In this document: one piece after another, positions 1 through 64,000 of the stretch
Layout of the letters: each line of letters begins with the position of its first letter
Numbering within the stretch: the stretch's first letter is position 1
Source of the DNA: Macrostomum lignano
Taxonomy: Eukaryota
Assembly (NCBI GenBank): GCA_002269645.1
Contig: NIVC01003789.1
Span: forward strand, 62,001-126,000
Reading direction: 5' to 3'
Length of the DNA: 64,000 bases
Position numbers and translations under genes: made by a program
Notes under the pieces: generated by a model
What the model saw: the letters and a program-made list of their open reading frames with translations, nothing else
The model's database searches: none
Told to the model about the DNA's origin: nothing

Positions 1-2246
1 ATTTATCGCGATTGAGCAGCAGAAGCAGCTGCTGCGAGGAGGCCTGCGAGACGCTTAGCTCATCAAAGAACAGACACCTATGAATGCCCAGGCGCAGACC
101 GTCGAAGGCAAAACCCTCGTCAAGGTTCGGAGTGAATACGGTCTCACGACCAAAATGCAGGCCCACCATTGCTGATTTGCCCACTCCACTGGCACCCCAT
201 AGGTACAGGATTGAGGGCACAACTACAGTCTGCCGCATCGCTGTGCAGATTGCCTGCTGAATCGCGCAGCTTCCACCTAGCGCGATGCGGTGTGTTGCCA
301 CATTGCTGCACCCCGGCTGATCCGTATTTGAAGCGGCTGTGTCGCCGCGTGGAGGCACCTGCATGCATTGTACAGGCAGAGGGTGACATGCCCCGCACAT
401 ACTCGGCCAGACAATGGTGCTGGGGAGCAGTGACACGCCGTGCTCTTCGGCACGAATTCTGCGCATCTGTTGCACCGTTGTAAAGTAATCCATGGTCTGC
501 TTCAAAAGCAGTGGATTACCGCAGACGAGATGGGGGTCGTCTGGTCGCGGTGCCATACTCCCCAGCGGATATGACATAGCCCATCTGTACAGTTGGACAA
601 CGCGGGACAGACAAGCGTCGTCGATTTCGGTGATGGCGGCTGTGGGGTCGTGCATGGTCACCCGTCATATTTCGGCAGCTGCTGAGCGCACGCTCCTGAT
701 CTCGGCGCATGTCCATCCCTGCACCGCAAAGGTGTGCAGGCTGGAGCCAGACGCGAAGAAGGAATTGTGCATGGCATTGGATCGCAAAAATATCAACAGC
801 GATCGTGTCTTGTCCACAGGGCAAGATGGAGTCGGGGCGTACGCGTCAGTCATGTGCGCGGGAGTCAGCATAAATTCGTTATCTGCCAGGCCTTATTACA
901 TACAGTAGTAGTAGTTGTTGTTTGTTGTGGTGGCGTTGGGGGATGGGTTAAAGAGTTTCTTAAAATCGCATGTTCTACGTAGAAGATAATTGTTATGAGT
1001 TTTTCAGACACTTGTGAAACGACGCAAACACTCACTCACTCACCTATGGCAAACTGTGTCGCGAAGTCGCCGCTCCAGGTGCCGTTGATCATCAGCTTCA
1101 TCTGGGGCGCGTTCTTGACGTAGTACAGCTGAATCACCGACATTGCACGATGCGAACGCCGGCTCGCATTAGCCGAAAACATTATGTCGTTTGGTATGGT
1201 GTCGCTGGGATGCAGCGACACGGACGATGCCAGAAGGCGCGAGCTCGTTCCCTTCGGCGAGGTGCTAGCCGGCTGCTGCTGCCGTTCCTCCCCCTCTTCG
1301 TGGAACAGTGGGATCTCGCCGGCCGGGCAGGTCGTCTCTGCGAGGTTATATTTAGCTGTCGCCTCCATCTCCCTGGCCGCCAGCTCGTAGCCAGAGGCCA
1401 AAGCCCGCTCGCGCTGCGTAGCACTCGACTGCGGTACGGCTGCGGCGGTGGCTCCTGTGTCGTCGGGAAACAACAATGTGAAAATGATACTACTGTAATA
1501 TGAGAGAATGTAGCATGAGCAAAAGTGTGAGCGCGAAATGCACGTAACCTACCTCTCGGGTAGAACGTCGTCGGCGGGCGGCTCGACCGAGGTCTCGGTG
1601 AGGCTGTCGGCGTCATGAATCGGAAGGCAGCAGTAGGAGCAGCAGGGCGAGTGGTGAAGCGCCAGGGCGCGCCGATGCCGCACGGGCCGATCCTAGGCTG
1701 CCGTAGAAGGTGCGGCTTCGGTGACGCTTGAGCAGCAGCGGCAGCAGAGTCAGTAGTATGGAATGAGGGCGACGCCTTCGGAATAAACTGCAGAGTCGGC
1801 GGCTGGTCGCCGCAGCCGGCGACGTGGTCAGCAGGATGCTGCTGCTGTTCGTCGTCGCTACCGCTGCTGTAGACAATTAATCGCGGCAGCTTGTTAAGCA
1901 AGCCGCGCTGCTGGCTTGGTTCCGGCGTCTCATTGGCTATGATGCGCCGAGAGGGCGTTGCGCTGCTCGTCTGCGGCGTGCTGACATCTTCTAATAGCAT
2001 CCGCCGGCGACTGGGTTGCTGCTCCTCATGAAAAGTAGTAACAGCAGCGGCAGTTTCCAACTCCTTCTCATGACAAGTAGCAACAGCAGCGGCAGCTTCC
2101 AACTCCTCCTCATGACAAGTAGCAACAGCAGCGGCAGCTTCCATCTGCAGTTGCTCCGCCTGCCGCTCTTCAGCAGCAACTTGTTCTTCGAGCTCGAGCT
2201 GCTCTTCCACACTTAACATTATCTCGTCGTCGTCGTCGTCGAACAT
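1..2246 (-). pseudogene. Spliced SF3 helicase gene (CRESS-Rep-like helicase domain with acidic leader), copy A; one internal stop; runs off window start
   Basis: Hand-built exons 2246-1553, 1454-1044 and 891-<1 with GT-AG introns in consistent phase 1. The last exon encodes YLWGASGVGKS (Walker A, ~177-210) and CLFFDE (Walker B, ~60-80). One in-frame TGA at 665-667. Clearly homologous to 29617-31973. Confidence 0.85.
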
Positions 2247-3353
2247 GCTCACGATGCTGCTGCTGGAACTGTGTGAGACGATGCGCTATTCTTCTGCGAT
2301 CTAACCATAAAGACTGCTGCTCTGCTTCTACTAGAAGGGGGAAGCTTAAGTTTATATACATTAACCTATAAACTTAATGTATATTAATACATTATTTATA
2401 CATTAATACATTGTATATTAATGTATAACTAAAGACTAGTTATAGTCCCTAATATGAAATGCGCTATCCCATTAACCATGAGCTGACGGATGGCCCAAAT
2501 TCGGGTCATGGCTCAACACCCAAAGCCAACGGGGAATTTTTTTATATCTATGGCCAAAAAACCAGCAAAATTAGCACACCCGTTCTGGACTGATGTGGCC
2601 CGAAATCGGGTCAAGTAGTGGCCAATAAGATAGTGAAAACGCACTTAGAAAAGATAGACTGTAACAAAACAAAGTAATTTCAATTACTCATATATTTTTC
2701 TTCTGTTTAAAAGTTAACGACTTAAATTATATTAGAACATAGTGAAGTGGGGTCATTTTTTTAACTGGAGTGGTCAAAAATGGAGGGAAGCTGTCACAAT
2801 TGTCACGCTGTCACGTCATTTTCTGTAGAGTTGATTTTAGAAAACTTTTAGAAAACTGGAAAGAAACAGGTAATACAAAACAACAAGCATCTAAATTTAT
2901 TATAACTCCAAATTAATACGGAATAATGTAATTTCTATCCACGATAATGCAACAAATATATTATTTTATTTCAAGGGGCCTTGGTGCTAGGACTGAGGTC
3001 TAGGAGCTGAGAGACCGGGTCCCTGGATTGATTGCGAATCCTCGCCATCTCTAACACCCCCTGCCTCCCCCGTCTCTGCGCCTGCGGTTATCACTGTGCG
3101 AATCCGCCCCTTCCTATTGTAATTCCCTCACCTCTACCCCTGTGCTCATGACCCTACCCTCTTCTACTGTTTTCTGATTCCTACGTCTCATATTAGTAGT
3201 TTCTGTAACCAGGACAATTTCTGGACTATCTGTAACCAGGGGCTGTGGTGGCACCAATTCAAAATGAAGTCAAAATAGAAAGGCAAATTTGCGGAAAGGG
3301 TGGATACTACAATATTTTCTATACTGTCTAATACACATCGCCAGGCGTCAGAC

Positions 3354-5060
3354 CTAATTGGTTTGAAATTGCATGAAGCAAGCACCAAGGCAGAGTGCTG
3401 GCGTTCCCGGGCAAGCTTCGCATACAAACACTGTCTTCTTCACTTGGCCAGCCGCATAGCATACTCGGCATCGTTTGCGTGGCCGAGCCTGGTCCCTGTG
3501 TCTGGGAGCTTTGCTTGGAGAATGAGCAGCAGCTCCATTGCCTACAGCACCGGCAGCTGCTCCATCTGGCATTCGACCGCGTCGCCTGGCAACACCAGTG
3601 TCCTCCAACAGATATTTGACTGCGAGCCTTATAAACTGCAAGAAGGTCTTTGTGCCGCCCGATTGCTTGAAGATGACCCAGGCATTTCTCACAAGCATCA
3701 GGAAAAGGTGGAACCCAAGCTTGTGGAACCAGCGCATGCTCTTACGATTGGCTAGGTAAGGGTGCATTGAAGCGTCCAGATGGTCAACACCACCCATGCT
3801 GGCACAGTATGCTAACACACTTACAGGCTTCGGCACCACCTGCACGGCACCTCCACGACGGGTACGATGGACCTGGATGCAATAAGCTTTTCCTGCTGTA
3901 TCTAGCAGATACACAGTTTTTATGCCGCTCTGCTTCCTGTCGACAAATTTGCAAGCCAGTAGGTTCCCTGAGCGAGCGAATGCAGATGAACTCGGATGTA
4001 GGTTGGCAGCTTGCAGTTCAGCTGGGATACCGCGGTTTTTCCGTACTGTTCCGGTTAGCAGCGTATCATGCTGCAACAGCCAAGTAGCCAGCCGCTGAGA
4101 CTTAAACCAACTGTCGGTCAAGACGTGGTGTCCAAGATTAAGCAAACTGCGGCACAGTTCTGCAACAACCTTCTCACTCATCGTCAAGTCCTGACACCCG
4201 AGGCCTTCACCGAACTGATTATTGACCTCAGGGAATGTGTGGACGACGAAGTTCCATAAGTACGCACTCTCACTCTCACAGATACAATACATTTTAATTC
4301 CGTATTTACTTTTCTTTGTTGGAATGTACTGTTTAAAAGCAACTCTGCCCTTGTACAAAACGAGTGTCTCATCAACCGACAGTCACTGCCGTGGCATGTA
4401 ATTGTTGCTGCACAGATGCTTTACGCTGTGCAGAAAGGGCTCCATCTTTGCCAGAGGGCCATCTCCTAAAGCCTCAGCGCAGTTGTAAAAACGCAGGCAG
4501 GACAGCAGCTGCTTGAAGCGGTCTCTTGAGAGCGAGAATGGCTTGGCCAGAAGGGAGCAATGAAACGCTGGATCGGTTGACCAGTAGTTGGCGATTTCCG
4601 GCTTCTTGTCGACACCCATCAAAAGCACGATTCCAACTAACGAACTTCATCCGTCGTTGAGTCCCGCCATTTCAACACTTGCTTCGGCAGTGCAGCCTCT
4701 GTTTCGGCTTCTTGAAAGATTCTCCAAGCCTTAGCATTAGTCCAATTGCTGAGGTCTTCGAACAACTGGTCTGAAAAAAAAGCTTTAGGAAAGCATCTTC
4801 GTTTCCATCAGCAGTTGGTGGAGGCTGCCAGTCTGGTCGGATGCCAGGTGTTCCGAGAAAATCGGGTAGGGCTGATGGCCTGTTGTCCTCATTCGGTTGA
4901 ACCATGTGCCACCCACCGGCTTGCTCGTTGTTCTCAGCGATGTCCATCTCATCGTCCTCAGACCATTCGAAAGTTTCATCAGCGGTGGAATACTGACTCG
5001 ACGAAGTATCAGAGTCGAAACTGGCGTCTGAATCTATGTATGTATATTTGCTTGAAACAG
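3354..5060 (-). mobile_element. piggyBac (PGBD-type) transposase, degenerate
   Basis: ORF 3354-4358 has YKGR..FKQYIPTKKSKYGIK, DSWF, GTVRKNRG, MGGVD and a C-terminal Cys-rich CRVC..CEAC..LC domain. Upstream fragments (4383-4628 YWST..SRDRF; 4672-4947) are broken by stops and frameshifts. TIRs and TTAA not resolved. Confidence 0.9.
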
Positions 5061-5811
5061 AAAATCTCTGTGCAAACTCTACGCGCAGGCAGTCAATAAG
5101 TATAAGTGAAGTCTATGTAGAAACTCTGTGGTACTTTAGAAACTTTTCCCGGCGGGAATGGGTGTGAGCATTACAAGAAAAAATTCTAAGAAAAAATAAG
5201 AATAGAAAAAATTTGTCAATAAACTTGCCCCGCTGTTGTAAATTCGGGCATACACAGTGTATATTTGGGCAGTCGTAGACTGTACATTGTATCCGGAAAA
5301 AGGAGGCAAAGCGGGCAGCCGTGTAATCGCGGGATGCGGTGAGTATATGCGGGCACGCTATAAAGAGACTGTATAGAAACACTATAGACTATAAGATTAT
5401 TGCATTGCATAATGTGGCTGCTATAATAAAAAAAGCGAGCGAGACATATGACACAGTAGCTAATATAACAATGTAAACGTTGTATATATAAATATAGACA
5501 TTCAATTAGAGCAGATAACAGAAGCACACAATGGGATGGGAGATAGCACAATCGCGGCACAGTGCCCAGCACAATTCCCGTTAAATATACGCGTAGCTAA
5601 GCGCAGCACAACTGTATTGTCTGACAGACAGCACTACTCACCGGCTATTAATTTAGGGGAATTGTGTTAGGCACCTTGCCGTGATTGTGCTAGCACTACA
5701 GCTACTATTGCTACTAGAGTGTTAAAAGAACAAAAGTAGGTGCACACTACAACTACTACAGTGTACTATAACTAGAATTAGTAGGCGGCTGAGGTGAGGC
5801 GAGGCAGATAA

Positions 5812-5851
5812 GAAATTGTGCTTGGCACCGGAGGTGCCAAGCAGCAATTTC
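5812..5851. repeat. Palindrome GAAATTGTGCTTGGCACC-GGA-GGTGCCAAGCAGCAATTTC downstream of the tyrosine recombinase, copy A
   Basis: Near-perfect 18/19-bp inverted repeat with one bulge; homologous to 24828-24865. Confidence 0.9.
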
Positions 5852-6210
5852 AAATCTGCCTGTGGTAATTAAGTACACACTAGCTATAGAGCGTAAAAAC
5901 AGCAAGAATCGGGGACTGGCAGCTATTTATGGCCAATAGATTGTAGCTATACAATCAGTCAATAGCTGATAGCCTGTGTGGATAATAGGCGTAGGGGTAT
6001 ATGATGCTGAACGCGGATGTTACAACAAAATAAATAGCCAACTATCTAGACAAAGAGGGAGCAAACACAACCTGCACCACGCGTAGTGCAACCACCACAG
6101 TGTCACATCGAGCGTGCAATGAAACATAGGGAGAGAAACAGCAACGACACATACATAAAAGGAGACGGCTTCCAAAGGTCAGACACATGCCTGTCGCAAA
6201 AAGTCGCTTA

Positions 6211-7768
6211 TTAGACAGAGGCCGACACGCGGCACAATTTAGGTTTCTTACTGCCGTTGCGTCTGGCTTTGCAGCCGGACGTCGCCGCCGCCGCATCGGA
6301 CCAGTCGAACTCCGCCGCAGCCGCCGCCGCTGCACTGGACAGCAACAAGGAGCGCGTGGCGTCCACAGCAGCCCGCCGTTTCGACGCGAGTTGCGGCACT
6401 GCAACCACCTCCGAATGCCGCTGCTGTTGCTGCCGCTTCTGCGACATTGGCTGCTGCCGCTGCTGAGTCGGCAGCTCCTGCGAGACCCGAGCGGCGATCA
6501 GCTCCCGCTGCTGCTGCTGCTGCTGCTTCTGGGACGTTGATGCTGCCCGCTGCTCAATCATTCCGCTGACGGTGACCTGCATTTCTGTACGACTGGCGAG
6601 CACAGCGTTCGGTGCGTAGTGTCGCATAATCATGGTTGTCGAAGTCTCATACAGCGCCGCCATCTGCTGTATTAGATCAGGGTTGTTCGCCATGACGACG
6701 TCCTGCGTCGAGCTGCGGAACACAGTTGGCCCGACGCCTTCCCGATGTAGGATGCCAGCTGCTCCGGATTCCACAGCGTGGCTGAATGTCGACGGAGACA
6801 TACGCGTGCCATTGCGGGTGCAAAATACAAAGACCTCGTCATCATAGGCGCAGTTGCCGAAGCTCGCGCCTCGACGCCACTTGCGGAGCATCTCGACAAA
6901 AGAAGTTGGCAGACAGAGCACGCTGCAACCGACAGACTGGCGTTTCTTGTGGCAAAGCCTATCATTGTCCCGCCTATAGATGCTGTTTGGCTCCAAATAG
7001 GCCAGGCGAAGGCCGCACCATGGCTGGATGCGCAGAGGATGTTGTACCGTGGCATGCAGCGCAAACCGATTGCGCAGCTGGACCTCCTCAGCGTTAAGGC
7101 GGACACCGCCGCTGCCGCTCAGCGCCGCGACAGTTTCGTCATCGTCTTCGTCATCTTCGTCAACCTCGATATCGCCAGACTCGTCGCCGTCACCGCCGCC
7201 GCCGCCGCCGCCGCCGCCGCTGCTGCCGCCGCCGCCGCTACATCGGCACAACCGATGGGTTAGCAGCAGCGGACTCCAGCCGTTGACGCTTCGGCTGCAG
7301 CGCTGTCGGGGCACTGGTGAAGGCCTCCTCGTCGGCGAAGAGTTCCAGCTTGATAGTAGCCGCGACCGAGCTTCCTTCGTTGAACGAGTCATCTTCATCA
7401 CTGCTGGAAGGCACCACGACGTTTGACACCTTCGTGATGACGCATTCATCGTCCGCGGCTGCGTTCGATTCGGCCTGGGTCGCTGGCGCGAGCACGACAG
7501 GTAGCACTTCCGGCGCCGCCGTAGCAGCCGCCTCAGCAGCGCTGCAGGCAGCCAGAAGTTCCGCGTCGAAGAAGACGTCTTCTTCGTCATCGTTAGCCGT
7601 TGGCTGGTTTGATTCGGTGGCGGCAAGATCGGCTGCAGTCGCCATCAGGTCGGCATCTTCAGCTGCATAGGCAGCTTCGAAGGCCGCATCGATTTCCGCA
7701 TCGGTCAAGGGGTACCACACGACCGAGTTGTTGCTGTTGTTGCTGTTTTTGTTGTTGCTATAGCTCAT
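6211..7768 (-). pseudogene. Tyrosine recombinase (catalytic domain present, core-binding domain apparently deleted) with acidic leader, copy A
   Basis: ORF 6211-7626 contains HPLR (Arg I), HKK (Lys), FVFCTRNG, PTVFR (Arg II) and TSTTMIMRHY (Tyr nucleophile). The acidic leader ORF 7238-7768 joins through a frameshift near the GCC repeat. Compared with copy B it lacks the zinc fingers and core-binding region. Confidence 0.8.
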
Positions 7769-8348
7769 AGTTGCGTTAAAAGCAAATTAATTCTTTTAAA
7801 TTCGAGTGCTGCAGTTTGCTGGAAAGGAGGCAGGATAATTACACTAAGAATTATTAAGCAGCACTAAGCTTTACTTTTAAAATATACAAGTTGTAGAAAC
7901 AGTAACTAGATACTTATATGCATACGAGTTTTTTTACTTATTGAAGTTGGCCAATAGATTATTGCAGCGGGCGGGATGCTGTGCGTTTCACCCCGTTTCA
8001 ACACGCCTAGGCTAACTATAATATTTGATATATTGCGATACGGCAGATAGTTTGGGCCCTAGACAAACCTACTGGAGCAATTGGAGATTTTAAAGCTATT
8101 AGTCCTATTTGTCTATCGCCGGTCGGCGAATCCTACCAAGCTTTCTTCAATAGTCGCAGATACGGTACAAGAAAATGAATAACACGGTTGAATGCAATTC
8201 CAGATAGATTTAGATTGAGTGGTGTTCCTAATCTGACAGAATGACTGACAGAGACTTGAATTGAATCCTTTAATTTAATTAACTCCAAATATACACGGAT
8301 TGAAATAACGCAATTCGCAATTTAACACTTGACAAATGATGTATATAA

Positions 8349-8479
8349 TCTTTGTCTGTTCTTTTGGTTCCTTTGGCAGAGAAAGGCCGAGGACGCTGTT
8401 CTCAGGCCGAGGCGAAGCCGAGGCCTTAGAATTGCGTCCGAGGTCTTTCTGCCATAGACACCAAAAGAACAGACGAAGA
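8349..8479. repeat. Imperfect ~45-bp inverted repeat containing a CCATAGAC end motif
   Basis: The left arm tctttgtctgttcttttggttcctttggcagagaaagg pairs with the right arm ctttctgccatagacaccaaaagaacagacgaaga. Confidence 0.7.
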
Positions 8480-8566
8480 TCGTACTTAATCTACAAATAT
8501 TGGAAGCGACTGGGAGTGGGAGAGAGGTATTCGTCAAAAGCGGGGGTGTGGGCCCCCCACATTTAA

Positions 8567-9315
8567 CCATAGACAAAAATTAAAGTAAAAGGTTCGATGC
8601 TTAAATTAAAAGCGAGAAAGGAAAGGTTTGGGCAGCTAGAGGAAATCAGAGAGAACTGAGAATCATGGAACGCGACTTGGAACTCGCTTTCGACTGGTGA
8701 ATGACATTGAACTGAGAGAAAACGAGGCTTCTAGATTTGCTTTACTGTCCGATAACGAGGTTGCTGAAAGGATTGACGCTGCTGTGCCGGAATCGACACG
8801 CCGGAAGGAACGATGGGCACTAAAGCAATTTGACGACTGGTTTCAGGAGAGGCAAACCAAACTGCTTCATGGAGACGCCTGCGGTCTATCTGTGTCTACC
8901 TATCGGCCGGCATACTCTCGACTCCAATTGTGGCGAATATCACCAAACCCGTGTCTACGGATGGTAAATTCTCAAACCAGTCTCTAAGGAAGACTTGTGC
9001 CAGCAGGTTGCATCGGGCTGGACTGGCTAGAGACGATGGAGTCCAATGGGCGGACCAGTCGTGTCTGAGGGTACTACCAAGAAGATGCGCATGACTGTCC
9101 ACGGTGACACCAACAGCGTAGAAATCATGTTCGAGTAAATCGGCAAGAATGAATCGGTCTTTACTGCTGTTGATAGTTTATACTTCTAATGGACTAACTG
9201 ACAAATTATAGTCGTTCTAAAATATTCTCAGGCCTTGTTCTTAGGCCTGTTAACCGGTTAACAGGCCTCGTTTTGAGTTCTCAGGCTTAGTTTTTTAGTG
9301 AGGTTGGCCATAGAC
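8567..9315 (+). mobile_element. Internally deleted Crypton-like element
   Basis: ORF 8697-8987 has AVPESTRRKERWALKQFDDW, which resembles the N-terminal helix of Crypton/DUF3504-type tyrosine recombinases. A C-terminal stub KKMRMTVHGDTNSVEIMFE* lies at ~9075-9138. CCATAGAC occurs at 8567 and 9308. Confidence 0.65.
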
Positions 9316-10221
9316 TATCGTTCTACTAGAAAAGAAGGAGCCTAGGAATTTAGTGTGAACCGTCATATCTGTAGGTTAAAATAAAATAATTATCACAAAT
9401 TGGTGAGCGGATCTCAGCACTGGAAGAAGTGAAAAGATGAAACCAGGAGCACAAGACTAACGGAGAAGCTCCCTAACACCACTGGCCTAAATCCCAAGGT
9501 CCTACTCTCAGACGAGGACACTGACGGCCGGACAGTTCAGCGAATCCCTGGCCAAATTCTACCAGGTATGCCTTTCAGTGAAACACTGGGGCCCTCAGAA
9601 TCGAGGTCGCGTACTACGTCAAACCGACAGTTCCTATCTTGACCACGCTTGCCGGCGACAAACTCTGAACAAGGTTGTCGCGATTGTTACGCCGGCAATG
9701 CTATTGCGGTCGGGCAGCGGAAACAAAAAAGGAGGCCGGGGCTTGACTCAATAAAAGCTCCTCAAAGCGCGGCAGATGGCAAAACGGCCGGGAGATAAGA
9801 ACGAAGCCAGGCCAAAACCAGAAGTAAGATCCGACCGCCAAAACATACTTTCATAGTCTCTCCAACCCCCCCCCCCTCAAGCCGGGTGGTGGGTGTCTGG
9901 CTGGCCGCTCGATAATCCAAATTGCACTGATCCTGCGGCGCGCTCTCAAGCCGGGTAGAGCTGGTTTGCCGCATGCCAGGGGTCCAGGCCGGTCCTGATT
10001 GCCTGGCAACGCAAAGCCGGAGTACATTGGCAAGTTTGCCAAGCCAGAGCCACACTGGCTTGGAAATGCGTCTAGCTTTTCCGACCTGTTTACTATAATA
10101 AACTTGTAAAAGCACTTTGAAAAACCTGACTAAAAATAGAATGGAAACACAATTAATAATTAATGACAATTGAAGGCAATTTACATAAGATGCTCACATT
10201 ACAGTCACCATCTGCGACACA

Positions 10222-10960
10222 ATGGCTCCGCTGACTCTCCAGTCAGACCACCGACTTCTGCTCGGCGACTTGCGGCTCCGCGACCAGCTCTACCGACCGC
10301 CAAAGCAGCGACCACGGCGCTACTATCACGCTCTGTTGGACACCCGCGTCAAGCGTCAATTCGCGGGCGCCTTCGTAGGCGCGCTTGGAGACCAGCGCGA
10401 GGCGGAATATTCCGACATCAGCACCGTCGTTGGAGCCGCTGTGGAGCAAACGGTTCCGCTGATGCGGCCAGCGAAAAAATTGCTGCCTGTCTGGCAGAGC
10501 GACCCGACCATCAAGCAAGCGCAGGCTCAACATCGAGCGACTCCGCAGAAACCGGTGGCCCACAGGCGACGCTGAAGACGCGTCTGAGCGCCTTCTAGAC
10601 GAGTGGCAGCAGGCCGCTGTCAACGACGCCGTTAGGTCCATCACTGCAGCCGGCCGCTGTCAACGACGCCGTTAGGTCCATCACTGCAGCCGGCCCAGAC
10701 GTGATGAGCCGCGTAGTGGGGACGGCCGTCCGGACTCTGACGGGGCGCAAAAGGCGCGTGGCGCTGAATCTGACCGGTGACACCGGTGCACGCCTACGAA
10801 TCTGCGGATGTCGCGGTCGGCCATCGTCGCACTAACACCGCGAATAGCGTCAGTTAACGGCCGGCCAGTTAGCATTGAGAAGCGCCGTTAGACGGTATCG
10901 AATGGCATGCCGTCTTCGTCGCCTGCGTCTACAATTGTGGCTAGCGCCCAGACGACGGAC
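10222..10960 (+). mobile_element. Non-LTR retrotransposon ORF2 fragment (end of APE endonuclease plus linker), degenerate
   Basis: The SDHRLL motif closes APE domains and is followed by a basic helical linker. There is a 43-bp tandem duplication at ~10612-10695. Confidence 0.5.
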
Positions 10961-12226
10961 TCGACACACGCCATCTGCAAGCGTATTAGAGGATGCGCGT
11001 TTTGTGAAATCAGTAACATTACAATGTCTATACAAGCAGTATGTTAATAAATGAAAGCTAATTACGCGTACGCCGTGAATAATTTCATCGAATGTCTGTT
11101 GGAGCAACTGGACGGCGACAGGGTCTTCTGGGTTAACAGATGCGGCGGCCGCAGGAGCGCGATCCTGGCTGGAAGTTGTGTGCGCTGCTGCTGCGGCTGT
11201 GATTGTCTCGTCGTCAACGATGTCACCGTCGACGTACAGCAGCCCTGTGCTGTAGACGGCCATAAATTCTCATGTTTGAACAGCCAACGCTCTGGGCCGC
11301 TTCAAACAGTGATCGGCTCGGTATTGGTCAGCAGGTTTTGTTAAGCTCTGTCAGGCTCTTTCGGCTGTTTTGCTGTGCAAATGCCTGATGTGGTCGAGTT
11401 ACACGGACCATCATTAGAAGATTCTAGTGCAGCTGCATGGCTAAGCTGTTTAAATTTTCATTGGTCAACTGCGTTTTGCAGTAGATTGCAGACGCTGAAA
11501 TTGCAGGATACATTTATCGTCGGATTGAACTCACTGTATTGTAAGTAATGTGATGCACATACAACTGATAATAGTACGACTAAAGTAATAAAAAGACTAT
11601 TTAAGTAAAACTGTAGCTAAAATATGCAGAATGTATGACTACATAGGTTATAAGGGCAGATGGCACCGTTGGCGACGGTTAAGTAGTTTAAAAATGCAAG
11701 CAATTTAAAGATTGATGTGTACTGTTGTAACATACAGTAATATTATTGTGCATTGTGTCTATGAAATTGCACTCAATGCGTATTATTCCTATGGCGAATA
11801 CCTGCTGCTCCTTTTATGTTGCGTGTTTTGCTATTATGCTTTGTAAGCAGGAGTGGGTGCATAGGAGCTGAAGAGATACAAGACAGAACATGGCCCCTGT
11901 AGCATAAAGTGTATCTGTTGTGGATCCAATTTAAAAAAAATTGATATACGCGCCATGACCCTTTAATATACGCGCTAGTGTACCTACTACTGAGACTACC
12001 AATATTAAAACGATAAGAAATAAATGAAAGCTAAACGCAGCAGAAAAGGTAAATTTGTAACTTTACTTGCGCCAACTGCACAGGATTTTCACGATAATAT
12101 GAAGGAGGGGAACAGCATTTACTTAAAAAAGATACCCTCCTCCTTTTTCAACCGGGCTTGGGACGGCTTTGGCTTTTACCCATCCACCTCGTATTCTGTA
12201 TCAACTGTTCTAGACTTGATCGAAGC

Positions 12227-12462
12227 TTTATTACCCCTCGCATTAAAGATTGGCCCGCGTAGTCAAATAAAAGTGACTACTCTCATCATGGCGGGACTTT
12301 ATTATTACCCCTCGGATTAAAGATTGGCCGCGTAGTCAAATAAAAGTGACTACTCTCATCATGGCGGGACTTTATTATTACCCCTCGGACTAAAGTTTGA
12401 CCCGCGTAGTCAAATAAAAGTGAATATTCTATCAAAGCGAGGCTTTATTACCCTGCGGATTA
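12227..12462. repeat. Tandem repeat, ~74-bp unit, ~3 copies
   Basis: Repeated ttattacccctcggattaaagattggcc(c)gcgtagtcaaataaaagtgactactctcatcatggcgggacttta. Confidence 0.9.
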
Positions 12463-14219
12463 AGTATTGCACATTCTTTTGAATTTTTGCCCCTCTTTTA
12501 ACTTGGAAGTTCCATTCACTTTAGACAACCCATGAGCATGCCCAGACTTGCATGCCCAGACTGAAGACTAGATAGCGTCTGCCTTAATAGGATAATCTGT
12601 GTTTAACTCACTGGGCCTGCTGGAACATAATTGGAACTATGCTACAGATTTCGGCTAAGACACCCAGCTGTACAAACACAATATACATAGTTTCTGTCTT
12701 GGCCTAATGACCGACGGACGGGATGGGGAGCGGGTCCTCCCGCCGGAGACACCCAAGGTCCCAGCCCCAACCCTGGCTATGCCTACGCGACCCTGACCGA
12801 CCCGGCGAGATTTCGCCCTGGCCGATCACCCTGGGACTAGCGAGAGTTCGCCGACCTCAGGTTCCTACTCAATCCCACCGGCCCCTCGCGGCAACCCAGA
12901 AGAAAGAAGCGCGAGCTCACTCCTAGTCATCGATTTAACAGCTTGACGAAGCGTATATTTGGCCGACCAAACGCAGAGCAGCACAAACAGCAACGGACGC
13001 AGAACGCAGACAAACAGACAAACAGTGGGGCGCAGAACGCGGAAAACAGTGGAGCGCAGAACAGACAAGCAGTAGAGCGCAAATCGCAGACAAGCAGTGA
13101 AGTGCCGAATGGGCAGGGCGAGAACTTAAATAGAATACTGTACACCAGAGGGGGGTAGAAAGGAGAGGGGCAGGCCAAACCCTGGGGCTTAAGGCAGCTT
13201 ATCAGCCCGCCAGTCAATGCGAGAGGCCCAGGGTGGGGCGGAGCAAAGAGGGAGGGGTAGGGCAAGCGCACAGATTGGAAAGGGGACTGGGCGCAGAAAA
13301 GACTAGGCCATGGTAGAAGCTTACGCCTCATAAACCCCGGCAAGGGCGCGAGACGGTGGACGGGGCGGCGCAGCATGAAAACACGAAAACAAAAACAAGG
13401 GGCAACAGAAGGGCAGGGTAGACTGAAAGGGCGCTGCACAAGAATAGGATGCTTCAGAAGTAATTAGAATAGTCTGAGTGCAACACATCCAAAAGGCATC
13501 CTCATTTGTTGTATGGTACAGTACACAGACTACATGCTAACGGGAGTCAAACCTTTGTACACAATAATGCAACTACCTTGCACTAAATGCAAATTAGTAG
13601 AGTATACAAAGGATGGTTGCGACCTCACATTACGAGCAATACAGTTTCAACAAGTCCTTTATTTAATGCAGAGGTTTAGCGCCACTGACTAGGTGGATTC
13701 CAGGGATAGCTTGCCGGGGTAGCTTGTTATGTCATTAAGTATGACAGCCTTCCATCGGAAGCACTTTATTTTATCCCTAACTTTCGAATCTTGTCTTGTC
13801 ATGATTCGGACCTTGTTATTTGGTAAAATTCGGATTGCTCACCAGATTAGAGTCAAACCAGATAACATTAAAATTACCTGGTAACGAATCTGGTGGTTTT
13901 ACCAGTTTCGCACCCTAAACAAGCATTGGAAGTATAGTGAATCTGACAAGATTCGCAAATTATCTTGTGGTGTTATCTGGTTTATTTTCCAGAGGGAGTG
14001 AGCTAGCTACCGGTTAGGTACAACAGTAACAACAACCAAAAGCAACAACAACAACAAAAACAACAACACTTGGCACCTCGTCTACGTCGCGGAGGGTAGC
14101 CGCTTCATCTGGGGGCGGTCAAAGAGCGCCAAAACTCGGACACAACGTCGAACGAGCGAGTTTTTTGTATTTACACTCTAAAGAATCTCGCTCAAAGCGA
14201 TCATCCACCAAGCCGCGGG

Positions 14220-14884
14220 AGCGCCCTGCTCATCAACGCAAGCGGAACTCTACGTGGTCAAGCTGGCCTAAATTGGCTCGAAGGGCGCACCAGCAAAGGA
14301 GAAAGCACCGTGATCATTAGCGACAGTCAGAGCACTCTACAGGCTATTAAGGGCTTGAGCAGAAACACCTTGGCCATTAGAGTCAGGAAAATGCTGAGGA
14401 AGCTGGAGGAGGAAGAGAAGGTGGTTAAGCTAATCTGGGTGCCGCGCATTGCGGCTTGACAGGAAACGAGTTGGCGGATGAAGCAGCGAAAGAGGCATCA
14501 ACCTGGGCCCAGGAAGGCATCAAAGTGCCACCCAGCAGCAACAGGAAGTACAGCCAGAGCAAGCTGGGCAGAGATAACGGCAGAAGCCACAGGAGAAGCA
14601 GGGAAACCTATGGAGAGCAGGGGGCGGAGCCCCAGCCGAAGGGCCTGAGCAAGCAGGAAGCGTTTGACTTCAGACGATTCAGGAGTGGCCACTCTATGGA
14701 CCTAGCAGAGTACAGGAAGCGCATAGGTAGACAAGAGGAGGGCTGGTGTACGAGCTGCGGCTTGGAGACCGAGACGCTTGAGCATGTCATGGCGTGCCCC
14801 GTCACGCGCAGCCTTAGGGAGGAACTGGACCTGCATGAGATTCGAGTCTTGAGTAGGAGACCAGGGAACGCGGTCGAATTCTAG
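14220..14884 (+). mobile_element. I-group LINE 3' fragment (RNase H plus C-terminal zinc motif)
   Basis: IISDSQS..LIWVP..(frameshift)..GNELADEAAK, then FRRFRSGHSMDLAEYRKRIG..CTSCG..ETLEHVMAC. Homologous to 52131-53880. Confidence 0.85.
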
Positions 14885-15820
14885 AGGAGGATCTGCAGCG
14901 TCAGAAACAGCACCTCAAAGATTGGGCACCACGCTTAAAAAGGCCCTTTTCCGAGCACAATCTCCCTGGCGTCGATACAGACGAAAACATCGCACCTGTA
15001 TCCATCGACCTGAACTGTCCGTGACAATGTATCGGCTTCAAACTTGTCTTGACACTTTCTGAACAAGGAAGGGGACATCCGAATCGAGAAGACAATTGCA
15101 ATTTTGCATGTTCGAATCATATTAAATTCAAGTGGAAGCAAAAATCATTTCGTAATACTCACATACCAGGTACTGATGTTGTAATACGATAACAACAGCT
15201 TAATTACTTCCAGCGCAGAACTATTAGCTTATTTTCCCGTAGTCTAACCAGGCTTGTATCGATAGAATCCAGGACAAGAATCTTTCGTCGCTTAGCACAC
15301 ACAACGATAAGATAAAAGTGCTCCTTGTGTAAAAAAGGATTTAATGTCTTATTCAAGCCCTGGGAAATATACAGTGAACTAGAAAATTACGAGCTAAAAA
15401 CAACTTTGCATTTGAGAAATGCTAGAGTTACTACGAATTTACTTTTACATACATGTTACAAGAAAAAGCAATTATTCGTACCTTATACACTAAAGTCCTT
15501 TTCGACAAAATTTTCCTCTTAAAAGTAATATTGTTATTATTGATATCCAAAATGCTGTGAAAGTCTCCCTTGCCAATGACAAATTCGTTGGTGCGCCTGA
15601 AGTAAGTGCTGTGCAGTAAGCCGGTAATATCTACACCTTTTTCCATTCTATTTTGGCAAACGTGCAATCAAAGTCAAAATCTTTTCATTCAATTCAGACA
15701 GTTTATGGTAGTTCTTGGCCGGACGTGCATTCAATTCCGACAAATGTGCTTTCAAAAGCGACAATTTTCAAACAAAGCAAACAAGCTACCACGAGAAACC
15801 GACACTTTGCAATCAATTCA

Positions 15821-16126
15821 AACAATTTGCAATCCATTCCGACAGTTGGCTATGAATTGGCTTTTTTCTGTCCTCCTATCTATGGCTCATACTAATACGC
15901 TCGTAATGCCGAATGCAAAAGTGAGTGACAACGATCGGCAGAGGCTCATCGACGCACACGCAAACGGAGACGATTTTGGGCATCTTGCTCGAGTATGTAC
16001 TCCAGTGGCTTGTCTAAATAGATTGAAATTTGTCGGAATTGATTGGAAATTTCGCAGTATGAGCCATAGATAGGAGGACAGAAAAAGCCAATTCATAGCC
16101 ACTGTCGGAATGGATTGCAAATTGTT
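15821..16126. mobile_element. Non-autonomous TIR element piece: ~72-bp inverted arms around a Tc1/mariner-like N-terminal HTH stub
   Basis: Arms 15821-15893 and 16056-16126 are near-perfect reverse complements. The enclosed + strand text is MPNAKVSDNDRQRLIDAHANGDDFGHLARV. Confidence 0.55.
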
Positions 16127-16135
16127 CCCTTTTGT

Positions 16136-16633
16136 CTATGGTTTCCGGCATTCATACTTGCGGTAACAATTTAATTGTTTGTCGGCTTTTTTCGATTGTT
16201 GCCGGATTTCAGACGAATGTATTTGGCTATCAAAACAAGGAACAACAATAGCAACACGGCGAAAGTGCTTTCGAAGGGATGAATAGAAAAGCCTCAGATA
16301 ATCGTTCAAAAATCGATCCGGAACACGCTCAAACTCCTGGCAGAGCCCCTTCTCGTTGAGGAACTGTCGGAACCTTGCCACGTGAAGCTTCCGTTGCGTC
16401 TCGGTCGATTTCGGCACTGAGTCACTCTCAAGTCGGTCCAACATTTCCAGATCTTCGCTACCTAGCTCAGGCAGCCCGTTGGAACTGGACGACGCATCCA
16501 GGTTGTCCATCTCCAGAACGTAGCGCGTGCTCGACTCTCGGGTGACAAAAGCCAACTCGTCCGTGGAGAGTCCACATATTTCTCCGCCAGGAATGTTTGC
16601 GTAGCGAATCATAGCTACTTTTCCTATTTGCAC
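16136..16633 (-). mobile_element. Crypton-like tyrosine recombinase N-terminal fragment
   Basis: SVPKSTETQRKLHVARFRQFL..LNDYLRLFYSSLRK matches the Crypton core-binding pattern. Bracketed by GTCTATGG (16134) and CCATAGAC (16869). Confidence 0.65.
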
Positions 16634-16908
16634 TCCGAATAGGAGAATTAATTCAAGCTCAAAATCAACTTGAGAATTAACTCATGGCAGCCAGGCTAGC
16701 TGTCTTCACTGTCCTTTAAATTTGCCATAAACGATTAATTATCTCTACAACCCTTTCATTTAGAGAGCAACTAAATTTGCCATTGACGATTGATTATCTC
16801 TACAACCCTTTCAAAGCGCATTCCGGCAACAATCGCATTTCATACTCAGCATCCGCACTATGTCTGGGCCATAGACAAGGGAAGTCAAAAGGGTACAATA
16901 ATGACATG

Positions 16909-16998
16909 TACCGATTTTTTTCGGCAGCAATTGCTCTACTAAGCTTCAGCCGCTACGCGGCTTCAGCTTACGCAATTGCTGCCGAAAAAAAATCGGTA
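16909..16998. repeat. 26-bp inverted repeat with ~37-bp spacer (MITE-like)
   Basis: taccgatttttttcggcagcaattgc versus gcaattgctgccgaaaaaaaatcggta. Confidence 0.8.
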
Positions 16999-18254
16999 TA
17001 TATCGTTACATTGTTTGAATTGATCGCAAAGTGTCGGTTTTTCGTGGCAGCTTGTTTGCTTGGTTTGAAAATTTTCTAGTTTGAAAACTAGACGGAGTGG
17101 CCGAGGGCGGCTATAGGCTGCAGTTAGGCAGACGATGGAGCGGCGATGCGCTGAAGCGGCGAGGCGCTGGTGTCGTTCAGGCATTGCTGATGATGATTGG
17201 CGGTAACAGACCGCGGACCGGCAGACGAGCTCACTTGGGGAGCTGAGATAACTTGGCGGTAACAGACCGCAGACCGGCAGAGGTTCGTCTTATAGACGAA
17301 TAGGTCAGAGCAACGTCTGACAGCAAGTCCACAATAGGACGCTTGAGAAGAAGCGCGAAAAGGTTTGAGGATTCTCATGCCGAAAACCGCTTCCTTATAT
17401 AGTCTTCCCAGCCGCCGCTCCAAGGTCGTTTCCATGACTCCCTCTCTCTGATTGGCTGCCGGCAGAATGACGTCATAATGAGTCATGATGAGAAGCATGA
17501 GAACGGCATAGCAACATAAGAAATGGGAAAATTGCGCAATCCGGAGGTGGGGTGGGGGGTAATTGGCGCAGCGGGAGGTCGCGAAAGTGTTGCGCAAGCA
17601 AACATTGAGAACAATGGGGCTGGGGTCGAGGACAAAGGAAATAGAAAACGGGAATAATTGGGGAGAATCGAGAACAATAGAAAAGCAAACATTGGAGAAA
17701 ATGTGATAATTGGGTACGAAAACGAGAACAAAAGAAAAAGAAAATCGGAGAAAATGTGATAATTGGGTGCGAATAGGAGAACAAAAGAATCGAAAACGAG
17801 AACAATAGAAGCGGAGGTGGGGTGGGTGTCGCATGAGAAATTTGGGGAGGAGAACAATAGCATGAGAAAAGGTTGCGCAAGAGAGGGGGATGAGTCATCG
17901 ATGAGTCATCGAGGGGAAAGAGGGGTCACACGACTTGTGTCACCGTTTGAGAGTTTGAGAAGGGATGGGGGAACGGTGAGCGCACGAAGTACTGTAAGTA
18001 GACACTGAAAAAGGAGGAACAGCGCAGAAAAATAGTGCAAAAAGAGACCAAAAGATGGGGGACAGGAGAAGTACATAACGAATAGGGTAGAGCGCATAGG
18101 AGATAGGGTAGAGGGGGAGGTACAGAGAGGGACAGGGAGCTCCGGAAAGGCATGTGTGGCGGCCAGGAAGACGGAACCGAGGCAGCAGGAGGTGCAGCAG
18201 AGCGGGAATCTGCAGGCCTGGTCAGAGACTGAGCAGTCGCTCAGTGACGTAGCT

Positions 18255-19096
18255 GTCGTTTAGGCCTTGCATGAACTGCTCGAGAACTATTTGCTCCACA
18301 AAGACCTGGGCTCCCAGTTCCGGGTGCGCCCGAATCGTCAACCGTTGAAGCTCCATCGGGTACTTTTAAAAGCTCTCGTCAGATTTCCGATGTCGAGCAC
18401 GGAACTCGCGATGAGGAAGGGCTGCAATCTTGGCACCACCGTGACGTGAGCGGTGGTGTTCTACCAGATCCTCGTAGTCCACCCTAGGTAGCTGATCCAA
18501 TGTTAACCCGGGTGGTAGACCGAAGTACGCGCACTGCATTGCCAGCCAGGTAGTGTACGTTGCGTATGCCGGACCTTCTCGATGTCCGGGAGGCCGGGGA
18601 ATCGACCAATGTGAGCGCCGATCCTGACGAGGAAGTCGTCGAAGTCTTCACGGCCGTTGTATGGCGGAGGATTTGGCTCCGAGGGAAGAGCAAGCCGTTG
18701 ATTAGCCACTGGCAGTGCTGCATAAGCCAGCAGGAGGTTAGGCGGGGCGTACTCCAGCTCCGGGACATGTCGAGCTGGACGGTGAACATCTGCATGGAAC
18801 AGGTTTATTGAATACGACTGCGGCTGTGTCATCCGTGGATCTTCGTCTGTGATGAATGGGTTTGTCGATCTGCTGGCTGCTGCAGACACAAACGGGTTGT
18901 ACGAACTCGAACTGGACGCGATGCTTGGCTCCGCTGATGCAGCTGCATCTGCCGTGTTTGCTCGTCTGACGAGTCGTTCTCGAAGCTCCAGGATGTCGTC
19001 GTCGTTCGGGACTCGTTCTACATAATGAAGCACTAGCGTGGTCGCCAAATATAAATGCCCACGTCTCAGTTTGAAATAATGAAGTCGTGCAGACAC
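18255..19096 (-). mobile_element. LTR retrotransposon gag fragment
   Basis: PPPYNGREDFDDFL motif in ORF 18503-19096. A frameshifted continuation reads EFRARHRKSDESF..LQRLTIRAHP..VLEQFMQGL. Confidence 0.65.
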
Positions 19097-19717
19097 CAGG
19101 CAGTTACTTGTTGGCTGAACTCATTGGTCGAAAGGAGAGAAAACCCTTAAAGATTCTGGCTCAAACCATTACTGTATTTATAGTGATTGGCGATGATTCC
19201 AGATTACGTGCGATAGCTTAAAAGCGTAATTCACGTGCAGGACTAAAACCGATTCGAGCATCTAAGCGAGTCGGGGAAACGAGGCCCGGAGGGAAATTTG
19301 AGGCCTGTGTGACTTTTAGTGTGAGCTTGTGTGAGCTTTTCTGTGTGAGCTTTTAAGCAGGGAAAAGATCACACACAAAAGCTCCCACAAATGGTGAAAA
19401 CGCTCGCACAATGCAACGATCTCTACAGATCTCGGAGATTTAGGTGTAAAATTTTCACCCCACCTACTGACAGTAGGCTACTAAGTGGATGTAACGTCCC
19501 GTTTATATAGTTAGTAGCATATGCACCTGATTTTGACTTTATAGTTTTGCAATTGAATGTCCATGCAATTGCACGCTATGGCGTAGTACTGCAATTGTGG
19601 TTACGATTAGAAGCCACAGCTTCCTCTAACGAAGAGAGAGACTAATATATATGTAGATACACAGCATTTCTATTCGACTGGAATACAGCAGTCAGATGCA
19701 GAAGGAAGCAGTGCGTT

Positions 19718-20077
19718 TTACAATGTAATTAAACAGAATGCAATGCGATCGAAGTTGCAAAAAGCGCGAAAGAAGGCAGCTGCAAAATGTACGGATAAAG
19801 GCTTTGCCAGCCAGTCGCCTCGCGTACTCGCAGCCTTGCCACACCGTGCACGCTGCAGCGTTGATCTTGTTGGCAGTCGTAATCCAATGCTGCGTGACAT
19901 CTTGGGCTGTAATGCAGCAGCCCAGTGGCAAGACGCAGAGATGCCTGAGGCCAGACAGTATACGTACCTCTCACGACTCTTAATTGGAAACTTGTGGAAG
20001 CGAAGTCCTGGTACATTTCTATCCGCATATGATCTGCATCCGTACGATGCGCACTGCAGACGTGGCGCTGTCGGCAT
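19718..20077 (-). pseudogene. THAP-domain-like fragment
   Basis: MPTAPRLQCASYGCRSYADRNVPGLRFHKFP..WAAAL..VHF resembles the THAP C2CH pattern (C-x4-C..F..FP..W..HF); the third Cys is not clean. Confidence 0.5.
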
Positions 20078-22608
20078 GACGACCCGAGAAGACGAGAAGC
20101 TACCAGAAACAGTTGATTTATTGCAGCTGCAGTAGTGGAAATTAGATAAAACCAAGAAGCGTATGGAACGCAACAGTATTGCGGAGGCAGCCGATGAGAA
20201 ATAACAAATGGTTGAAGACAAGATCCATCCAAATAGTAATGAGTTGAAGGAATATATGAGAGTATAGGAATGCAATGTTTAAGCCATTGACAAAATAGTG
20301 GTGATAATCGCGATAATCGGTGATCATCGCAGGAGTTGCATGTCATGAATACATTTTTGCCACGTTTTTTTATGCAGAGGGGTCGATTGAGCATTCTGGT
20401 GTATTCTGTAGTCTCAACCGCCTCAGCTGGAGGTTCCGTCGCAGCGGCCGCAGCAGTCGCTGCAGCCTCAGCCGGACGCTCCGTCGCAGCAGTCGGAGGA
20501 GTCGTCGCAGCCGGAACCGTAATATGTGCTGCATGTCCCGGCACATGTCGAGAACACGTGCCACGTTCTCAGCTCCTGTCTCCATGGACGCAAACTGCCT
20601 GCTGATCTGGGCATGAAACTCCGCTGCCTCCCGGTCCCGATCGGCGAGTTCCGCATGCAGCTATTGACATCGCATGCATGGCATTGGGATATGGGCAGCG
20701 TCTTGGCAGTGCTCGTCTGAGCCGGTCGAGCAACCAGACTGCGAAACTTCTTAAAGCTGGTTGAGAGCGACAGTGCTAGTGCCTTGTTGTCCACGGCGTC
20801 CGTTAAGACGGAGGCACGCTGCACACGGTTTCTTCTCACTGAAACGCCTGCCTCCCTGCCGTAACAGAGGTTACTCGGAAGAGACGCTTCGCTGTCTTCA
20901 TTGAACACCGCCAGCTGTTGTCGACCAGCTACAGCAATCTCCTGCGGCGTTGTACTATTATCATACATTACGACATACCAGGAGCCACAGTCTGCAACCA
21001 GATGACGGCAGATATGTAATAAAATGCACCTGTCGGAAAGCGTATGATATGTCGTCTGAGTAACATCTGGCATTTGATTACCGGCGTTCGCCATTGGCAG
21101 GGAATGCAGCGCGTGCGATCTGCAAAAGCATTAATGCAGTAAGTCTGTATAGCAGCCAGCCCACAGTGGCCACAGGTACATGTATTCACATTTTTAGTAC
21201 GGACAAAGAAATTAGGCATTACTAAAGAATTGATTTCTGGCATAAGTTTTTTTTTCTAATTTACATAATTTATGTTTTATTGAAGCTTTAATGAAGCTGA
21301 AATTCTTCATTTCCATTGGCTTCAATTTGAAATTGTACAGTTTTAGTTAGCTTTCTTGGGCATTTGGTATACTTAATAGAAAAAGTATATTTATTAGAAA
21401 GTGAAATTCTAATAGCATTTTTCAAGCTAGTAGAAAGTGCGAGCATGGAACTAAATACACCATTTTACCCTCGATTTTGAACAAGAACTTCAAAACCGAC
21501 AAACCCCTCTTCAATATTGACACTCTATGGTCGGGCACTCAAAATCTACAATCGATATTGACAGATGAAGCTTTAATTTTGACAAACTCTGGTTCAATTT
21601 TGACGATGCACTTTTAGTCATCTTCTGGGAGAATTGTGAATTCAGTAACAAAGTAATCCAATGAAAGCCTGAACAGGGCTGAATTTATCTGGGCAAAATC
21701 AGCTCATTCTGACTTTGCTTTTGGGATCTACAAGTATTGCTAAAATTGCATGACACGCGAAAAAAGAACTATCCCCATTTTTTCGACACTATTTCGGCTA
21801 AAAATCATTAAAACATAAAACTAAAAGACCTATAGGCCATATGAAAAAAATGAGAAACTGCTCCAACTCAAGCATTTACTCGGGCCTGTATGAATAAACT
21901 GAGAAATTTTTCTCAAGAGAATTCGCTCAGATTTCAGAGCAAATACTCTGAGATTGAGCAATTACTCAGGTCAATAAGAATAAAACTACTACCATAGACT
22001 AAATTTCTGAGCAATTTAATGAGATTCCTCATTAAATTCATTCCTCATTCCTCATTCCTCATAAATTTGATGAGGACGCACTTTTTTCCAAACCCCGCGC
22101 TAGCACATGGGCTCTAAACTTACTAGCCTACTAACAGTGGGCAATGGGCATTTTTATCCTTTTTCTGCGATTTGTCGTATAATCTATAGTAGATATAATG
22201 TTTGGTCATACTAGTAGTCGTAATAACATAGGCGCAGCTTTTTGGGTCATAAATCATCGCTCTCGAAGCTGGTTTGACAGCCACCTGCGCCTCACTCAGT
22301 GTTGAGGCGGGCGCCACATGTTCTGAGGGGATGCGAATGATAGCTTTTTTCTCATCATTTTTGACAGGCCATCAGATTTATGAGGTCAGAGCCTATTGTT
22401 CGGGTTCACTCAAGCGTGTGACAGTTTTGACAGCTATGCGTTTTACCCCTAAAAGTACTTTGGGATTAGCGATTAGCGATTTCTCTTCATTATCTTCACT
22501 CTCTATTTAATAAGAGCTTTCTAATGAATATTTTTTCATTCATTTTTTTCAATTCTACGCGAAAAGTCATAAATCATTTTGTTGCGATTTTGAGTGATTT
22601 ATGGCCGC

Positions 22609-24220
22609 ACCTGTCATGTTTTTTACGACCCTGTGGGAACTGATAGGATCTCCCGGTCACGTGATTTTGGGTGGCAACTAGCTCATCCAATCAGAAAATT
22701 CGACGCTCATTTTAACAAATCGGCTCAGCCAATCAGAATCGACGTGTTCCATTATAACAAACTGCGGTCCAGTTGGCGGCTATTTAAACCGGTGTTTTTG
22801 GCCCGCTCGGACTGCAACCTTCTTGCGACCGGGTGCTACCCTTGGCTCCACCGGCCAGGGACTGACCGTCGTTTCTTGATCCCCGGATTGCGACTTCCCC
22901 CGTCATCATCAAGGACGAATCCCCCCGGTCATCAGCAGTGAACATCAAAGTGAAGAGCATCACCTGCTAGCTATCAGCGAAGATTGTGACATCAGCATCA
23001 TCCCGGGCCTACAGCTGCGAAGCACTAAGCCGATTCGGTCACTGTGGATTACCTGGTCTCCGGCTGTTGAGTTTCTGATTGGTTAGGTGAGAGGCTGCCC
23101 AAGGACTTCTAGACTAGCTAGTCTAGCTTGAGGCTGCCTAGACTTGCTAGATTGGGTGATTCCTTATCTGTCCCCTGTTTCAGTAGCTGGATTAGGCGCA
23201 CACTTTTGCTCATTTTGTTCAGTAGTGCTGTAATCGAGGCAGAAGTCATTCAATAATACTGCTAGTAGTCTAAAACTCCAATTCAATCTGAAGTGTGAAG
23301 TGATCTAAGGAGAAGGTTAAATCTAACAGTTATTTTTATCGGTTTTATTCCTTTGTTCGCCGATGGCTCAGATGAATAGCTAAGCTAGTAGGCGCCGGTC
23401 ACAGTGGACCAATGGCAAGGCAGTTCTCAATCGATCAATCTATCAAATAAGTTAGCGAAACTGCCAGTAGTGCAGAATCGGCGCCAGAGATGTTCTTTGT
23501 GCACTCTAAGTTCGCCAAGCGGCTCGGGTAATGAATCATGCGGTCTCTGAAGTTCGAGTTAGTCTATCATCAGCGCTATGAGAAGCTAGTTGGCGCGTTG
23601 AAGGCCAGAAGTACAATTCCTCGTATTTAGCAATGTAATAGTACATGTAGCTACCCCATAGTCTCGCCACTGCAAGAATACCCTGCACAAGTCCCCTATG
23701 TACCTGCATGGCCAATGCGATCTAGTCCCAGCAGTGTCCCTTATCATCGGCTATGACTTCGAGATTGACAGCAAAAAGACACTAGTTGGCAGGTAAGTGC
23801 AAAGCCCCTTCTAGTCGGAAGCCCGATTTCGAGAGTCCCGGTGTGGTGAGCCAGGATATACGGGCTGGTGGCAGCGAGTTAGCTAATCTGCGGATTAACT
23901 AATTTCTACCTTCAAAATTCTCCCTGCTTGTCTCTCGCTGTCCCTCTCTTAGCTATAGGACCTAGACTGCTCGCCACACGATCAAGCTACCATGGGCTGA
24001 CCATCTGACAGGAGTGGGGGGCCGGGACTCTAATTGATTTATTTCTGAGACCTGAGGCCTGAAGGCTTCCCCAAATGGGGGCCGGAAGGTCGAAACCCAT
24101 CAAATTCCCCTCGCACCACCGTTCGACGTAAACAATGCCAGTGAGGCCGCGAAAAGAGCGGCCGGAGTCCAGCGCCGGAACGCTATCGCCGACATCATGT
24201 TCAGGCATGGGCCATGACAA
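22609..24220. mobile_element. Possible solo LTR-like segment
   Basis: TGTCATG...CATGACA ends, repeated CCAATCAG boxes and TATTTAAA near the start. No matching TSD found. Confidence 0.3.
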
Positions 24221-24827
24221 ACTGCGTCGCTATCCGTACTGACTTACCTCATGCTGCTTACGTTTGCTGTTTTTTCATATTTGTCTAAAACTTGATAAAG
24301 CCACGTTAAAGCGAGCGTTAAAGTGTCAACCCCAGCCTGTATATGGACATTCAATGTTATCCTGCCGAGTGCGTTAATGTGGGCCATAGAGAGTGCGTGA
24401 ATGCGGTTGCGGCCATAGACAAAAAGAGTAACTATGTTTTATCATAGAACTTGAAACATAGAGGAGATTGAATACATGTATATTATGACTGAAGGTGGTG
24501 TATACGACAATTGCAAACCAAGCAATTATATAGAAAAAGAGTAATAGCACAATTGCGGCAGTGTGCGTAGCATAATTCCCTTTAAAGAGTATATAGATAT
24601 AGATATGTATATGTACCTGTAGCTGGTACTTATAAAAATGGCTGGCTGGCTGGCTGGCTGGCTGGAAGGCTAGTGGCTATATTTTCAGGAAATTGTGCTT
24701 AGCATAATTCCTAAATAGTGCGCGACATACCAGCTAGATAGATAGCAAGCAGCAAGTAAAAATTATCAATATGCAATTGCACAGCTATTTCAATATAGTT
24801 ATAAATGCCATGCAACATTGAGCGCTA

Positions 24828-24865
24828 GAAATAGTGCTTGGCACCTCGGTGCCAAGCACTATTTC
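24828..24865. repeat. Perfect palindrome GAAATAGTGCTTGGCACC-TC-GGTGCCAAGCACTATTTC
   Basis: 18-bp perfect inverted repeat with a 2-nt centre, flanked on both sides by AGCGCT; homolog of 5812-5851. Confidence 0.95.
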
Positions 24866-25260
24866 AAAGCGCTTTGAACCCTTCAACCTGCAGCCATGTC
24901 CAACCAACCAGCCGACGAAGTAGTAGCTACTGCTAATATTAAAACCAACACTATACGACTATAGTCTAATAAACGCTAGGAAAAATGTTATAACAATGGG
25001 CACGTAAACAATAAGAGAAAGGGATAGAACGCATAACAACGCGCGCAATATGAGGCGCAGATGCATTGTAATTATGAGATGAAAATATTGAAAAATATTG
25101 GGGCCAACATACATATAAAGGAGAGATGAGACAGTTACAACAAAAAAGAGAATCATCTACATTTCACTATTACTAATTAATTCAGTTATGTTAATAGCAG
25201 CACTTATTAATTAATTAATTTACCTCAAGAGACACTCTAAGTTTGCATAAAAATTTGCAG

Positions 25261-25436
25261 CAATGGTAAAGCGCACATTTACTAGATTTCATATAATGGT
25301 AAAGCGGTATTTAAAGTTTTAACGTTGTGGTAAAGCGGCCAACAGTTGAAATTTGCAGACAATGGTAAAGCGGTACTATTTAAGTTTAAACGTTGTGGTA
25401 AAGCGGCAAACAGTTAAAATGGTAAAGAGGCGGTAG
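25261..25436. repeat. Array of RTGGTAAAGCG motifs (iteron-like)
   Basis: Six near-identical motifs about 25-35 bp apart, with a ~66-bp higher-order duplication. Confidence 0.8.
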
Positions 25437-25471
25437 ACGCGCAGCATGCCTTGAAATTGATGCTTGGCACC

Positions 25472-27420
25472 TACCCACAATGTCCTGCTTGGAGCTCCGA
25501 AAAATATTCGGGCAGACGCCGGAACGACCGAGTATAGCTTTGGCATGATCGACAACCGCCTGGCTGAAGGTGGAAATGGACATCCGCTCACCTCGGTTGG
25601 TGCACAGCACAAACGGCGAGTTGGCGACGCCGACCATGTCGTTGCAATGACGGCCGTTTCGCCAGGTGAGCAGCAGCTCAATGAATGCGGTCGGCACTGT
25701 GAGAACGCTGCAGCCGACAGACTTTATTTTCTTATGGCTGACCTGGCGACCAGGCAGCCGGATGGTCGAATAGCCGTTGTCATGATTGTCGCGCCGACTG
25801 GCGCTACCCGGCCGGATGTGCGCTATGCGGAGACCGCGCCATGGCCGGACGCGCAGCGGATGCATCGCAGTGGCATGCAGAGCAAATCGATTGCGCATCT
25901 TAACAAAGCTGTCCTCGTCGGCTGGACCAGAGGCGACCAGTGCGGCGTAGTCGTCCAGGATGGTGCGCCACTCCACCGGGGTTAACAGCTTCTCTTTCTT
26001 TCTGTCGTGGTGCAGCGGCGCATCCAGCCTATACTCAAGGTCGTGCGCTGGCGAATAGTTTTGAGCCGCTACTGAAACAGCTTGCACCTGTTTTCCAGCT
26101 CGGCTGCAATGTCGGCCGGCAGTTGCATGCGCTCCACCAGCGATTGAAGATGCGCGCGGTCGTGCTCAACGTAGGCTTGCATGTACTGCATGCATTTTAT
26201 TAGCGCTTGCGCCCTGTTTCTAACTGTGCCGGAGCTATTGCTGGTGGCTCGAACCTCCGTTGCGGCGGTCGTTGGGTTGGCTAAGCAACAGACTAAATCT
26301 CGCGGCCTCGACGACTGGACAGCTCTTGTCGGCGGCGCCGGCTGCTGCTGCTGCTGCTGCTGTCATCTTTGAGCAGACCGACAAGATCAGCAAAAAGGTG
26401 TCAATGAGAGCGTCAAGATGGCCGTCATGGGCTGGGTTGCGCACGCCTGTTGCATCGTTCCAATACAATGACTGGATTACACGCAGCTGCTTTATCAGCG
26501 GAGCATCGGCCGAATACTGCGCCAATAGCGAAGAATGCCGCAGTGTAATCACAGCCAAGGCATCACGCGCCGCGATCGCCTCCTTGGCTGACATGGTCGT
26601 CGTCTTTGTCGTCGTCTCCGCTGCACCGCCGACGCTGACTGCCGCAGTCGAAGACGCGCTTGTCGCCGCCGTCACCGCCGCTACACCGCTGGCACCCGCC
26701 GCGATCGCCTTCTCGGCTGACATGGTCGCCGACGCCGCCGCCGCTGCACCGCCGCTGCTTACTGCCGCTGCCACAGTCGAAGACGCGCTTGCCGCCGCAG
26801 ACGCCGCCTCCGTTGCTGCACCGCTGGCACTGTCATTGTCGTTGACGATGTTGACGGGTTGATCACCAGATGGCATAATGACGTGGTGGCAGAATATTCT
26901 GTCAACTTAGCGCCGGCGGCGACCAGTTTTGCGTGCTTAGCGGCATGTTTCGTTGCGTCTCGGTAATAGCAACGACAGTCAGCGCAGTAGGTCTCGCGAC
27001 GGACTCTCTTGACGCTGACGCTGCTACTACTGGCACTGCTGCGGTCTCCTGTTGGGCGCAAAATCAGGCTTCGCCACAACCAGGTAGTGCGCCTGTCCAG
27101 CGTCCAGTCGTCTGTCGTCGCGTCGTCGCCGCCATCGCCTACCGGCTGCTCCTTGATCCATGAGACATGTTTCGCCGCAAAGTGAGTCTTCAGGGCGTCG
27201 ACACGCATCACGGCGGTGCAGTCCGGCACAGGGCATTTTCGAGCGTAGCGGATATTTCTGTTCTGGTTCGGCTTCTCGACAACCGACGGCGGCGGGGCAT
27301 CTGCAGCAGTGGCGGCGGTGGTGTCGAAGCCAGCAGCTGCCGAAGACTCGCTTGCAGCGCTTTCTGTGTGTGTGCGGATGGATTGTGTATTGATATCGAA
27401 ATCAGTTTTTGCTGCTTCAA
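25472..27420 (-). pseudogene. C2H2 zinc finger plus tyrosine recombinase gene, copy B; frameshifted; lacks the C-terminal Tyr segment
   Basis: Fingers CPVPDC..LKTHFAAKH and YCADCRCYYRDATKHAAKH; core-binding-like SGTVRNRAQAL (~26230-26100); catalytic HPLR, HKK and CPNIFRSS. Homology to copy A ends at QDIV (~25475). A possible 5' exon lies at 27914-27746. Confidence 0.8.
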
Positions 27421-29616
27421 ATGCTGCTTCTTATTTAATAATAACTCCTATAATCAAAAACTAAAAACTACAAAACCTGTTGCTGCTGCTGGAGGAGACA
27501 AAACAGCTGTTGATGCTGATGACCGCCGCATGCCAGGAGAATTAGACATCACGGCCGAGTATTGGACGGGCCGAAAGCTGATAGGTCGCCGCTGTCTGCA
27601 GTGGTATTAAATGCAAAGTGAGATCGTCTTTTGTAAATTTAGGAAGGTCAACTTAACGGAGCCTAACCGACAGAGTAGCTTAGCTTATTAGAGAAAAATT
27701 GGAATAACTCTTCTTCTTTAAATCACATAGATCGTTAACAATCACCTGATACTGCTGCTGCTGCTGCTGCTGCTGCTGCGCTCGCTTCGTCACAACACAG
27801 GTCTGCTGCTGCTAATTCTTCAGCTTGATGGTGATCACTAGAGTGATGCGGAGGAGCTTCGAAATCGTTGCCGTAGCCGTCGCCGAAGAGGAGCCGCAGC
27901 AAACTGTCAAACATGATTTTATACGATTCCTTTATTATTACAGTCTTGAGCCTCTATAGAAAGAGCTGAGAGCTAATTGGCTAAGCTTTGTGAATTAATT
28001 ACTCTGTTTGGCTCAGTCAAGCTATTTTAAAAATTTAACTCCTTTTTCTTAACCTTTTATAAAGATAGTCTGAGAGAAGCTGGGACGAGAGGAATGGCCA
28101 TAGACAAAATATTCCAGTGTCTAAGGCCCACCTCAGTGACACCGCTTTAACGCAATTCAAAGCCCAGTCTGTACAAGCTGACGGTTTATAGACCGATCGA
28201 TCGATAATTTGGTTGGCCATAGACAGTTGCAGAAGATCTAAACTCAGAAAACCTCCCGTGTACAGGCTAAATCTTTAACACTGCCGCCGATTGCCGATTC
28301 TATTATAATGTATAGACTAGACTAATAATGGCTAATACAATTAAAGGCAGACAGGATTAAAATAACCAAAGCTGCAAATCCCATACAGTTATTCATTCGT
28401 CAAAAGATGACACAACAACTTTATGAAATTGAAAATTGATAATTTAAAAACATTGCTGAATATATGGATGGTCAGAATGTTGAAATGTGAAATTGTAGAT
28501 ACGCAGCAAAAACTGCAACAAAACTGGTTTCAACAACAACAGAGAAAAGCAGAAGAAACAACCATCAATCTGAATATAGAAAATCAATCGATCAATCTTG
28601 TAAAAACAAATCCACTTCCGGATTGCAACACCGTCAGTCCAAGTCATTAAATGTGTGAGTGCGTGCAGCCAAAGCTGTTGCCACACTACCCTTCTGTTAA
28701 GATGATAGAAAAAAATGTCTATTATATTTTTAGGCAATTCTGCTTGGCACAAATCCGAAATTGTGCTAAAGACCTATACGACCAGTCATTTTACGGCACT
28801 TGACTAGCATAATTGCGTCCCAATGCTTGGCATAATTCCTATAAAATAGTATACTTATATATCGGGGGCTATATCTGCATGCACAATATTAATTGTTTGC
28901 CGATAACTGTCGTCGCAGTCAATATGCATTTCACTGCTTTTATTTGCATTTGATGTAATCTATTTTAGGGCTACACTGCCTCTACATCACTGCTGTCTTT
29001 GATTTTGCGATTTAGTAGTAGCGATACTATTAGTCAGATAGAAGCACAAACCGCAGCTGCTGCTATTGAGACATCTATCTATCTTGATTGACAGGGAGGG
29101 AGCTGCTAACATGCTGCTGGCTGATGCAAACACACACAATATTAAAAAGATAGAACAGAACAAAAACTTGAATGCTGAAACAATTAAAGAGCCGCAGCTC
29201 ATATCGTATTCAACTAATAAAACTAGCTAATCCACTCTAGCCCTCCCTAACCGAGTATAATTATTTGTTAGATTTTAGATGCAACAACATTCGTTACCTG
29301 TGTGTGTGCTTGCGTGCGTGCGCTTTACCTTTTTTGCGACTGATGGACCTAGCGTGCGCCACCAATAACTTGTTTAACAACAACAACAACAACAACGTCT
29401 TTGATTTAGTAAATCTATTTTTGTAACTATGACAATTAACCTACTGCATAATCTTAGATGGGATTCTAATTTTGAGAAATTTTTGTGCTTCCGCTTATAC
29501 CTAATCTGTTATAGTCAACTTAAATTTTTTGATTCAGCATTCTTTTAATTAGTCTTTTTGGTCTATTGGCGGCGGCGGCGGCATCATCAGCGAACCCCAG
29601 CTAGCTGCCTGGCGAC

Positions 29617-31973
29617 CTAGACGTTGGCGGCGGCGTCCGCGGAGCCTTCCTGCTGGCAGCCAATGCATTCAAAGACGTTGTGCTCCATATGGAAGCACCT
29701 TCCACTGGCGGAAACGCGCCGCACAAAGTCAACTGGCAATTCTGCTGGCGGCACATGGCCCGCAAATATGATACTGCCGACCCATTCGCTCTGCACATGG
29801 GCCTTGTGCTTTGCGTTTATGACAAATTTATCCCTATTCATGAGCAGCAGAAGCTGGCCCTTTGCCGCCTGTACCGGCTGCAGTTCGTCAAAGAATAGGC
29901 ACTTGTGTATGCCTAATTTTAATCCGTCGAACGGAAAGGCTTCGGAGAGGTCCGGCGCGTAGACAGTCTCTCGGCCGAAATGTAAGCCGACCATCGCCGA
30001 CTTGCCCACTCCACTGGGGCCCCACAAATAAATTATTGCTGGAACAGCCAGTCCTTGTCGCATGGCTGTGTAAATTTCACGCTGTATTGCACAGGCGCCA
30101 CCAAGCGACAGTCTGTGTGTTGTTGTTGCTACGCAACGACGCCGCATTTAATGTCGCCTTCGACGCCACGACAGCTGGCAATTGGCAGACGCCGCACATG
30201 CTTGGCCGTACCAGATTGGCCGGCATGGGGCTGATGCCTAGCTCCTCCGCCCGGATGCGGCGCATCATCTGGACAGAGCTGAAATAGTCCAGCGCCTTCT
30301 AAGCAACAACGGATTGCCGCACACTAGCTGCGGATCGTCGGGCCTCGGCTGCATACAGCCCAAAGGGTAGGACATGGCCCACCGATACAACAACACATTC
30401 CTGGACAGGCAGCCGTCGTCAATGTCCGTGACGGCTGCTGTCGGGTCGTTAAGTGTCACGCGGCGTATCTCCGCGTTTGCACTCCGTGCACTCCGGATCT
30501 CAGCGTTTGTCCACCCTTTAACGGCGAACGCGTCCTCGCTGGACCCCGACGCAAACAGGCTGCGCAGTCTGCCTATCAGATCTACTGTGCTATGTAGAGC
30601 ATTGGTGCGGACAAAGACTAGCACAGACTTGGTGCCAGCTATTGGACAGCTGGCAGTCGGGGCGTATGGGTCAACCATATGGGTTGGAGATAGGATAAAT
30701 TCATTCTCCGCTAAGCCTATAGTTTTAGCATTATTTAAGTCAATGTTGTTGTTGTTGTTGTTTTTAATTATTGGTTGGTTTGGCAATTTTAGTTTTTTGT
30801 CGGGGATGGGGTGGGTGTGTGATTAATTTAAAATGGTGCGCAAAAAATCGCAATAATACTCAGCTACATGATTGTTTTTTCTACCAAACCAAGATACATG
30901 CATGCAAAATATGTATGTATATGAAAGCGTTTTTACTCACCAATTGCCAGTTGTGCCGCGTAACTGTTGCTCCATGCGCTGTTCAGCAGCATCTTGAATT
31001 GCGGCGCGTTGCGGACATGGGAGAGCTGGACAACGGACATTGCCCGGAATGCCCTTCGGCTTGTCTCGGCCGCGGCGGTGACGCTCCGGGAAACAGCCTC
31101 GGCCGGATGCAGTGGCACGCGTGGCGCCAGGAGCCGCGATGTGGTGCACTTTGGTTGCTGTTGCTGCTGCCGATGGTCGTCCTGCTGTACACCCAGTGCC
31201 GATGCAGCGTCATCGGCATCAGACGACAAACTGTTATTGGCGCCGTCGTATCCAGCTGTTGCCTCATGGGCGGCCGCAGCCATCGAATATACTGCTGCTG
31301 GTTCTGTCGCAGGCGACAGCGGATGCGGAGCTTTGAATATAGGTTCAGCAGCATAACTTGAAGCAGCAGCAGCTTGTCGACGTTGGTCGCTGGTAAACAA
31401 CGAGTATGATTTAACGGACGGTGACGGAGTCCTTGAAGCCGCAAAAGCGAATCGAGCCGCTGTCGTCGATCCCGCAGGTTGGGCGAAGGCGAAAGGCCTG
31501 ACTCCGACTGCCGCCCCGATGATGCGCGGCTGCCGTTTCAGTGCTGGCTTTGGTACTGTTGACGACGCTCCACTATTGCTGGAGGCAGCGGCGGCGTCCC
31601 TATCGGTGGCGATGCACTGCACCTTGGCCGCCGGAGACTGATGTTGCTGTTGTTGGCTCGGCAGTTCGCGTTTCAACGATTGTTGAGAGTGCATCTGTGC
31701 CGGTTATGTCTTGTAGGCAGAGCGAATCGGCGTGTCAGCATCGTCGTCGTCGCTGTCCGGGACGACGATGCCCGTAATGGTGCAATCGGCATCGACGTCA
31801 GCGTCGTTGGTATTCAGCGCCGGTGGCGGCGATGAAGCTGGGGTGTCTGCGGCGAACAGAGATGCCGCCTCCAGTTCGGCGAACGCCTCCAGTTCGGCCT
31901 CTTCGCAGGCAGCCAGTAGATCATCGTCTAACACAAAGTCGTCATCATCGTCAGGAAAATTGTTGGTTGCCAT
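29617..31973 (-). pseudogene. Spliced SF3 helicase gene, copy B
   Basis: Exon 31973-30941 (in-frame TAA at 31704), phase-1 GT-AG intron 30940-30717, exon 30716-29617 with two frameshifts. Motifs: Walker A GPSGVGKS, Walker B LFFDE, motif B' VINAKHK, motif C IIFAGH, Arg finger FVRR. Confidence 0.85.
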
Positions 31974-33149
31974 TATTCGCGATGAAGCTGACTACAGAGC
32001 TGGAACGGCGGGCTGTCTTTTAATGGATGGATCATTATTATGCCTTGCACACTGTTTTCTGTTCCTGCTTTTCTTTCTTTCTTTCTTTTTCGGGTCACGG
32101 ACATTGTAGCTAGACGTAGCTAATAGGACCGGGGGCGTAGCCCCATGCAGCCGGGGCGCTGACCCTGCGCGGGCGGGCAGTAGACGGCGGAATCCAATTT
32201 GCGGCCTGCGGCGGGTGGCCAGAGAGCGTGGGGACCCGAGTCCCGGTGCGCAGGGCTCCTCCGCAGACCGACTTACGCTGTAAAAACCGCCATCCACCGC
32301 CAACCCAACGTTGGGGGACAGCTCTCCCAGGCTGCATACCCGGAGGTGAGACCAATTCGTCACCCCGTCGATGGCAGGGACGCACGGAGCTCCTGCCACA
32401 TTGGCGGGGTGTCCAGGGGCGCGACGTGGACGCTGGTCTCGTGCCACCCTCTGTTCCTGCTGCTGCTGCTGCTGATGCGATATACATTAAGGAAAAAGTG
32501 CTGCTAGGCTATAGCTACTGATTATTTGTCTATGGTAGAAAGACTCAGTTTGAGACTAGCTAAAGCAATATATATATATTTTTTAAGGGAAAAATGCTAG
32601 GCACAGCTGCCGCGTTGTGCTATTAATAACATTTTTATACTAGGTAGTCTATGGCATGGCGTGTGAGTAGTGACTGACTGCCGCATTAACGCACTCTACC
32701 GCTTTAACACACTCGATATCGCTTTCACGCAGGAGCCGAATTAACGTAGCCGCGTTAACGCAATTTTTACCGCTTACACTCAGAAGCATATTTGTCAACG
32801 TTTGTTTAAAGCTTCCTAACTAGGTAAACTAATTGTAAGGTATAGCAATCTGACCCTAACCTGCCTAATAATATTACCGTTAGTAAATAACAACTGTGTT
32901 TTACGTTTGTTATGACAACAATAAACGTTTACCGTTTTTTCTTACTTGTCGTCGTATATTTAAAGCATCGTAACCACGTAAACTAATTGTAAAGTAACAA
33001 TTTGACTGTAACGTAAGTAACAATATTAACAATAACAAGTAACAAGCGTGCTTAGCAGTCCGAAAACCTATAATAATCTTTATATTGGCCCCTAAAGTTG
33101 CATATACGAAGCAGACGCATCCCGGAAGTCGCTTGTGTGCTGTTGCATC

Positions 33150-33553
33150 TGCGACTGTCGTTGGTAGGCCTCCCGTTCCAGCTCGCGCCGTTTCTTCGTA
33201 CGAAAATACCTGAGCTGCTCGAGTAGCAGCATTTGCTGAAGCTCTCGGCATTGCTCAGTCCTATCGTCTCAGTCGTCTCGTTGGTGACTCGTCACGGCGC
33301 GGATGCTCTCGCAGACTGCTGCCGTGATTGAACGCTCGCAGGCGTCGAGGGTTGGCGATCAGACTCCTCGCTGCTCGGGCTGGGTCTCGGAGGGTGTCTG
33401 TGGTTCATCGTCGTCAGCAAGTTGTGATGCAACCCCACACACACGAGCGCCAGGGACCTTGGAAAAAACTGGGTTTTCCTCGATGTTGAAAAACTGTAGC
33501 ATGGATTCTTCCCACTTCTTCAGAACAATCTTTTTATTTCCGGTCTTCTTCAA
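33150..33553 (-). pseudogene. Fragment resembling a Myb/SANT-like partner gene of Harbinger elements
   Basis: LKKWEESMLQFF..PVFSKVPGA followed by a coiled-coil-like LLLEQLRYFRTKKRRELER. Pattern similarity only. Confidence 0.3.
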
Positions 33554-34834
33554 GTCCGTCTGCTTTCAGCCGTATACAATATACGAGCTATGCTAGAAAT
33601 TAGCTAAATTAATATTACTACAGGACGAAAATACAACAGTTTCGTAGCTTCAGAGTTGATAGAAAATTAACCTTTCGGCTGACGTTTGTATATAACTAGT
33701 CGAGCATCTGACGAAATATTTTTCAGCAAAGACGTAGAAGTGCTTAGCTCTGTAGTCATTAGATCGTCCAGCAAGTAGCATTTGTCACCTTTTGATGGAA
33801 ATACATAAGCGACGTAATGACCTTCGTCGACTCGTTCTCCCAGGTGCACAATAACACTTTGGAGGCAATAGCGCCGATTGTTATAGTCAATTTCTGGCGT
33901 AAAATCGAAGCCCACTCGGTTCTTGACAATAGTTGCCTGGCTTCTCAAGAGCCTGTTCACGACTAAGCACAGGAGAGGTGGCGCATTTTGAGGAGTTCTG
34001 CTATGAACGCAGCTACTTGTCTGACAAGCTGTGCATGTGATGTCATCAGACTCGTCGGGTCGTAGTGCCGCATTCACAAGCTGGATCAGCTGCTGTCCTT
34101 CAACTGGTTGAACCACCACGAATGTTTCATGCGAACTTTCAGTAGTCGCGGCATTATTGCACCGGAGACAAAGGTTGGACCCGCCGAGCTAAAATAATAA
34201 AGACAAACAGCTGAGACGGAATTGAAAACATCGATTTAAAGGGCCTGTACTCTCTTACTGCCATCTATGCTGTATGTGACCGATCCAGGATTCATATTTG
34301 TTTACATGTATTTGACTCTTTTTACTACATTAGTTCCCTATGATAATTGTCATTTCAAATGGTTTCCGTTCAAAAGTAAAGCAAGTTTCTGTAAGTGTTT
34401 TTGAAATTTAGATACGAGCGTATTACCTGAATTCTAAACTGGCGACGAATAGTCTGCAGCTATTGAGAAATGAGCACGAAAAATTCAAAGCAGTCGTTAT
34501 ATTCGTTGGTATTTATTTGACCAGCCGTACAGCATTCTTCCAATGCAGTGTTGTACAAATCTTCGCTGAATCCAGATCCGCTCGAAATGTTGGCCAAGAG
34601 TCGTATAAGAAAGGACGAATTCACTGCTGTTTCAGAAAAATTTCTCCCTGACAATGCCGCACCAACTGCGTGAAGACTGGCGTTGAACCAACAGAGTTTT
34701 CCATTACGATTGGGTAAGCCGAATGGACGATAGCCTGATGTCGATAGCGCCGAAGCTTCGACAGTAACAAAACTGGCGACATGATCAGAACAATCAACAA
34801 AAGCATGAGCGGCTGGCTAGTTTATCACTGTTGG

Positions 34835-35063
34835 CAGTGGCGGATCTAGGATTTTATTTAAGGTGGGCGGTCCAAGTTAGGTGCGCCAACATGAGTATGA
34901 GGGGCGCCAATTTTTAGGCTAGGGGCACAAAAAATGCGTGTAGGGGGCGAAAAATAAAGTTTAAAGGGCGCAAACTTAGGTTTTTTGGGGGGCGCAATAT
35001 GTTTCATCCAGCTGTTTCGGGGGGCGGTCGCTCCCCCCGCCCCCCCCCCTAAATCCGCCCCTG
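34835..35063. mobile_element. hAT-type MITE, 229 bp
   Basis: TIRs CAGTGGCGGATCTAG and CTAAATCCGCCCCTG; 8-bp TSD ACTGTTGG at 34827-34834 and 35064-35071. Confidence 0.9.
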
Positions 35064-35915
35064 ACTGTTGGTATTCGTGAAAACTCACCATTGCTACGGT
35101 TAGCAGACTCACAAGTTATAGATTCATGTGCACGCTCATGACGCCAAAGCTTATTTTGTTCGATGCGTTCCTCTCGAGAAAATCCTTTGCGTCGACGTCC
35201 CTTATTCGATCGAGAAGCTTTTAAGATTTTGCCGATTCCTACAGGCTTCTCGGCAACTCGGGGCAATCCAATTTTTCGTCCAACCGCTGCGATATGCGAA
35301 CACGATTGAGCAGAGACACAAGAACACGAAGCAACGCCGTTGCTAAATGTCACAACATTATTTCGTCCGGCAACGTTAGTCACTATGAAGTTACCAAGAG
35401 TAGGGTTGAATGAAACTTTATGTTGCTCACTAAGCAAGCTGATCCGTGTCGACTGCTCGCTGTCGTCTAGATCTACATTAACTCGCACAGATTTGTGGCT
35501 AGATTCTCCAACGGGCTGGTGAACAGGAGTACCAGTAGCATCATTGGACAATGAAGGCCCTGTGCCACCTGACTCATTGCTGTTGCTATCACAGAAACTC
35601 ATGTTGGGACGTATGACAGTCACTTTAATCGCACCAATTTCTCGAATTTCTCGAGTCGCCGAAGTCTAAGAGTGCCGGAGTTGAATGTTCGCGGCTATTT
35701 GTTCTAACGACAACAGTGGAAAGAGTGTTACAGTTTCGGGCGACTGTTGTAGATGTTGGAACTCAGGCTTTAGTGTGTAGTTTCCTTGGCCACACAAACC
35801 ACGAAGAATTTCGTTCCTGTAGTATCGAGAAGTTTGGTAAAGTCCGACAATGCAGTCATCGACTGTTGCATCCTTGAATTTTAGCACACGCTTGAGCATT
35901 GCGTTTATTGATTCT

Positions 35916-38900
35916 TGTTGTGCTTTTGGCTTTTAGCCTTTAGCAATTGTCACTAGCGGTCTGCTGACCTCTGACGCGTCTATTATTTATTTCATAACTC
36001 AATAGCATGGTTCAATTCATCAACGCAGTCGCGTAACAAAAATGTCTATGGCAAAGCCATCAACCCACAACACCCTCCCTCTTCTATAGGTAGGTGTACA
36101 ATTATCACTCAGGTGCGATAAAAAATTCTAGTTTTCTTGGCCAAGCGTTCGCTTCGCCTGGGTGACGGCTTGGATTGAACTCCAACCTCAGTCTGTTGCT
36201 GTTGTGCTCTCTCAGCTTGTTCTGTTCCCGGTAGTATCTCAGTGTCTGTCGATGACGGACGCGTCTGTTGGCCGTCGTCACTTGGACCGTTGCCACCGGG
36301 CTTGGAATCCCCCATTTCCCTAGTTCCGTGAGCCTCAGGTACCTCACCGATTCGTAGTTGATCGAGGTGGGTCTTTAGATTTCGTCCAGTCTCTGTGGTG
36401 ACGACTGCTGTGTTGCTGCCAAGCATTTTGGCGAATCTCACAGTTCGTGGCTCATGAGAACTCGATGCACGGTAGATGAGTGATTCTTCTGGGATCCACT
36501 TGGACTGAGTGCTGCTCTCCGAGATGGGGAGTCTTATTTGTCTGCCGTTCAACAACTCGGACGGTGATGCTTGCTGCTTCCCTTTGGCAGCTCTGTAGAA
36601 CAGTAGAAATCTGTCAATACTTCTTTGGGATAAACCATTGGTCTTGATTGTCTCTTTGACGGTTCGCACCATTCGCTCTGCAATGCCGTTGCTCTGTGGA
36701 TGGTAGGCGGGCGTTGTGATGTGCGAACAGCCAATCTGGGTGAGCCAGCCGGTCACCGCTTCGCTCACAAAACTAGGGCCGTTGTCTGACACGAGACACT
36801 TGGGCACCCCCTGTTGTGAGAACAATCTTCTAAGTCTGGAAATGACTGTGTCGGCCTTCATGTCGCTCGTGATGAAGACTTCCGGGTAGCTCGAGTGCGC
36901 ATCCACAATTATGAGTAGGTACTTGCCCTCTATCGGACCGGCAAAATCAATGTGCACTCGCTCCCAGGGGTTGTCAGGTTCTGGCCACGAGTGCCGAAAG
37001 TTCTTATTTCTGGACTTGTACGCGTTGCACACGTTGCATCGTCCAATGTAGTCAGCGATGTCACGGTCCATCTGTGGCCACCAGAACTGTTCCCTCAAAA
37101 TTGACTTTGACTTTTCCACCCCAAGGTGCGTTGAGTGTACAGCTGCCAGGGCAGTTTCTCTCAGGACACGAGGCAATACAATTCTGTTCATTCTGTAAAT
37201 AATTCCATCATTGACAGTTAGCTCATCTTAAACCTTCGAGTAGCCGAGTAGGTGTGGGTCGTCAAATAGATTATTGTTAATTATGGCTGCGCCCAGGCAT
37301 CTGAACTCCGGGTCCTCTCTGGTTGCGTGTGCAATGCGATCCAGCTGAATTACTCCCGGGTTGTCAGCTTCGAGGAGTCCGATCGATGCTGTCTGTGCAT
37401 TCGGCTTAGCGGGCACCAGTCGAGATAGCGCATCCGACAGCATTAGCTTTGATGGTCGATACTGTATGACATAGTCATAAGCAGCTAGCATGATTGCCCA
37501 TCGTTGTAGTCGAGCTGAAACTCTGGTGGGCAGCTGTTTGTCTGGCGCGAATATGTATGTGAGGGGCCGGTGATCAGTTATCAGTGTGAACCTCCGGCCA
37601 TACAAGAACCGATGGCATCTTTGAATGCACCAAACCAGTGCCAGGCCTTCACGCTCTATTTGCGAATATTTTGTTTCGGCGTCAGACAGAGTCTTGCTCA
37701 TGTACAGCACGACTTGACCGCTTTGTGTCAACACTCCGCCCAGAGCTCGCTGAGAACTGTCGCATTCCAGTTCAATGGGCTTCTCCGGATCAAATATTTG
37801 AAGACTCGATTGATCAGAGAGAGTGACCTTGATTTCGTCAAATGCTATTTGACACTCCTTTGTCCACACGAAGTCCTCATTTTTCTTTCTTAGTCGATTG
37901 ATAGGCTTGGTCAGTGCAGCTAGGTTTCTGATGAACCTGCCGCTAAAATTTACGAGACCCAGGAAAGATTCAAGCTCGCCAACGTTCTGCGGTGGTGTCA
38001 TGTCCTGGATTGCCTTCACTTTGGCTGGGTCCGGCTTGAGCTGATCTCCTTCCAATAAGTAGCCTAGAAACTTGATCGAAGTCTTGCGGAATTCACTTTT
38101 CGCCGTGTTGATCTTCAATCCTTGCTGGTTTAGTCGATGCAATACTTCTGTCTCACGAACTGCCAATTGTTCTACGCCTTTGCCGCATATCAATATGTCG
38201 TCTACGTAGGCAATGACGCCAGGAATTCCTTGTAGGACTTGGCTAATGTACCGCTGGAAGATCGCAGGTGCTGTTTTCACTCCGAACGGAAGCTTGTTGA
38301 AAGCGAACATCCCAAATGGTGTTGACATTACTGTCAGCTCTTTGGAAGCTTCATCTAGTGGGATCTGGTGATAAGCTTTCTCTAGGTCCAGACGAGTGTA
38401 TATCCGGCTGCCAGCAGCAGTTGCAATCACTTCGTCAGGTGCAGGCATCGGATATGAATCGTTGATAAGATGAGAATTGATTGTCACCTTGTAGTCGACG
38501 CAAAGTCTGAGCTTTCCAGAAGGTTTCTTGACCACGACAATTGGTGAGGCCCATTCACTGAACTTGACGGGCTTGATGGTGTCTTCTTCAAGCAACCGAT
38601 CGATTTCATCCTTGACTTCCTGTCTGAGTGCGAAGGGTAGCGGCCTGGGTTTGCAATGAATTGGAGTGGTTCCTTCCTTGATCTTAAGAGTTACTGGTGG
38701 AAATTCGCATGACTGGGTTGCCGATGTGCAGCTGTTGTCTACAGCGTTTAGCGTGAAATTGAGCTTGTCTCGGCCAACCAGAACAAACTGCGATTCCACA
38801 ATGAAGAATGTGATTGGAATGAACTCGTCATTGTACTCCAACTCAGTGTCGTGTGTTCCAAAGACCTTCATCTGCGTATCAGCGTATGTTGTCAGAACAG

Positions 38901-40249
38901 TGTCTGTAGGTGTCAGTTTTGGACAACCCAATCGTTTCCAGATCGTTTTTGACATTACCGAAACTCCTGCCCCAGTATCGATTTGTGCGTTCACGCTAAG
39001 CATCGACCCGCTCGTGTGTCTGAGCCTAACAGGCACGGTGTAGCTATCAACGGGATGTCGAATGTGAAAACAATCCTCCTGTTCAGCTTCGCTTGCATCT
39101 ACAAAGCTTGTGGTCCTTGGGCACACTGCAGCTCGCCTAAATTGACCAGATGCTGACGGGCTTTTGAACGATTTTCGGCCTTTGCCAAAACCAGTTGATT
39201 TCGTTTTGCAAACTGTTGCGAAGTGGTTTTGCATGCCACATTTGTTGCACGTTTTTCCTTTCGCAGGACACCCTCCATTGGAGCCATGCATTGTGCCACA
39301 TCTGCCACACTTGGAGCTTGTAGAATGGGAGCCTCTGGTCACCGATGCTGAAATTTTCATTACTTCAGAAGACTGCGGCTGACTGGTGCAACCCTTTAGT
39401 ATTTGCGTTTGTGATAGGTTCTGGTGCGCCTCAGCGATGTTGATAGCTGTCTCAAACGTGAGAGTGCTGAAGTCCTGTTCCAATAACTTGCTGATGGCCA
39501 CCTTGTCATTCAAACCGAATACGAGCTGATCTCTCAGTCTCTCATCTCTGGATAGGCCAAACTGACACTTGTCTGCCTGCATGCAGAGTTGCTGTGCATA
39601 CTCACGAATGCTCATTGATGCCGTGCGAGTGATATGCTGGAAATTGAATCTCTCAGCCATGACGAACGTCTTTGGTTCCAGGATGCTGGCCAGTAGTTTG
39701 GTCAGTTCATCGAAGCTCTTTTCTCCCGGCTTCTTGGGAGCGGCTCGGTCTGCCAATGCGTCGTACAGCTTGGTGCTGAGCTTCATCAGCAGCAGCTTGT
39801 TTTTCGTGTCGTCCTGCCAGCCGTTGAGTTCGCTGCACAGTGTGAATCGGTCCAACCACCTCTGGAAGTTCGAACTTTCATCGAGTTTTTCGATGTCAAC
39901 TTGCTGTCCTCTCGATACTTGTGCGCTTGGGTTCTGCGCTGTCGCTGTTGCCGACTTTGTCGCTTGGACTGATTTCGACGAGATCGCAAGCGGTGGTGCT
40001 TTGTCGCTCGAAACCGTTTTACCAACTCCTTTAGTTGGCGATGCTGGCGTACTTCCAGGCATTTTCGTAGCCTATGCTTGCCGACGCCACTGTTGTGCTT
40101 TTGGCTTTTAGCCTTTAGCAATTGTCAGTCTAGCGGTCTGCTGACCTCTGACGCGTCTATTATTTATTTCATAACTCAATAGCATGGTTCAATTCATCAA
40201 CGCAGTCGCGTGACAAAAATGTCTATGGCAAAGCCATCAACCCACAACA
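35916..40249 (-). mobile_element. Full-length Ty3/Gypsy LTR retrotransposon with short LTRs
   Basis: LTRs 35916-36072 and 40091-40249 (TG..CA, few differences), 5-bp TSD ATTCT, PBS TGGCG next to the 5' LTR, PPT at 36073-36084. Confidence 0.95.
36109..40062 (-). CDS. Gypsy gag-pol polyprotein (CCHC, protease, RT, RNase H, integrase) with one premature stop
   Basis: IDTGAG protease, YVDD RT, RNase H ECDSS..DALSR, integrase HHCC and D,D-35-E. ORFs 37228-40062 and 36109-37191 are in the same frame, separated by one TAA plus 12 codons. Confidence 0.92.
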
Positions 40250-43200
40250 ATTCTGATTGGTTCTGAGTTACACCGGTAACTGGGCAGTAGTGCGATTGTA
40301 GAATCCACTTTGCAAAAAATTTAGGGATTAATGGGTGGATTTGATTGTCAAAATAAGCAGCAAAACTTGGATTCCAGTTTTTTTGCAGCTTGCATACTGG
40401 GCATTGTACTGCTCGATGCTGTCTGTTTCTAGCAAAGAGAGTAGATCAGCTGAAATCATCATCCACCGTTCTTGCGAATCCAGAACCGGACGTCCCGCTT
40501 CAGATGGTTCCAGCATCCCAAAAATCGGATATTGGGGAAGACAGAAGCCATCGAATTTCTCAGCGCAATTTCTCCATCCATAACGCATGCCACATTAGTA
40601 GTTGCCAATGCAGGAAGCGAGGATTTCACTTCTTGCCACAAAAGTTTGTGGCGAGCCTCGAGCTTTCGATGGTAAATGAGAAAAAAGGCTGGGCAAACCG
40701 GATTGTTAATGAAAATTGGTAATCGAATTACAAGAGGTGAGACTAGTGCTCTTGTTATCTCAAATCCAGTATCATACGACAATAGCTGATTCCTATCGTC
40801 CAACAATAAAATGCGATTTAGCAAGTCCAGAAGCTCAGGACAGCCAGCTGGAATAGCTAAGTCAGGAAACGTCTGGATTGTACGAATAAATCCTGGTAGT
40901 TCATTGGCAAGTATGTGAATGTTCATAATTTCGTCTTTTGAATACAGATTTGGCATAGAGCTCTTAAGATTCTTGACTTGCTTTAGATTCCGAGGATTAC
41001 GCACTGGGTTGCTGCTTTGACCAAGATAAAGTCGATATGCTTGAGAAGGAGCAAGGGTCGAAAGTTCGGCTCGAAGATTGCCGAGCACCGATGGGCTAGT
41101 CCGCATAAAAGTTCCACAGTGCTTGCGGTTTTCGTGATACACCATGTTAGCAGGTGGTTGCACTGATGGATTTCCGATATAGTGGATCAGTGTCTTGCTG
41201 AAATAAGAACATTAGAAGCAGTTAGTATATTAAACTGTCAAAAACAGGATGCTACACCCGATTTTATTCAACATTTTATAATATATATTTACCTCGAATC
41301 TTTAGAGCCATTATAATTAATTAATTGATACGCTTGTCTGATGAATAAGCGGGACATTTGTCCAGAGGTGTTTCTGGAGAAATAGCGGTACTTATACAGA
41401 GTTGGACACGTTCTAAAAAGTTATTATTAATTTTGTCAAAATTATAATTTGCTAGATTAAATTCGAAAGCTTTTTTTATATTGTATATATGTAGCATTTT
41501 ATAAAAAACATAATATTGTTCTTAAAGAACATACCAGAAACAACTTGTTAGGTGTTATAAGCATATCTTATGGCTATGTCAATGTGTTAATGGATTTATG
41601 CATATTTCAATAAGTTGATTCTAAAAATAATTTTATATAATTTTTGGAGACAAAATGCAAATAATTTTAATACAAAATTTATACTTTTGGATAGAAAAAA
41701 CGTTTTGTATTAATTTATATGAGGAATTTGTTTACAAATTATATTCTTATTTTATTTAAATTAGCTCATATACTACACTAAAGCCTATAACCTATATTAT
41801 CTAAAATAATTTTGACTTTGCTAATAATCTTGCCCCACTCTAATACTCGTACAAGCTTATTTGCATAAAAAACATTCTGAACAATCAAAATCAATGCCTT
41901 TAATTGTGGCAGCAAGAGTGTACACAACTGGCAGCACCAATGCAGCCACACTGGAAACCACCCAAACTTGTCTAGCTGAGGTGGGGTGGTGCATACTAAG
42001 CTAGTCGGCTTGCTAAGTCGGGGGAGGAGGGGGTTGGCAAAGCCTATCATGCCACACCACCTTTTTGCACCTCCCTAGGCCCCTCAATCTTGTGCTTTTA
42101 GTAATTTTACAAATATACATGCAGAGAAGCACAAACTCTTCACTACCATTCGATCTATTGAAATAAAAAGGCCTTCTGCCTCTAGCTATTATAACCAACA
42201 TCATGCATAGGCCTTGAAAATTAATTTTATTATCATTTACAAGAGACTAATATTGTGTAGGAGCTAAAATTAGTTTTATAACTTATCAAAGCCTATATTA
42301 ATGCAATCAATTTTAAGACTTTTAATGAAGTATTTATGGGTTAACCAATATTAATATTGAAAAGAAATTGTAGAAACATTGTGTCAATATTTAAAAAATT
42401 TATTCAAAAAAGAAAATATAAAGCAATGCTAGTAATAAGACATTTACTAATAAAAAACCTCCAGTACTATTGACATTAAGCGGCAAGAAATAATGTTTCT
42501 ATGACCTATTTAGATGATTGGCAGCAGAACCTTGTCACAGGTATACAGAATTTTCCTATTTACTAAAATGTTACTGTTGTGGTGTGAGTACTAAGTACAA
42601 GTATTGAGTACTTCAGTCGTACCGTATTTATGTTTCAACAGTATTGTATTCAACTCAAATCATTGCGTAACATATAGCCAATCTGCCAGGTGTATACACC
42701 CAACGTGCACGCTTCATTTACTAACAAATATAAAGCGGCGGAGTCAGTCGAGACTCCACAATTCTTATTTCTCAACTCTCGCTCGCACAAAAACCCACGC
42801 GTTCGATACACAACAGTTACATTTAATTTTACATTACATTTTATATTTAATATATAAGATACAGCAAACAGATGCTGTATAACCTAATAGAAACTGTTTC
42901 AGTACCATTTGAAATAGTCTAGTGCTTTTAGACCTATTGTGTCTGGATGATCAGAATTTTTACCTCGGCAGTCGGTCTCGTCCTCCGTCTATCCATAAAT
43001 AGCCATCCGCCTTCCAGTCATCTGACTCGGACGTCGATTTAGGTTTATACAGATAAAGGGACTTTGTGGGTATATATATACCGGTGCCTCGAAAACACAG
43101 GCTTGGTAGGAGTGCTCTTTTAATAGCTTTAAAGCAATAGCTGTCGATAGCATTAAAAACTTTATTAAGAATAACTCATTTCTTGCAATAAAATTAAAAA

Positions 43201-46200
43201 TAAGCTGCTTGACACGCAAGTTACTGGCATGCACGTGCAGCCCCCATGCAATAAATTTAAATGATGGTAAGTATCAATGTTCGCTTTAATTAAAAAATGT
43301 ATATATATATATATATATTAATTATATATATATAATTATTAAACTAGTTATTTTTTACACTAACATCAATCAGTTTTCTCAGCAATCAAACACTGCATTG
43401 ACAAAAATGTTATAATGTGTAGCGCTGCTGGGGACCGGTGCGGGGCGTGTTTTAGGGAGACCCGTATCCTGCTGTAAATTTCCGATGTGTGCGCCTAACT
43501 AGCTCATAATTTGAAACAGCGCTCAAATTTCCCATCAGGATGGCCTACAGACAGGATGGTACTGGAAAATATCAATCCCGGGATAATCCTGGGATTTGAC
43601 ATTTCCTAATCCTGGGATCCCGGGATAGACAGAATACGGGATTTTGTGACCCCTCTCCCGAGACACAGATCACAGAGTTTTCAGTGTTTATTAATAATTT
43701 TTTACCCAATGAACCAAATCTCTAGAAATTGCACACAAATAGGCCTTGTTATGTAGGAAATCAGGCTTCATAAAAATATTACCGTCCTATTGCATTTTTT
43801 GCCTGATTTCAAGCTAAATATTAAAAAATCACTACTCTGATCAATTTCTAATCACTTTTGACTTTGACACATAAGCACTTGTTGCACACTCAAAAACTTG
43901 GTTGATTTTAGCCAGACATAAAGAAAACTCATTGCGGTATTTGCCTTTGATCTACCATTCTTTTAAAATTTTATTCATCCATTTTTTGGGCATCCAATCA
44001 GCCAAAAATCACTAATTATCAATTTCTGATAAATTTTTCAACCCAAAAGCAGCAAAATCAAACAGCAGCCATTTAAACCAATATAGTATAGCAACTATTC
44101 TATAGAAATTCGAAGTTAGATTATTTGCACCATGTTCTCAAAATTATAATGAGCAATAATGTGAAACTCATGTGATTTTTTGAAAAATTGATTTTTGTTG
44201 GTTTTCTCAGCACTGCATAATCGTATTGAGGTGGGGGTGGAGAAGAATTTTCTTGGAACTCTCGGTTTCAAAATATGCTAACACCAAGGGTGAGGTGGGG
44301 CAGATTCCTCGTTTGAATTGCCGCCAGCATTGTAGAAGCACAAATAAAGCCGGAAAATGCACGAATTGATGCACTGACTCTTCTTCTTGGATGCTCCATC
44401 TGCCGGGTCCTCAATTCTGGGGGAGGGTAGTCGTAATCGTAGTCGAGCGGTCTTGTAGTGGCCCGAGTCGTTCAGAAGGGGTCCTCAGACACCCTAAACT
44501 TGTAATTCGTCGAGATTGCTAGTTGTGTTACTCTCAGTAGTAAAGTAGCGCTGCCACTACCGTAAATGTCATTTTACGGAATGTTGAGGGTCTCAGAGCT
44601 TTCTTTGAGTTGAGACTGATTGGTTATTTTACGCCTCGTGGGCAAAGAACTCAATATAAACTAGAGGCTTCGATTAAGACCAACTGGATAAATATTAATG
44701 ATATTTGTGAACTTATTATTATTTTGTTATTATTATTATCGTTTAATTTTGCAGTAGTCAGTGATTAAGAAATTGTTATTACTCACGAAGTTAATTGAAT
44801 AAAAGACAAGCTAATTGACTAATAAATGAAGTTGTTACACATTACAATTAGATAGATGATTACGAGACAGTGCCGTGCAACTATCAGAAAACTAACAAAG
44901 CTAAGTTAAGTCATGGCCTATAAGATCAAACTAAAACAACCAAGAAGAAAGAAGAAAAGGGGGGAGGGGGGTTGACAAACTAAAGCAACGCCAAAGATTA
45001 AATACCAAAAGAATGCAAAAAAACAATCAGGGGGACACCAGAGGGAACACTGGTGGAAAAAGTGGACAAACCCGGGTGGAAAATGGCAAAACAAAGCGGG
45101 ACCAAGGGAAGGGGCAACCGATGGACCGGAGGTGGGAACAATGGGGGGAAGAAGACAGTTCAACCGGGAGAGCCGAAATGACATCAAAGAATCGTCCGCC
45201 GGGTGGAGGCGTTCCGAGTGTCGCCAACTGTTGCCGAAGCCCCAGTGGTAGACCAGCCTACCACAGGTGCGGGGGCACTGGGGGACCTGGCAATAGACGA
45301 TGACCGCCTCTAGTTGTCTTAGGTTCGGCGGCCCTGTGTCGCCGGCCAGCCGCGGCGAGCAGGGGCCTCAGGGTCGGGCTGAATTGAGCTGGCAACGCGG
45401 GTGTGGTGGCTGAGCTGCAAAAGGGCCGGGGTCAAACCTCGCCCCAGTGTCGCCGCATTGTCCACGAAGTGCCCGACCAGCAAGCAGAAAGTCCCATAGG
45501 GCAGACTTCCGGTTGTTGGCTGCCGCTGCTACTTGCACAAAAAGTCGGCCATTGCTAATACAGCGCGGGCCACTGCCGGTTGTCCTCGGGTCTGCACATA
45601 GCTGCGCCAATGGCGGCCGTCTGACATCTGCCGATTGTTGCCGTCCCCGGCGAGCTCCCATAGCAATAGCTCGGCAAGGTGCTGCACTGGTTTGGCCAGG
45701 GGGGCAGCAATTTCAGCCACCACTGGCAATGGCTGGCTTGACCCGCTTGTCCAATTGGTCGGCGGGATTGGCGGGGTGACGAATGGTTCCAGCCCCAGCA
45801 TGCAGATGGGCTCCGGTTCTGGGGCCAGCAGGATATTATCCACCCGTTCGAGTAGCTGGTGCAGGCCGGTGCCGAGGCTACTCGCTGGCGAGGGCGCCAG
45901 AGCCGATGGAGCCGGGCCCGGTGCAGCTTCGCCGAAGGGATCGAAAGCCGCGAGCAAGTCCTAATCAAAATCTTCGTTGTTGGCATTGCAGCCATTGGCG
46001 CATTCTAGCGCTTCGCGGATTTCACGGCTGAGCGGAGATTCATCTCCCATTGGGTCGTCGGCATTCATAGTCAATTAGGTGTTACAGATTGCAGAAATCT
46101 CACTGAGCAATATTCTTGGCCGATCACGCACAATTTTATGAAATACAAAGAAAGGCTCCTTTAAAAAGGGCACAAAATAATTCAACTGGTGGAATTTTAA

Positions 46201-47591
46201 ACCAACCAGAGGAAATAAAATTCAACCACTGGAATTGAGCCATCACCCCTGTGCACTCTAAGGTGGCACACAGAGTTGGGGTGGGCGCATGAATCAAGGA
46301 GTCATAAAATAGATAACCGCGCGGCAGGGGTCCAAAATCAGAATGAATGAATGGGGCACCTCGCATGGCTCACAACAGGCTGGCGGTTAGAGAGAGGGGG
46401 GCTGAATAATTGCATAAACAGTAGTTTAGAAAATAGTAAGAAACATAGGGTAGTTCCTAAAAATTAGAATAGCAGATAAATATAGGCATGGTAACCAAGT
46501 TAGAATTTGGATCTCCATAAGGAGTTACACAAAATGGCAAAAGGCACTGGGAAGGGGCTGGACAGGTGCCCTTACAAATTTTCCCAGGCTCGGCTTGGTC
46601 AGAACAAAGAAAAAATGGGGGCCATTCACCTCAGATGCCCTCCGCTGAGGACAAGGCCTAGAGCCAAGGTGGCTCGACCTGAGCGGGGCAAAACGCTGGG
46701 GGCACCCAAGCAACATGGCTTGCAAAATTAAAAGATACCTTCAGCCATAAGCAAAGACTGCAAGGTTTACAACTGAAAAAAAACTTTGCAAAGTTAATGA
46801 CACGCAATTGAGCAAAATTAATGAATTGCATGCGGATAAATAATTGTCACGTAGGTGCTAGCTTTTTCCATCAAGCCTAAGGCTAAATATCAGTACGCAG
46901 AAGTGCAGGTCACGTTGAATAAATATGGGCACCAATTGAGCATGAGCACAATATACAAAGGCTTTTGACCGGAAAGTGTAAGGTGCAGAAATTGGGAAAA
47001 TTAGTTGCTTTTGCCCTCAAGCATAAGGAAAGTACATTGAGAAACACTGCTTTTGCCATCAAGCATAAGGAAACAGACAGAAAAATTAGTTGCTTTTATC
47101 CCTCAAGCATAAGGAAAGTACATTGAGAAACACTGCTTTTGCCATCAAGCATAAGGAAATGGACAGAAAAATTAGTTGCTTTTATCTCGAAAGCATAAGG
47201 AAATGGAAAATTGAACGGGGAAAATTGAAAATCTGCTTTCAGCACAGAACAGGTGCAGAGAAAGCTTACAGCAAAATTTAATTTCACGTTCACAAACTTG
47301 ACTACTCATAGTAATGCGCATCGGTAATTTAGCTATTAGGCGCAATAAAAAAATGCAGGTAATTACCTTCTAGAGCTCCATCTCAATGCCAATGTCAAGC
47401 AAGTCCAGGTCGCCTTCGGCGAGCACCTCAGGGTGGCGCAAGCTGGGCTCGAACAGCTGACTGCCTCGCAGGTCAGGCTGAGCTGTGGTCGGCTACTCTG
47501 GTGCAGGCTGATCGGCTGGGTCGACTTCGCTGTTTTTGCTTGACTCATAGGGCAGCATTGGCCACTCTGTCTGGCGCGGCGGCTCCTGTGG

Positions 47592-50500
47592 TCAATTTGC
47601 CATCATCTGCGGCACCTTGATGATGTTGTTACAGTGAACTAGCATTTCAGCTAGGCATCCTCGGTGGGCTGTTGCTGGCTTGATCCAATATGCTACTTCT
47701 CCGACTTTCCTGACAACCTTGTATATACTTTTGTACGGCCGGTGGAACTTGGGCAGCTCTCCCAGTTCAAGCTTCGGGTTGGCCAGGCAGACCAGGTCTC
47801 CAGGCTGCAGCTCCACGGGCTTTGGCTGGTTCTCGTAGTACTCCTCTCAGCGCTGGATCTCAGCTCGCAGGCGTTGTCGTACCATCCTCTCTGTCTCGGC
47901 CAGTCTGCGCTAATGCTTGGCGATGTACTCCGGGAGATCAGCTGAAACATCCAGTCGGTCTAGAGTGTTATTGATCGGATACCGGTAGGGCACTCCATAG
48001 ACAACATAATGCGGCGAGAACCCGGTTGTACGATTGACTGCTGATCTTAAAGCTGTTAAAGCAGCTGGCAGCATCTTGTCCCATTGCGGATGGTCTTCTA
48101 GGAGACAGGTGAGCACCTTGATGTTCTTATTGCACGACTCGGCTTGTCCGTTGGCCCAGGGCAAATACGGCGGCGTCGTGGTCTGCCGGATGCCGTATAC
48201 TTTGCAGAAGTGCTGGAACTCGTGTCCTGTGAACTGTTTCCCTTGATCGGAGTGAATCCATGCTGGGATTCTGGTGATCAGAAACACTTGTTCCTGCAGG
48301 AGCGTTATAATGGTCTTGGCCCGCTGATTCTTCATGGCGAAGGCAAAGGGGTATTTCGATGTAGTGTCGACATAGGTCAAGATGTACTTGTTTCCTCGGT
48401 CTGTCGGGTCTCCAGTGGGGCCCAGGATGTCGATCGCACATCGCCCATAGATTTCACAGACCGGAAACAACTGTACATGCGCCAGAATTCGTCGCTGTCC
48501 CTTGCTTTGAGTGCAGGTCTGGCAGGAAGCAACATAGTCGGACACTGCCTTGGCTAGGGCAGGTCGCCAGAACTTTTCGCGCACCTTTGCGATGGTGAGG
48601 TCTCGGCCCATGTGTCCGCAGTAGGGCAAACCGTGGATGTCGGCGAACACCGTAGCGTCAAGACTCTTTGGCAGGATGATCCGCGCCGTTTCCTCCTCGC
48701 CGATATTGTCGAAATGAATTACCAGTAGTCCATCGTCTTGGACTTCGAGCTGCTCGTAGAACACTAGTAGGTTTCGTTCGTCTCGCGTCATATTCAAACG
48801 CTGATTCAGCGGCGGCTTTGGCTGTCGGCTTTCCAATAGATTGATCATCATGGCGATGGCAGAGTCAGCACGTTGATGATTCTGGAGCTCCTCACGAGTG
48901 ACTGGCCTCGGGATGTGATCAGTTAGATTCAATGTTGGGCGTCGGTTAGTCAAATTAGTCGGTGCGGCTTTGGCTATGGCGGCATGGTTCGGGGTCTAGA
49001 GCTCCCTCCGCACGATCGCTACTCTGGCCGGTTGCTGGGTCGTTGATGTGCCCGAAGGTTGATCCTCGTCGGTAGCTTCGGCGTCACTGTTGTCGGATTC
49101 AGATTGGTCAGCAGTTGATGATGAGTCAGCAGAGCTGTCCGCGTCGCTGCTGAATCTCACTCTTTTCTTGAACTTCAGGCAGCGAGCGGGTTGGCAGCTG
49201 TCCTCTCTGGCTGTGCTGTGGTCGCTGTCTGTGCCGTCTCCAGCTAGTAGTTGGCAGCTCCTTGACGGGCAACATGTTGTGCTACTGAAACTGGTAGGCG
49301 ACCTCTGCGAGTCATCGTAACGGCTGGCTGATGGCCTCGGCTTCGTCGCCGGCGGGTGCAGCTCTGTCAGCGGCTTGCTGTCGGCTGTCGGTATTGCTGG
49401 CGGCGTAGCCTTGCCGTTGGACTCCTTCGGCTTTGTTGGCGGTTTCCGTCGCTTACGGCGGGTCGACGGCTTCTTGCTCAGTGGAAGGCTAGGGTAACTG
49501 CTGTCGTGGACCTTCGGCGCCGCTGCGCCAGTTATCGCGGCTGGCTGCTTACTTTGGACCTCATCAGCTGCCTCGTGCTGAGCCTCCTCCAAGCATTCGG
49601 CGTTGTCCTCCGGCCGTCTCGAGAGACCGTTGGTGTTTTGATGCTGACTCGATTTGCGATGCTGGATCTCGAACTCGAATTTGCTTAGCCGCTGTAGCCA
49701 TCGTCCGAAGATGCCTACTTGTTGAGTTCCCTGGAGAATCCAGGTCAATGCTGCATGGTCAGTTCGACAAATGAACTTCTTGGCCAGCAGGTAGAAGCGG
49801 AAATGTCGCATGCCATCTACGACTACCAAGAGTTCTTGCTTAGTAATTGGATATTGGGCTTCAGCCGGTTTAAGTCGCCGGGAGAAATAGTCAATTGGGT
49901 GCTCAATCCCGTCAGCTTGGCGTTGGCTCAGGCAGGCTCCAATTCTGGTCGCAGAAGTATCCGTGTCCAGGATAAACATTACTTCTGGATCCTCGCTGAA
50001 CTGCGGATACGCGAGCACTGATGTCGAAGTCATGGCTGCTTTGAGCTGATCGAACGCGTCTTGCTAGGCTATTCCCCATAGACAATTGAAATTTCTAATC
50101 TTCTTTTCCTTGATTAAGTCGTGGAGCGGAGCTGCAAGTTCTGCGTAGCCAGGTACGAATTTAGCATAGTAAGCGCACGTGCAGACAAAACTTTTAAGTT
50201 GTCGAGCTGTTCTTGGTCTTGGCCAGGTCTGAATAGCCTCAATCTTCGCCAGATCGGTCTTGATTCCGTCCTTAGTAACTAGATGTCCCAGATAGTTTAG
50301 ACTTGCCCGAAAAAAATGGCACTTCCTGCCTTTGAACTTTAAGTTGGCCTCTTGAATTCGCTTAAATACTTCCTCCATACGCTGTAGATGGTCATTAAAT
50401 TTCTTAGAATAAACAATTACGTCATCTAGGTAGGCTATTGCATTTTTATAGGTGATTCCATTGAGCACAGCATTCATGAGGCGCATGAAGCTGGCTGGTG

Positions 50501-51830
50501 CTGAGCTTAATCCCATAGGCATAACATTGTAGGCGAATTGTCCGCGGTGCAATGTCAGATCCTGATCCTCTGGATGCAGTGGAATCTGATAGTAGCCGCT
50601 ATTGAGGTCGAACGTGCTGAATAGCTGGCTTCCTTCGAGGCTGGCGAATGCTTCTTGAATGTTAGGAATCGGGTATGGAAAGTACTCACATTTTTTGTTT
50701 AGACTCCTGAAGTCTTGTACAATTCTCAGGCTGCCGTCCTTCTTCGGGATGATCACCAGTGGGGTGTTGTAGCTGGAGAAGCTCGGTCTAATCACGCCTT
50801 TGGCAAGCAGATCATCAAGTAGCTGGTCCACCTTGGGCAGCAGATGCGGCGGAATCCGCCGGGTCGGCAGATGTACAGGATTCTTGTCCTTCAATACGAT
50901 GTTGTGGGTGACCAGGTGAGTTCGGTCAAGATCGTGTGGCCCCTGCAAGAAGATGGTCTTGTACTTCTTCAATAGCTCGATGACTTGAGCGTGCTGGTCG
51001 TTGGACAAGTCCTCGCCAATGTCGATCTCTTTGATCCAAGTGTCAGGATCTTCGTCTTGAACTTGATTAACTGAAGCTTCTAGCTTCGGCAGTGGAAAGA
51101 ATTGTAACTCGGGCAGTCTGATTGGTTTAGCAATCCCAACTAGGGCATTCGCTTGCACTTTGATGGAAGTAGTGCCTCAATTGATCATTTCAATAGCGCC
51201 TTCTCCATTGGCCATAGATATTAGGGCAGGTGCGGCGTCCAGTTGCTGCATATCTTCTTCACGCCGAGCCGGTTTTAGCGGCTCGATCACAGCGGGTGTG
51301 CCCTGGTTTTCTTCTTGTCCTTTTGCTAGTTTAATCTTGATTCGGGCTGATGATAACGGCGGCATGGTTGTGCTCTCAGCCGTGTAGATTCTGCACATGG
51401 TAGCTTTGGTTCGCATATAGGGCAGTGGTGCGGCAGTGCCATCTTTGAAAAATAGCATCCTGGCGGCGAGATCCAGTGATGTACTGTACTTCTCTAGGAA
51501 CTCGAAGCCCAGGATGTTGTCATGAGATCCCTTCGATAGCAGAAACTTGACTGTAGGCTCGAAACTTCCAATTTTAACTTTGATTGATAGTTGGCCTGCC
51601 ATTTGAATAGGCTCTCCATTGCAGGTCACAATGCGTTGCAGGCAGGGCTCGATTTGGCCACGCAAGGTCGGGTCATCGGTACATAGTCGGTGCCAGGTGC
51701 TGAATCCTAGGACTTCGCACTTGGAGCCAGTGTCAAGCAGGAAAGCAAAATAACGACCCTGAATCTCACCAGTTAGAAATAGATCCCTTCGGGGTCGCTT
51801 GGGTGCAGAGTTCTATACAGGTACAGCGGA
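47592..51830 (-). pseudogene. Gypsy pol (protease, RT, RNase H, integrase), fragmented
   Basis: FLLDTGS at ~51730, YLDD in 50064-51158, RNase H in 48996-50033, integrase HxxxGH..CxxC and D,D,E in 47910-48953; several stops and frameshifts. Confidence 0.92.
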
Positions 51831-51849
51831 GGCAGTCTCAGCAGTGGCC

Positions 51850-54800
51850 TGCTGAGCAACTAAAGTCCTCGGCAGGGACCTTAGTGCTGGCTTGGCTGCT
51901 GGATGGCGCTGCCCCCGTTGGCGCGTCCAGCCATCCCGTTTCCCGAGCTGCCATTGTGCTGGGGCGCGGTGCTGGCTGACCACTGGTGCGGGCACTCATC
52001 GGCGTGGTGCTCGCGATTGCACCTGTAACACATAGTGCTCTGTTGCCGCAGCTGATAGGGCGGTGGGCGTGAACCCGACTGTTGCTGCCACTGCGGCTGC
52101 TGCTGCTGCTGCTGTTGTTGTTGTTGTTGTTTAAGCTGGCAAATCCGGGGGCGGTTCTCCCGGCCACTCCACCACCACCACCGGCCGCAACCCCTGGAGC
52201 CACCTCCAGAACTCCAACGGCCGCGCCGTGGTGTCCGTAAGGCTACTGACGCCCTCAATCCCGTACCGCCTTCTACCTCTCGCAAGCGCCAAACAGTTGC
52301 ATATGTGCTCCACCGTCTCCACCTCCTCCTCGCACGCCCTGCACGCCGCACTGCCGTCATTGCCCAGCTTGGCTCGGTAACCAGCCAGGTCCAGCGAGTG
52401 ACCCGTCCGGAAACGCCTGAAGCGAACGGCCTCCTCCCTGCTGCGAAACGGTAGCTCCGGCGGCTTCCTGCCCTTAGCACCGTAGGTCGCTTTGCTCCGG
52501 TCATGCTTCCACTCCTCCTGCCTTCGCAGCCACTGACTGAGCTCACGCGCCACCGTACTGGAGAGGACTCCAACACCGCCTTGGTCTAATTGCGTCGCCT
52601 CGCCTGCCACCTTGTCCGCCGCTTCATTCCCCCACAAGCCGCTATGTCCCGCCACCCAACCCAGCTGCACCTCAATGCCCGTCTCTCCCAGCCTCTCCAG
52701 CCTGCAACGGGCCTCCGCGGCCAGCGGGTTCTTGCCACTCCTCGCAATGGCTGCCAGCCCGCTTTGGCTGTCGCTGATCATCACAGCCGCCTGCCCGTCC
52801 CGCAACTCCTCCTCCATCCACCTCAATCCCAGCAGAATGGCCCTGAGCTCCGCCTGCGTGGATGAGCAAGGTGAGCCCGCCGGCGCTCTCAGCTCGGCTA
52901 GCACCGTCCGCTTGCCCTCCCGGTCATTGTCGCTCGGAGCGCACACCACCGCTCCCGCCCCTCCTTTGCCGTTTTCCACAGACCCATCGGTGTAGATGAT
53001 GCAGTCTGGCCTCCTCTGCTCCATCAGCAGTCCAATTCTTTCCAGCGCCTTCCTCTTGTCTTCCTCCGCCACTCCCTCTCTCTTCCCGAGTGCCTTCACC
53101 ACTGCCTCCTGGCCTCTTCTCCACGGCTTCTCCAGCGGTCGTTCCTCCAACGGCGCTACCACCATACTCGCCCTAACAAGCAGCTCCTCCGCCTGACTCC
53201 GCCAGCCCCGCCTCGACAGTCGCTGCCTGGGTCGAGAGTCGGCCAGACGCCGTCTGCTGTCCTCCGTCTTGTGCCTGCGCCATCGATCCAGCTTCGCCGC
53301 CCAGCGCGCCTGACAAATCTGACGCACGGGCACCAGTCCGCTCTCCGCTTGCAGGGCCTCGACCGGGGTAGTAGCCACCGCTCCCGTCATAATCCTCGCC
53401 GCGCACCTCTGCAAAACCTCCAGCCGCTGCCAGTCCACGTTCGCGAGCCAGGGCGTCCAGGCAGGAGCACCGTACAGTAGCCGGCTCTGCATCAAGGCCA
53501 CATAGGTCTGCCTGCCCAGCTTCAGGTCCCAGCCCCAGCTGCTGCTCGACACCCGCCGAAGTAGCGCCAGCTTCTTCCTACCTTCCGCGATGACTCCGTT
53601 CAAGTGCATCTTGAACGTGAGTCGCCTGTCGTAGGTGAGGCCAAGGAACCGTGGCTCACGGCACCACGTCAGCGGTCTGCCTCCCAGGCGCACATCATGC
53701 TCTAGCGGCTCGACTTCTTGCTTTTGGGTGCTGAAGCAGGTCAGGGAACACTTGCCCGCCGCGAGAGGCAGCAGCCACCTGTCGCTCCAGCTTTCCACCT
53801 GCGCCGCCGCTTCCGCCTGGACCTCCATCAGCCGCTCCATCTTGTTGCCGCTAGTCCACGTCGCCAAATCGTCCGCGAACTGCTGCTGCTGCTGCTGCTG
53901 TCGACGTTGACCTCCTGCTGGCGGCGTCCTTGGCGGTGGGTTGCTGCCATCTCGTGGTTGCTGAAGTCGATAGAACTGCTCGTGCTGCACAATCCGTGTG
54001 CCGGGTGTCTTGAATTGGGCGCTCTTATCGGCGCTGCGGCGAGGAGTCGAGGGCACCAAACATCTGTTGCGTTGGCCCCAAGAGTCCTGCGGCTGGTGGC
54101 GAGCAGATTCCCAATGCTCCTGGGTGTCGTTATTGCGCGGTACCAGCGAGTGAAACTCTCACAGCCCATTGCTCAAAGCTTCTAGTAGACGTTGCTGCTC
54201 TTGCAGTGTCTCAGTTTGCTGTTCTATCACTTCATGCAACCAATTCTCCTCGGGCCAAGATGACTTGTCGTGTTGCACTCCAGTTGGTGACTAACCATCG
54301 TCATCCTCAAGAACCCGGACATGTCTCGCTGCTAGCGGCGGTGCTACCCTCTGAGCCAGACTAGCTGCTGTCTCCAGGCGTAGCACAGCCCTTCTCGCTG
54401 TGGTCAGATTCTGCGGTCGCACCAGGATTAGCTGTTCTCTGGCTGACTGGGCAATTTGCACTCCCACAGTGAACTGGTCCACTAGCTCGACTTGCTTCTG
54501 AACCAGGGTGAAGTGCAGGAACGCTCTATCGGCCAGAGCAATTAATCGATCGCCATAGTCATCCACACTCTCATTCTTGCCTTGCTGGCAGCACCGGAAT
54601 TGCTCACGGTACTCCAGCGTGTCAGCCACGTGCGTGAAGCGCTTGGACAATCTCTGCTTGAATTCGCCAAACGTCAGATTGTCCGGCAGTTCCATCCTGA
54701 CGACTGCAGGATAGGTGGTGGCGATGTCCAAATTCACTAAGACTTCCGCCTTCTTACATCTGTCGTCCACAATCCCGTTGAGTTCGCAACGCTCCTCGAG

Positions 54801-55058
54801 AGCCTGGATCCAGACATCAAAGTCCTGGTTCGGAGTGTACCGCTGAATCTTGACCGGTTTCGGCGCTGGAGCTCAGTCAGGCTGTTGGGGCGGCTGATAC
54901 ACGTGGTGATGGTGCTGCAGCTGTCCCAAGTCGCCGTCGCACCTCTTTGGTCACTGCTCGAATCATCTCGTCGTAGGTTGGCCTAGTAGTTGAGTTGTTG
55001 GGGCCCGCGGTGTCGGCTGTCGCATCCGCGGTCGTTGAGTTAGTTGTCGAAGCCATGA
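51850..55058 (-). pseudogene. Gypsy gag, split by a LINE insertion
   Basis: Gag-like 54291-54770 (EYREQFRCCQQGKNESVDDY), polyQ interrupted at 53880/52114, CCHC knuckle CYRCNREHHADEC at ~51990-52030. Confidence 0.8.
52114..53880 (-). mobile_element. 5'-truncated I-group LINE (RT C-terminus, RNase H, zinc motif) with (CAA)n tail
   Basis: Begins at FADD and contains FLGLTYDRRLTF, YTDGS, ISDSQS, WVAGH..GNEAAD and CRAC..EH..C. Stop at 52131 directly followed by (CAA)n; (CAG)n on both flanks. Confidence 0.92.
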
Positions 55059-57067
55059 CGTAAATTTTGAACGACTCGTTGAAGGGATTTTGGCGTTTCG
55101 TTATCCCACTTAGCTGACCACCAATGAGGTGGGGGTGGAGAAGAATTTTCTTGGAACTCTCGGTTTCGAAATATGCTGACACTAGTGAAGTGGGGCGGAT
55201 TCCTCGTTTGAATTGCCGCCGGCATTGTAGAAGCACGAATAAAGCCAGAAAATGCAAAAATTGATGCACTGACTCTTCTCCTTGGATACTCCATCTGCCA
55301 GGTCCTCAATTCCGGGGGGAGGGTAGTTGTAATCGTAGTTGAGCAGTCTTGTAGCAGCCCAAGTCGTTCAGAAGGGGTCCTCAGACACCGTAAACTCGTA
55401 ATTCGTTGAGATTGCTAGTTGTGTTATTCTCAGTAGTAAAGAAGTGCTGCCACCACCGTAAATGTCGTTTTATGGAATGTTGAGGGTCTCAGAGCTTTCT
55501 TTGAGTTGAGACTGATTGGTTATTTTATGCCCCGCGAGCAAGAAACTCAATATAAACTAGAGGCTTCGATTAAGACCGACTGGATAAATATTAATGATAT
55601 TTGCGAACTTATTATTATTTCGTTATTATTATTATCGTTTAATTTTGTGGTAGTCAGTGATTAAGAAATTGTTATTACTCACAAAGTTAATTGATTAAAA
55701 GACAAGCTAATTGACTAATAAATGAAATTAGGCGATAGAGTAATTGTTACATACTACAATTAGATGGATGATTATGAGACAGTGCCATGCAACTATCAGA
55801 AAACTAACAAGGCTAAGTTGAGTCACGGCCTATAAGATCAAACTAAAACAACCAAGAAGAAAGAAGAAAGGGGGGAGGGGGGTTGACAAACTAAAGCAAC
55901 GCCAAAGATTAAATACCAAAAGAATGCAAAAAAAACAATCAGGGGGACACCAGAGGGAACACAGGGAAAAAGTGGAAAAAGTGGACAAACCCGGGTGGAA
56001 AACGGCAAAACAAAGTGGGACCAAGGGAAGGGGCAACTGATAGACCAGAGGTGGGAACAACGGGGGGAAGAAGACAGTTCAACCAGGAGAGCCGAAATGA
56101 CGCCAAAGAATCGTCCGCCGGGTGGAAGCATTCCGCGTCGCCAACTGTTGCCGAAGCCCCAGTGGTAGACCGGCCTACCATAGTATGAAAACAAAACTTT
56201 CGACACTTGTAGATTTTTGCATTGCGCATCCAACTGCACTGCTTTGAAGCCCAAAATCAAAAAGCTTTGTAGGAAAAAGGGGCAAAATAATAAAATGAGG
56301 GTCATTTTTTACCCAAAAAACCTACCAAAACTGTATAAAGATGCAGAAATAAATCAAAGCGCCATATACAATTTTGTTTGAAAAGTTTGAACTGATATGC
56401 TGTCTGTCTAGAGTTTGTAAATAGCCACTTACACGATCAATTCATGTGTCATTACTAATTTGTCATTACAGTTGGCAATTGAGGAAAGAAATACACATTT
56501 TTGTGCACAAAACTTTTGTGAAAGAAACAATGAAGTTACATTAAAGGTGCGGGCCAAATTACAATAATTAAGATTAAGAAAGTTTGTAGCCCATAAAGAA
56601 AGTATTTGCGGGCTGGATCTGGCCTGTGGGCCAGAGGTTGCCAACCCCTGAAATAAAAAGTAAAACAGGATATTTTGGTCATTAGTGAGTAGTACAAAAT
56701 GAGCCTTCTTGAGACTATAATTAATTATTTATTTATAGTAAAACAGTGAAAAATTGTGAAGCAGTCAACTTGGACTTCAAAAAATATTTCTAGTGGTTAT
56801 TATTCATTTATTCAACTATATTAATAAGGCATAAAAATAATAGTTTCTATCAAAGCTTTTTTTAAACTTATCCATCTTTTAAAATGCCTTTTCTGATACA
56901 TTATCTTCAAACAAATGTTTGCAGATTTGTTTCTTATCATTTATTGCACTTTTTTGCTATGCTATCCATATTGCTAAAATGCCTATGAAAATAAACAATA
57001 AAAATGGTGAACTTTAAATTATGCTTGTTTAGTTATTTAAAATATATTTGTTTCATTATATTTATAA

Positions 57068-57248
57068 CTAAAAAGTACCAGATTTCCCTTTAAATAGAAA
57101 TAAAAGATATGCTGTGCTTTATTTTACTGCTATCAATGAACAATGATATTAAAATATACTAAAGCTCATTGCTAGCTTTTGTATAGGCCTATGTTATATT
57201 ACCAATATTGCTTAATATTAGGTTAAAATATAAAATTCTGCATAGGAT
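57068..57248. repeat. ~180-bp segment duplicated at 60357-60538
   Basis: Near-identical text from ctaaaaagtaccagatttccc to attctgcataggat at both positions. Confidence 0.9.
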
Positions 57249-58765
57249 TTTTTAAATTTAATTTAATTTTGTTTTATTGAATATTTATCAATTATATATA
57301 TAGGCTTTAGCCTATTTAGTCTTGTCCAATGATTCCTATATATACATACCATATATATACTATATATATTGTTTTACTAGCCTAAATGATCTATTAGTAT
57401 TAGTTTTAAATATATACTATGAATTAGACTTATTTCCTATGTTAAGTTAAAAATATATATATTGGCTTGCATGATATAGAATTAGATCAACATAATAGAT
57501 TAGCATATCAAGATTGAATTTGGCTTTTCTATTATCAAGATCTCTATCTCCATTTTACAAAATCTATACACTAATTTTGCACTGTTTGTTTGTTAGTCAG
57601 TCAGTCAGTCAATCTGTTGTTAATTTTTTTAGAACCCTCTGGCCAATTTTTTTCAAATTTGCATTAAAAATTGTAATTTTTTCAACAATCATGCAAAACT
57701 TTTTTGTTGAAAAATTTTAATGGAAAGTAGGTCAAATATTCAAAAAAACTATTTTTTAATGCTTCCAATGGACGCTCTATTGCTAAATTTAATTGTTCAA
57801 TTCAACCATTTAGTCCTCTCCTTGACCAATGTACAATGTAGGATGTACATTCACAATGATCCTTTGCACAATTTGTGGGGTTGGTTGAATTTTATTATTG
57901 TTTACCAACCAATCTAATAGATAAATGATAAAAGAGTGGGTGCATAGGGGGTTAAAAAGCTGGCCTGAAATTTATCAACCCCCTAAACTGCACTGGGGGC
58001 TGGAGGCAGTAGCTAATGTGCCCAATTAATTCAGATTCATTTGGCCAATTGGTATATAAAATTTATACCAATTCTTAGTGAGTCAACTATTTGAAAAACA
58101 AAAACAAATGCAGGCTTGGGTTGAGGAATGAAGTGGGGTGCAAGGGTTTTGTTGGATAGATTAAAGCCCCCAATCAGTTTTCTTGCATCTTTTATTGCAG
58201 AATATTCCAAGAGAAATTGATCACTGGTGCATAGAGTGGCGACTTTTCAATGTTGCTGTATATATATAAAATTTCAAACAGTGAAAAAATAAATTTGGAA
58301 GTTGGTCAAATGATGTTTTTCTTGCTTTTAATGTTTGGATTTTGAATTTGAATGGCCCATTGGGGCTTAATGCACTAGTTTAGACTACTTATTTTATAAA
58401 ATTTGTCTTAATGCTTATTTGCTTTGCTTTTGGGTAAGATTTTAGGATTACTAAGACGCAAATTAGTAATCCTAATCCTGATAACCACATAATATCAGGA
58501 CATACCAAGGCATATCAGTACACACCAAGGCACACCAGGACACACTAAAACAAAGGCTAAAAAGTTTTATTTTCAGCAAAATGTACATCAAATAGTATTA
58601 CAGAATTAGCAATAATATATAATAATATCCAAATAGATTGCTCAAATTTATATTTCAAACTCTTACATGTTAATACTGTTTGTTACATTGTAAACAGTAT
58701 TATCTGGGTTTCATCCATGATTATAAATTATCATTATGCAACATTTCAATGCGGTCAAAGCAGAC

Positions 58766-60588
58766 ATGTCAATTCTGGTAATGTCCCTTTGCCTAGCCGG
58801 CAGTCTGGCGCTCCTGTTCCTGGCTGTCTACCTGTTGATGACCCTCTCCGATCTGGACTGCGACTATTTGAATGTTCGGGAAGCCTGCGACCGGCTCAAC
58901 AAATGGGTATGGCCGGAGGCTGCTGTGGCCGCTGCTGTGCCCATCCTGCTGCTGCTGACCCTGCACTGGGTCCTGTTCCTGCTGTCAGCGCCTCTGCCCT
59001 GCTACCTCATTTATCGCTGCTTAACCCTGCCGAAAGGTCAGATCGGCTTGTTCGATCCGTTCGAAATCAATAATCGCAACTATATTAAACGGGCGATGTA
59101 CTTTTGCACCTTTAAGCTCGTGCATTACCTGCTTCTGTTCTTTGTCCTGCTGTACAGGTGCGTTTGGGTTCACTTTATCTGTCTGAATCTGCCATACCGC
59201 TCCCTGCTCCCCACAGTGCCTGATTCTGCCACCCCGCTCCCTGCTCCCCACAGTGCCTGGATCTGCTACATCGCTCCCTGCTCTCCCAGTGCCTGAATCT
59301 GCCACACCGCTCCCTGCCCCCCCAGTGCCTGAATCTGCCACACCGCTCCCTGCTCCCCCAGTGCCTGAATCTGCCACACCGCTCCCTGCTCTCCCAGTGC
59401 CTGAATCTGCCACACCGCTCCCTGCTCTCCCAGTGCCTGAATCTGCCACACCGCTCCCTGCTCCCCAGTGCCTGAATCTGCCACACCGCTCCCTGCTCTC
59501 CCAGTGCCTGAATCTGCCTCACCGCTCCCTGCTCCCCAGTGCCTGAATCTGCCACACCGCTCCCTGCTCCCCCAGTGCCTGAATCTGCCACACCGCTCCC
59601 TGCTCCCCCCAGTGCCTGAATCTGCCACACCGCTCCCTGCTCCCCCAGTGCCTGGATCTGCCACACCGCTCCCTGCTCCCCCAGTGCCTGAATCTGCCAC
59701 ACCGCTCCCTGCTCCCCCAGTGCCTGAATCTGCCACACCGCTCCCTGCTCCCCCAGTGCCTGAATCTGCCACACCGCTCCCTGCTCCCCCAGTGCCTGAA
59801 TCTGCCACACCGCTCCCTGCTCCCCAGTGCCTGAATCTGCCACACCGCTCCCTGCTCCCCCAGTGCCTGGATCTGCCACACCGCTCCCTGCTCCCCCAGT
59901 GCCTGGATCTGCCATCGCTCCCTGCTCCCCCAGTGCCTGAATCTGCCACACACCGCTCCCTGCTCCCCCAGTGCCTGGATCTGCCACACCGCTCCCTGCT
60001 CCCCCAGTGCCTGGATCTGCCATCGCTCCCTGCTCCCCCAGTGCCTGAATCTGCCACACCGCCCCCGCTCACTCAGTGCCTGGATCTGCCACACCGCTCC
60101 CTGCTCCCCCAGTGCCTGGATCTGCCATCGCTCCCTGCTCCCCCAGTGCCTGAATCTGCCACACCGCCCCCCGCTCACTCAGTGCCTGGATCTGCCACAC
60201 CGCTCCCTGCTCCCCCAGTGCCTGGATCTGCCATCGCTCCCTGCTCCCCCAGTGCCTGAATCTGCCACACCACCCCCCGCTCACTCAGTGCCTGGATCTG
60301 CCACACACCGCTCCCTGCTCACTCAATGCCTGAATCTGCCACCCCGCTCCCTAAAACTAAAAAGTACCAGATTTCCCTTTAAATAGAAATAAAAGATATG
60401 CTGTGCTTTGTTTTACTGCTATCAATGAACAATGATATTAAAATATACTAAAGCTCATTGCTAGCTTTTGTATAGGCCTATGTTATATTACCAATATTGC
60501 TTAATAATTAGGTTAAAATATAAAATTCTGCATAGGATCACCCCGCTTCAATTGCAGCATAATCTACTATCTGGTGGCCGGTGAATAG
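58766..60588 (+). CDS. CNIH4: Cornichon homolog 4-like ER cargo receptor (2 exons, ~140 aa)
   Basis: Exon 58766-59157 has LSDLDCDYLN..CDRLNKWVWPE..GLFDPFEINNR. A phase-2 GT-AG intron leads to exon 60558-60588, giving ..LLYSIIYYLVAGE*. Confidence 0.88.
59180..60350. repeat. Intronic minisatellite, ~33-bp unit
   Basis: About 35 copies of cagtgcctgaatctgccacaccgctccctgctcccc with variant units. This explains the many repetitive ORFs listed here. Confidence 0.97.
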
Positions 60589-62214
60589 AGATCCAACAGT
60601 CAGTCCCGAATCGAACTGAGTGCCAGCACTGTGCCAATCTTTGTTTTCTATTTTGTTCTTTTTTAATCAAATATGCAATGTTTTGTACTTGCTAGCTAGA
60701 TAAATTTTAGTTTGTGTAAATATCTTAGTATTGCTTGTGAACTTGTACAGTGCAGTAGCGTATTAGGTTTAATTTATCTGAAACCCACTGTTTAGACATG
60801 TCACATATTAATTATTTCCCTTTTTTATTAATTATCTAGGTGTAACACAAAAATTATTTTACATTTACAACACGCATTCAATATTTGTACTTTGCGAACT
60901 GCACATGCCATTTTATTTTCTTACTGATTCTCGTATTAAATTGCCTACGGTCACGTGATCTGTATCAAATTAATAAAACTTGAATGGAATTTTTTGCCAA
61001 CAACAGGATGTTCTGGCGCGGCTTTTGGAAAGAAATTATTTTGTTGAATGCTTGACAGTGTTGCTTCTTTGACAATGTTGGCTCTCGGTCTGACAATTCT
61101 GTCGACCAGATCTGGATCACTATAACTTAGGGATCCATGAGCTTATCGAGTAGTAGTAGTCGACTCTGCTGTATTTATATATCAATTTGAAGAGAGCAGC
61201 AAGGACGTCTAAAGTACGTTTTTGTAGATGAAGAAATGTTGAACTGGGTCAGACTTTGGACTGTTTGTGACTTGTGGGTCATCGAAAACCCCATCATATT
61301 TTCGCGGGAGTTGGAAGCAATCAATCCACGCCTTATCACAGTGCTTCGCCACTACTTTACAGTTTGCATATACATGTAGACGTAGGTCGTAGATCTTATT
61401 TGGAGCCAAGAAAAAAAACAGTACAAGTATCGTGTTTCTGTTGTTTTATCTGGATTTATGTATTACGAGCTTTGTTTCGCTTAAAAGTCGTCACGCACAT
61501 TTATACCCATGTAACAGTACGGTATTTCGATCTACCGGAAAATTTTACTCAAGGGACGACCAAGGGTTTACGTTGCTAAAAAGGTATGTACATGCATGTA
61601 GGTTCTCGAATCAGAATTTGCGTGATTTTGTGTACGTGAATAATTATTAAAAAGTAATAGCAACTAAGACCTTGAGACAAGCAACTTGCGTATTTAGGGG
61701 ATAGGTTTGTCCGCGTCTATGGAGGTTATAATATTTCTCATTTCTGAGAAATTTGCTATTTTAACATTAAATTTAAACGAAATTGTATTTTCTGCCACTT
61801 TTCTTCTATTTTTATATCTTAATGTTCTTTTTCTTTTAACCAAAGTTAACCCTACATTCGGAGTACTTATGCATGCTGGCCAACGCAACAGGGAAAAGCT
61901 TGGAAAAACGGCGGGCTTAGCGCTTTTATAATTAAAACAAACTTAGATTTGCAAAACATAAATAGTTTAAGTTGTGATTTCGTACACTAAGAAATAAAAA
62001 AATGAAGTCAAAATTCGTTTTCTTCTTTTATATTTTATGATATAAAATTATTTTTAAATATTTGCGGTGGCAATTCAGTGGTTTGATTTAGCTTTTCTGA
62101 AGTTTTTATCATCACGGATATTGTTTCCATTTTTGTAATCAAAGTAATTCGAGCTTTTCTATAATTATTTCCTTTAGATTATCAGTCCTCGGACTAGAAA
62201 AATAATTGGATATC

Positions 62215-63906
62215 ATGGCAGATAATGTTAAAGTCGCCGTTCGTGTTCGCCCATTCATATCCTTTTGACATTGCTCAGTAGTGCTGCTGTACGTTATGCA
62301 TTGTCAATATATCAATTATACTAGGTGGCATTTTTCGTTTTTAAATCATTTTTGTCAAAGATTTTAGTTTTCAACAAAAGGATTAAGACGTTACTAATGA
62401 GACACATAAAATATTACGTAAGCGTGTACATCTGTAGATACACAGACGTTGACGTCACTTTTTGTATGCTATAAATATACATATGCAAGGATCTAATATT
62501 TATTTATAGCATAGAATACAATATAGATAGAAGATTTAACTTATTATGTATTTATTAAAAGAACTGTCTTTTATAGTAAAAATTATCACAAATGTTTACG
62601 TTTTGACTTGTTTGATAATAATTAGCGAAGTGAATTGGGTGTCATTTGTTAGTTTTTAAAAAAAAACATGAAGGATGTCATGAAAATTTGTTTAATATAA
62701 AGAGCTAAAGCATAAGTTCTGAACTACAAGCTGTGGGTATTATGGTTTTAAATCCAATAAATCAATTTACATTTTACAAACGATTCACCATACACCTAAC
62801 CATTCAAAGATATTTTGCTAATTACTATTTTTTAAACTTTGATTTTAGCCATATTTATAACAGATTATAACTTTATATCGTCTTTAGAAGTTATGTTTGA
62901 TTAATTTCATAAATTTTACCACGGTGCTACTTAACCTAATTAATAATCGAAAAATTATCATTATTTTTATTTTTCTTAACCGCGCACTTTTGAATCGCAA
63001 CCCTGACACAATGAGCGCGAGAGGACTCGCGGCAGCAAGCTCATCATCAAGATGGACGGCACCCAGACTGTCATCACCGACCCGGCCAGCGGCCAGGATA
63101 AAAAATTTGCCTTCGACTATTCCTATTGGTCACACGACGGCTTCACGGAGCAGGAAAACGGCTACTTTGCCCCGGCCAGCGCCAAGTACGCTGATCAGGT
63201 GAGAGATTTGGCCGGGTGCTCCTGGCGTGCCATGCAACTTCAGATTCCTACAGTGAGCTGCCATCCCCATCTCACCAATCCTTCAGTGAGCTGTCATCCC
63301 CATCTCACCAATCCCTCAGTGATCTGCCATCCCCATCTCACCAATCCTTCAGTGATCTGCCATCCCCATCTCACCAATCCTTCAGTGATCTGCCATCCCC
63401 ATCTCACCAATCCTTCAGTGATCTGCCATCCCTATCTCACCAATCCTTCAGTGATCTGCCATCCCTATCTCACCAATCCTTCAGTGATCTGCCATCCCCA
63501 TCTCACCAATCCTTCAGTGATTAAGCATATTTAGGAGTAAACTTCAATCATTCCAACGCTAAAATCCACTATCAATTCTCAATCGCAGCAAAAAGTATTC
63601 AACGACCTTGGCCGAGGCGTCCTTGACAACGCCTGGGAGGGCTACAACTGCAGCCTGTTCGCCTACGGACAGACCGGTAGCGGCAAGAGCTACTCAATGA
63701 TTGGCTACCAGGCCAACAAGGGCATTGTGCCCATCGCGTGCGAGGACCTGTTCAAAGCCATCGAGGCCAAGAAGCCGGAGATGAAAGCTGGCGAGGAATA
63801 CCAGGTATCGCTGAGCATGATCGAGATCTATAATGAGCAGGTGCGCGACCTTCTCGTGTCCAAAACTGTCAAAGGCGGCTTGAAAATTCGCCAGCACCCC
63901 AACAAG
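62215..63906 (+). CDS. Kinesin-3 family motor (KIF28-like), 5' exons only
   Basis: Exons 62215-62256 (MADNVKVAVRVRPF), 63010-63198 (NERER..FAFDYSYWSHDG) and 63589-63906 (P-loop GQTGSGKS, SMIEIYNEQVRDLL). All are in frame, and the gene continues beyond the window. Confidence 0.93.
62257..63009 (+). other. U12-type (minor spliceosome) AT-AC intron
   Basis: 5' site ATATCCTTTT, branch site TTCTTAAC at ~62973-62980, 3' end AC at 63008-63009. Splicing restores the conserved VRPF-NERE. Confidence 0.9.
63250..63520. repeat. Intronic minisatellite, 30-bp unit, ~9 copies
   Basis: Repeated cagtgatctgccatccccatctcaccaatcctt. Confidence 0.95.
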
Positions 63907-64000
63907 GTAAGTTGGAGATCTAGAGCAGGTTCAGGAGGTGGATGGTCGCTCGTCCGATAGCCCTTAGGTAGATATCTGGAGAGATCTGAGTTGGGGCCGA

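Follow-up and report, generated by a model that had tools for sequence, protein, structure and literature searches.

A putative Rep-derived helicase gene family with an apparently inactivated nuclease domain, a recombinase-like neighbour and conserved palindromes in the flatworm Macrostomum lignano

Polyomaviruses and papillomaviruses are proposed to have arisen from single-stranded DNA viruses, the key step being that a Rep lost its nuclease and kept its helicase; to our knowledge, such a loss is so far known only from these two groups. The replication proteins of both combine an inactivated HUH domain with an SF3 helicase, and the inactivated domain is the origin-binding domain (PMC6668415). 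Other Rep-derived proteins are resident in eukaryotic genomes. Helitrons encode an active two-Tyr Rep with a fused helicase domain, and Replitrons encode an active one-Tyr Rep, which has no helicase and is reported from plants, algae, and protists (PMC10288648). Described Cryptons, DNA transposons of animals and fungi, have a tyrosine-recombinase gene as their only core gene and no reverse transcriptase, and they are without a helicase or ATPase (0 mentions in PMC3212892). A literature search found no description of a helicase gene, a recombinase-like gene, and a palindrome in the combination reported here.

The window, i.e., the whole stretch of 64,000 nucleotides of M. lignano DNA that was analysed, holds two copies of a helicase gene. 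A retrotransposon protein from the window, looked up by exact match, assigns it to contig NIVC01003789.1 of M. lignano assembly GCA_002269645.1. Copy A lies on the minus strand, starts with an ATG at 2246, and exits the window at base 1, directly past Walker B. Copy B is the same gene with a complete 3' end. The two copies are laid out as follows:

1..2246, minus strand: copy A, putative Rep-derived helicase gene; three predicted exons, one in-frame stop, cut by the window edge after Walker B
2246-1553, minus strand: predicted exon 1 of copy A
1455..1552, minus strand: candidate intron 1 of copy A; 98 nt, phase 1, AG/GTAGGT...ACAG/G
1454-1044, minus strand: predicted exon 2 of copy A
892..1043, minus strand: predicted intron 2 of copy A; 152 nt, phase 1, within a Gly codon, G/GTGAGT...AG/GC
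891-2, minus strand: predicted exon 3 of copy A
29617..31976, minus strand: copy B; one in-frame stop and two frameshifts
30717..30940, minus strand: predicted intron of copy B; 224 nt, phase 1, G/GTGAGT...AG/GC, splitting the Gly codon that intron 2 splits in copy A

Joined unaltered, the three exons of copy A form a reading frame of 665 codons, a single one of which is a stop, and the introns between them are of the phase-1 GT-AG type. An earlier note on this DNA, made from the sequence alone, had read the gene in the same way, with three in-phase exons and a single lesion, and the conserved N-terminal strings that it quoted are all present. Copies A and B share 44% amino-acid identity across approx. 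450 amino acids and approx. 70% within the ATPase part. The note had also described an intron common to both copies. The same Gly codon is indeed split in the two genes; however, the junction reads AIG-LA, with one Gly and not two. Intron 2 of copy A and the intron of copy B differ in length and are not alignable, and their splice sites mark the limit of DNA and protein similarity between the copies. The GC content of the introns in the two copies is 32-42%, and 32-39% for the shared intron, compared to 56-62% in the exons. In their sequence features, the introns of copies A and B look like real spliceosomal introns. The support for intron 1 is weak because it has no counterpart in copy B, being found in copy A only; its consensus signals, the dip in GC (0.42 compared to 0.60 in the exons), and the restoration of the conserved frame by its removal make it a plausible intron.

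A third M. lignano paralogue (locus L002, protein P0001) carries a phase-1 GT-AG intron of 78 nt. The metagenome relative L003 has an uninterrupted, intronless ORF of 465 residues that reads straight across the L002 intron junction, which validates the L002 intron. The idea that this intron is the one found in copies A and B was rejected: a global profile alignment sets it approx. 20 codons upstream, and identity is unproven. All three M. lignano copies examined (A, B, and L002) are broken.

The helicase family is rare, and its distribution is very patchy. When 1.84 billion representative proteins were searched exhaustively by profile, only 13 hits emerged, which comprise eight family members (clusters) and five HUH-SF3 Reps or Rep fragments. 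One paralogue has been annotated as a gene model. The nearest full-length relatives, P0009, P0010, and P0012, are Reps of 368-432 residues encoded on contigs of 2.1-2.6 kb; each combines the full set of three nuclease motifs with a downstream SF3 helicase, and a collection of viral contigs contains relatives of P0009-type Reps on contigs of 2.57 kb. Scans of the collections for relatives of the helicase family itself in metagenome contigs or viral contigs found none. Word-indexed protein searches gave no match with copy A and only P0004 with the family alignment, and searches of all pieces against Pfam, PHROGs, and NCBIfam gave only generic P-loop matches.

The helicase part of copy A that falls within the window lies in predicted exon 3:

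2..292, minus strand: predicted SF3 ATPase part of copy A; contains Walker A and Walker B and reaches the beginning of B', with motif C beyond the window

The ATPase profile of the family matches the P0009-type Reps with an hhalign probability of 99.2% (E 3e-19, 138 columns), and the match spans from before Walker A to an Arg segment after motif C. The Rep helicase profile, in turn, matches the solved structures of AAV Rep40/Rep68 (E 9e-4 to 3e-3). Both comparisons support the claim of the earlier note that this is a virus-like SF3 helicase gene, and the family helicase is, as judged by profiles, homologous to the SF3 helicase of the HUH Rep lineage of small viruses. Direct matches of the family are weak (PF00910, E 0.006, with P0001; 9pqj, E 0.014). 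Walker A (GxxxxGK[ST]) occurs in both window copies and shows no variation among the 10 family sequences compared, and the D-E pair of Walker B is likewise invariant in 10 family sequences. An Arg or Arg-Arg conserved in the family, a candidate arginine finger, aligns with the N-R-L segment that follows motif C in the Reps. The Asn of the Rep motif C is replaced by His in three of six family sequences and by Val in the other three, so that the SF3 signature is incomplete at this motif; since this Asn is absent, the motor may not be a normal helicase.

The N-terminal domain lies upstream of the ATPase part:

443..1149, minus strand: N-terminal domain of copy A, spanning intron 2; putative inactivated HUH-endonuclease-like domain and linker

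The profile of this domain was built from six sequences, namely copies A and B (exons joined unaltered), L002, L003, P0004, and L004. When aligned by hhalign with the N-terminal halves of HUH Reps, it scores 42.8 over 101 columns (P 1.2e-5); reversed controls score 9.7-11.3, and the maximum of 40 column shuffles is 17.2. A rerun that included two further Rep fragments gave a P of 2.3e-6 and a probability of 89%. The aligned block begins at the HUH motif, runs through motif III, where confidence is highest, and is collinear with the helicase match. MAFFT independently aligns motif III and its surroundings and pairs motif I with a conserved hydrophobic strand in exon 2; in the profile alignment, the motif I region, which makes up the first third of the nuclease domain, is not confidently aligned. 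The N-terminal halves of the Reps match solved Rep nuclease domains (7vg8, E 0.0065; 1l2m, E 0.0091) with motifs I-III aligned. Searched directly against solved structures, the N-domain profile of the family found no Rep structure. Moreover, the Viral_Rep and Gemini_AL1 Pfam models match no window piece, and only the distant hit P0013 has such a match. The AlphaFold models of the copy B ATPase ORF (pLDDT 34.6) and of the joined-exon N-domain (7-row alignment, pLDDT 36.5) are not usable.

The catalytic columns of the domain are occupied by other residues. Across the six members, the residues found are S, S, gap, T, E, and Q at His1; L, L, A, S, H, and K at His2; R, R, R, S, W, and D at the catalytic Tyr; and M, L, Q, Q, S, and S at the Lys of motif III (YxxK). 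Both HUH histidines are retained together in none of the six, and neither does any member have the catalytic Tyr. The earlier note had observed that candidate HUH histidines are not shared by both copies, and these columns bear out that the canonical HUH residues are absent. It had proposed either a derived or inactivated HUH/origin-binding fold or a new DNA-binding or primase-like domain; the alignments favour the former, and its wording of a domain 'in place of' an HUH nuclease would then not hold. Since the nuclease halves align and the catalytic columns are replaced, the N-terminal domain would be an inactivated HUH domain, a degenerate descendant of the nuclease and not a replacement for it. 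With its catalytic residues replaced, it is predicted to be a domain that cannot cut DNA in the known way.

Copies A and B have diverged under purifying selection in both domains. Third codon positions differ at 0.57-0.61 of sites, compared to 0.12-0.20 of second positions, and pN is 0.19 against a pS of 0.80-0.86; the N-terminal domain, with a pS of 0.86, shows the contrast as strongly as the ATPase does. Because pN is low while pS is high, both lineages appear to have been working genes for most of their separate history, with the breaks occurring late. This saturated synonymous divergence under selection fits the long residence in a nuclear genome that the earlier note had deduced from the introns. 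In addition, the dead nuclease domain is constrained as strongly as the motor and should therefore have a function.

Each window copy has a recombinase-like gene, here called Y, in its neighbourhood:

6211..7768, minus strand: Y1, tyrosine-recombinase-like gene; two overlapping ORFs in different frames, with one frame change, by an intron or a break
25386..27229, minus strand: Y2, second tyrosine-recombinase-like gene; 5' extent uncertain, similarity to Y1 lost before the C-terminal Tyr region

Y1 and Y2 are 49% identical across 158 residues. At three of the three loci examined (A, B, and L002), a Y gene lies 2.4-4.2 kb from the helicase gene; at L002, a Y-like ORF is found at 4.2 kb (hhalign E 5e-5, probability 67%). 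The order and orientation of the two genes vary among the three loci, all of which come from one genome. A candidate reading in which two distant hosts carry the gene pair was rejected, as the window and L002 are both from M. lignano. In the PDB, the Y profile has two matches only, an integrase (E 0.076) and XerA (E 0.11); both are tyrosine recombinases, and in both the box II Arg is aligned. One Y copy also matches the phrog_1 integrase (0.0096). The catalytic Tyr of Y is three to four residues off the aligned position, and Y2 is without that region. The Y proteins match no Pfam or NCBIfam model, including DUF3504 and Phage_integrase, and a word-indexed protein search with the Y alignment found no match. 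Weak but consistent sequence evidence, with E-values of 0.01-0.1, points to Y as a tyrosine-recombinase-like protein. Moreover, the acidic N-terminal leader of Y1 resembles the leader of copy B (Smith-Waterman score of 100; maximum of 73 in 1000 shuffles), and BLASTP of the two leaders finds nothing after composition correction.

Conserved non-coding DNA is found 3' of both Y genes, where several blocks within approx. 330 nt are shared despite saturated synonymous sites:

5544..5854: conserved non-coding region 3' of Y1; two inverted 33-nt units and a long palindrome
5544-5576 and 5660-5692: 33-nt units 3' of Y1, inverted relative to each other
5811-5854: palindrome 3' of Y1, long and conserved
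24545..24868: conserved non-coding region 3' of Y2; one 33-nt unit and a palindrome
24545-24577: 33-nt unit 3' of Y2, counterpart of the Y1-side units
24827-24868: palindrome 3' of Y2, counterpart of 5811-5854
28736..28768, minus strand: 33-nt unit between copy B and Y2, in inverse orientation to the unit at 24545

In all, the window has four copies of the 33-nt unit, with none expected. Folded as a single strand, each palindrome has an energy of about -27 kcal/mol (z -10 and -9), and the arms have undergone paired (compensatory) changes between the copies, so that symmetry is kept. Selection seems to have preserved the palindrome region as a site that binds protein or forms a hairpin. At L002, neither the 33-nt unit nor the palindrome was found, and scans of public collections did not find the palindrome either. 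The DNA around the window copies is rich in transposons, including piggyBac-like and Gypsy-like elements. Searches for element ends, target duplications, and empty sites found none; a search for terminal repeats around L002 gave simple repeats and an inserted small transposon only. No capsid-like ORF was seen adjoining any copy in the ORF listing or with Pfam.

The best explanation, to which we give a little more than even confidence, is that the family encodes a Rep-derived origin-binding helicase of a recombinase-associated integrative element, the window copies of which are decaying. Within the same explanation, copy A would be a recently broken member of a small, old M. lignano gene family descended from an HUH-SF3 Rep of small DNA viruses. 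The dead nuclease domain would act as an origin-binding domain, by analogy with large T antigen and E1. It would recognise the palindrome and the 33-nt units, a binding that we purely infer, and would then load the helicase so that the double-stranded DNA is opened; the recombinase-like protein may insert or remove the unit. The earlier note had treated the gene as a lone endogenous CRESS-like gene and had overlooked the linked recombinase-like gene, the palindrome, and the repeat region, which point to a multi-part element and not to a simple viral fossil. A bolder version of the explanation is possible, though we hold it only tentatively: the two genes and the palindrome/repeat region would be parts of one animal mobile element of a class not yet described. 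In such an element, a Rep that has lost its nuclease would be the origin-binding helicase for double-stranded replication, and the tyrosine recombinase would have taken over integration; the step proposed for the origin of polyomaviruses and papillomaviruses would thereby have been repeated independently within a flatworm genome.

Polyomavirus large T antigen and papillomavirus E1 resemble the flatworm family in that their SF3 helicase is preceded by a nuclease-derived domain without the HUH and Tyr motifs (PMC6668415). As in these systems, the palindromic DNA near the family genes could serve as an origin, and the nearest Reps give weak Pfam matches to the papillomavirus E1 helicase (E 4e-4 to 4e-3). 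In contrast to large T antigen and E1, to which it has no significant sequence match, the family is chromosomal, intron-bearing, multi-copy in a flatworm, and linked to a recombinase-like gene; its motif C Asn is replaced, and no capsid genes were seen near the copies. With the CRESS-DNA virus Rep of the geminivirus type, it shares domain order and helicase motifs, but it is without the catalytic His and Tyr and the Viral_Rep Pfam match, it contains introns, and the circular genome context of 2-3 kb was not found for it. Among solved structures, parvovirus NS1 / AAV Rep40-Rep68 match the helicase of the nearest Reps best, which makes their link to the family an indirect one; unlike in these proteins, the nuclease of the flatworm family appears inactive.

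Among the mobile elements, Cryptons are comparable in that the flatworm unit has a recombinase-like gene and no reverse transcriptase, and terminal repeats were not found around the helicase and Y genes. However, the flatworm Y gene is accompanied by a helicase gene, and its proteins match neither DUF3504 nor Phage_integrase. Helitrons and Replitrons share with the family the residence of a Rep-derived protein in a eukaryotic genome; in contrast to the active Reps of both, the flatworm proteins combine an apparently dead nuclease with an SF3 helicase.

The main rival explanation, which we regard as rather unlikely, is a domesticated host family: an ancient captured Rep would have gained introns and a cellular role (in replication, repair, or antiviral defence), the window would contain two dead paralogues, and the neighbouring Y genes would be unrelated transposons. 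The introns and the long purifying selection would be expected of such a family, as would a paralogue that is an annotated gene model and the disappearance of the catalytic residues from every member, even the one with an uninterrupted ORF. On the other hand, every one of the M. lignano copies examined is broken, those of the window sit in transposon-rich DNA, and the distribution of the family is very patchy. The repeated linkage to a Y gene and to conserved palindromes also speaks against domestication, as does an N-terminal leader common to helicase and Y proteins.

Two further readings are each improbable. A plain endogenous viral element, i.e., a CRESS- or parvovirus-like Rep inserted once or a few times and decaying since without function, would agree with the stops and frameshifts and with the nearest full-length relatives, which are HUH-SF3 Reps on contigs of 2.1-2.6 kb, some of them in the viral collection. 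However, neutral decay would not yield a pN of 0.19 with a pS above 0.8, it would not create a shared intron, and it would not strip every lineage of its catalytic residues with the remainder of the domain still 73% conserved; a capsid-like ORF is also missing beside the copies in the ORF listing and Pfam searches. As improbable as this viral fossil is a new DNA-binding or primase-like N-terminal domain that is joined to an SF3 helicase and is not derived from a Rep, the profile match arising from the linker only. Much of the hhalign score does fall after motif III, the motif I region is not reliably aligned, a direct match to solved Rep nuclease domains is missing, and the model of the domain (pLDDT 36.5) gives no fold to compare. 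Against this reading, the alignment opens at the HUH motif, reaches its highest confidence at motif III, and is collinear with that of the helicase; MAFFT, independently of the profile, aligns motif III and sets motif I against the conserved exon 2 strand.

Under the preferred explanation of a Rep-derived helicase in a recombinase-associated element, the flatworm family would be a second, independent case in which the nuclease has been lost and the helicase retained. Since its nearest relatives keep an active-looking nuclease, while the family itself resides in an animal genome, bears introns, and has been under selection, it may offer a comparative handle on this switch. Moreover, if the link to Y and the palindrome holds genome-wide, the unit would also be a new type among the few known classes of eukaryotic DNA elements.

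The helicase and tyrosine-recombinase-like (Y) genes share the window with the transposons, other ORFs and repeats listed below.

Transposons, other ORFs and repeats in the window
3354-4358, minus strand: piggyBac-type transposase fragment (DDE_Tnp_1_7, E = 6e-34), with its zinc finger
33667-34119, minus strand: ubiquitin C-terminal hydrolase ORF (UCH domain, E = 4e-11), upstream of helicase copy B
36112-40062 and 47913-51158, both minus strand: two Gypsy-type pol regions, with reverse transcriptase, RNase H and integrase; an exact match of the first region assigned the window to M. lignano
44210-45367 and 54880-56308: segment duplication, with ORF pieces mostly 60-89% identical (range 39-100%)
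58727-60383: group of ORFs with internal repeats, one of them containing DUF7486 (E = 2e-8)

The piggyBac-type fragment separates helicase copy A from the first Y gene, Y1, and its palindrome region, and was probably inserted later. At L002, the third M. lignano locus with a helicase paralogue and a Y-like ORF, the stretch between the helicase and Y genes contains a small element (11201-11922) that carries part of a transposase HTH and is bounded by perfect terminal inverted repeats of 48 nt. The relative on the metagenome contig L003 (1468-2862, plus strand) is an unbroken family ORF of 465 residues that comprises the N-terminal domain and a complete ATPase. No intron interrupts this ORF where the L002 intron lies, and AT-rich apparent introns are found upstream of it.

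Two Cys/His clusters are conserved throughout the helicase family (window 29620-30147; family alignments A3 and A9). The first, a CxxC together with a C-x6-C pair, follows the N-terminal domain and precedes Walker A, and the second, an H...C-x-G-x-C motif, is C-terminal. Both clusters may be zinc sites.

Exon 1 of copy A contains a 44-nt direct repeat (window 2019-2146; 84 nt spacing, 89% identity), the product of which is an acidic, Ala-rich repeated peptide. Helicase and Y protein leaders (window 31710-31976, 7241-7768 and 1850-2246) have short hydrophobic runs with clusters of Ser, Asp and Glu after them, and the nearest HUH Reps (P0009-P0012) show the same pattern in their tails. By eye, these hydrophobic and Ser/Asp/Glu patches of the leaders and Rep tails look like motifs of the SUMO-interaction type.

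Follow-up and report, generated by a model that had tools for sequence, protein, structure and literature searches.

A 64-kb window of Macrostomum lignano contig NIVC01003789.1 (the whole stretch of DNA analysed here) carries, within modular inverted termini, a Rep-like SF3 helicase gene (gene 1) and a gene for zinc-finger-like motifs and a putative tyrosine recombinase (YR; gene 2), and parts of both genes recur in diverged form elsewhere in the window. We lean towards reading these as diverged, no longer functional members of a so far undescribed M. lignano family of ~8.5-kb DNA elements, which would have integrated into the chromosome and replicated as episomes, a mechanism that we infer.

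Termini and gene content of the full-length copy

The full-length copy (copy A; Table 1) has modular inverted ends of ~330 bp, at about 24300 and 32782, in which four to six 12-nt iterons (GCGTTAAWGCGG) are followed by CCATAGAC and then by a 45–60-nt motif. The earlier note had described an ~8.2-kb unit (24413–32654) ended by CCATAGAC itself. Its two co-oriented minus-strand genes within inverted ends, and roughly its coordinates, were confirmed, but the ends consist of iteron arrays, CCATAGAC and the motif rather than the bare 8-mer, and reach about 110–130 bp beyond the CCATAGAC ends on both sides. As CCATAGAC is found 16 times in the window, in unrelated contexts, compared with 1.3 expected, it is not a specific end, and we rejected the bare 8-mer as a terminal repeat for being too frequent. 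The iteron had 13 matches in the window, compared with 3.6 in shuffles, and 8 of the 13 lay within the two terminal arrays, in inverted orientation.

Motif M1 is 83% identical, across 60 nt and inverted, to positions 32568–32625 (M6). The three-motif layout of M1, M2 and M3 recurs downstream of the YR in copy 2a, where the end motifs gave a DNA fold of −38.7 kcal/mol (z = −6.5); for the intergenic M4/M5 pair of copy A, folding energy showed no significant hairpin.

Table 1. Features of the window, with coordinates and strand
Feature	Position	Strand	Remarks
Copy A, full length (~8.5 kb)	24300–32782	−	Rep-like gene then zinc-finger-like/YR gene, within modular inverted termini
Left terminal array, copy A	24303–24406	+	Four GCGTTAAWGCGG iterons; iteron scan against shuffles
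CCATAGAC	24413–24420	+	Left 'end' of the earlier note; one module of the terminus; 8-mer common across the window
Subterminal motif M1	24545–24601	+	TAGCACAAT..GCGGCA..GTGCC.AGCA.AATTCCC; inverted copy of M6
Motif M2	24678–24721		Inverted partner of M1; part of region 24678–24868
Motif M3	24827–24868		Palindromic; part of region 24678–24868
Zinc-finger-like/YR gene, copy A	25386–27229	−	Three reading-frame pieces, two changes of frame (frameshift or intron)
YR catalytic-domain homology, copy A	25473–25985	−	Box I Arg, Lys, second Arg
Intergenic cluster	28098–28224		Two CCATAGAC (+), one iteron (−)
Intergenic inverted pair of 45-nt motif	28715–28861		M4 (−) 28715–28768, M5 (+) 28805–28861
Rep-like gene, copy A	29617–31973	−	One in-frame stop, two frameshifts
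SF3 helicase core	29650–30100	−	Walker A, Walker B, B′, Arg finger; motif C Asn replaced
Rep nuclease-like domain	30310–30716	−	Without HUH and YxxK residues; hhalign
Intron, copy A Rep-like gene	30717–30940	−	GTGAGT...AG, phase 1
Right subterminal region	32528–32654	−	CCATAGAC at 32528–32535 and 32647–32654, M6 (32562–32625) in between
Right terminal array, copy A	32681–32782	−	Four to six iterons; inverted relative to left array
Copy 2b Rep-like gene	1–2252	−	Truncated by window start inside helicase domain; one frameshift, one in-frame stop
Intron, copy 2b Rep-like gene	892–1043	−	Position and phase as in copy A
piggyBac-like transposase ORF (neighbour)	3354–4358	−	Between copies 2a and 2b; DDE_Tnp_1_7 E 5.7e-34, zf-Tnp_2
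Copy 2a YR-side end motifs	5543–5854		Inverted pair 5543–5589/5649–5697, palindrome 5811–5854
Copy 2a remnant gene	6211–7768	−	Rep-type acidic leader directly joined to YR catalytic half

Domain searches found no RT, RNase H, capsid or polymerase gene between 24300 and 32782, in agreement with the earlier note; RT genes elsewhere in the window are parts of distinct LTR and non-LTR elements. Searches for Polinton-like virus (PLV)/virophage capsid, packaging ATPase and protease domains, at a sensitivity reduced by decay of the copies, were also negative, and no tRNA or Rfam family was found in the window. The surrounding region is a dense mosaic of transposons, some of them in or beside the copies.

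The two genes could instead be what is left of a larger virus (a PLV or another midsize dsDNA virus), or the end module of such a virus existing on its own, or a satellite dependent on a capsid helper, and so not an autonomous class. In PLVs and virophages, a YR and a primase–SF3 helicase beside terminal inverted repeats make up a recognised, possibly mobile 'end module', the repeats of which have been proposed as both recombination substrate and origin (PMC11296320). The HUH-intact relatives of our helicase (below) are real capsid-encoding viruses, and loss of genes is conceivable in copies as decayed as these. We nevertheless regard a viral remnant as unlikely: the iteron arrays of copy A enclose two genes only, with a UCH fragment and unrelated repeats as flanks; the element showed neither a third ORF shared by the copies nor any other conserved domain; the helicase has CRESS Reps, not PLV primase-helicases, as relatives; and profiles of the YR and the helicase picked up no relative in IMG/VR. 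JGI metagenome contigs, scanned with these profiles, likewise gave none.

The Rep-like helicase and the putative recombinase

Gene 1 is made up of an acidic leader, a low-complexity region, an intron, a Rep domain lacking HUH residues, an SF3 helicase and a C-terminal His/Cys motif, the acidic, low-complexity N-terminal extension of its protein being ~340 aa long. The position and phase of the intron were identical in three M. lignano copies (A, 2b and the third locus, L002, described below), and an intron-less metagenomic homologue (L005) read exactly through the predicted splice junction, which bears out the conserved intron position of the earlier note.

That note had left a ~200-aa domain of gene 1 as unknown. 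Profile comparison identifies it as a Rep nuclease-like domain devoid of catalytic residues, which matched the N-termini of HUH-bearing Reps by hhalign (E 1.8e-5, probability 78%, 106 columns); these comparators were called HUH-bearing by three canonical motifs and had no Pfam or PDB match. With a single circovirus-type Rep N-terminus, neither the domain nor the HUH-bearing N-termini gave an hhalign match. Non-catalytic residues occupied the HxH and YxxK positions in all six family members aligned, including uninterrupted ORFs (P0010 and the 444-aa ORF of L005).

In the helicase, Walker A, Walker B, the B′ Lys and the Arg finger were invariant or nearly so across the family, whereas another residue takes the place of the motif C Asn in the window copy and most other members, so that ATPase competence is uncertain. 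The spliced gene with an acidic leader and SF3 motifs that had been proposed therefore stands for all but motif C, which lacks its usual Asn.

A search of 1.84 billion proteins with a helicase profile yielded 16 matches, including an M. lignano paralogue (E 1.3e-21), metagenomic relatives, HUH-bearing Reps on contigs of 2.1–2.6 kb (E 2.6e-7 to 8e-4) and one bona fide CRESS Rep (Pfam Viral_Rep 37.7 bits, RNA_helicase 34.7 bits). The HUH-bearing relative L006 also encodes an Arg-rich capsid-like ORF. One candidate relative (P0009) was rejected as a spurious match to a bacterial repeat protein. In the PDB, CRESS Rep helicase structures were among the matches of a family-only profile (E 0.01–0.03), while a bridged profile had AAV Rep40/Rep68 on top and CRESS Rep chains close behind. 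Judged by these similarities, the nearest detectable relatives of the helicase are CRESS Reps, and gene 1, as predicted from its sequence, is a full-length homologue of a CRESS-virus Rep without nuclease motifs, which the earlier note had missed.

Weak but concordant evidence suggests that gene 2 encodes a putative, very divergent tyrosine recombinase with zinc-finger-like motifs. Its best or only matches in four libraries were tyrosine recombinases, all aligned on the catalytic half and sub-threshold: the YR matched the PHROG_1 integrase in PHROGs at E 0.0083 and XerD and XerC at E 0.05, and XerA and the integrase 3nkh were its sole two matches in the PDB. No significant similarity to any named YR family was found in the profile libraries searched. 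Set against the R-K-H-R-H/W-Y catalytic set of a Crypton YR, the YRs of copy 2a and L002, which matched each other (hhalign E 2.2e-5), kept the R...K...R...Y positions but lack the His that an HxxR box normally has. The YR part of copy 2a runs uninterrupted past the presumed catalytic Tyr, whereas copy A has lost the C-terminal segment that bears this Tyr in copies 2a and L002. The recombinase of the earlier note is thus retained as putative on these matches and motifs; of the two C2H2 fingers it had counted, one is complete in the ORF as it stands and the other incomplete.

Neither window protein had a match past the curated thresholds of Pfam, PHROGs or NCBIfam. A word-indexed search of 5.8 billion proteins gave zero matches with the helicase ORF and the YR domain as queries, and only two short metagenomic proteins with a family profile. 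The family, absent from the protein databases searched, may sit unclassified in flatworm repeat annotation. AlphaFold2 models built on shallow alignments were of low confidence (pLDDT 35.5 for the YR domain and 47.7 for a Rep homologue).

Linkage of the genes, decay and past selection

The earlier note had also placed a second set of the two genes at 1–8450. Diverged coding sequence homologous to the copy A genes is present there (42–70% amino-acid identity), but not as one unit: there are two separate partial copies arranged head to tail, copy 2a being internally deleted and copy 2b cut by the window edge. Copy 2a differs from copy A by one internal deletion of about 5.7 kb, which joins the leader of the Rep-like gene to the YR half, and by one change of frame. 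An alternative layout, in which copy 2 would be a circularly permuted version of copy A, was dropped once alignment of the leader pointed to one deleted copy and another, second one. At a third locus of M. lignano (L002), both genes lie about 4 kb apart and are convergent, not co-oriented as in copy A. Ends were sought for L002 and for the Rep side of copy 2a, and none was definable.

The pairing of a YR with a CRESS-like SF3 helicase within common inverted ends was upheld in copy A, where inverted iteron arrays enclose both genes, and the co-occurrence was found again at L002. Our sample for linkage is three M. lignano loci, the contigs of relatives outside this species being too short to show a YR.

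A further reading has two mobile units, one YR-bearing and one Rep-bearing, which share end motifs and landed adjacent or flip relative to each other. It would account for the bracketing of each copy A gene by the inverted 45-nt motif, M1(+)...M4(−) and M5(+)...M6(−), with a gap of 36 bp between M4 and M5, for the convergent genes of L002 against the co-oriented ones of copy A, and for the head-to-tail copies 2a and 2b. The outermost iteron arrays, CCATAGAC and the best-matching motif pair (M1/M6) surround both genes, however; the single leader-to-YR deletion of copy 2a indicates that a second lineage had the genes in this order and orientation; and neither unit was seen on its own among the three loci. 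We consider two units improbable, slightly more so than a viral remnant.

Invertebrate genomes often contain endogenous Rep fragments, and in a dense transposon mosaic one such fragment might come to lie by chance beside an unrelated Crypton-like YR transposon. We give this very little credence, as the genes were together at all three loci, which span four diverged lineages, and have end motifs in common, while a spliceosomal intron, a long leader, family-wide substitution of nuclease residues and purifying selection do not befit a one-off viral insertion.

Every copy examined was broken, so function cannot be read directly from these pseudogenes. Between copies, pN/pS was 0.22–0.27 for the Rep-like gene and dN/dS was 0.30 for the YR, with synonymous sites saturated. 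Divergence between lineages, at ratios of 0.22–0.30 overall, reflects past purifying selection, in line with the suggestion of the earlier note, although every copy examined is now dead. Least likely of all, to the point of being hardly credible, are domesticated host genes of virus or transposon origin with incidental inverted structures. A paralogue (P0001, PAA62424.1) does appear in transcript-based GenBank annotation, but frame breaks or stops are found in all copies, the P0001 locus included, and the genes exist in several diverged copies, within or next to which other transposons have inserted.

Proposed mode of replication and comparison with known systems

In the element that we favour, the recombinase would break and join DNA, integrating the element and excising it as a circle, and could possibly also invert or resolve it where the 45-nt motif is repeated. 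The Rep, its nuclease dead, would bind terminal or intergenic iterons via its former nuclease domain and then, as a helicase, melt the origin and bring in host replication. Double-stranded episomal replication would in this way replace rolling-circle nicking, as with polyomavirus large T and papillomavirus E1. The earlier note had called the element self-replicating and YR-integrating; we infer such activities, from copies that are all pseudogenes.

A more tentative proposal, about which we remain rather doubtful, is that this is an unclassified kind of eukaryotic mobile or episomal element, in which a CRESS Rep was stripped of its nuclease and turned into an origin-binding helicase, breakage and joining being taken over by a YR. 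If so, an animal genome would have repeated independently the change from ssDNA to dsDNA replicons that has been proposed for the forebears of polyoma- and papillomaviruses. Other eukaryotes appear to harbour relatives of it. Schemes of eukaryotic transposons comprise Cryptons (YR alone), DIRS-like elements (YR and RT), Helitrons/Replitrons (HUH Rep) and Polintons (polymerase and integrase). Should our two genes form one element, it has no slot in these schemes and would show, in nature, selection maintaining a viral Rep that has lost its nuclease residues, which bears on how double-stranded DNA replicons arise from rolling-circle ones.

CRESS-DNA virus Reps, the replication-initiator proteins of the Cressdnaviricota, are collinear with gene 1, having a nuclease-type N-terminal domain, a linker and a PF00910-type SF3 helicase. 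They possess HUH motif II and the catalytic Tyr (motif III), absent family-wide in gene 1, which differs further in its ~340-aa acidic low-complexity extension, spliceosomal intron and replaced motif C Asn. Their genomes are small circles with a capsid gene, whereas the M. lignano unit is 8.5 kb, chromosomal and capsid-less, with a recombinase partner. Cryptons are likewise RT-less DNA elements of animal hosts in which the YR is the only candidate breakage–joining enzyme; it is, however, their sole enzyme gene and they have no long terminal inverted repeats, whereas the M. lignano element adds a replication-type gene and ~330-bp inverted termini, a distinction drawn from gene content and termini. 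DIRS, Ngaro and VIPER elements contain RT and RNase H, unlike the interval 24300–32782, and Helitrons join a HUH Rep to an SF1 (Pif1-like) helicase, whereas here the helicase is SF3 and HUH residues are absent.

Polyomavirus large T and papillomavirus E1 combine a nuclease-free origin-binding domain, held to be derived from the Rep fold, with an SF3 helicase, and replicate a dsDNA episome with host enzymes. Their likeness to gene 1 is one of functional analogy, with no detectable specific sequence relationship (weak PPV_E1_C matches were seen in relatives and none for the window protein), and the M. lignano element differs in having a recombinase partner and no capsid genes. Prokaryotic integrative plasmids, too, commonly place a YR and an SF3 replication helicase next to terminal inverted repeats, and, like plasmids of the yeast 2-micron type, they are small replicons that combine inverted repeats with a YR. 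The gene modules bracketed by inverted repeats and the flipped L002 orientation recall Flp-mediated inversion in 2-micron and offer a lead; the 2-micron plasmid, unlike the M. lignano element, has no helicase or initiator of its own, and the prokaryotic plasmids belong to a different domain of life, our element being known from chromosomal copies.

That the element matches none of the known groups, as first claimed, holds in so far as a full-text literature search found no description of such a gene pair or element, but the end module of PLVs and virophages shares its layout (PMC11296320), with a YR and an SF3 replication helicase side by side near terminal inverted repeats. In M. lignano this module is the whole element, without capsid, protease or packaging genes, and it carries a Rep-derived helicase where the viral module has a primase-helicase.

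Modular termini of the element

Two co-oriented genes, as the earlier note had proposed, were seen on the minus strand at about 24300-32800: a Rep-like gene (acidic leader, nuclease-type domain and SF3 helicase) and a gene for a putative tyrosine recombinase (YR). The ends proposed for this full-length copy (copy A), CCATAGAC and GTCTATGG, are present at 24413 and 32647-32654, but an 8-mer alone cannot mark an end. The window contains 16 copies of CCATAGAC where 1.3 would be expected (about a 12-fold excess), and because it is so frequent, and in unrelated contexts, it is by itself no end marker. It also lies in both LTRs of one Gypsy element of the window and ten times in a 20.7-kb M. lignano locus (L002), including a tandem array of 35-nt period (L002 20600-20705). 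It has the look of a motif that is genome-wide or common to several repeats.

The termini of copy A are real and larger than the 8-mer, with three modules apiece (see table). Matches to the iteron GCGTTAAWGCGG numbered 13 across the window, against 3.6 in shuffled sequence, and eight of the 13 fell within the two terminal arrays. The 45-60-nt motif was confined in the window to copy A and the second copy, and its intergenic pair had one more iteron and two more CCATAGAC close by.

The stretch at 8380-8575 has three to four GCCGAGG repeats and, after them, a plus-strand pair of CCATAGAC 115 nt apart. This layout is like the element's modular termini, but its orientation is wrong for the neighbouring partial copy (2a), and it may mark where a different, unrelated element ends.

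Features of the element copies, with window positions unless stated otherwise
Feature	Position	Strand or orientation	Details
Module 1, left: 12-nt iteron GCGTTAAWGCGG array	24303-24406	+	four copies
Module 1, right: iteron GCGTTAAWGCGG array	32681-32782	-	four to six copies
Module 2: CCATAGAC			
Further CCATAGAC sites, examples	8452, 8567, 9308, 16134, 16869, 21992, 36044, 40221, 47995, 50076, 61715		
Module 3: 45-60-nt motif, terminal copies	24545-24601 and 32562-32625	inverted	83% identical over 60 nt
45-60-nt motif, extra copies downstream of YR gene	24678-24721 and 24827-24868		
45-60-nt motif, pair in 2.4-kb intergenic region	28715-28768 and 28805-28861	inverted	
Rep-like gene, copy A			one in-frame stop, two frameshifts
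Intron of Rep-like gene, copy A	30717-30940		
YR gene, copy A			two changes of frame (frameshift or intron); C-terminal Tyr segment lost
Copy 2a	about 5543-8380		one large internal deletion, one change of frame
Rep-like gene, copy 2b (part inside window)	1-2252		one frameshift, one in-frame stop
Intron of Rep-like gene, copy 2b	892-1043		
Rep-like gene, L002			at least one frameshift
piggyBac-like transposase ORF	3354-4358		

The Rep-like gene and its relatives

When 1.84 billion representative proteins were searched with a profile of the helicase part, 16 of them matched. These included the M. lignano paralogue PAA62424.1 (E 1.3e-21), short relatives from metagenomes and SRA assemblies, and an HUH-bearing group (E 2.6e-7 to 8e-4) on contigs of 2.1-2.6 kb; one match, a bacterial repeat protein, was discarded as spurious. 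All three canonical Rep motifs are present at the N-termini of the HUH-bearing group, a Thr-containing motif I first, then HxH, then YxxK. Another of the 16 proteins scored above the Pfam thresholds for both Viral_Rep and RNA_helicase. One contig of the HUH-bearing group, the compact L006 (2347 nt, from the SRR14381426 assembly), encodes an HUH-intact Rep (P0008) and also a capsid-like ORF whose N-terminus is Arg-rich. This contig is probably the genome of a CRESS-type virus, and no other nuclease-competent relative found is closer to the flatworm protein than its Rep.

The full set of SF3 motifs had been claimed for the helicase; in the alignment Walker A, Walker B, the B' Lys and the Arg finger were kept, but the window copy and most family members have another residue in place of the motif C Asn. 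Searched against the PDB, a family-only profile matched CRESS Rep helicase structures at E 0.01-0.03, amid generic P-loop matches. With the HUH-bearing relatives added, AAV Rep40/Rep68 came out on top and CRESS Rep chains (including 7lar, 'ATP-dependent helicase Rep') close behind, amid generic AAA+ chains.

Ahead of the helicase, the domain of about 200 aa is present, but it is not 'unknown' as first described, being recognizable as a Rep nuclease-type domain that has lost its catalytic residues. About 150 residues were aligned from six members (copy A, copy 2b, L002, the foreign contig L003, the L005-type metagenomic homologue and the relative protein P0010), and hhalign matched this alignment to HUH-bearing Rep N-termini (E 1.8e-5, probability 78%, 106 columns); the match starts at motif II, takes in motif III and reaches the conserved Trp and Asp-Asp-Pro segments ahead of the helicase. 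Non-catalytic residues occupied the HxH and YxxK columns in all six. As the uninterrupted ORFs of P0010 and L005 (444 aa) likewise lack catalytic residues at these positions, the loss is a family trait rather than pseudogene decay. The Rep-like protein is a full-length Rep homologue that lacks the nicking residues.

After the helicase, a His-x3-Glu-Cys-x-Gly-x-Cys motif (window 29617-29700 and homologues) is a conserved feature of the flatworm-type family that the CRESS-type relatives lack, and possibly a metal-binding site.

Exon 1 comprises the acidic leader and a long low-complexity region up to a GTGAGT donor, and exon 2 begins after an AG, in phase 1. The conserved intron position noted earlier was borne out: donor, position and phase are identical in copy A, copy 2b and L002. 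This sharing, and the fact that the intron-less L005 homologue reads exactly through the predicted junction, support the intron well. The uninterrupted L005 ORF (JGI metagenome 3300040801, contig Ga0450804_2604286, 1531-2865) is 52% identical to the L002 copy, and its contig could be transcript-derived or a retro-copy in a related organism. Rep-like coding pieces lie 140-300 nt apart in the foreign contigs L003 (2-598 / 896-1702) and L007 (471-626 / 764-1009); this split coding suggests introns elsewhere, and therefore an origin in eukaryotic genomes.

The probable recombinase gene and the other copies

The 5' part of the YR gene contains two zinc-finger-like motifs, of which just one is complete in the ORF as it stands, so that only part of the earlier claim of two C2H2 fingers held. 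An ORF of L002 has the same zinc-finger-like layout, and BLASTP found no similarity between the zinc-finger regions of copy A and L002. The catalytic part gave no significant Pfam match and a weak match to the PHROG_1 integrase (E 0.0083); the sole NCBIfam matches of the copy 2a YR were XerD and XerC (E 0.05), and the only two PDB matches of a three-sequence YR profile were XerA and the integrase 3nkh, with alignments that covered the second-Arg box and the C-terminal region. Since all these weak matches agree in direction, we regard the catalytic part as a probable, not a proven, tyrosine recombinase. The window YR sequences are homologous to the L002 ORF (hhalign E 2.2e-5) and share with it the Box I Arg, the Lys, the second Arg and a C-terminal Tyr; conservation does not extend to the His of the usual HxxR box.

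Homology of a second gene set at 1-8450 was confirmed, but this is not one unit; it consists of two partial copies, 2a and 2b. Upstream of the second YR, the ORF encodes an acidic leader of the Rep type that shares 41% identity with that of copy A, and the catalytic half of the YR follows within about 100 nt, with the zinc-finger region missing. Copy 2a is best read, from this arrangement, as an element with an internal deletion of about 5.7 kb. Its YR-side end has three motif copies, as in copy A, which in 2a make up a strong hairpin-capable inverted repeat (z = -6.5). A search for its Rep-side end did not identify one. The Rep-like gene at the window's start has a leader of its own and belongs to a separate copy, 2b, running off the window. 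Between the two lies a piggyBac-like transposase ORF (DDE_Tnp_1_7, E 5.7e-34, with its zinc finger), for which no ends of its own were found.

At L002 (contig NIVC01001938.1, around PAA62424.1), a Rep-like gene with leader, intron and helicase lies about 4 kb from a zinc-finger-like ORF and then a YR ORF on the opposite strand. The Rep-like and YR genes converge across a Tc1-like remnant and a satellite, and no termini could be defined. As the M. lignano GenBank annotation is transcript-based and leaves out annotated repeats, we infer transcription of the L002 copy and its absence from the repeat library used.

Found together at copy A, in the 2a/2b region and at L002, the Rep-like and YR genes are linked in three of three loci, representing four diverged lineages, with no fixed relative orientation; the loci sampled were these three from M. 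lignano, plus a few short contigs of other origin. Between lineages, pN was 0.19-0.31 and pS 0.62-0.86, synonymous sites being saturated. The pN/pS of the Rep (0.22-0.27) and the dN/dS of the YR (0.30), both likewise read at saturated synonymous sites, agree with the purifying selection proposed earlier. Such low ratios indicate that the lineages diverged as functional genes, each copy dying later.

The window is a repeat mosaic of two Gypsy-like elements, a non-LTR fragment with RNase H, the piggyBac-like transposase, satellites and a ubiquitin-hydrolase fragment; no tRNA or Rfam family was found in its 64 kb. The Ty3/Gypsy element at 35953-40249 is apparently young (120-nt LTR matches 99% identical), with open ORFs of 944 aa, a GenBank-annotated protein, and 360 aa. 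Direct repeats at 44290-45219 and 55185-56138 (92-100% identical, about 10.9 kb apart) flank the second Gypsy-like element and the non-LTR fragment, and may be LTRs of a large nested element. A satellite array of 36-nt period occupies about 1.2 kb (59174-60340), and a 33-nt repeat (63213-63575) lengthens a kinesin-like ORF. The ORFs at 8697-8987 (+) and 16136-16633 (-), neither with a Pfam match, have acidic/helical N-terminal regions that look alike by eye; with the inverted repeat 15750-15826 / 17010-17086 they may represent another uncharacterised repeat.

A possible replication route and comparison with known systems

A Rep that has lost HUH and Tyr cannot initiate canonical rolling-circle replication. 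Selection nonetheless maintained its nuclease-type domain and its helicase, and the element has iteron arrays both terminally and between its genes. On the simplest reading, the former nuclease domain would bind these repeats and the helicase would open an origin for host enzymes, much as polyomavirus large T and papillomavirus E1 do. The YR would carry out integration and excision, and perhaps also invert DNA at the 45-nt motifs; such inversion would account for the flipped arrangement of L002 and the head-to-tail order of 2a and 2b.

The element departs from defining features of each family compared, and the earlier view that it matches none of them stands only with a qualification, the 'end module' layout described below being already recognised. 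It differs from Cryptons in its second enzyme gene and long inverted termini, from DIRS-like elements in having no RT, from CRESS viruses in having neither HUH nor Tyr and no capsid gene, from Helitrons in its SF3 rather than SF1 helicase, and from Polinton-like viruses in having no capsid or packaging genes and a Rep-derived helicase. Full-text literature searches found no description of a eukaryotic element pairing a YR with a CRESS-type Rep. Its layout resembles that of prokaryotic integrative plasmids. We rate it as falling among YR-integrating replicons, an already known kind, with a real chance that it will deserve its own class once more copies are seen. Closest in concept is the 'end module' of Polinton-like viruses and virophages, which consists of a YR, an SF3 helicase and inverted repeats (PMC11296320).

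Follow-up and report, generated by a model that had tools for sequence, protein, structure and literature searches.

The palindrome at positions 24828-24865 of the window, which is the whole 64,000-nucleotide stretch of Macrostomum lignano DNA analysed here, is, judged from its sequence, a dyad of two outward-facing box units that is internal to an element and specific to it. It may well be part of the replication-origin or control module of an element for which excision as a circle is predicted, a reading to which we assign an even probability. The origin reading is supported by the linkage of the palindrome to the element, by the location of the element ends elsewhere, by the unit that the palindrome shares with other sites of the element and by parallel change in a distant family. 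An earlier sequence-only reading had proposed a resolution site, a hairpin-telomere site or a replication origin; among these options the origin fits best, whereas the hairpin telomere is little supported.

The elements concerned form a family (family I) of ~8 kb that encodes a predicted Rep-like helicase of the SF3 type and a predicted zinc-finger tyrosine recombinase (YR). Searches gave 30 matches for the YR-like ORF and 41 for the helicase-like ORF, and mapping of the fetched DNA revealed a common layout on a single strand, with an acidic ORF, a P-loop helicase ORF, a zinc-finger ORF and the YR ORF followed by the palindrome. The suspected link between palindrome and element was borne out when the motif was collected from the 764 Mb of the genome. 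A palindrome pattern that allowed 0-14 nt in the centre matched 11 loci, compared with 0 for a control pattern, and 10 of the 11 are inside the ~8-kb YR/helicase elements, as are all matches to the 17-bp arm (23/23). Eight of the 10 element-linked palindromes lie 3' of the YR and two lie 3' of the helicase gene; two of the 10 are 99.9% duplicates of the 5812 locus. The eleventh match (C2540) was treated as unrelated: its arms reach only 10 bp, 28 kb contained no element gene, and its DNA did not match the elements. A dispersed independent MITE, the possibility against which the sequence-only reading had set its own proposal, fails on the same counts of 10/11 and 23/23 matches within elements. 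C1024 and C1651 also carry a palindrome behind the Rep gene, so its occurrence does not depend on the YR gene.

Within the window, the 10-bp terminal sequence of the element has exactly two copies, at 24276 and 32787, and an empty-site joint connecting 24275 to 32787 with one 10-bp copy kept was present in contigs of all four runs. The element thus runs from 24276 to 32796, and its end is 543 bp away from the palindrome; the corresponding distance in C957 and C1267 is 637 bp. The terminal direct repeats measure 10 bp (W2), 5 bp (C1267) and 2 bp (C957), and the arm motif is absent from all these junctions. The idea of a lox-like integration site is contradicted by element ends that lie 543-637 bp beyond the palindrome, at junctions without the arm motif. 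C957 and C1267 are 98% identical along 8.2 kb and have different flanks, which indicates recent movement of the family. The C1024 element, which carries two palindromes, is flanked by a 132-bp direct repeat with 98% identity (G000 C1024:126152-126283 and 137061-137190), compared with 2-10 bp elsewhere. Short, subfamily-specific repeats point inward at both element ends (L158:8845-8996; window 25264-25420 and 32690-32780) and are candidate arm-type sites of the YR zinc finger.

Transcription and splicing of the element are evident from GT..AG joints in three of four runs. An intron within the first ORF was visible in three of the four runs, and a GT..AG joint connected the zinc-finger and YR ORFs in one of the four. 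A GTGAGT donor closes the first ORF in all five copies checked, so that this ORF probably represents the first exon of the helicase gene. No other recognisable ORF and no capsid ORF was found in the 8.1-kb C957 copy. The possibility that Rep and YR are cassettes of a segmented element that move independently was considered and rejected for family I, in which partial copies break at unrelated points. Among the joints listed for the contigs, which drop rare forms, no back-going, strand-change, circle-junction or snap-back joint was found at the palindrome. Cover in runs X17 and X20 stops near the palindrome bin, which may be due to simple-repeat matches.

Table 1. Coordinates of the palindromes, boxes, genes, ends and scars in the window.
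Feature	Position	Strand	Remarks
Palindrome	24828..24865	.	two 17-bp units facing outward, 4-nt centre; 18-bp perfect arms
Palindrome with 6-bp outer stem	24821..24873	.	stem 24821-24826/24868-24873 past 1x2 internal loop
Homologous palindrome, second element copy	5812..5851	.	5-nt centre, 1-nt bulge; outer 8-bp stem 5802-5809/5854-5861, different sequence
Bipartite box	24545..24577	+	faces 24691 box, AT-rich tract behind
Bipartite box	24691..24723	-	faces 24545; convergent pair adjoining 24828 palindrome
Bipartite box	5544..5576	+	convergent pair adjoining 5812 palindrome
Bipartite box	5660..5692	-	faces 5544
Bipartite box	28736..28768	-	upstream of ZnF-YR gene
Bipartite box	28805..28837	+	back-to-back with 28736
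Bipartite box	32590..32622	-	upstream of Rep-like gene, element 5' end
Terminal direct repeat, 10 bp, 3' end of element	24276..24285	+	inferred YR crossover
Terminal direct repeat, 10 bp, 5' end of element	32787..32796	+	second copy
Remnant 3' end of nested inner element	25247..25459	-	subterminal repeats like C957 subfamily
Filler at ~1370-bp deletion junction	25460..25474	+	12 nt match left arm of palindrome; scar, not site
Broken zinc-finger YR gene of inner element	25476..27262	-	frame breaks; C-terminal part with catalytic Tyr lost to deletion
Broken Rep-like SF3-type helicase gene	29620..31703	-	exon 30936-31703 ends at conserved GTGAGT donor; helicase exon 29620-30717, 3 stops
YR catalytic half, copy owning 5812 palindrome	6556..7089	-	within ORF 6211-7644
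Rep-like gene, third adjacent copy	2..2285	-	copy continues left of window; palindrome collapsed (G000 C3789:52885)

Each arm of the palindrome is one unit, composed of GTGC, three bases, GCAC and an AT-rich tail, which we take to be NFI-like and RFX-like in appearance. The same unit recurs in a bipartite box of 33 bp, in which two units are placed 23 bp apart with an AT-rich tract behind. The 847 kb of fetched DNA contained 50 bipartite boxes, all at element loci, and the reversed control gave 0; a matrix seeded with the arm found 45 matches in 48 kb of element compared with 11 in 166 kb of other DNA. In family I, boxes precede each gene, together with a TATA-like tract, and form facing pairs beside the palindrome. 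The DNA around the two palindromes had been described as diverged, which is correct in part, but the box constitutes a second conserved motif that flanks both of them. In the same way, the partial half-sites noticed at ~28735-28750 and ~28820 are indeed related to the arm, but they are units of the two back-to-back boxes at these positions.

The inverted repeat itself is perfect over 18 bp around a 2-nt centre, as had been reported, and is the longest in the window, where the next best reaches 13 bp. Its homolog at 5812-5851 shares 90% identity across 40 nt and has a 1-nt bulge, and the folding z scores against 200 shuffles were -7.5 and -8.1 for the 24828 and 5812 palindromes, respectively. 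The absence of a CRESS nonanucleotide loop was confirmed as well: the loops of family I are 2-12 nt long and unrelated to each other. The centres, likewise 2-12 nt in length, are asymmetric in 6/6 family I palindromes and symmetric only in family II. From the division into 15-bp arms around an 8-bp core, the inverted arms can be retained, with 17 bp conserved compared with the 11-13 bp or more expected of a YR core site, but the core, counted in the way of the earlier reading, measures 6, 8, 8, 9, 9 and 16 bp in the six aligned family I palindromes.

Arm differences between copies had been said to keep the pairing. This is true among the inner pairs, from which alone covariation was read: 15 of the 17 inner pairs are invariant across six palindromes, and two are altered on both sides. 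However, template switching, which is known to cause arm homogenisation and spacer inversion, yields the same pattern without selection (PMC8604942, excerpt). The outer stems past the small internal loop are specific to subfamilies, with cognate runs of 4-9 bp and mostly ≤3 bp across subfamilies in a matrix that excludes the row and column of C1024_3p. Runs of at least 5 bp have a chance probability of 0.008, and one cross pair, formed by two GC-rich flanks, reached 5. The W1a loop is the reverse complement of the C957 loop. Because arm covariation and loop flips are both known from template switching, they indicate that the arms pair at times and do not imply that pairing is selected. A miRNA or other RNA family was also considered and rejected, the five Rfam matches all being far under the gathering score.

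Both palindromes were placed downstream of recombinase genes by the earlier reading, and both do lie 3' of YR-like ORF remnants, but the palindrome at 24828 is not cognate to the adjoining YR. This YR (25.5-27.3 kb) shares 69% identity with the C957 YR, compared with 49-51% for the YRs of C1567 and C709. The DNA surrounding the palindrome, in contrast, shows 80-86% identity to C1567, C709, C283 and C1298. The element is chimeric: the palindrome is part of an outer element of the C1567/C709 type, whose YR has been replaced by the inner YR together with its 3' end. The sister copy C4730 retains the box pair and the end that belong to the inner YR. The supposed half-site at 25453-25471 is no site in its own right; comparison with the sister copies C4730 and C796 identified it as a 15-nt filler (25460-25474) at a ~1370-bp deletion; it also does not fold (z +1.0).

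The palindrome was expected to be conserved in other copies, and here the expectation failed: five of the six lineages that share the 24828 region are damaged at the palindrome. The five lesions comprise two deletions, a fold-back rearrangement, a loop longer by 8 nt and a deletion with insertion, and the fold-back product was found in C283/C1298. In family II, two of the four copies aligned across the palindrome are deleted there. The family I subfamilies that retain the palindrome have 37-69% YR identity. That so fragile a palindrome has persisted across deep splits suggests that it has a function while the element is active.

Family II was reached via weak helicase matches; its Rep is ~30% identical, and its zinc-finger YR gene is convergent. 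Between the genes of family II lie two facing box pairs and a palindrome, 46 bp from the YR stop, with 24-bp arms that are 92% complementary, 4 nt between the units, an 8-bp core and a perfectly symmetric centre. The family II unit has two central bases instead of three, the arms of the palindrome carry this unit of the family's own, and the palindrome had two genome-wide matches, both in family II elements. No box was found upstream of the family II genes. In both families, family-specific iterated boxes, which are putative binding sites by their sequence, stand beside the hairpin. Since box and palindrome change together between the two families compared, both are likely bound by a single protein that the element encodes. 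A third, more distant group with Rep-like and YR genes (G000 C2367, C157, C267, C2362, C228, C2093, C4612) lacked a palindrome of this kind in the scanned stretches; its YR units (~4.7 kb) are separate from its Rep units, which are arranged in tandem arrays with satellite-like repeats.

In the YR, the residues R, HK, R and Y are invariant in comparison with three outside ZnF-YRs, and both His positions are substituted. A search among 1.84 billion representative proteins gave four matches to the YR, and searches of viral contigs, metagenome contigs and PDB sequences gave none. No Pfam family matched the YR, neither DUF3504/QRICH1 nor GCR1_C nor protelomerase, and Phage_integrase was present in 15% and 57% of the members of its ESM Atlas neighbours. 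Beyond this genome, the YR lineage is represented by P0002, P0003 and P0005, zinc-finger YRs whose contigs in other data sets measure 4277, 4056 and 2006 bp. In the helicase, Walker A and B are conserved (alignment A5), and the position of motif C reads AGH. Motif C is expected as TSN. The match to the Pfam family RNA_helicase was sub-threshold (E 0.055-0.07), while the ESM Atlas neighbours included CRESS Rep clusters at 0.94 and also parvovirus NS1. Inspection of alignment A5 by eye, for which the circovirus PCV Rep motifs HLQGF and YCSK were used for comparison (PMC2690592, excerpt), revealed no counterpart of His-x-His, YxxK or the catalytic Tyr in the N-terminal part of the Rep. Neither Viral_Rep nor Gemini_AL1 matched any of 10 Rep-like members, and homologs of the Rep-like protein were not found among proteins of near length, PDB sequences, PHROGs and viral contigs. 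The AlphaFold models were unusable, with pLDDT values of 35 for the Rep-like protein and 42 for the YR, and fold searches with these models as queries returned nothing at E≤0.001; the ranking of Cre by Foldseek for the YR, at E 0.44 on the pLDDT-42 model, was not counted. An ORF located 5' of the YR half at 6.6 kb was considered as a fused first exon of Rep and dismissed, as blastp support was absent.

In the mechanism that we propose, the YR would recombine the short direct repeats at the two termini and thereby excise a circle. Once a family I element is circular, its palindrome and boxes would lie upstream of Rep, within a long intergenic region. The N-terminal domain of Rep, without HUH catalytic residues, may act as origin-binding domain only, similar to polyoma large T or papilloma E1, which combine SF3 with an inactivated HUH (PMC6668415, excerpt). 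The Rep-like protein would bind the units, with head-to-head loading of the helicase at the dyad and melting of the AT-rich stretch that separates facing boxes; the boxes ahead of the genes may serve autoregulation. Arms that are able to pair would allow template switching to maintain the symmetry and to flip the loop, and the site would decay in dead chromosomal copies. An equally good candidate for binding the unit is the zinc finger of the YR.

Polyoma and papilloma origins contain a dyad of binding units that adjoins AT-rich DNA. The element also resembles the polyoma large T and papilloma E1 systems in having a predicted SF3 helicase behind a putatively HUH-derived domain without catalytic motifs (PMC6668415, excerpt). 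It differs in the absence of a capsid ORF from the 8-kb copies, in its YR gene, in chromosomal integration and in introns in both genes, and a sequence or fold match to these initiators was not found. With CRESS origins, the site has in common a unit in the stem arm and nearby tandem repeats that are family-specific and located by TATA-like tracts (excerpts of PMC2690592 and PMC10548238). Iterons together with a hairpin make up geminivirus origins (PMC10548238, excerpt), and circovirus Rep binds both the repeats and a stem arm (PMC2690592, excerpt). CRESS viruses likewise encode a Rep-like helicase. In contrast to CRESS origins, the site has no nonanucleotide loop and a much longer stem, HUH/Tyr motifs are absent, and it resides in an 8-kb element with a YR and no capsid.

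Cryptons are similar in their YR gene, their proposed circular intermediate and their short terminal direct repeats of 4-6 bp, compared with 2-10 bp here (PMC3212892, excerpt). The present elements are distinguished from Cryptons by N-terminal zinc fingers on the YR, by the lack of a DUF3504/QRICH1 or GCR1_C match, by the additional Rep-like helicase gene and by the internal box-palindrome module; the excerpted Crypton paper makes no mention of a helicase (PMC3212892). The palindrome shares inverted arms, a short asymmetric centre and an adjoining YR gene with loxP, FRT and dif, but it is not the crossover point, its core varies in length and copies of its arm unit, arranged in direct tandem, make up boxes all over the element. 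Replitrons and Helitrons resemble the present elements as Rep-type transposons of eukaryotes that possess hairpins or short terminal repeats (PMC10288648, excerpt). Both, however, have an active HUH transposase and Replitrons have no helicase, whereas integration is predicted to depend on a YR here and the hairpin is found 540-640 bp inside the element end. A preprint on small eukaryotic DNA viruses ties YRs to PolA and AEP replicases (10.64898/2026.10.13.758929, excerpt). In the literature outside Repbase and subscription journals, we found no element with this pair of YR and Rep-like genes. The site resembles a known kind of origin, but tested features set it apart from CRESS origins, lox-type att sites and protelomerase targets.

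The main rival of the origin reading is an internal res/lox-like resolution site for the YR, because the units are separated by a centre of 4-5 nt in five of seven palindromes of both families together. The boxes would then be accessory or arm-type sites bound by the zinc finger, and the site would resolve circle dimers or invert segments. Core lengths of 6, 8, 8, 9 and 9 bp in five of six family I palindromes and of 8 bp in family II are near the 6-8 bp typical of YR sites (PMC3212892, excerpt), and the YR keeps its invariant R, HK, R and Y. The position of most element-linked palindromes (8/10) 3' of the YR gene and the filler at 25460, which shows that the arm joined a rearrangement, point in the same direction. 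Nevertheless, we consider a resolution site unlikely: the crossover points lack the arm motif and differ by subfamily, so that one YR would need two core specificities, and a circle with its own att site would need no second one. Moreover, the core varies within C1024 (6 and 8 bp in its two palindromes) and between the close sisters W2 and C1567 (8 and 16). Transcription control, in which the box would be a promoter element and the hairpin would mark or insulate the 3' end of a transcription unit, could account for the box with TATA-like tract before each family I gene, for the palindrome behind each gene of C1024, for the family II palindrome between convergent genes at 46 bp from the YR stop, and for the transcription and splicing seen in three of four runs. 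It is nonetheless improbable in view of stop-to-palindrome distances from 46 to 941 bp, of family II genes without a preceding box, and of facing box pairs, which make poor promoters. In addition, one contig from a presumed RNA run, which may be DNA, reads through the palindrome.

A nick or termination hairpin of rolling-circle or Helitron-like type, at which an active HUH Rep would work on single strands, is very improbable. Loop sequences are not conserved, alignment A5 lacks His-x-His and the catalytic Tyr, and the element ends away from the hairpin, even if the strong hairpin with outer stems that are subfamily-specific yet complementary, the reversal of the loop between W1a and C957, the fold-back product in C283/C1298 and the resemblance of the Rep to CRESS Reps would suit such a mechanism. 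The flip/flop orientation of the loop between subfamilies and the perfectly symmetric centre in family II could alternatively suggest a protelomerase site, at which the YR would linearise the circle into a plasmid with hairpin ends. We regard this as a yet more remote prospect, given that the centres in family I lack symmetry and measure 2-12 nt, that no Pfam family matched the YR, that spacer inversion is known from template switching (PMC8604942, excerpt) and that a snap-back joint is absent among the joints listed for the contigs. The least probable explanation of all is a functionless palindrome that arose by inversion of one box unit and whose symmetry is kept by template switching. Loss or damage in most chromosomal lineages and the documented neutral homogenisation of arms (PMC8604942, excerpt) are in line with it, but the palindrome persists over subfamilies at 37-69% YR identity despite its fragility and reappears, in altered sequence, in family II, whose Rep is ~30% identical, and 15 of 17 inner pairs never vary.

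Extended to the whole element, the origin reading would describe a capsid-less integrative replicon and a new class of animal DNA transposon, equipped with a papilloma/polyoma-style initiator and a ZnF-YR, which would excise as a circle, replicate from a box-palindrome origin that co-evolves with the initiator and re-integrate at short homologies. We put this forward tentatively, at somewhat below even probability. The palindrome itself is ordinary, and the element that it marks is less so, combining Crypton-like integration with a virus-like replication gene and being recently mobile and transcribed; moreover, the cis sites of two distant families change in step. If the origin reading is true, transposition in animals would gain a route with self-amplification, and the element would be an independent instance of a Rep that no longer nicks and acts as an origin-binding helicase; polyoma- and papillomaviruses are thought to have arisen through such a step. 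If the integrative-replicon reading is true, the element would be an animal counterpart of bacterial integrative replicating elements.

The neighbourhood of the palindrome is rich in mobile elements. Two more copies of the family lie in tandem to the left of the 24828 element (window 2-7644 and G000 C3789:52500-62000), and the presence of three diverged copies within 45 kb of the window hints at clustering or at insertion into each other. A remnant of a piggyBac-like transposase (window 3354-4382; DDE_Tnp_1_7, E 3.6e-37) is situated between two element copies. Crypton-like remnants were found in or beside the elements at 8640-8987 and 16136-16681 of the window and at G000 C1024:126360-127590. 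The C1024 remnant matches QRICH1 (E 9e-7), the two in the window have no such match, and the one at 16136-16681 sits within 77-bp inverted repeats (15750-15826, 17010-17086). Two Gypsy-type LTR retroelements with RT, RNase H and integrase occupy 36109-40071 and 44290-56138; the LTRs of the second are ~92% identical, and it contains an insertion with another RNase H ORF (52131-54158). The first Gypsy element is flanked by stretches with a ubiquitin hydrolase match (UCH, E 5e-11) and weak MULE matches (33667-35665 and 40459-41211), and these UCH/MULE fragments are possibly the target into which the 24276-32796 element inserted.
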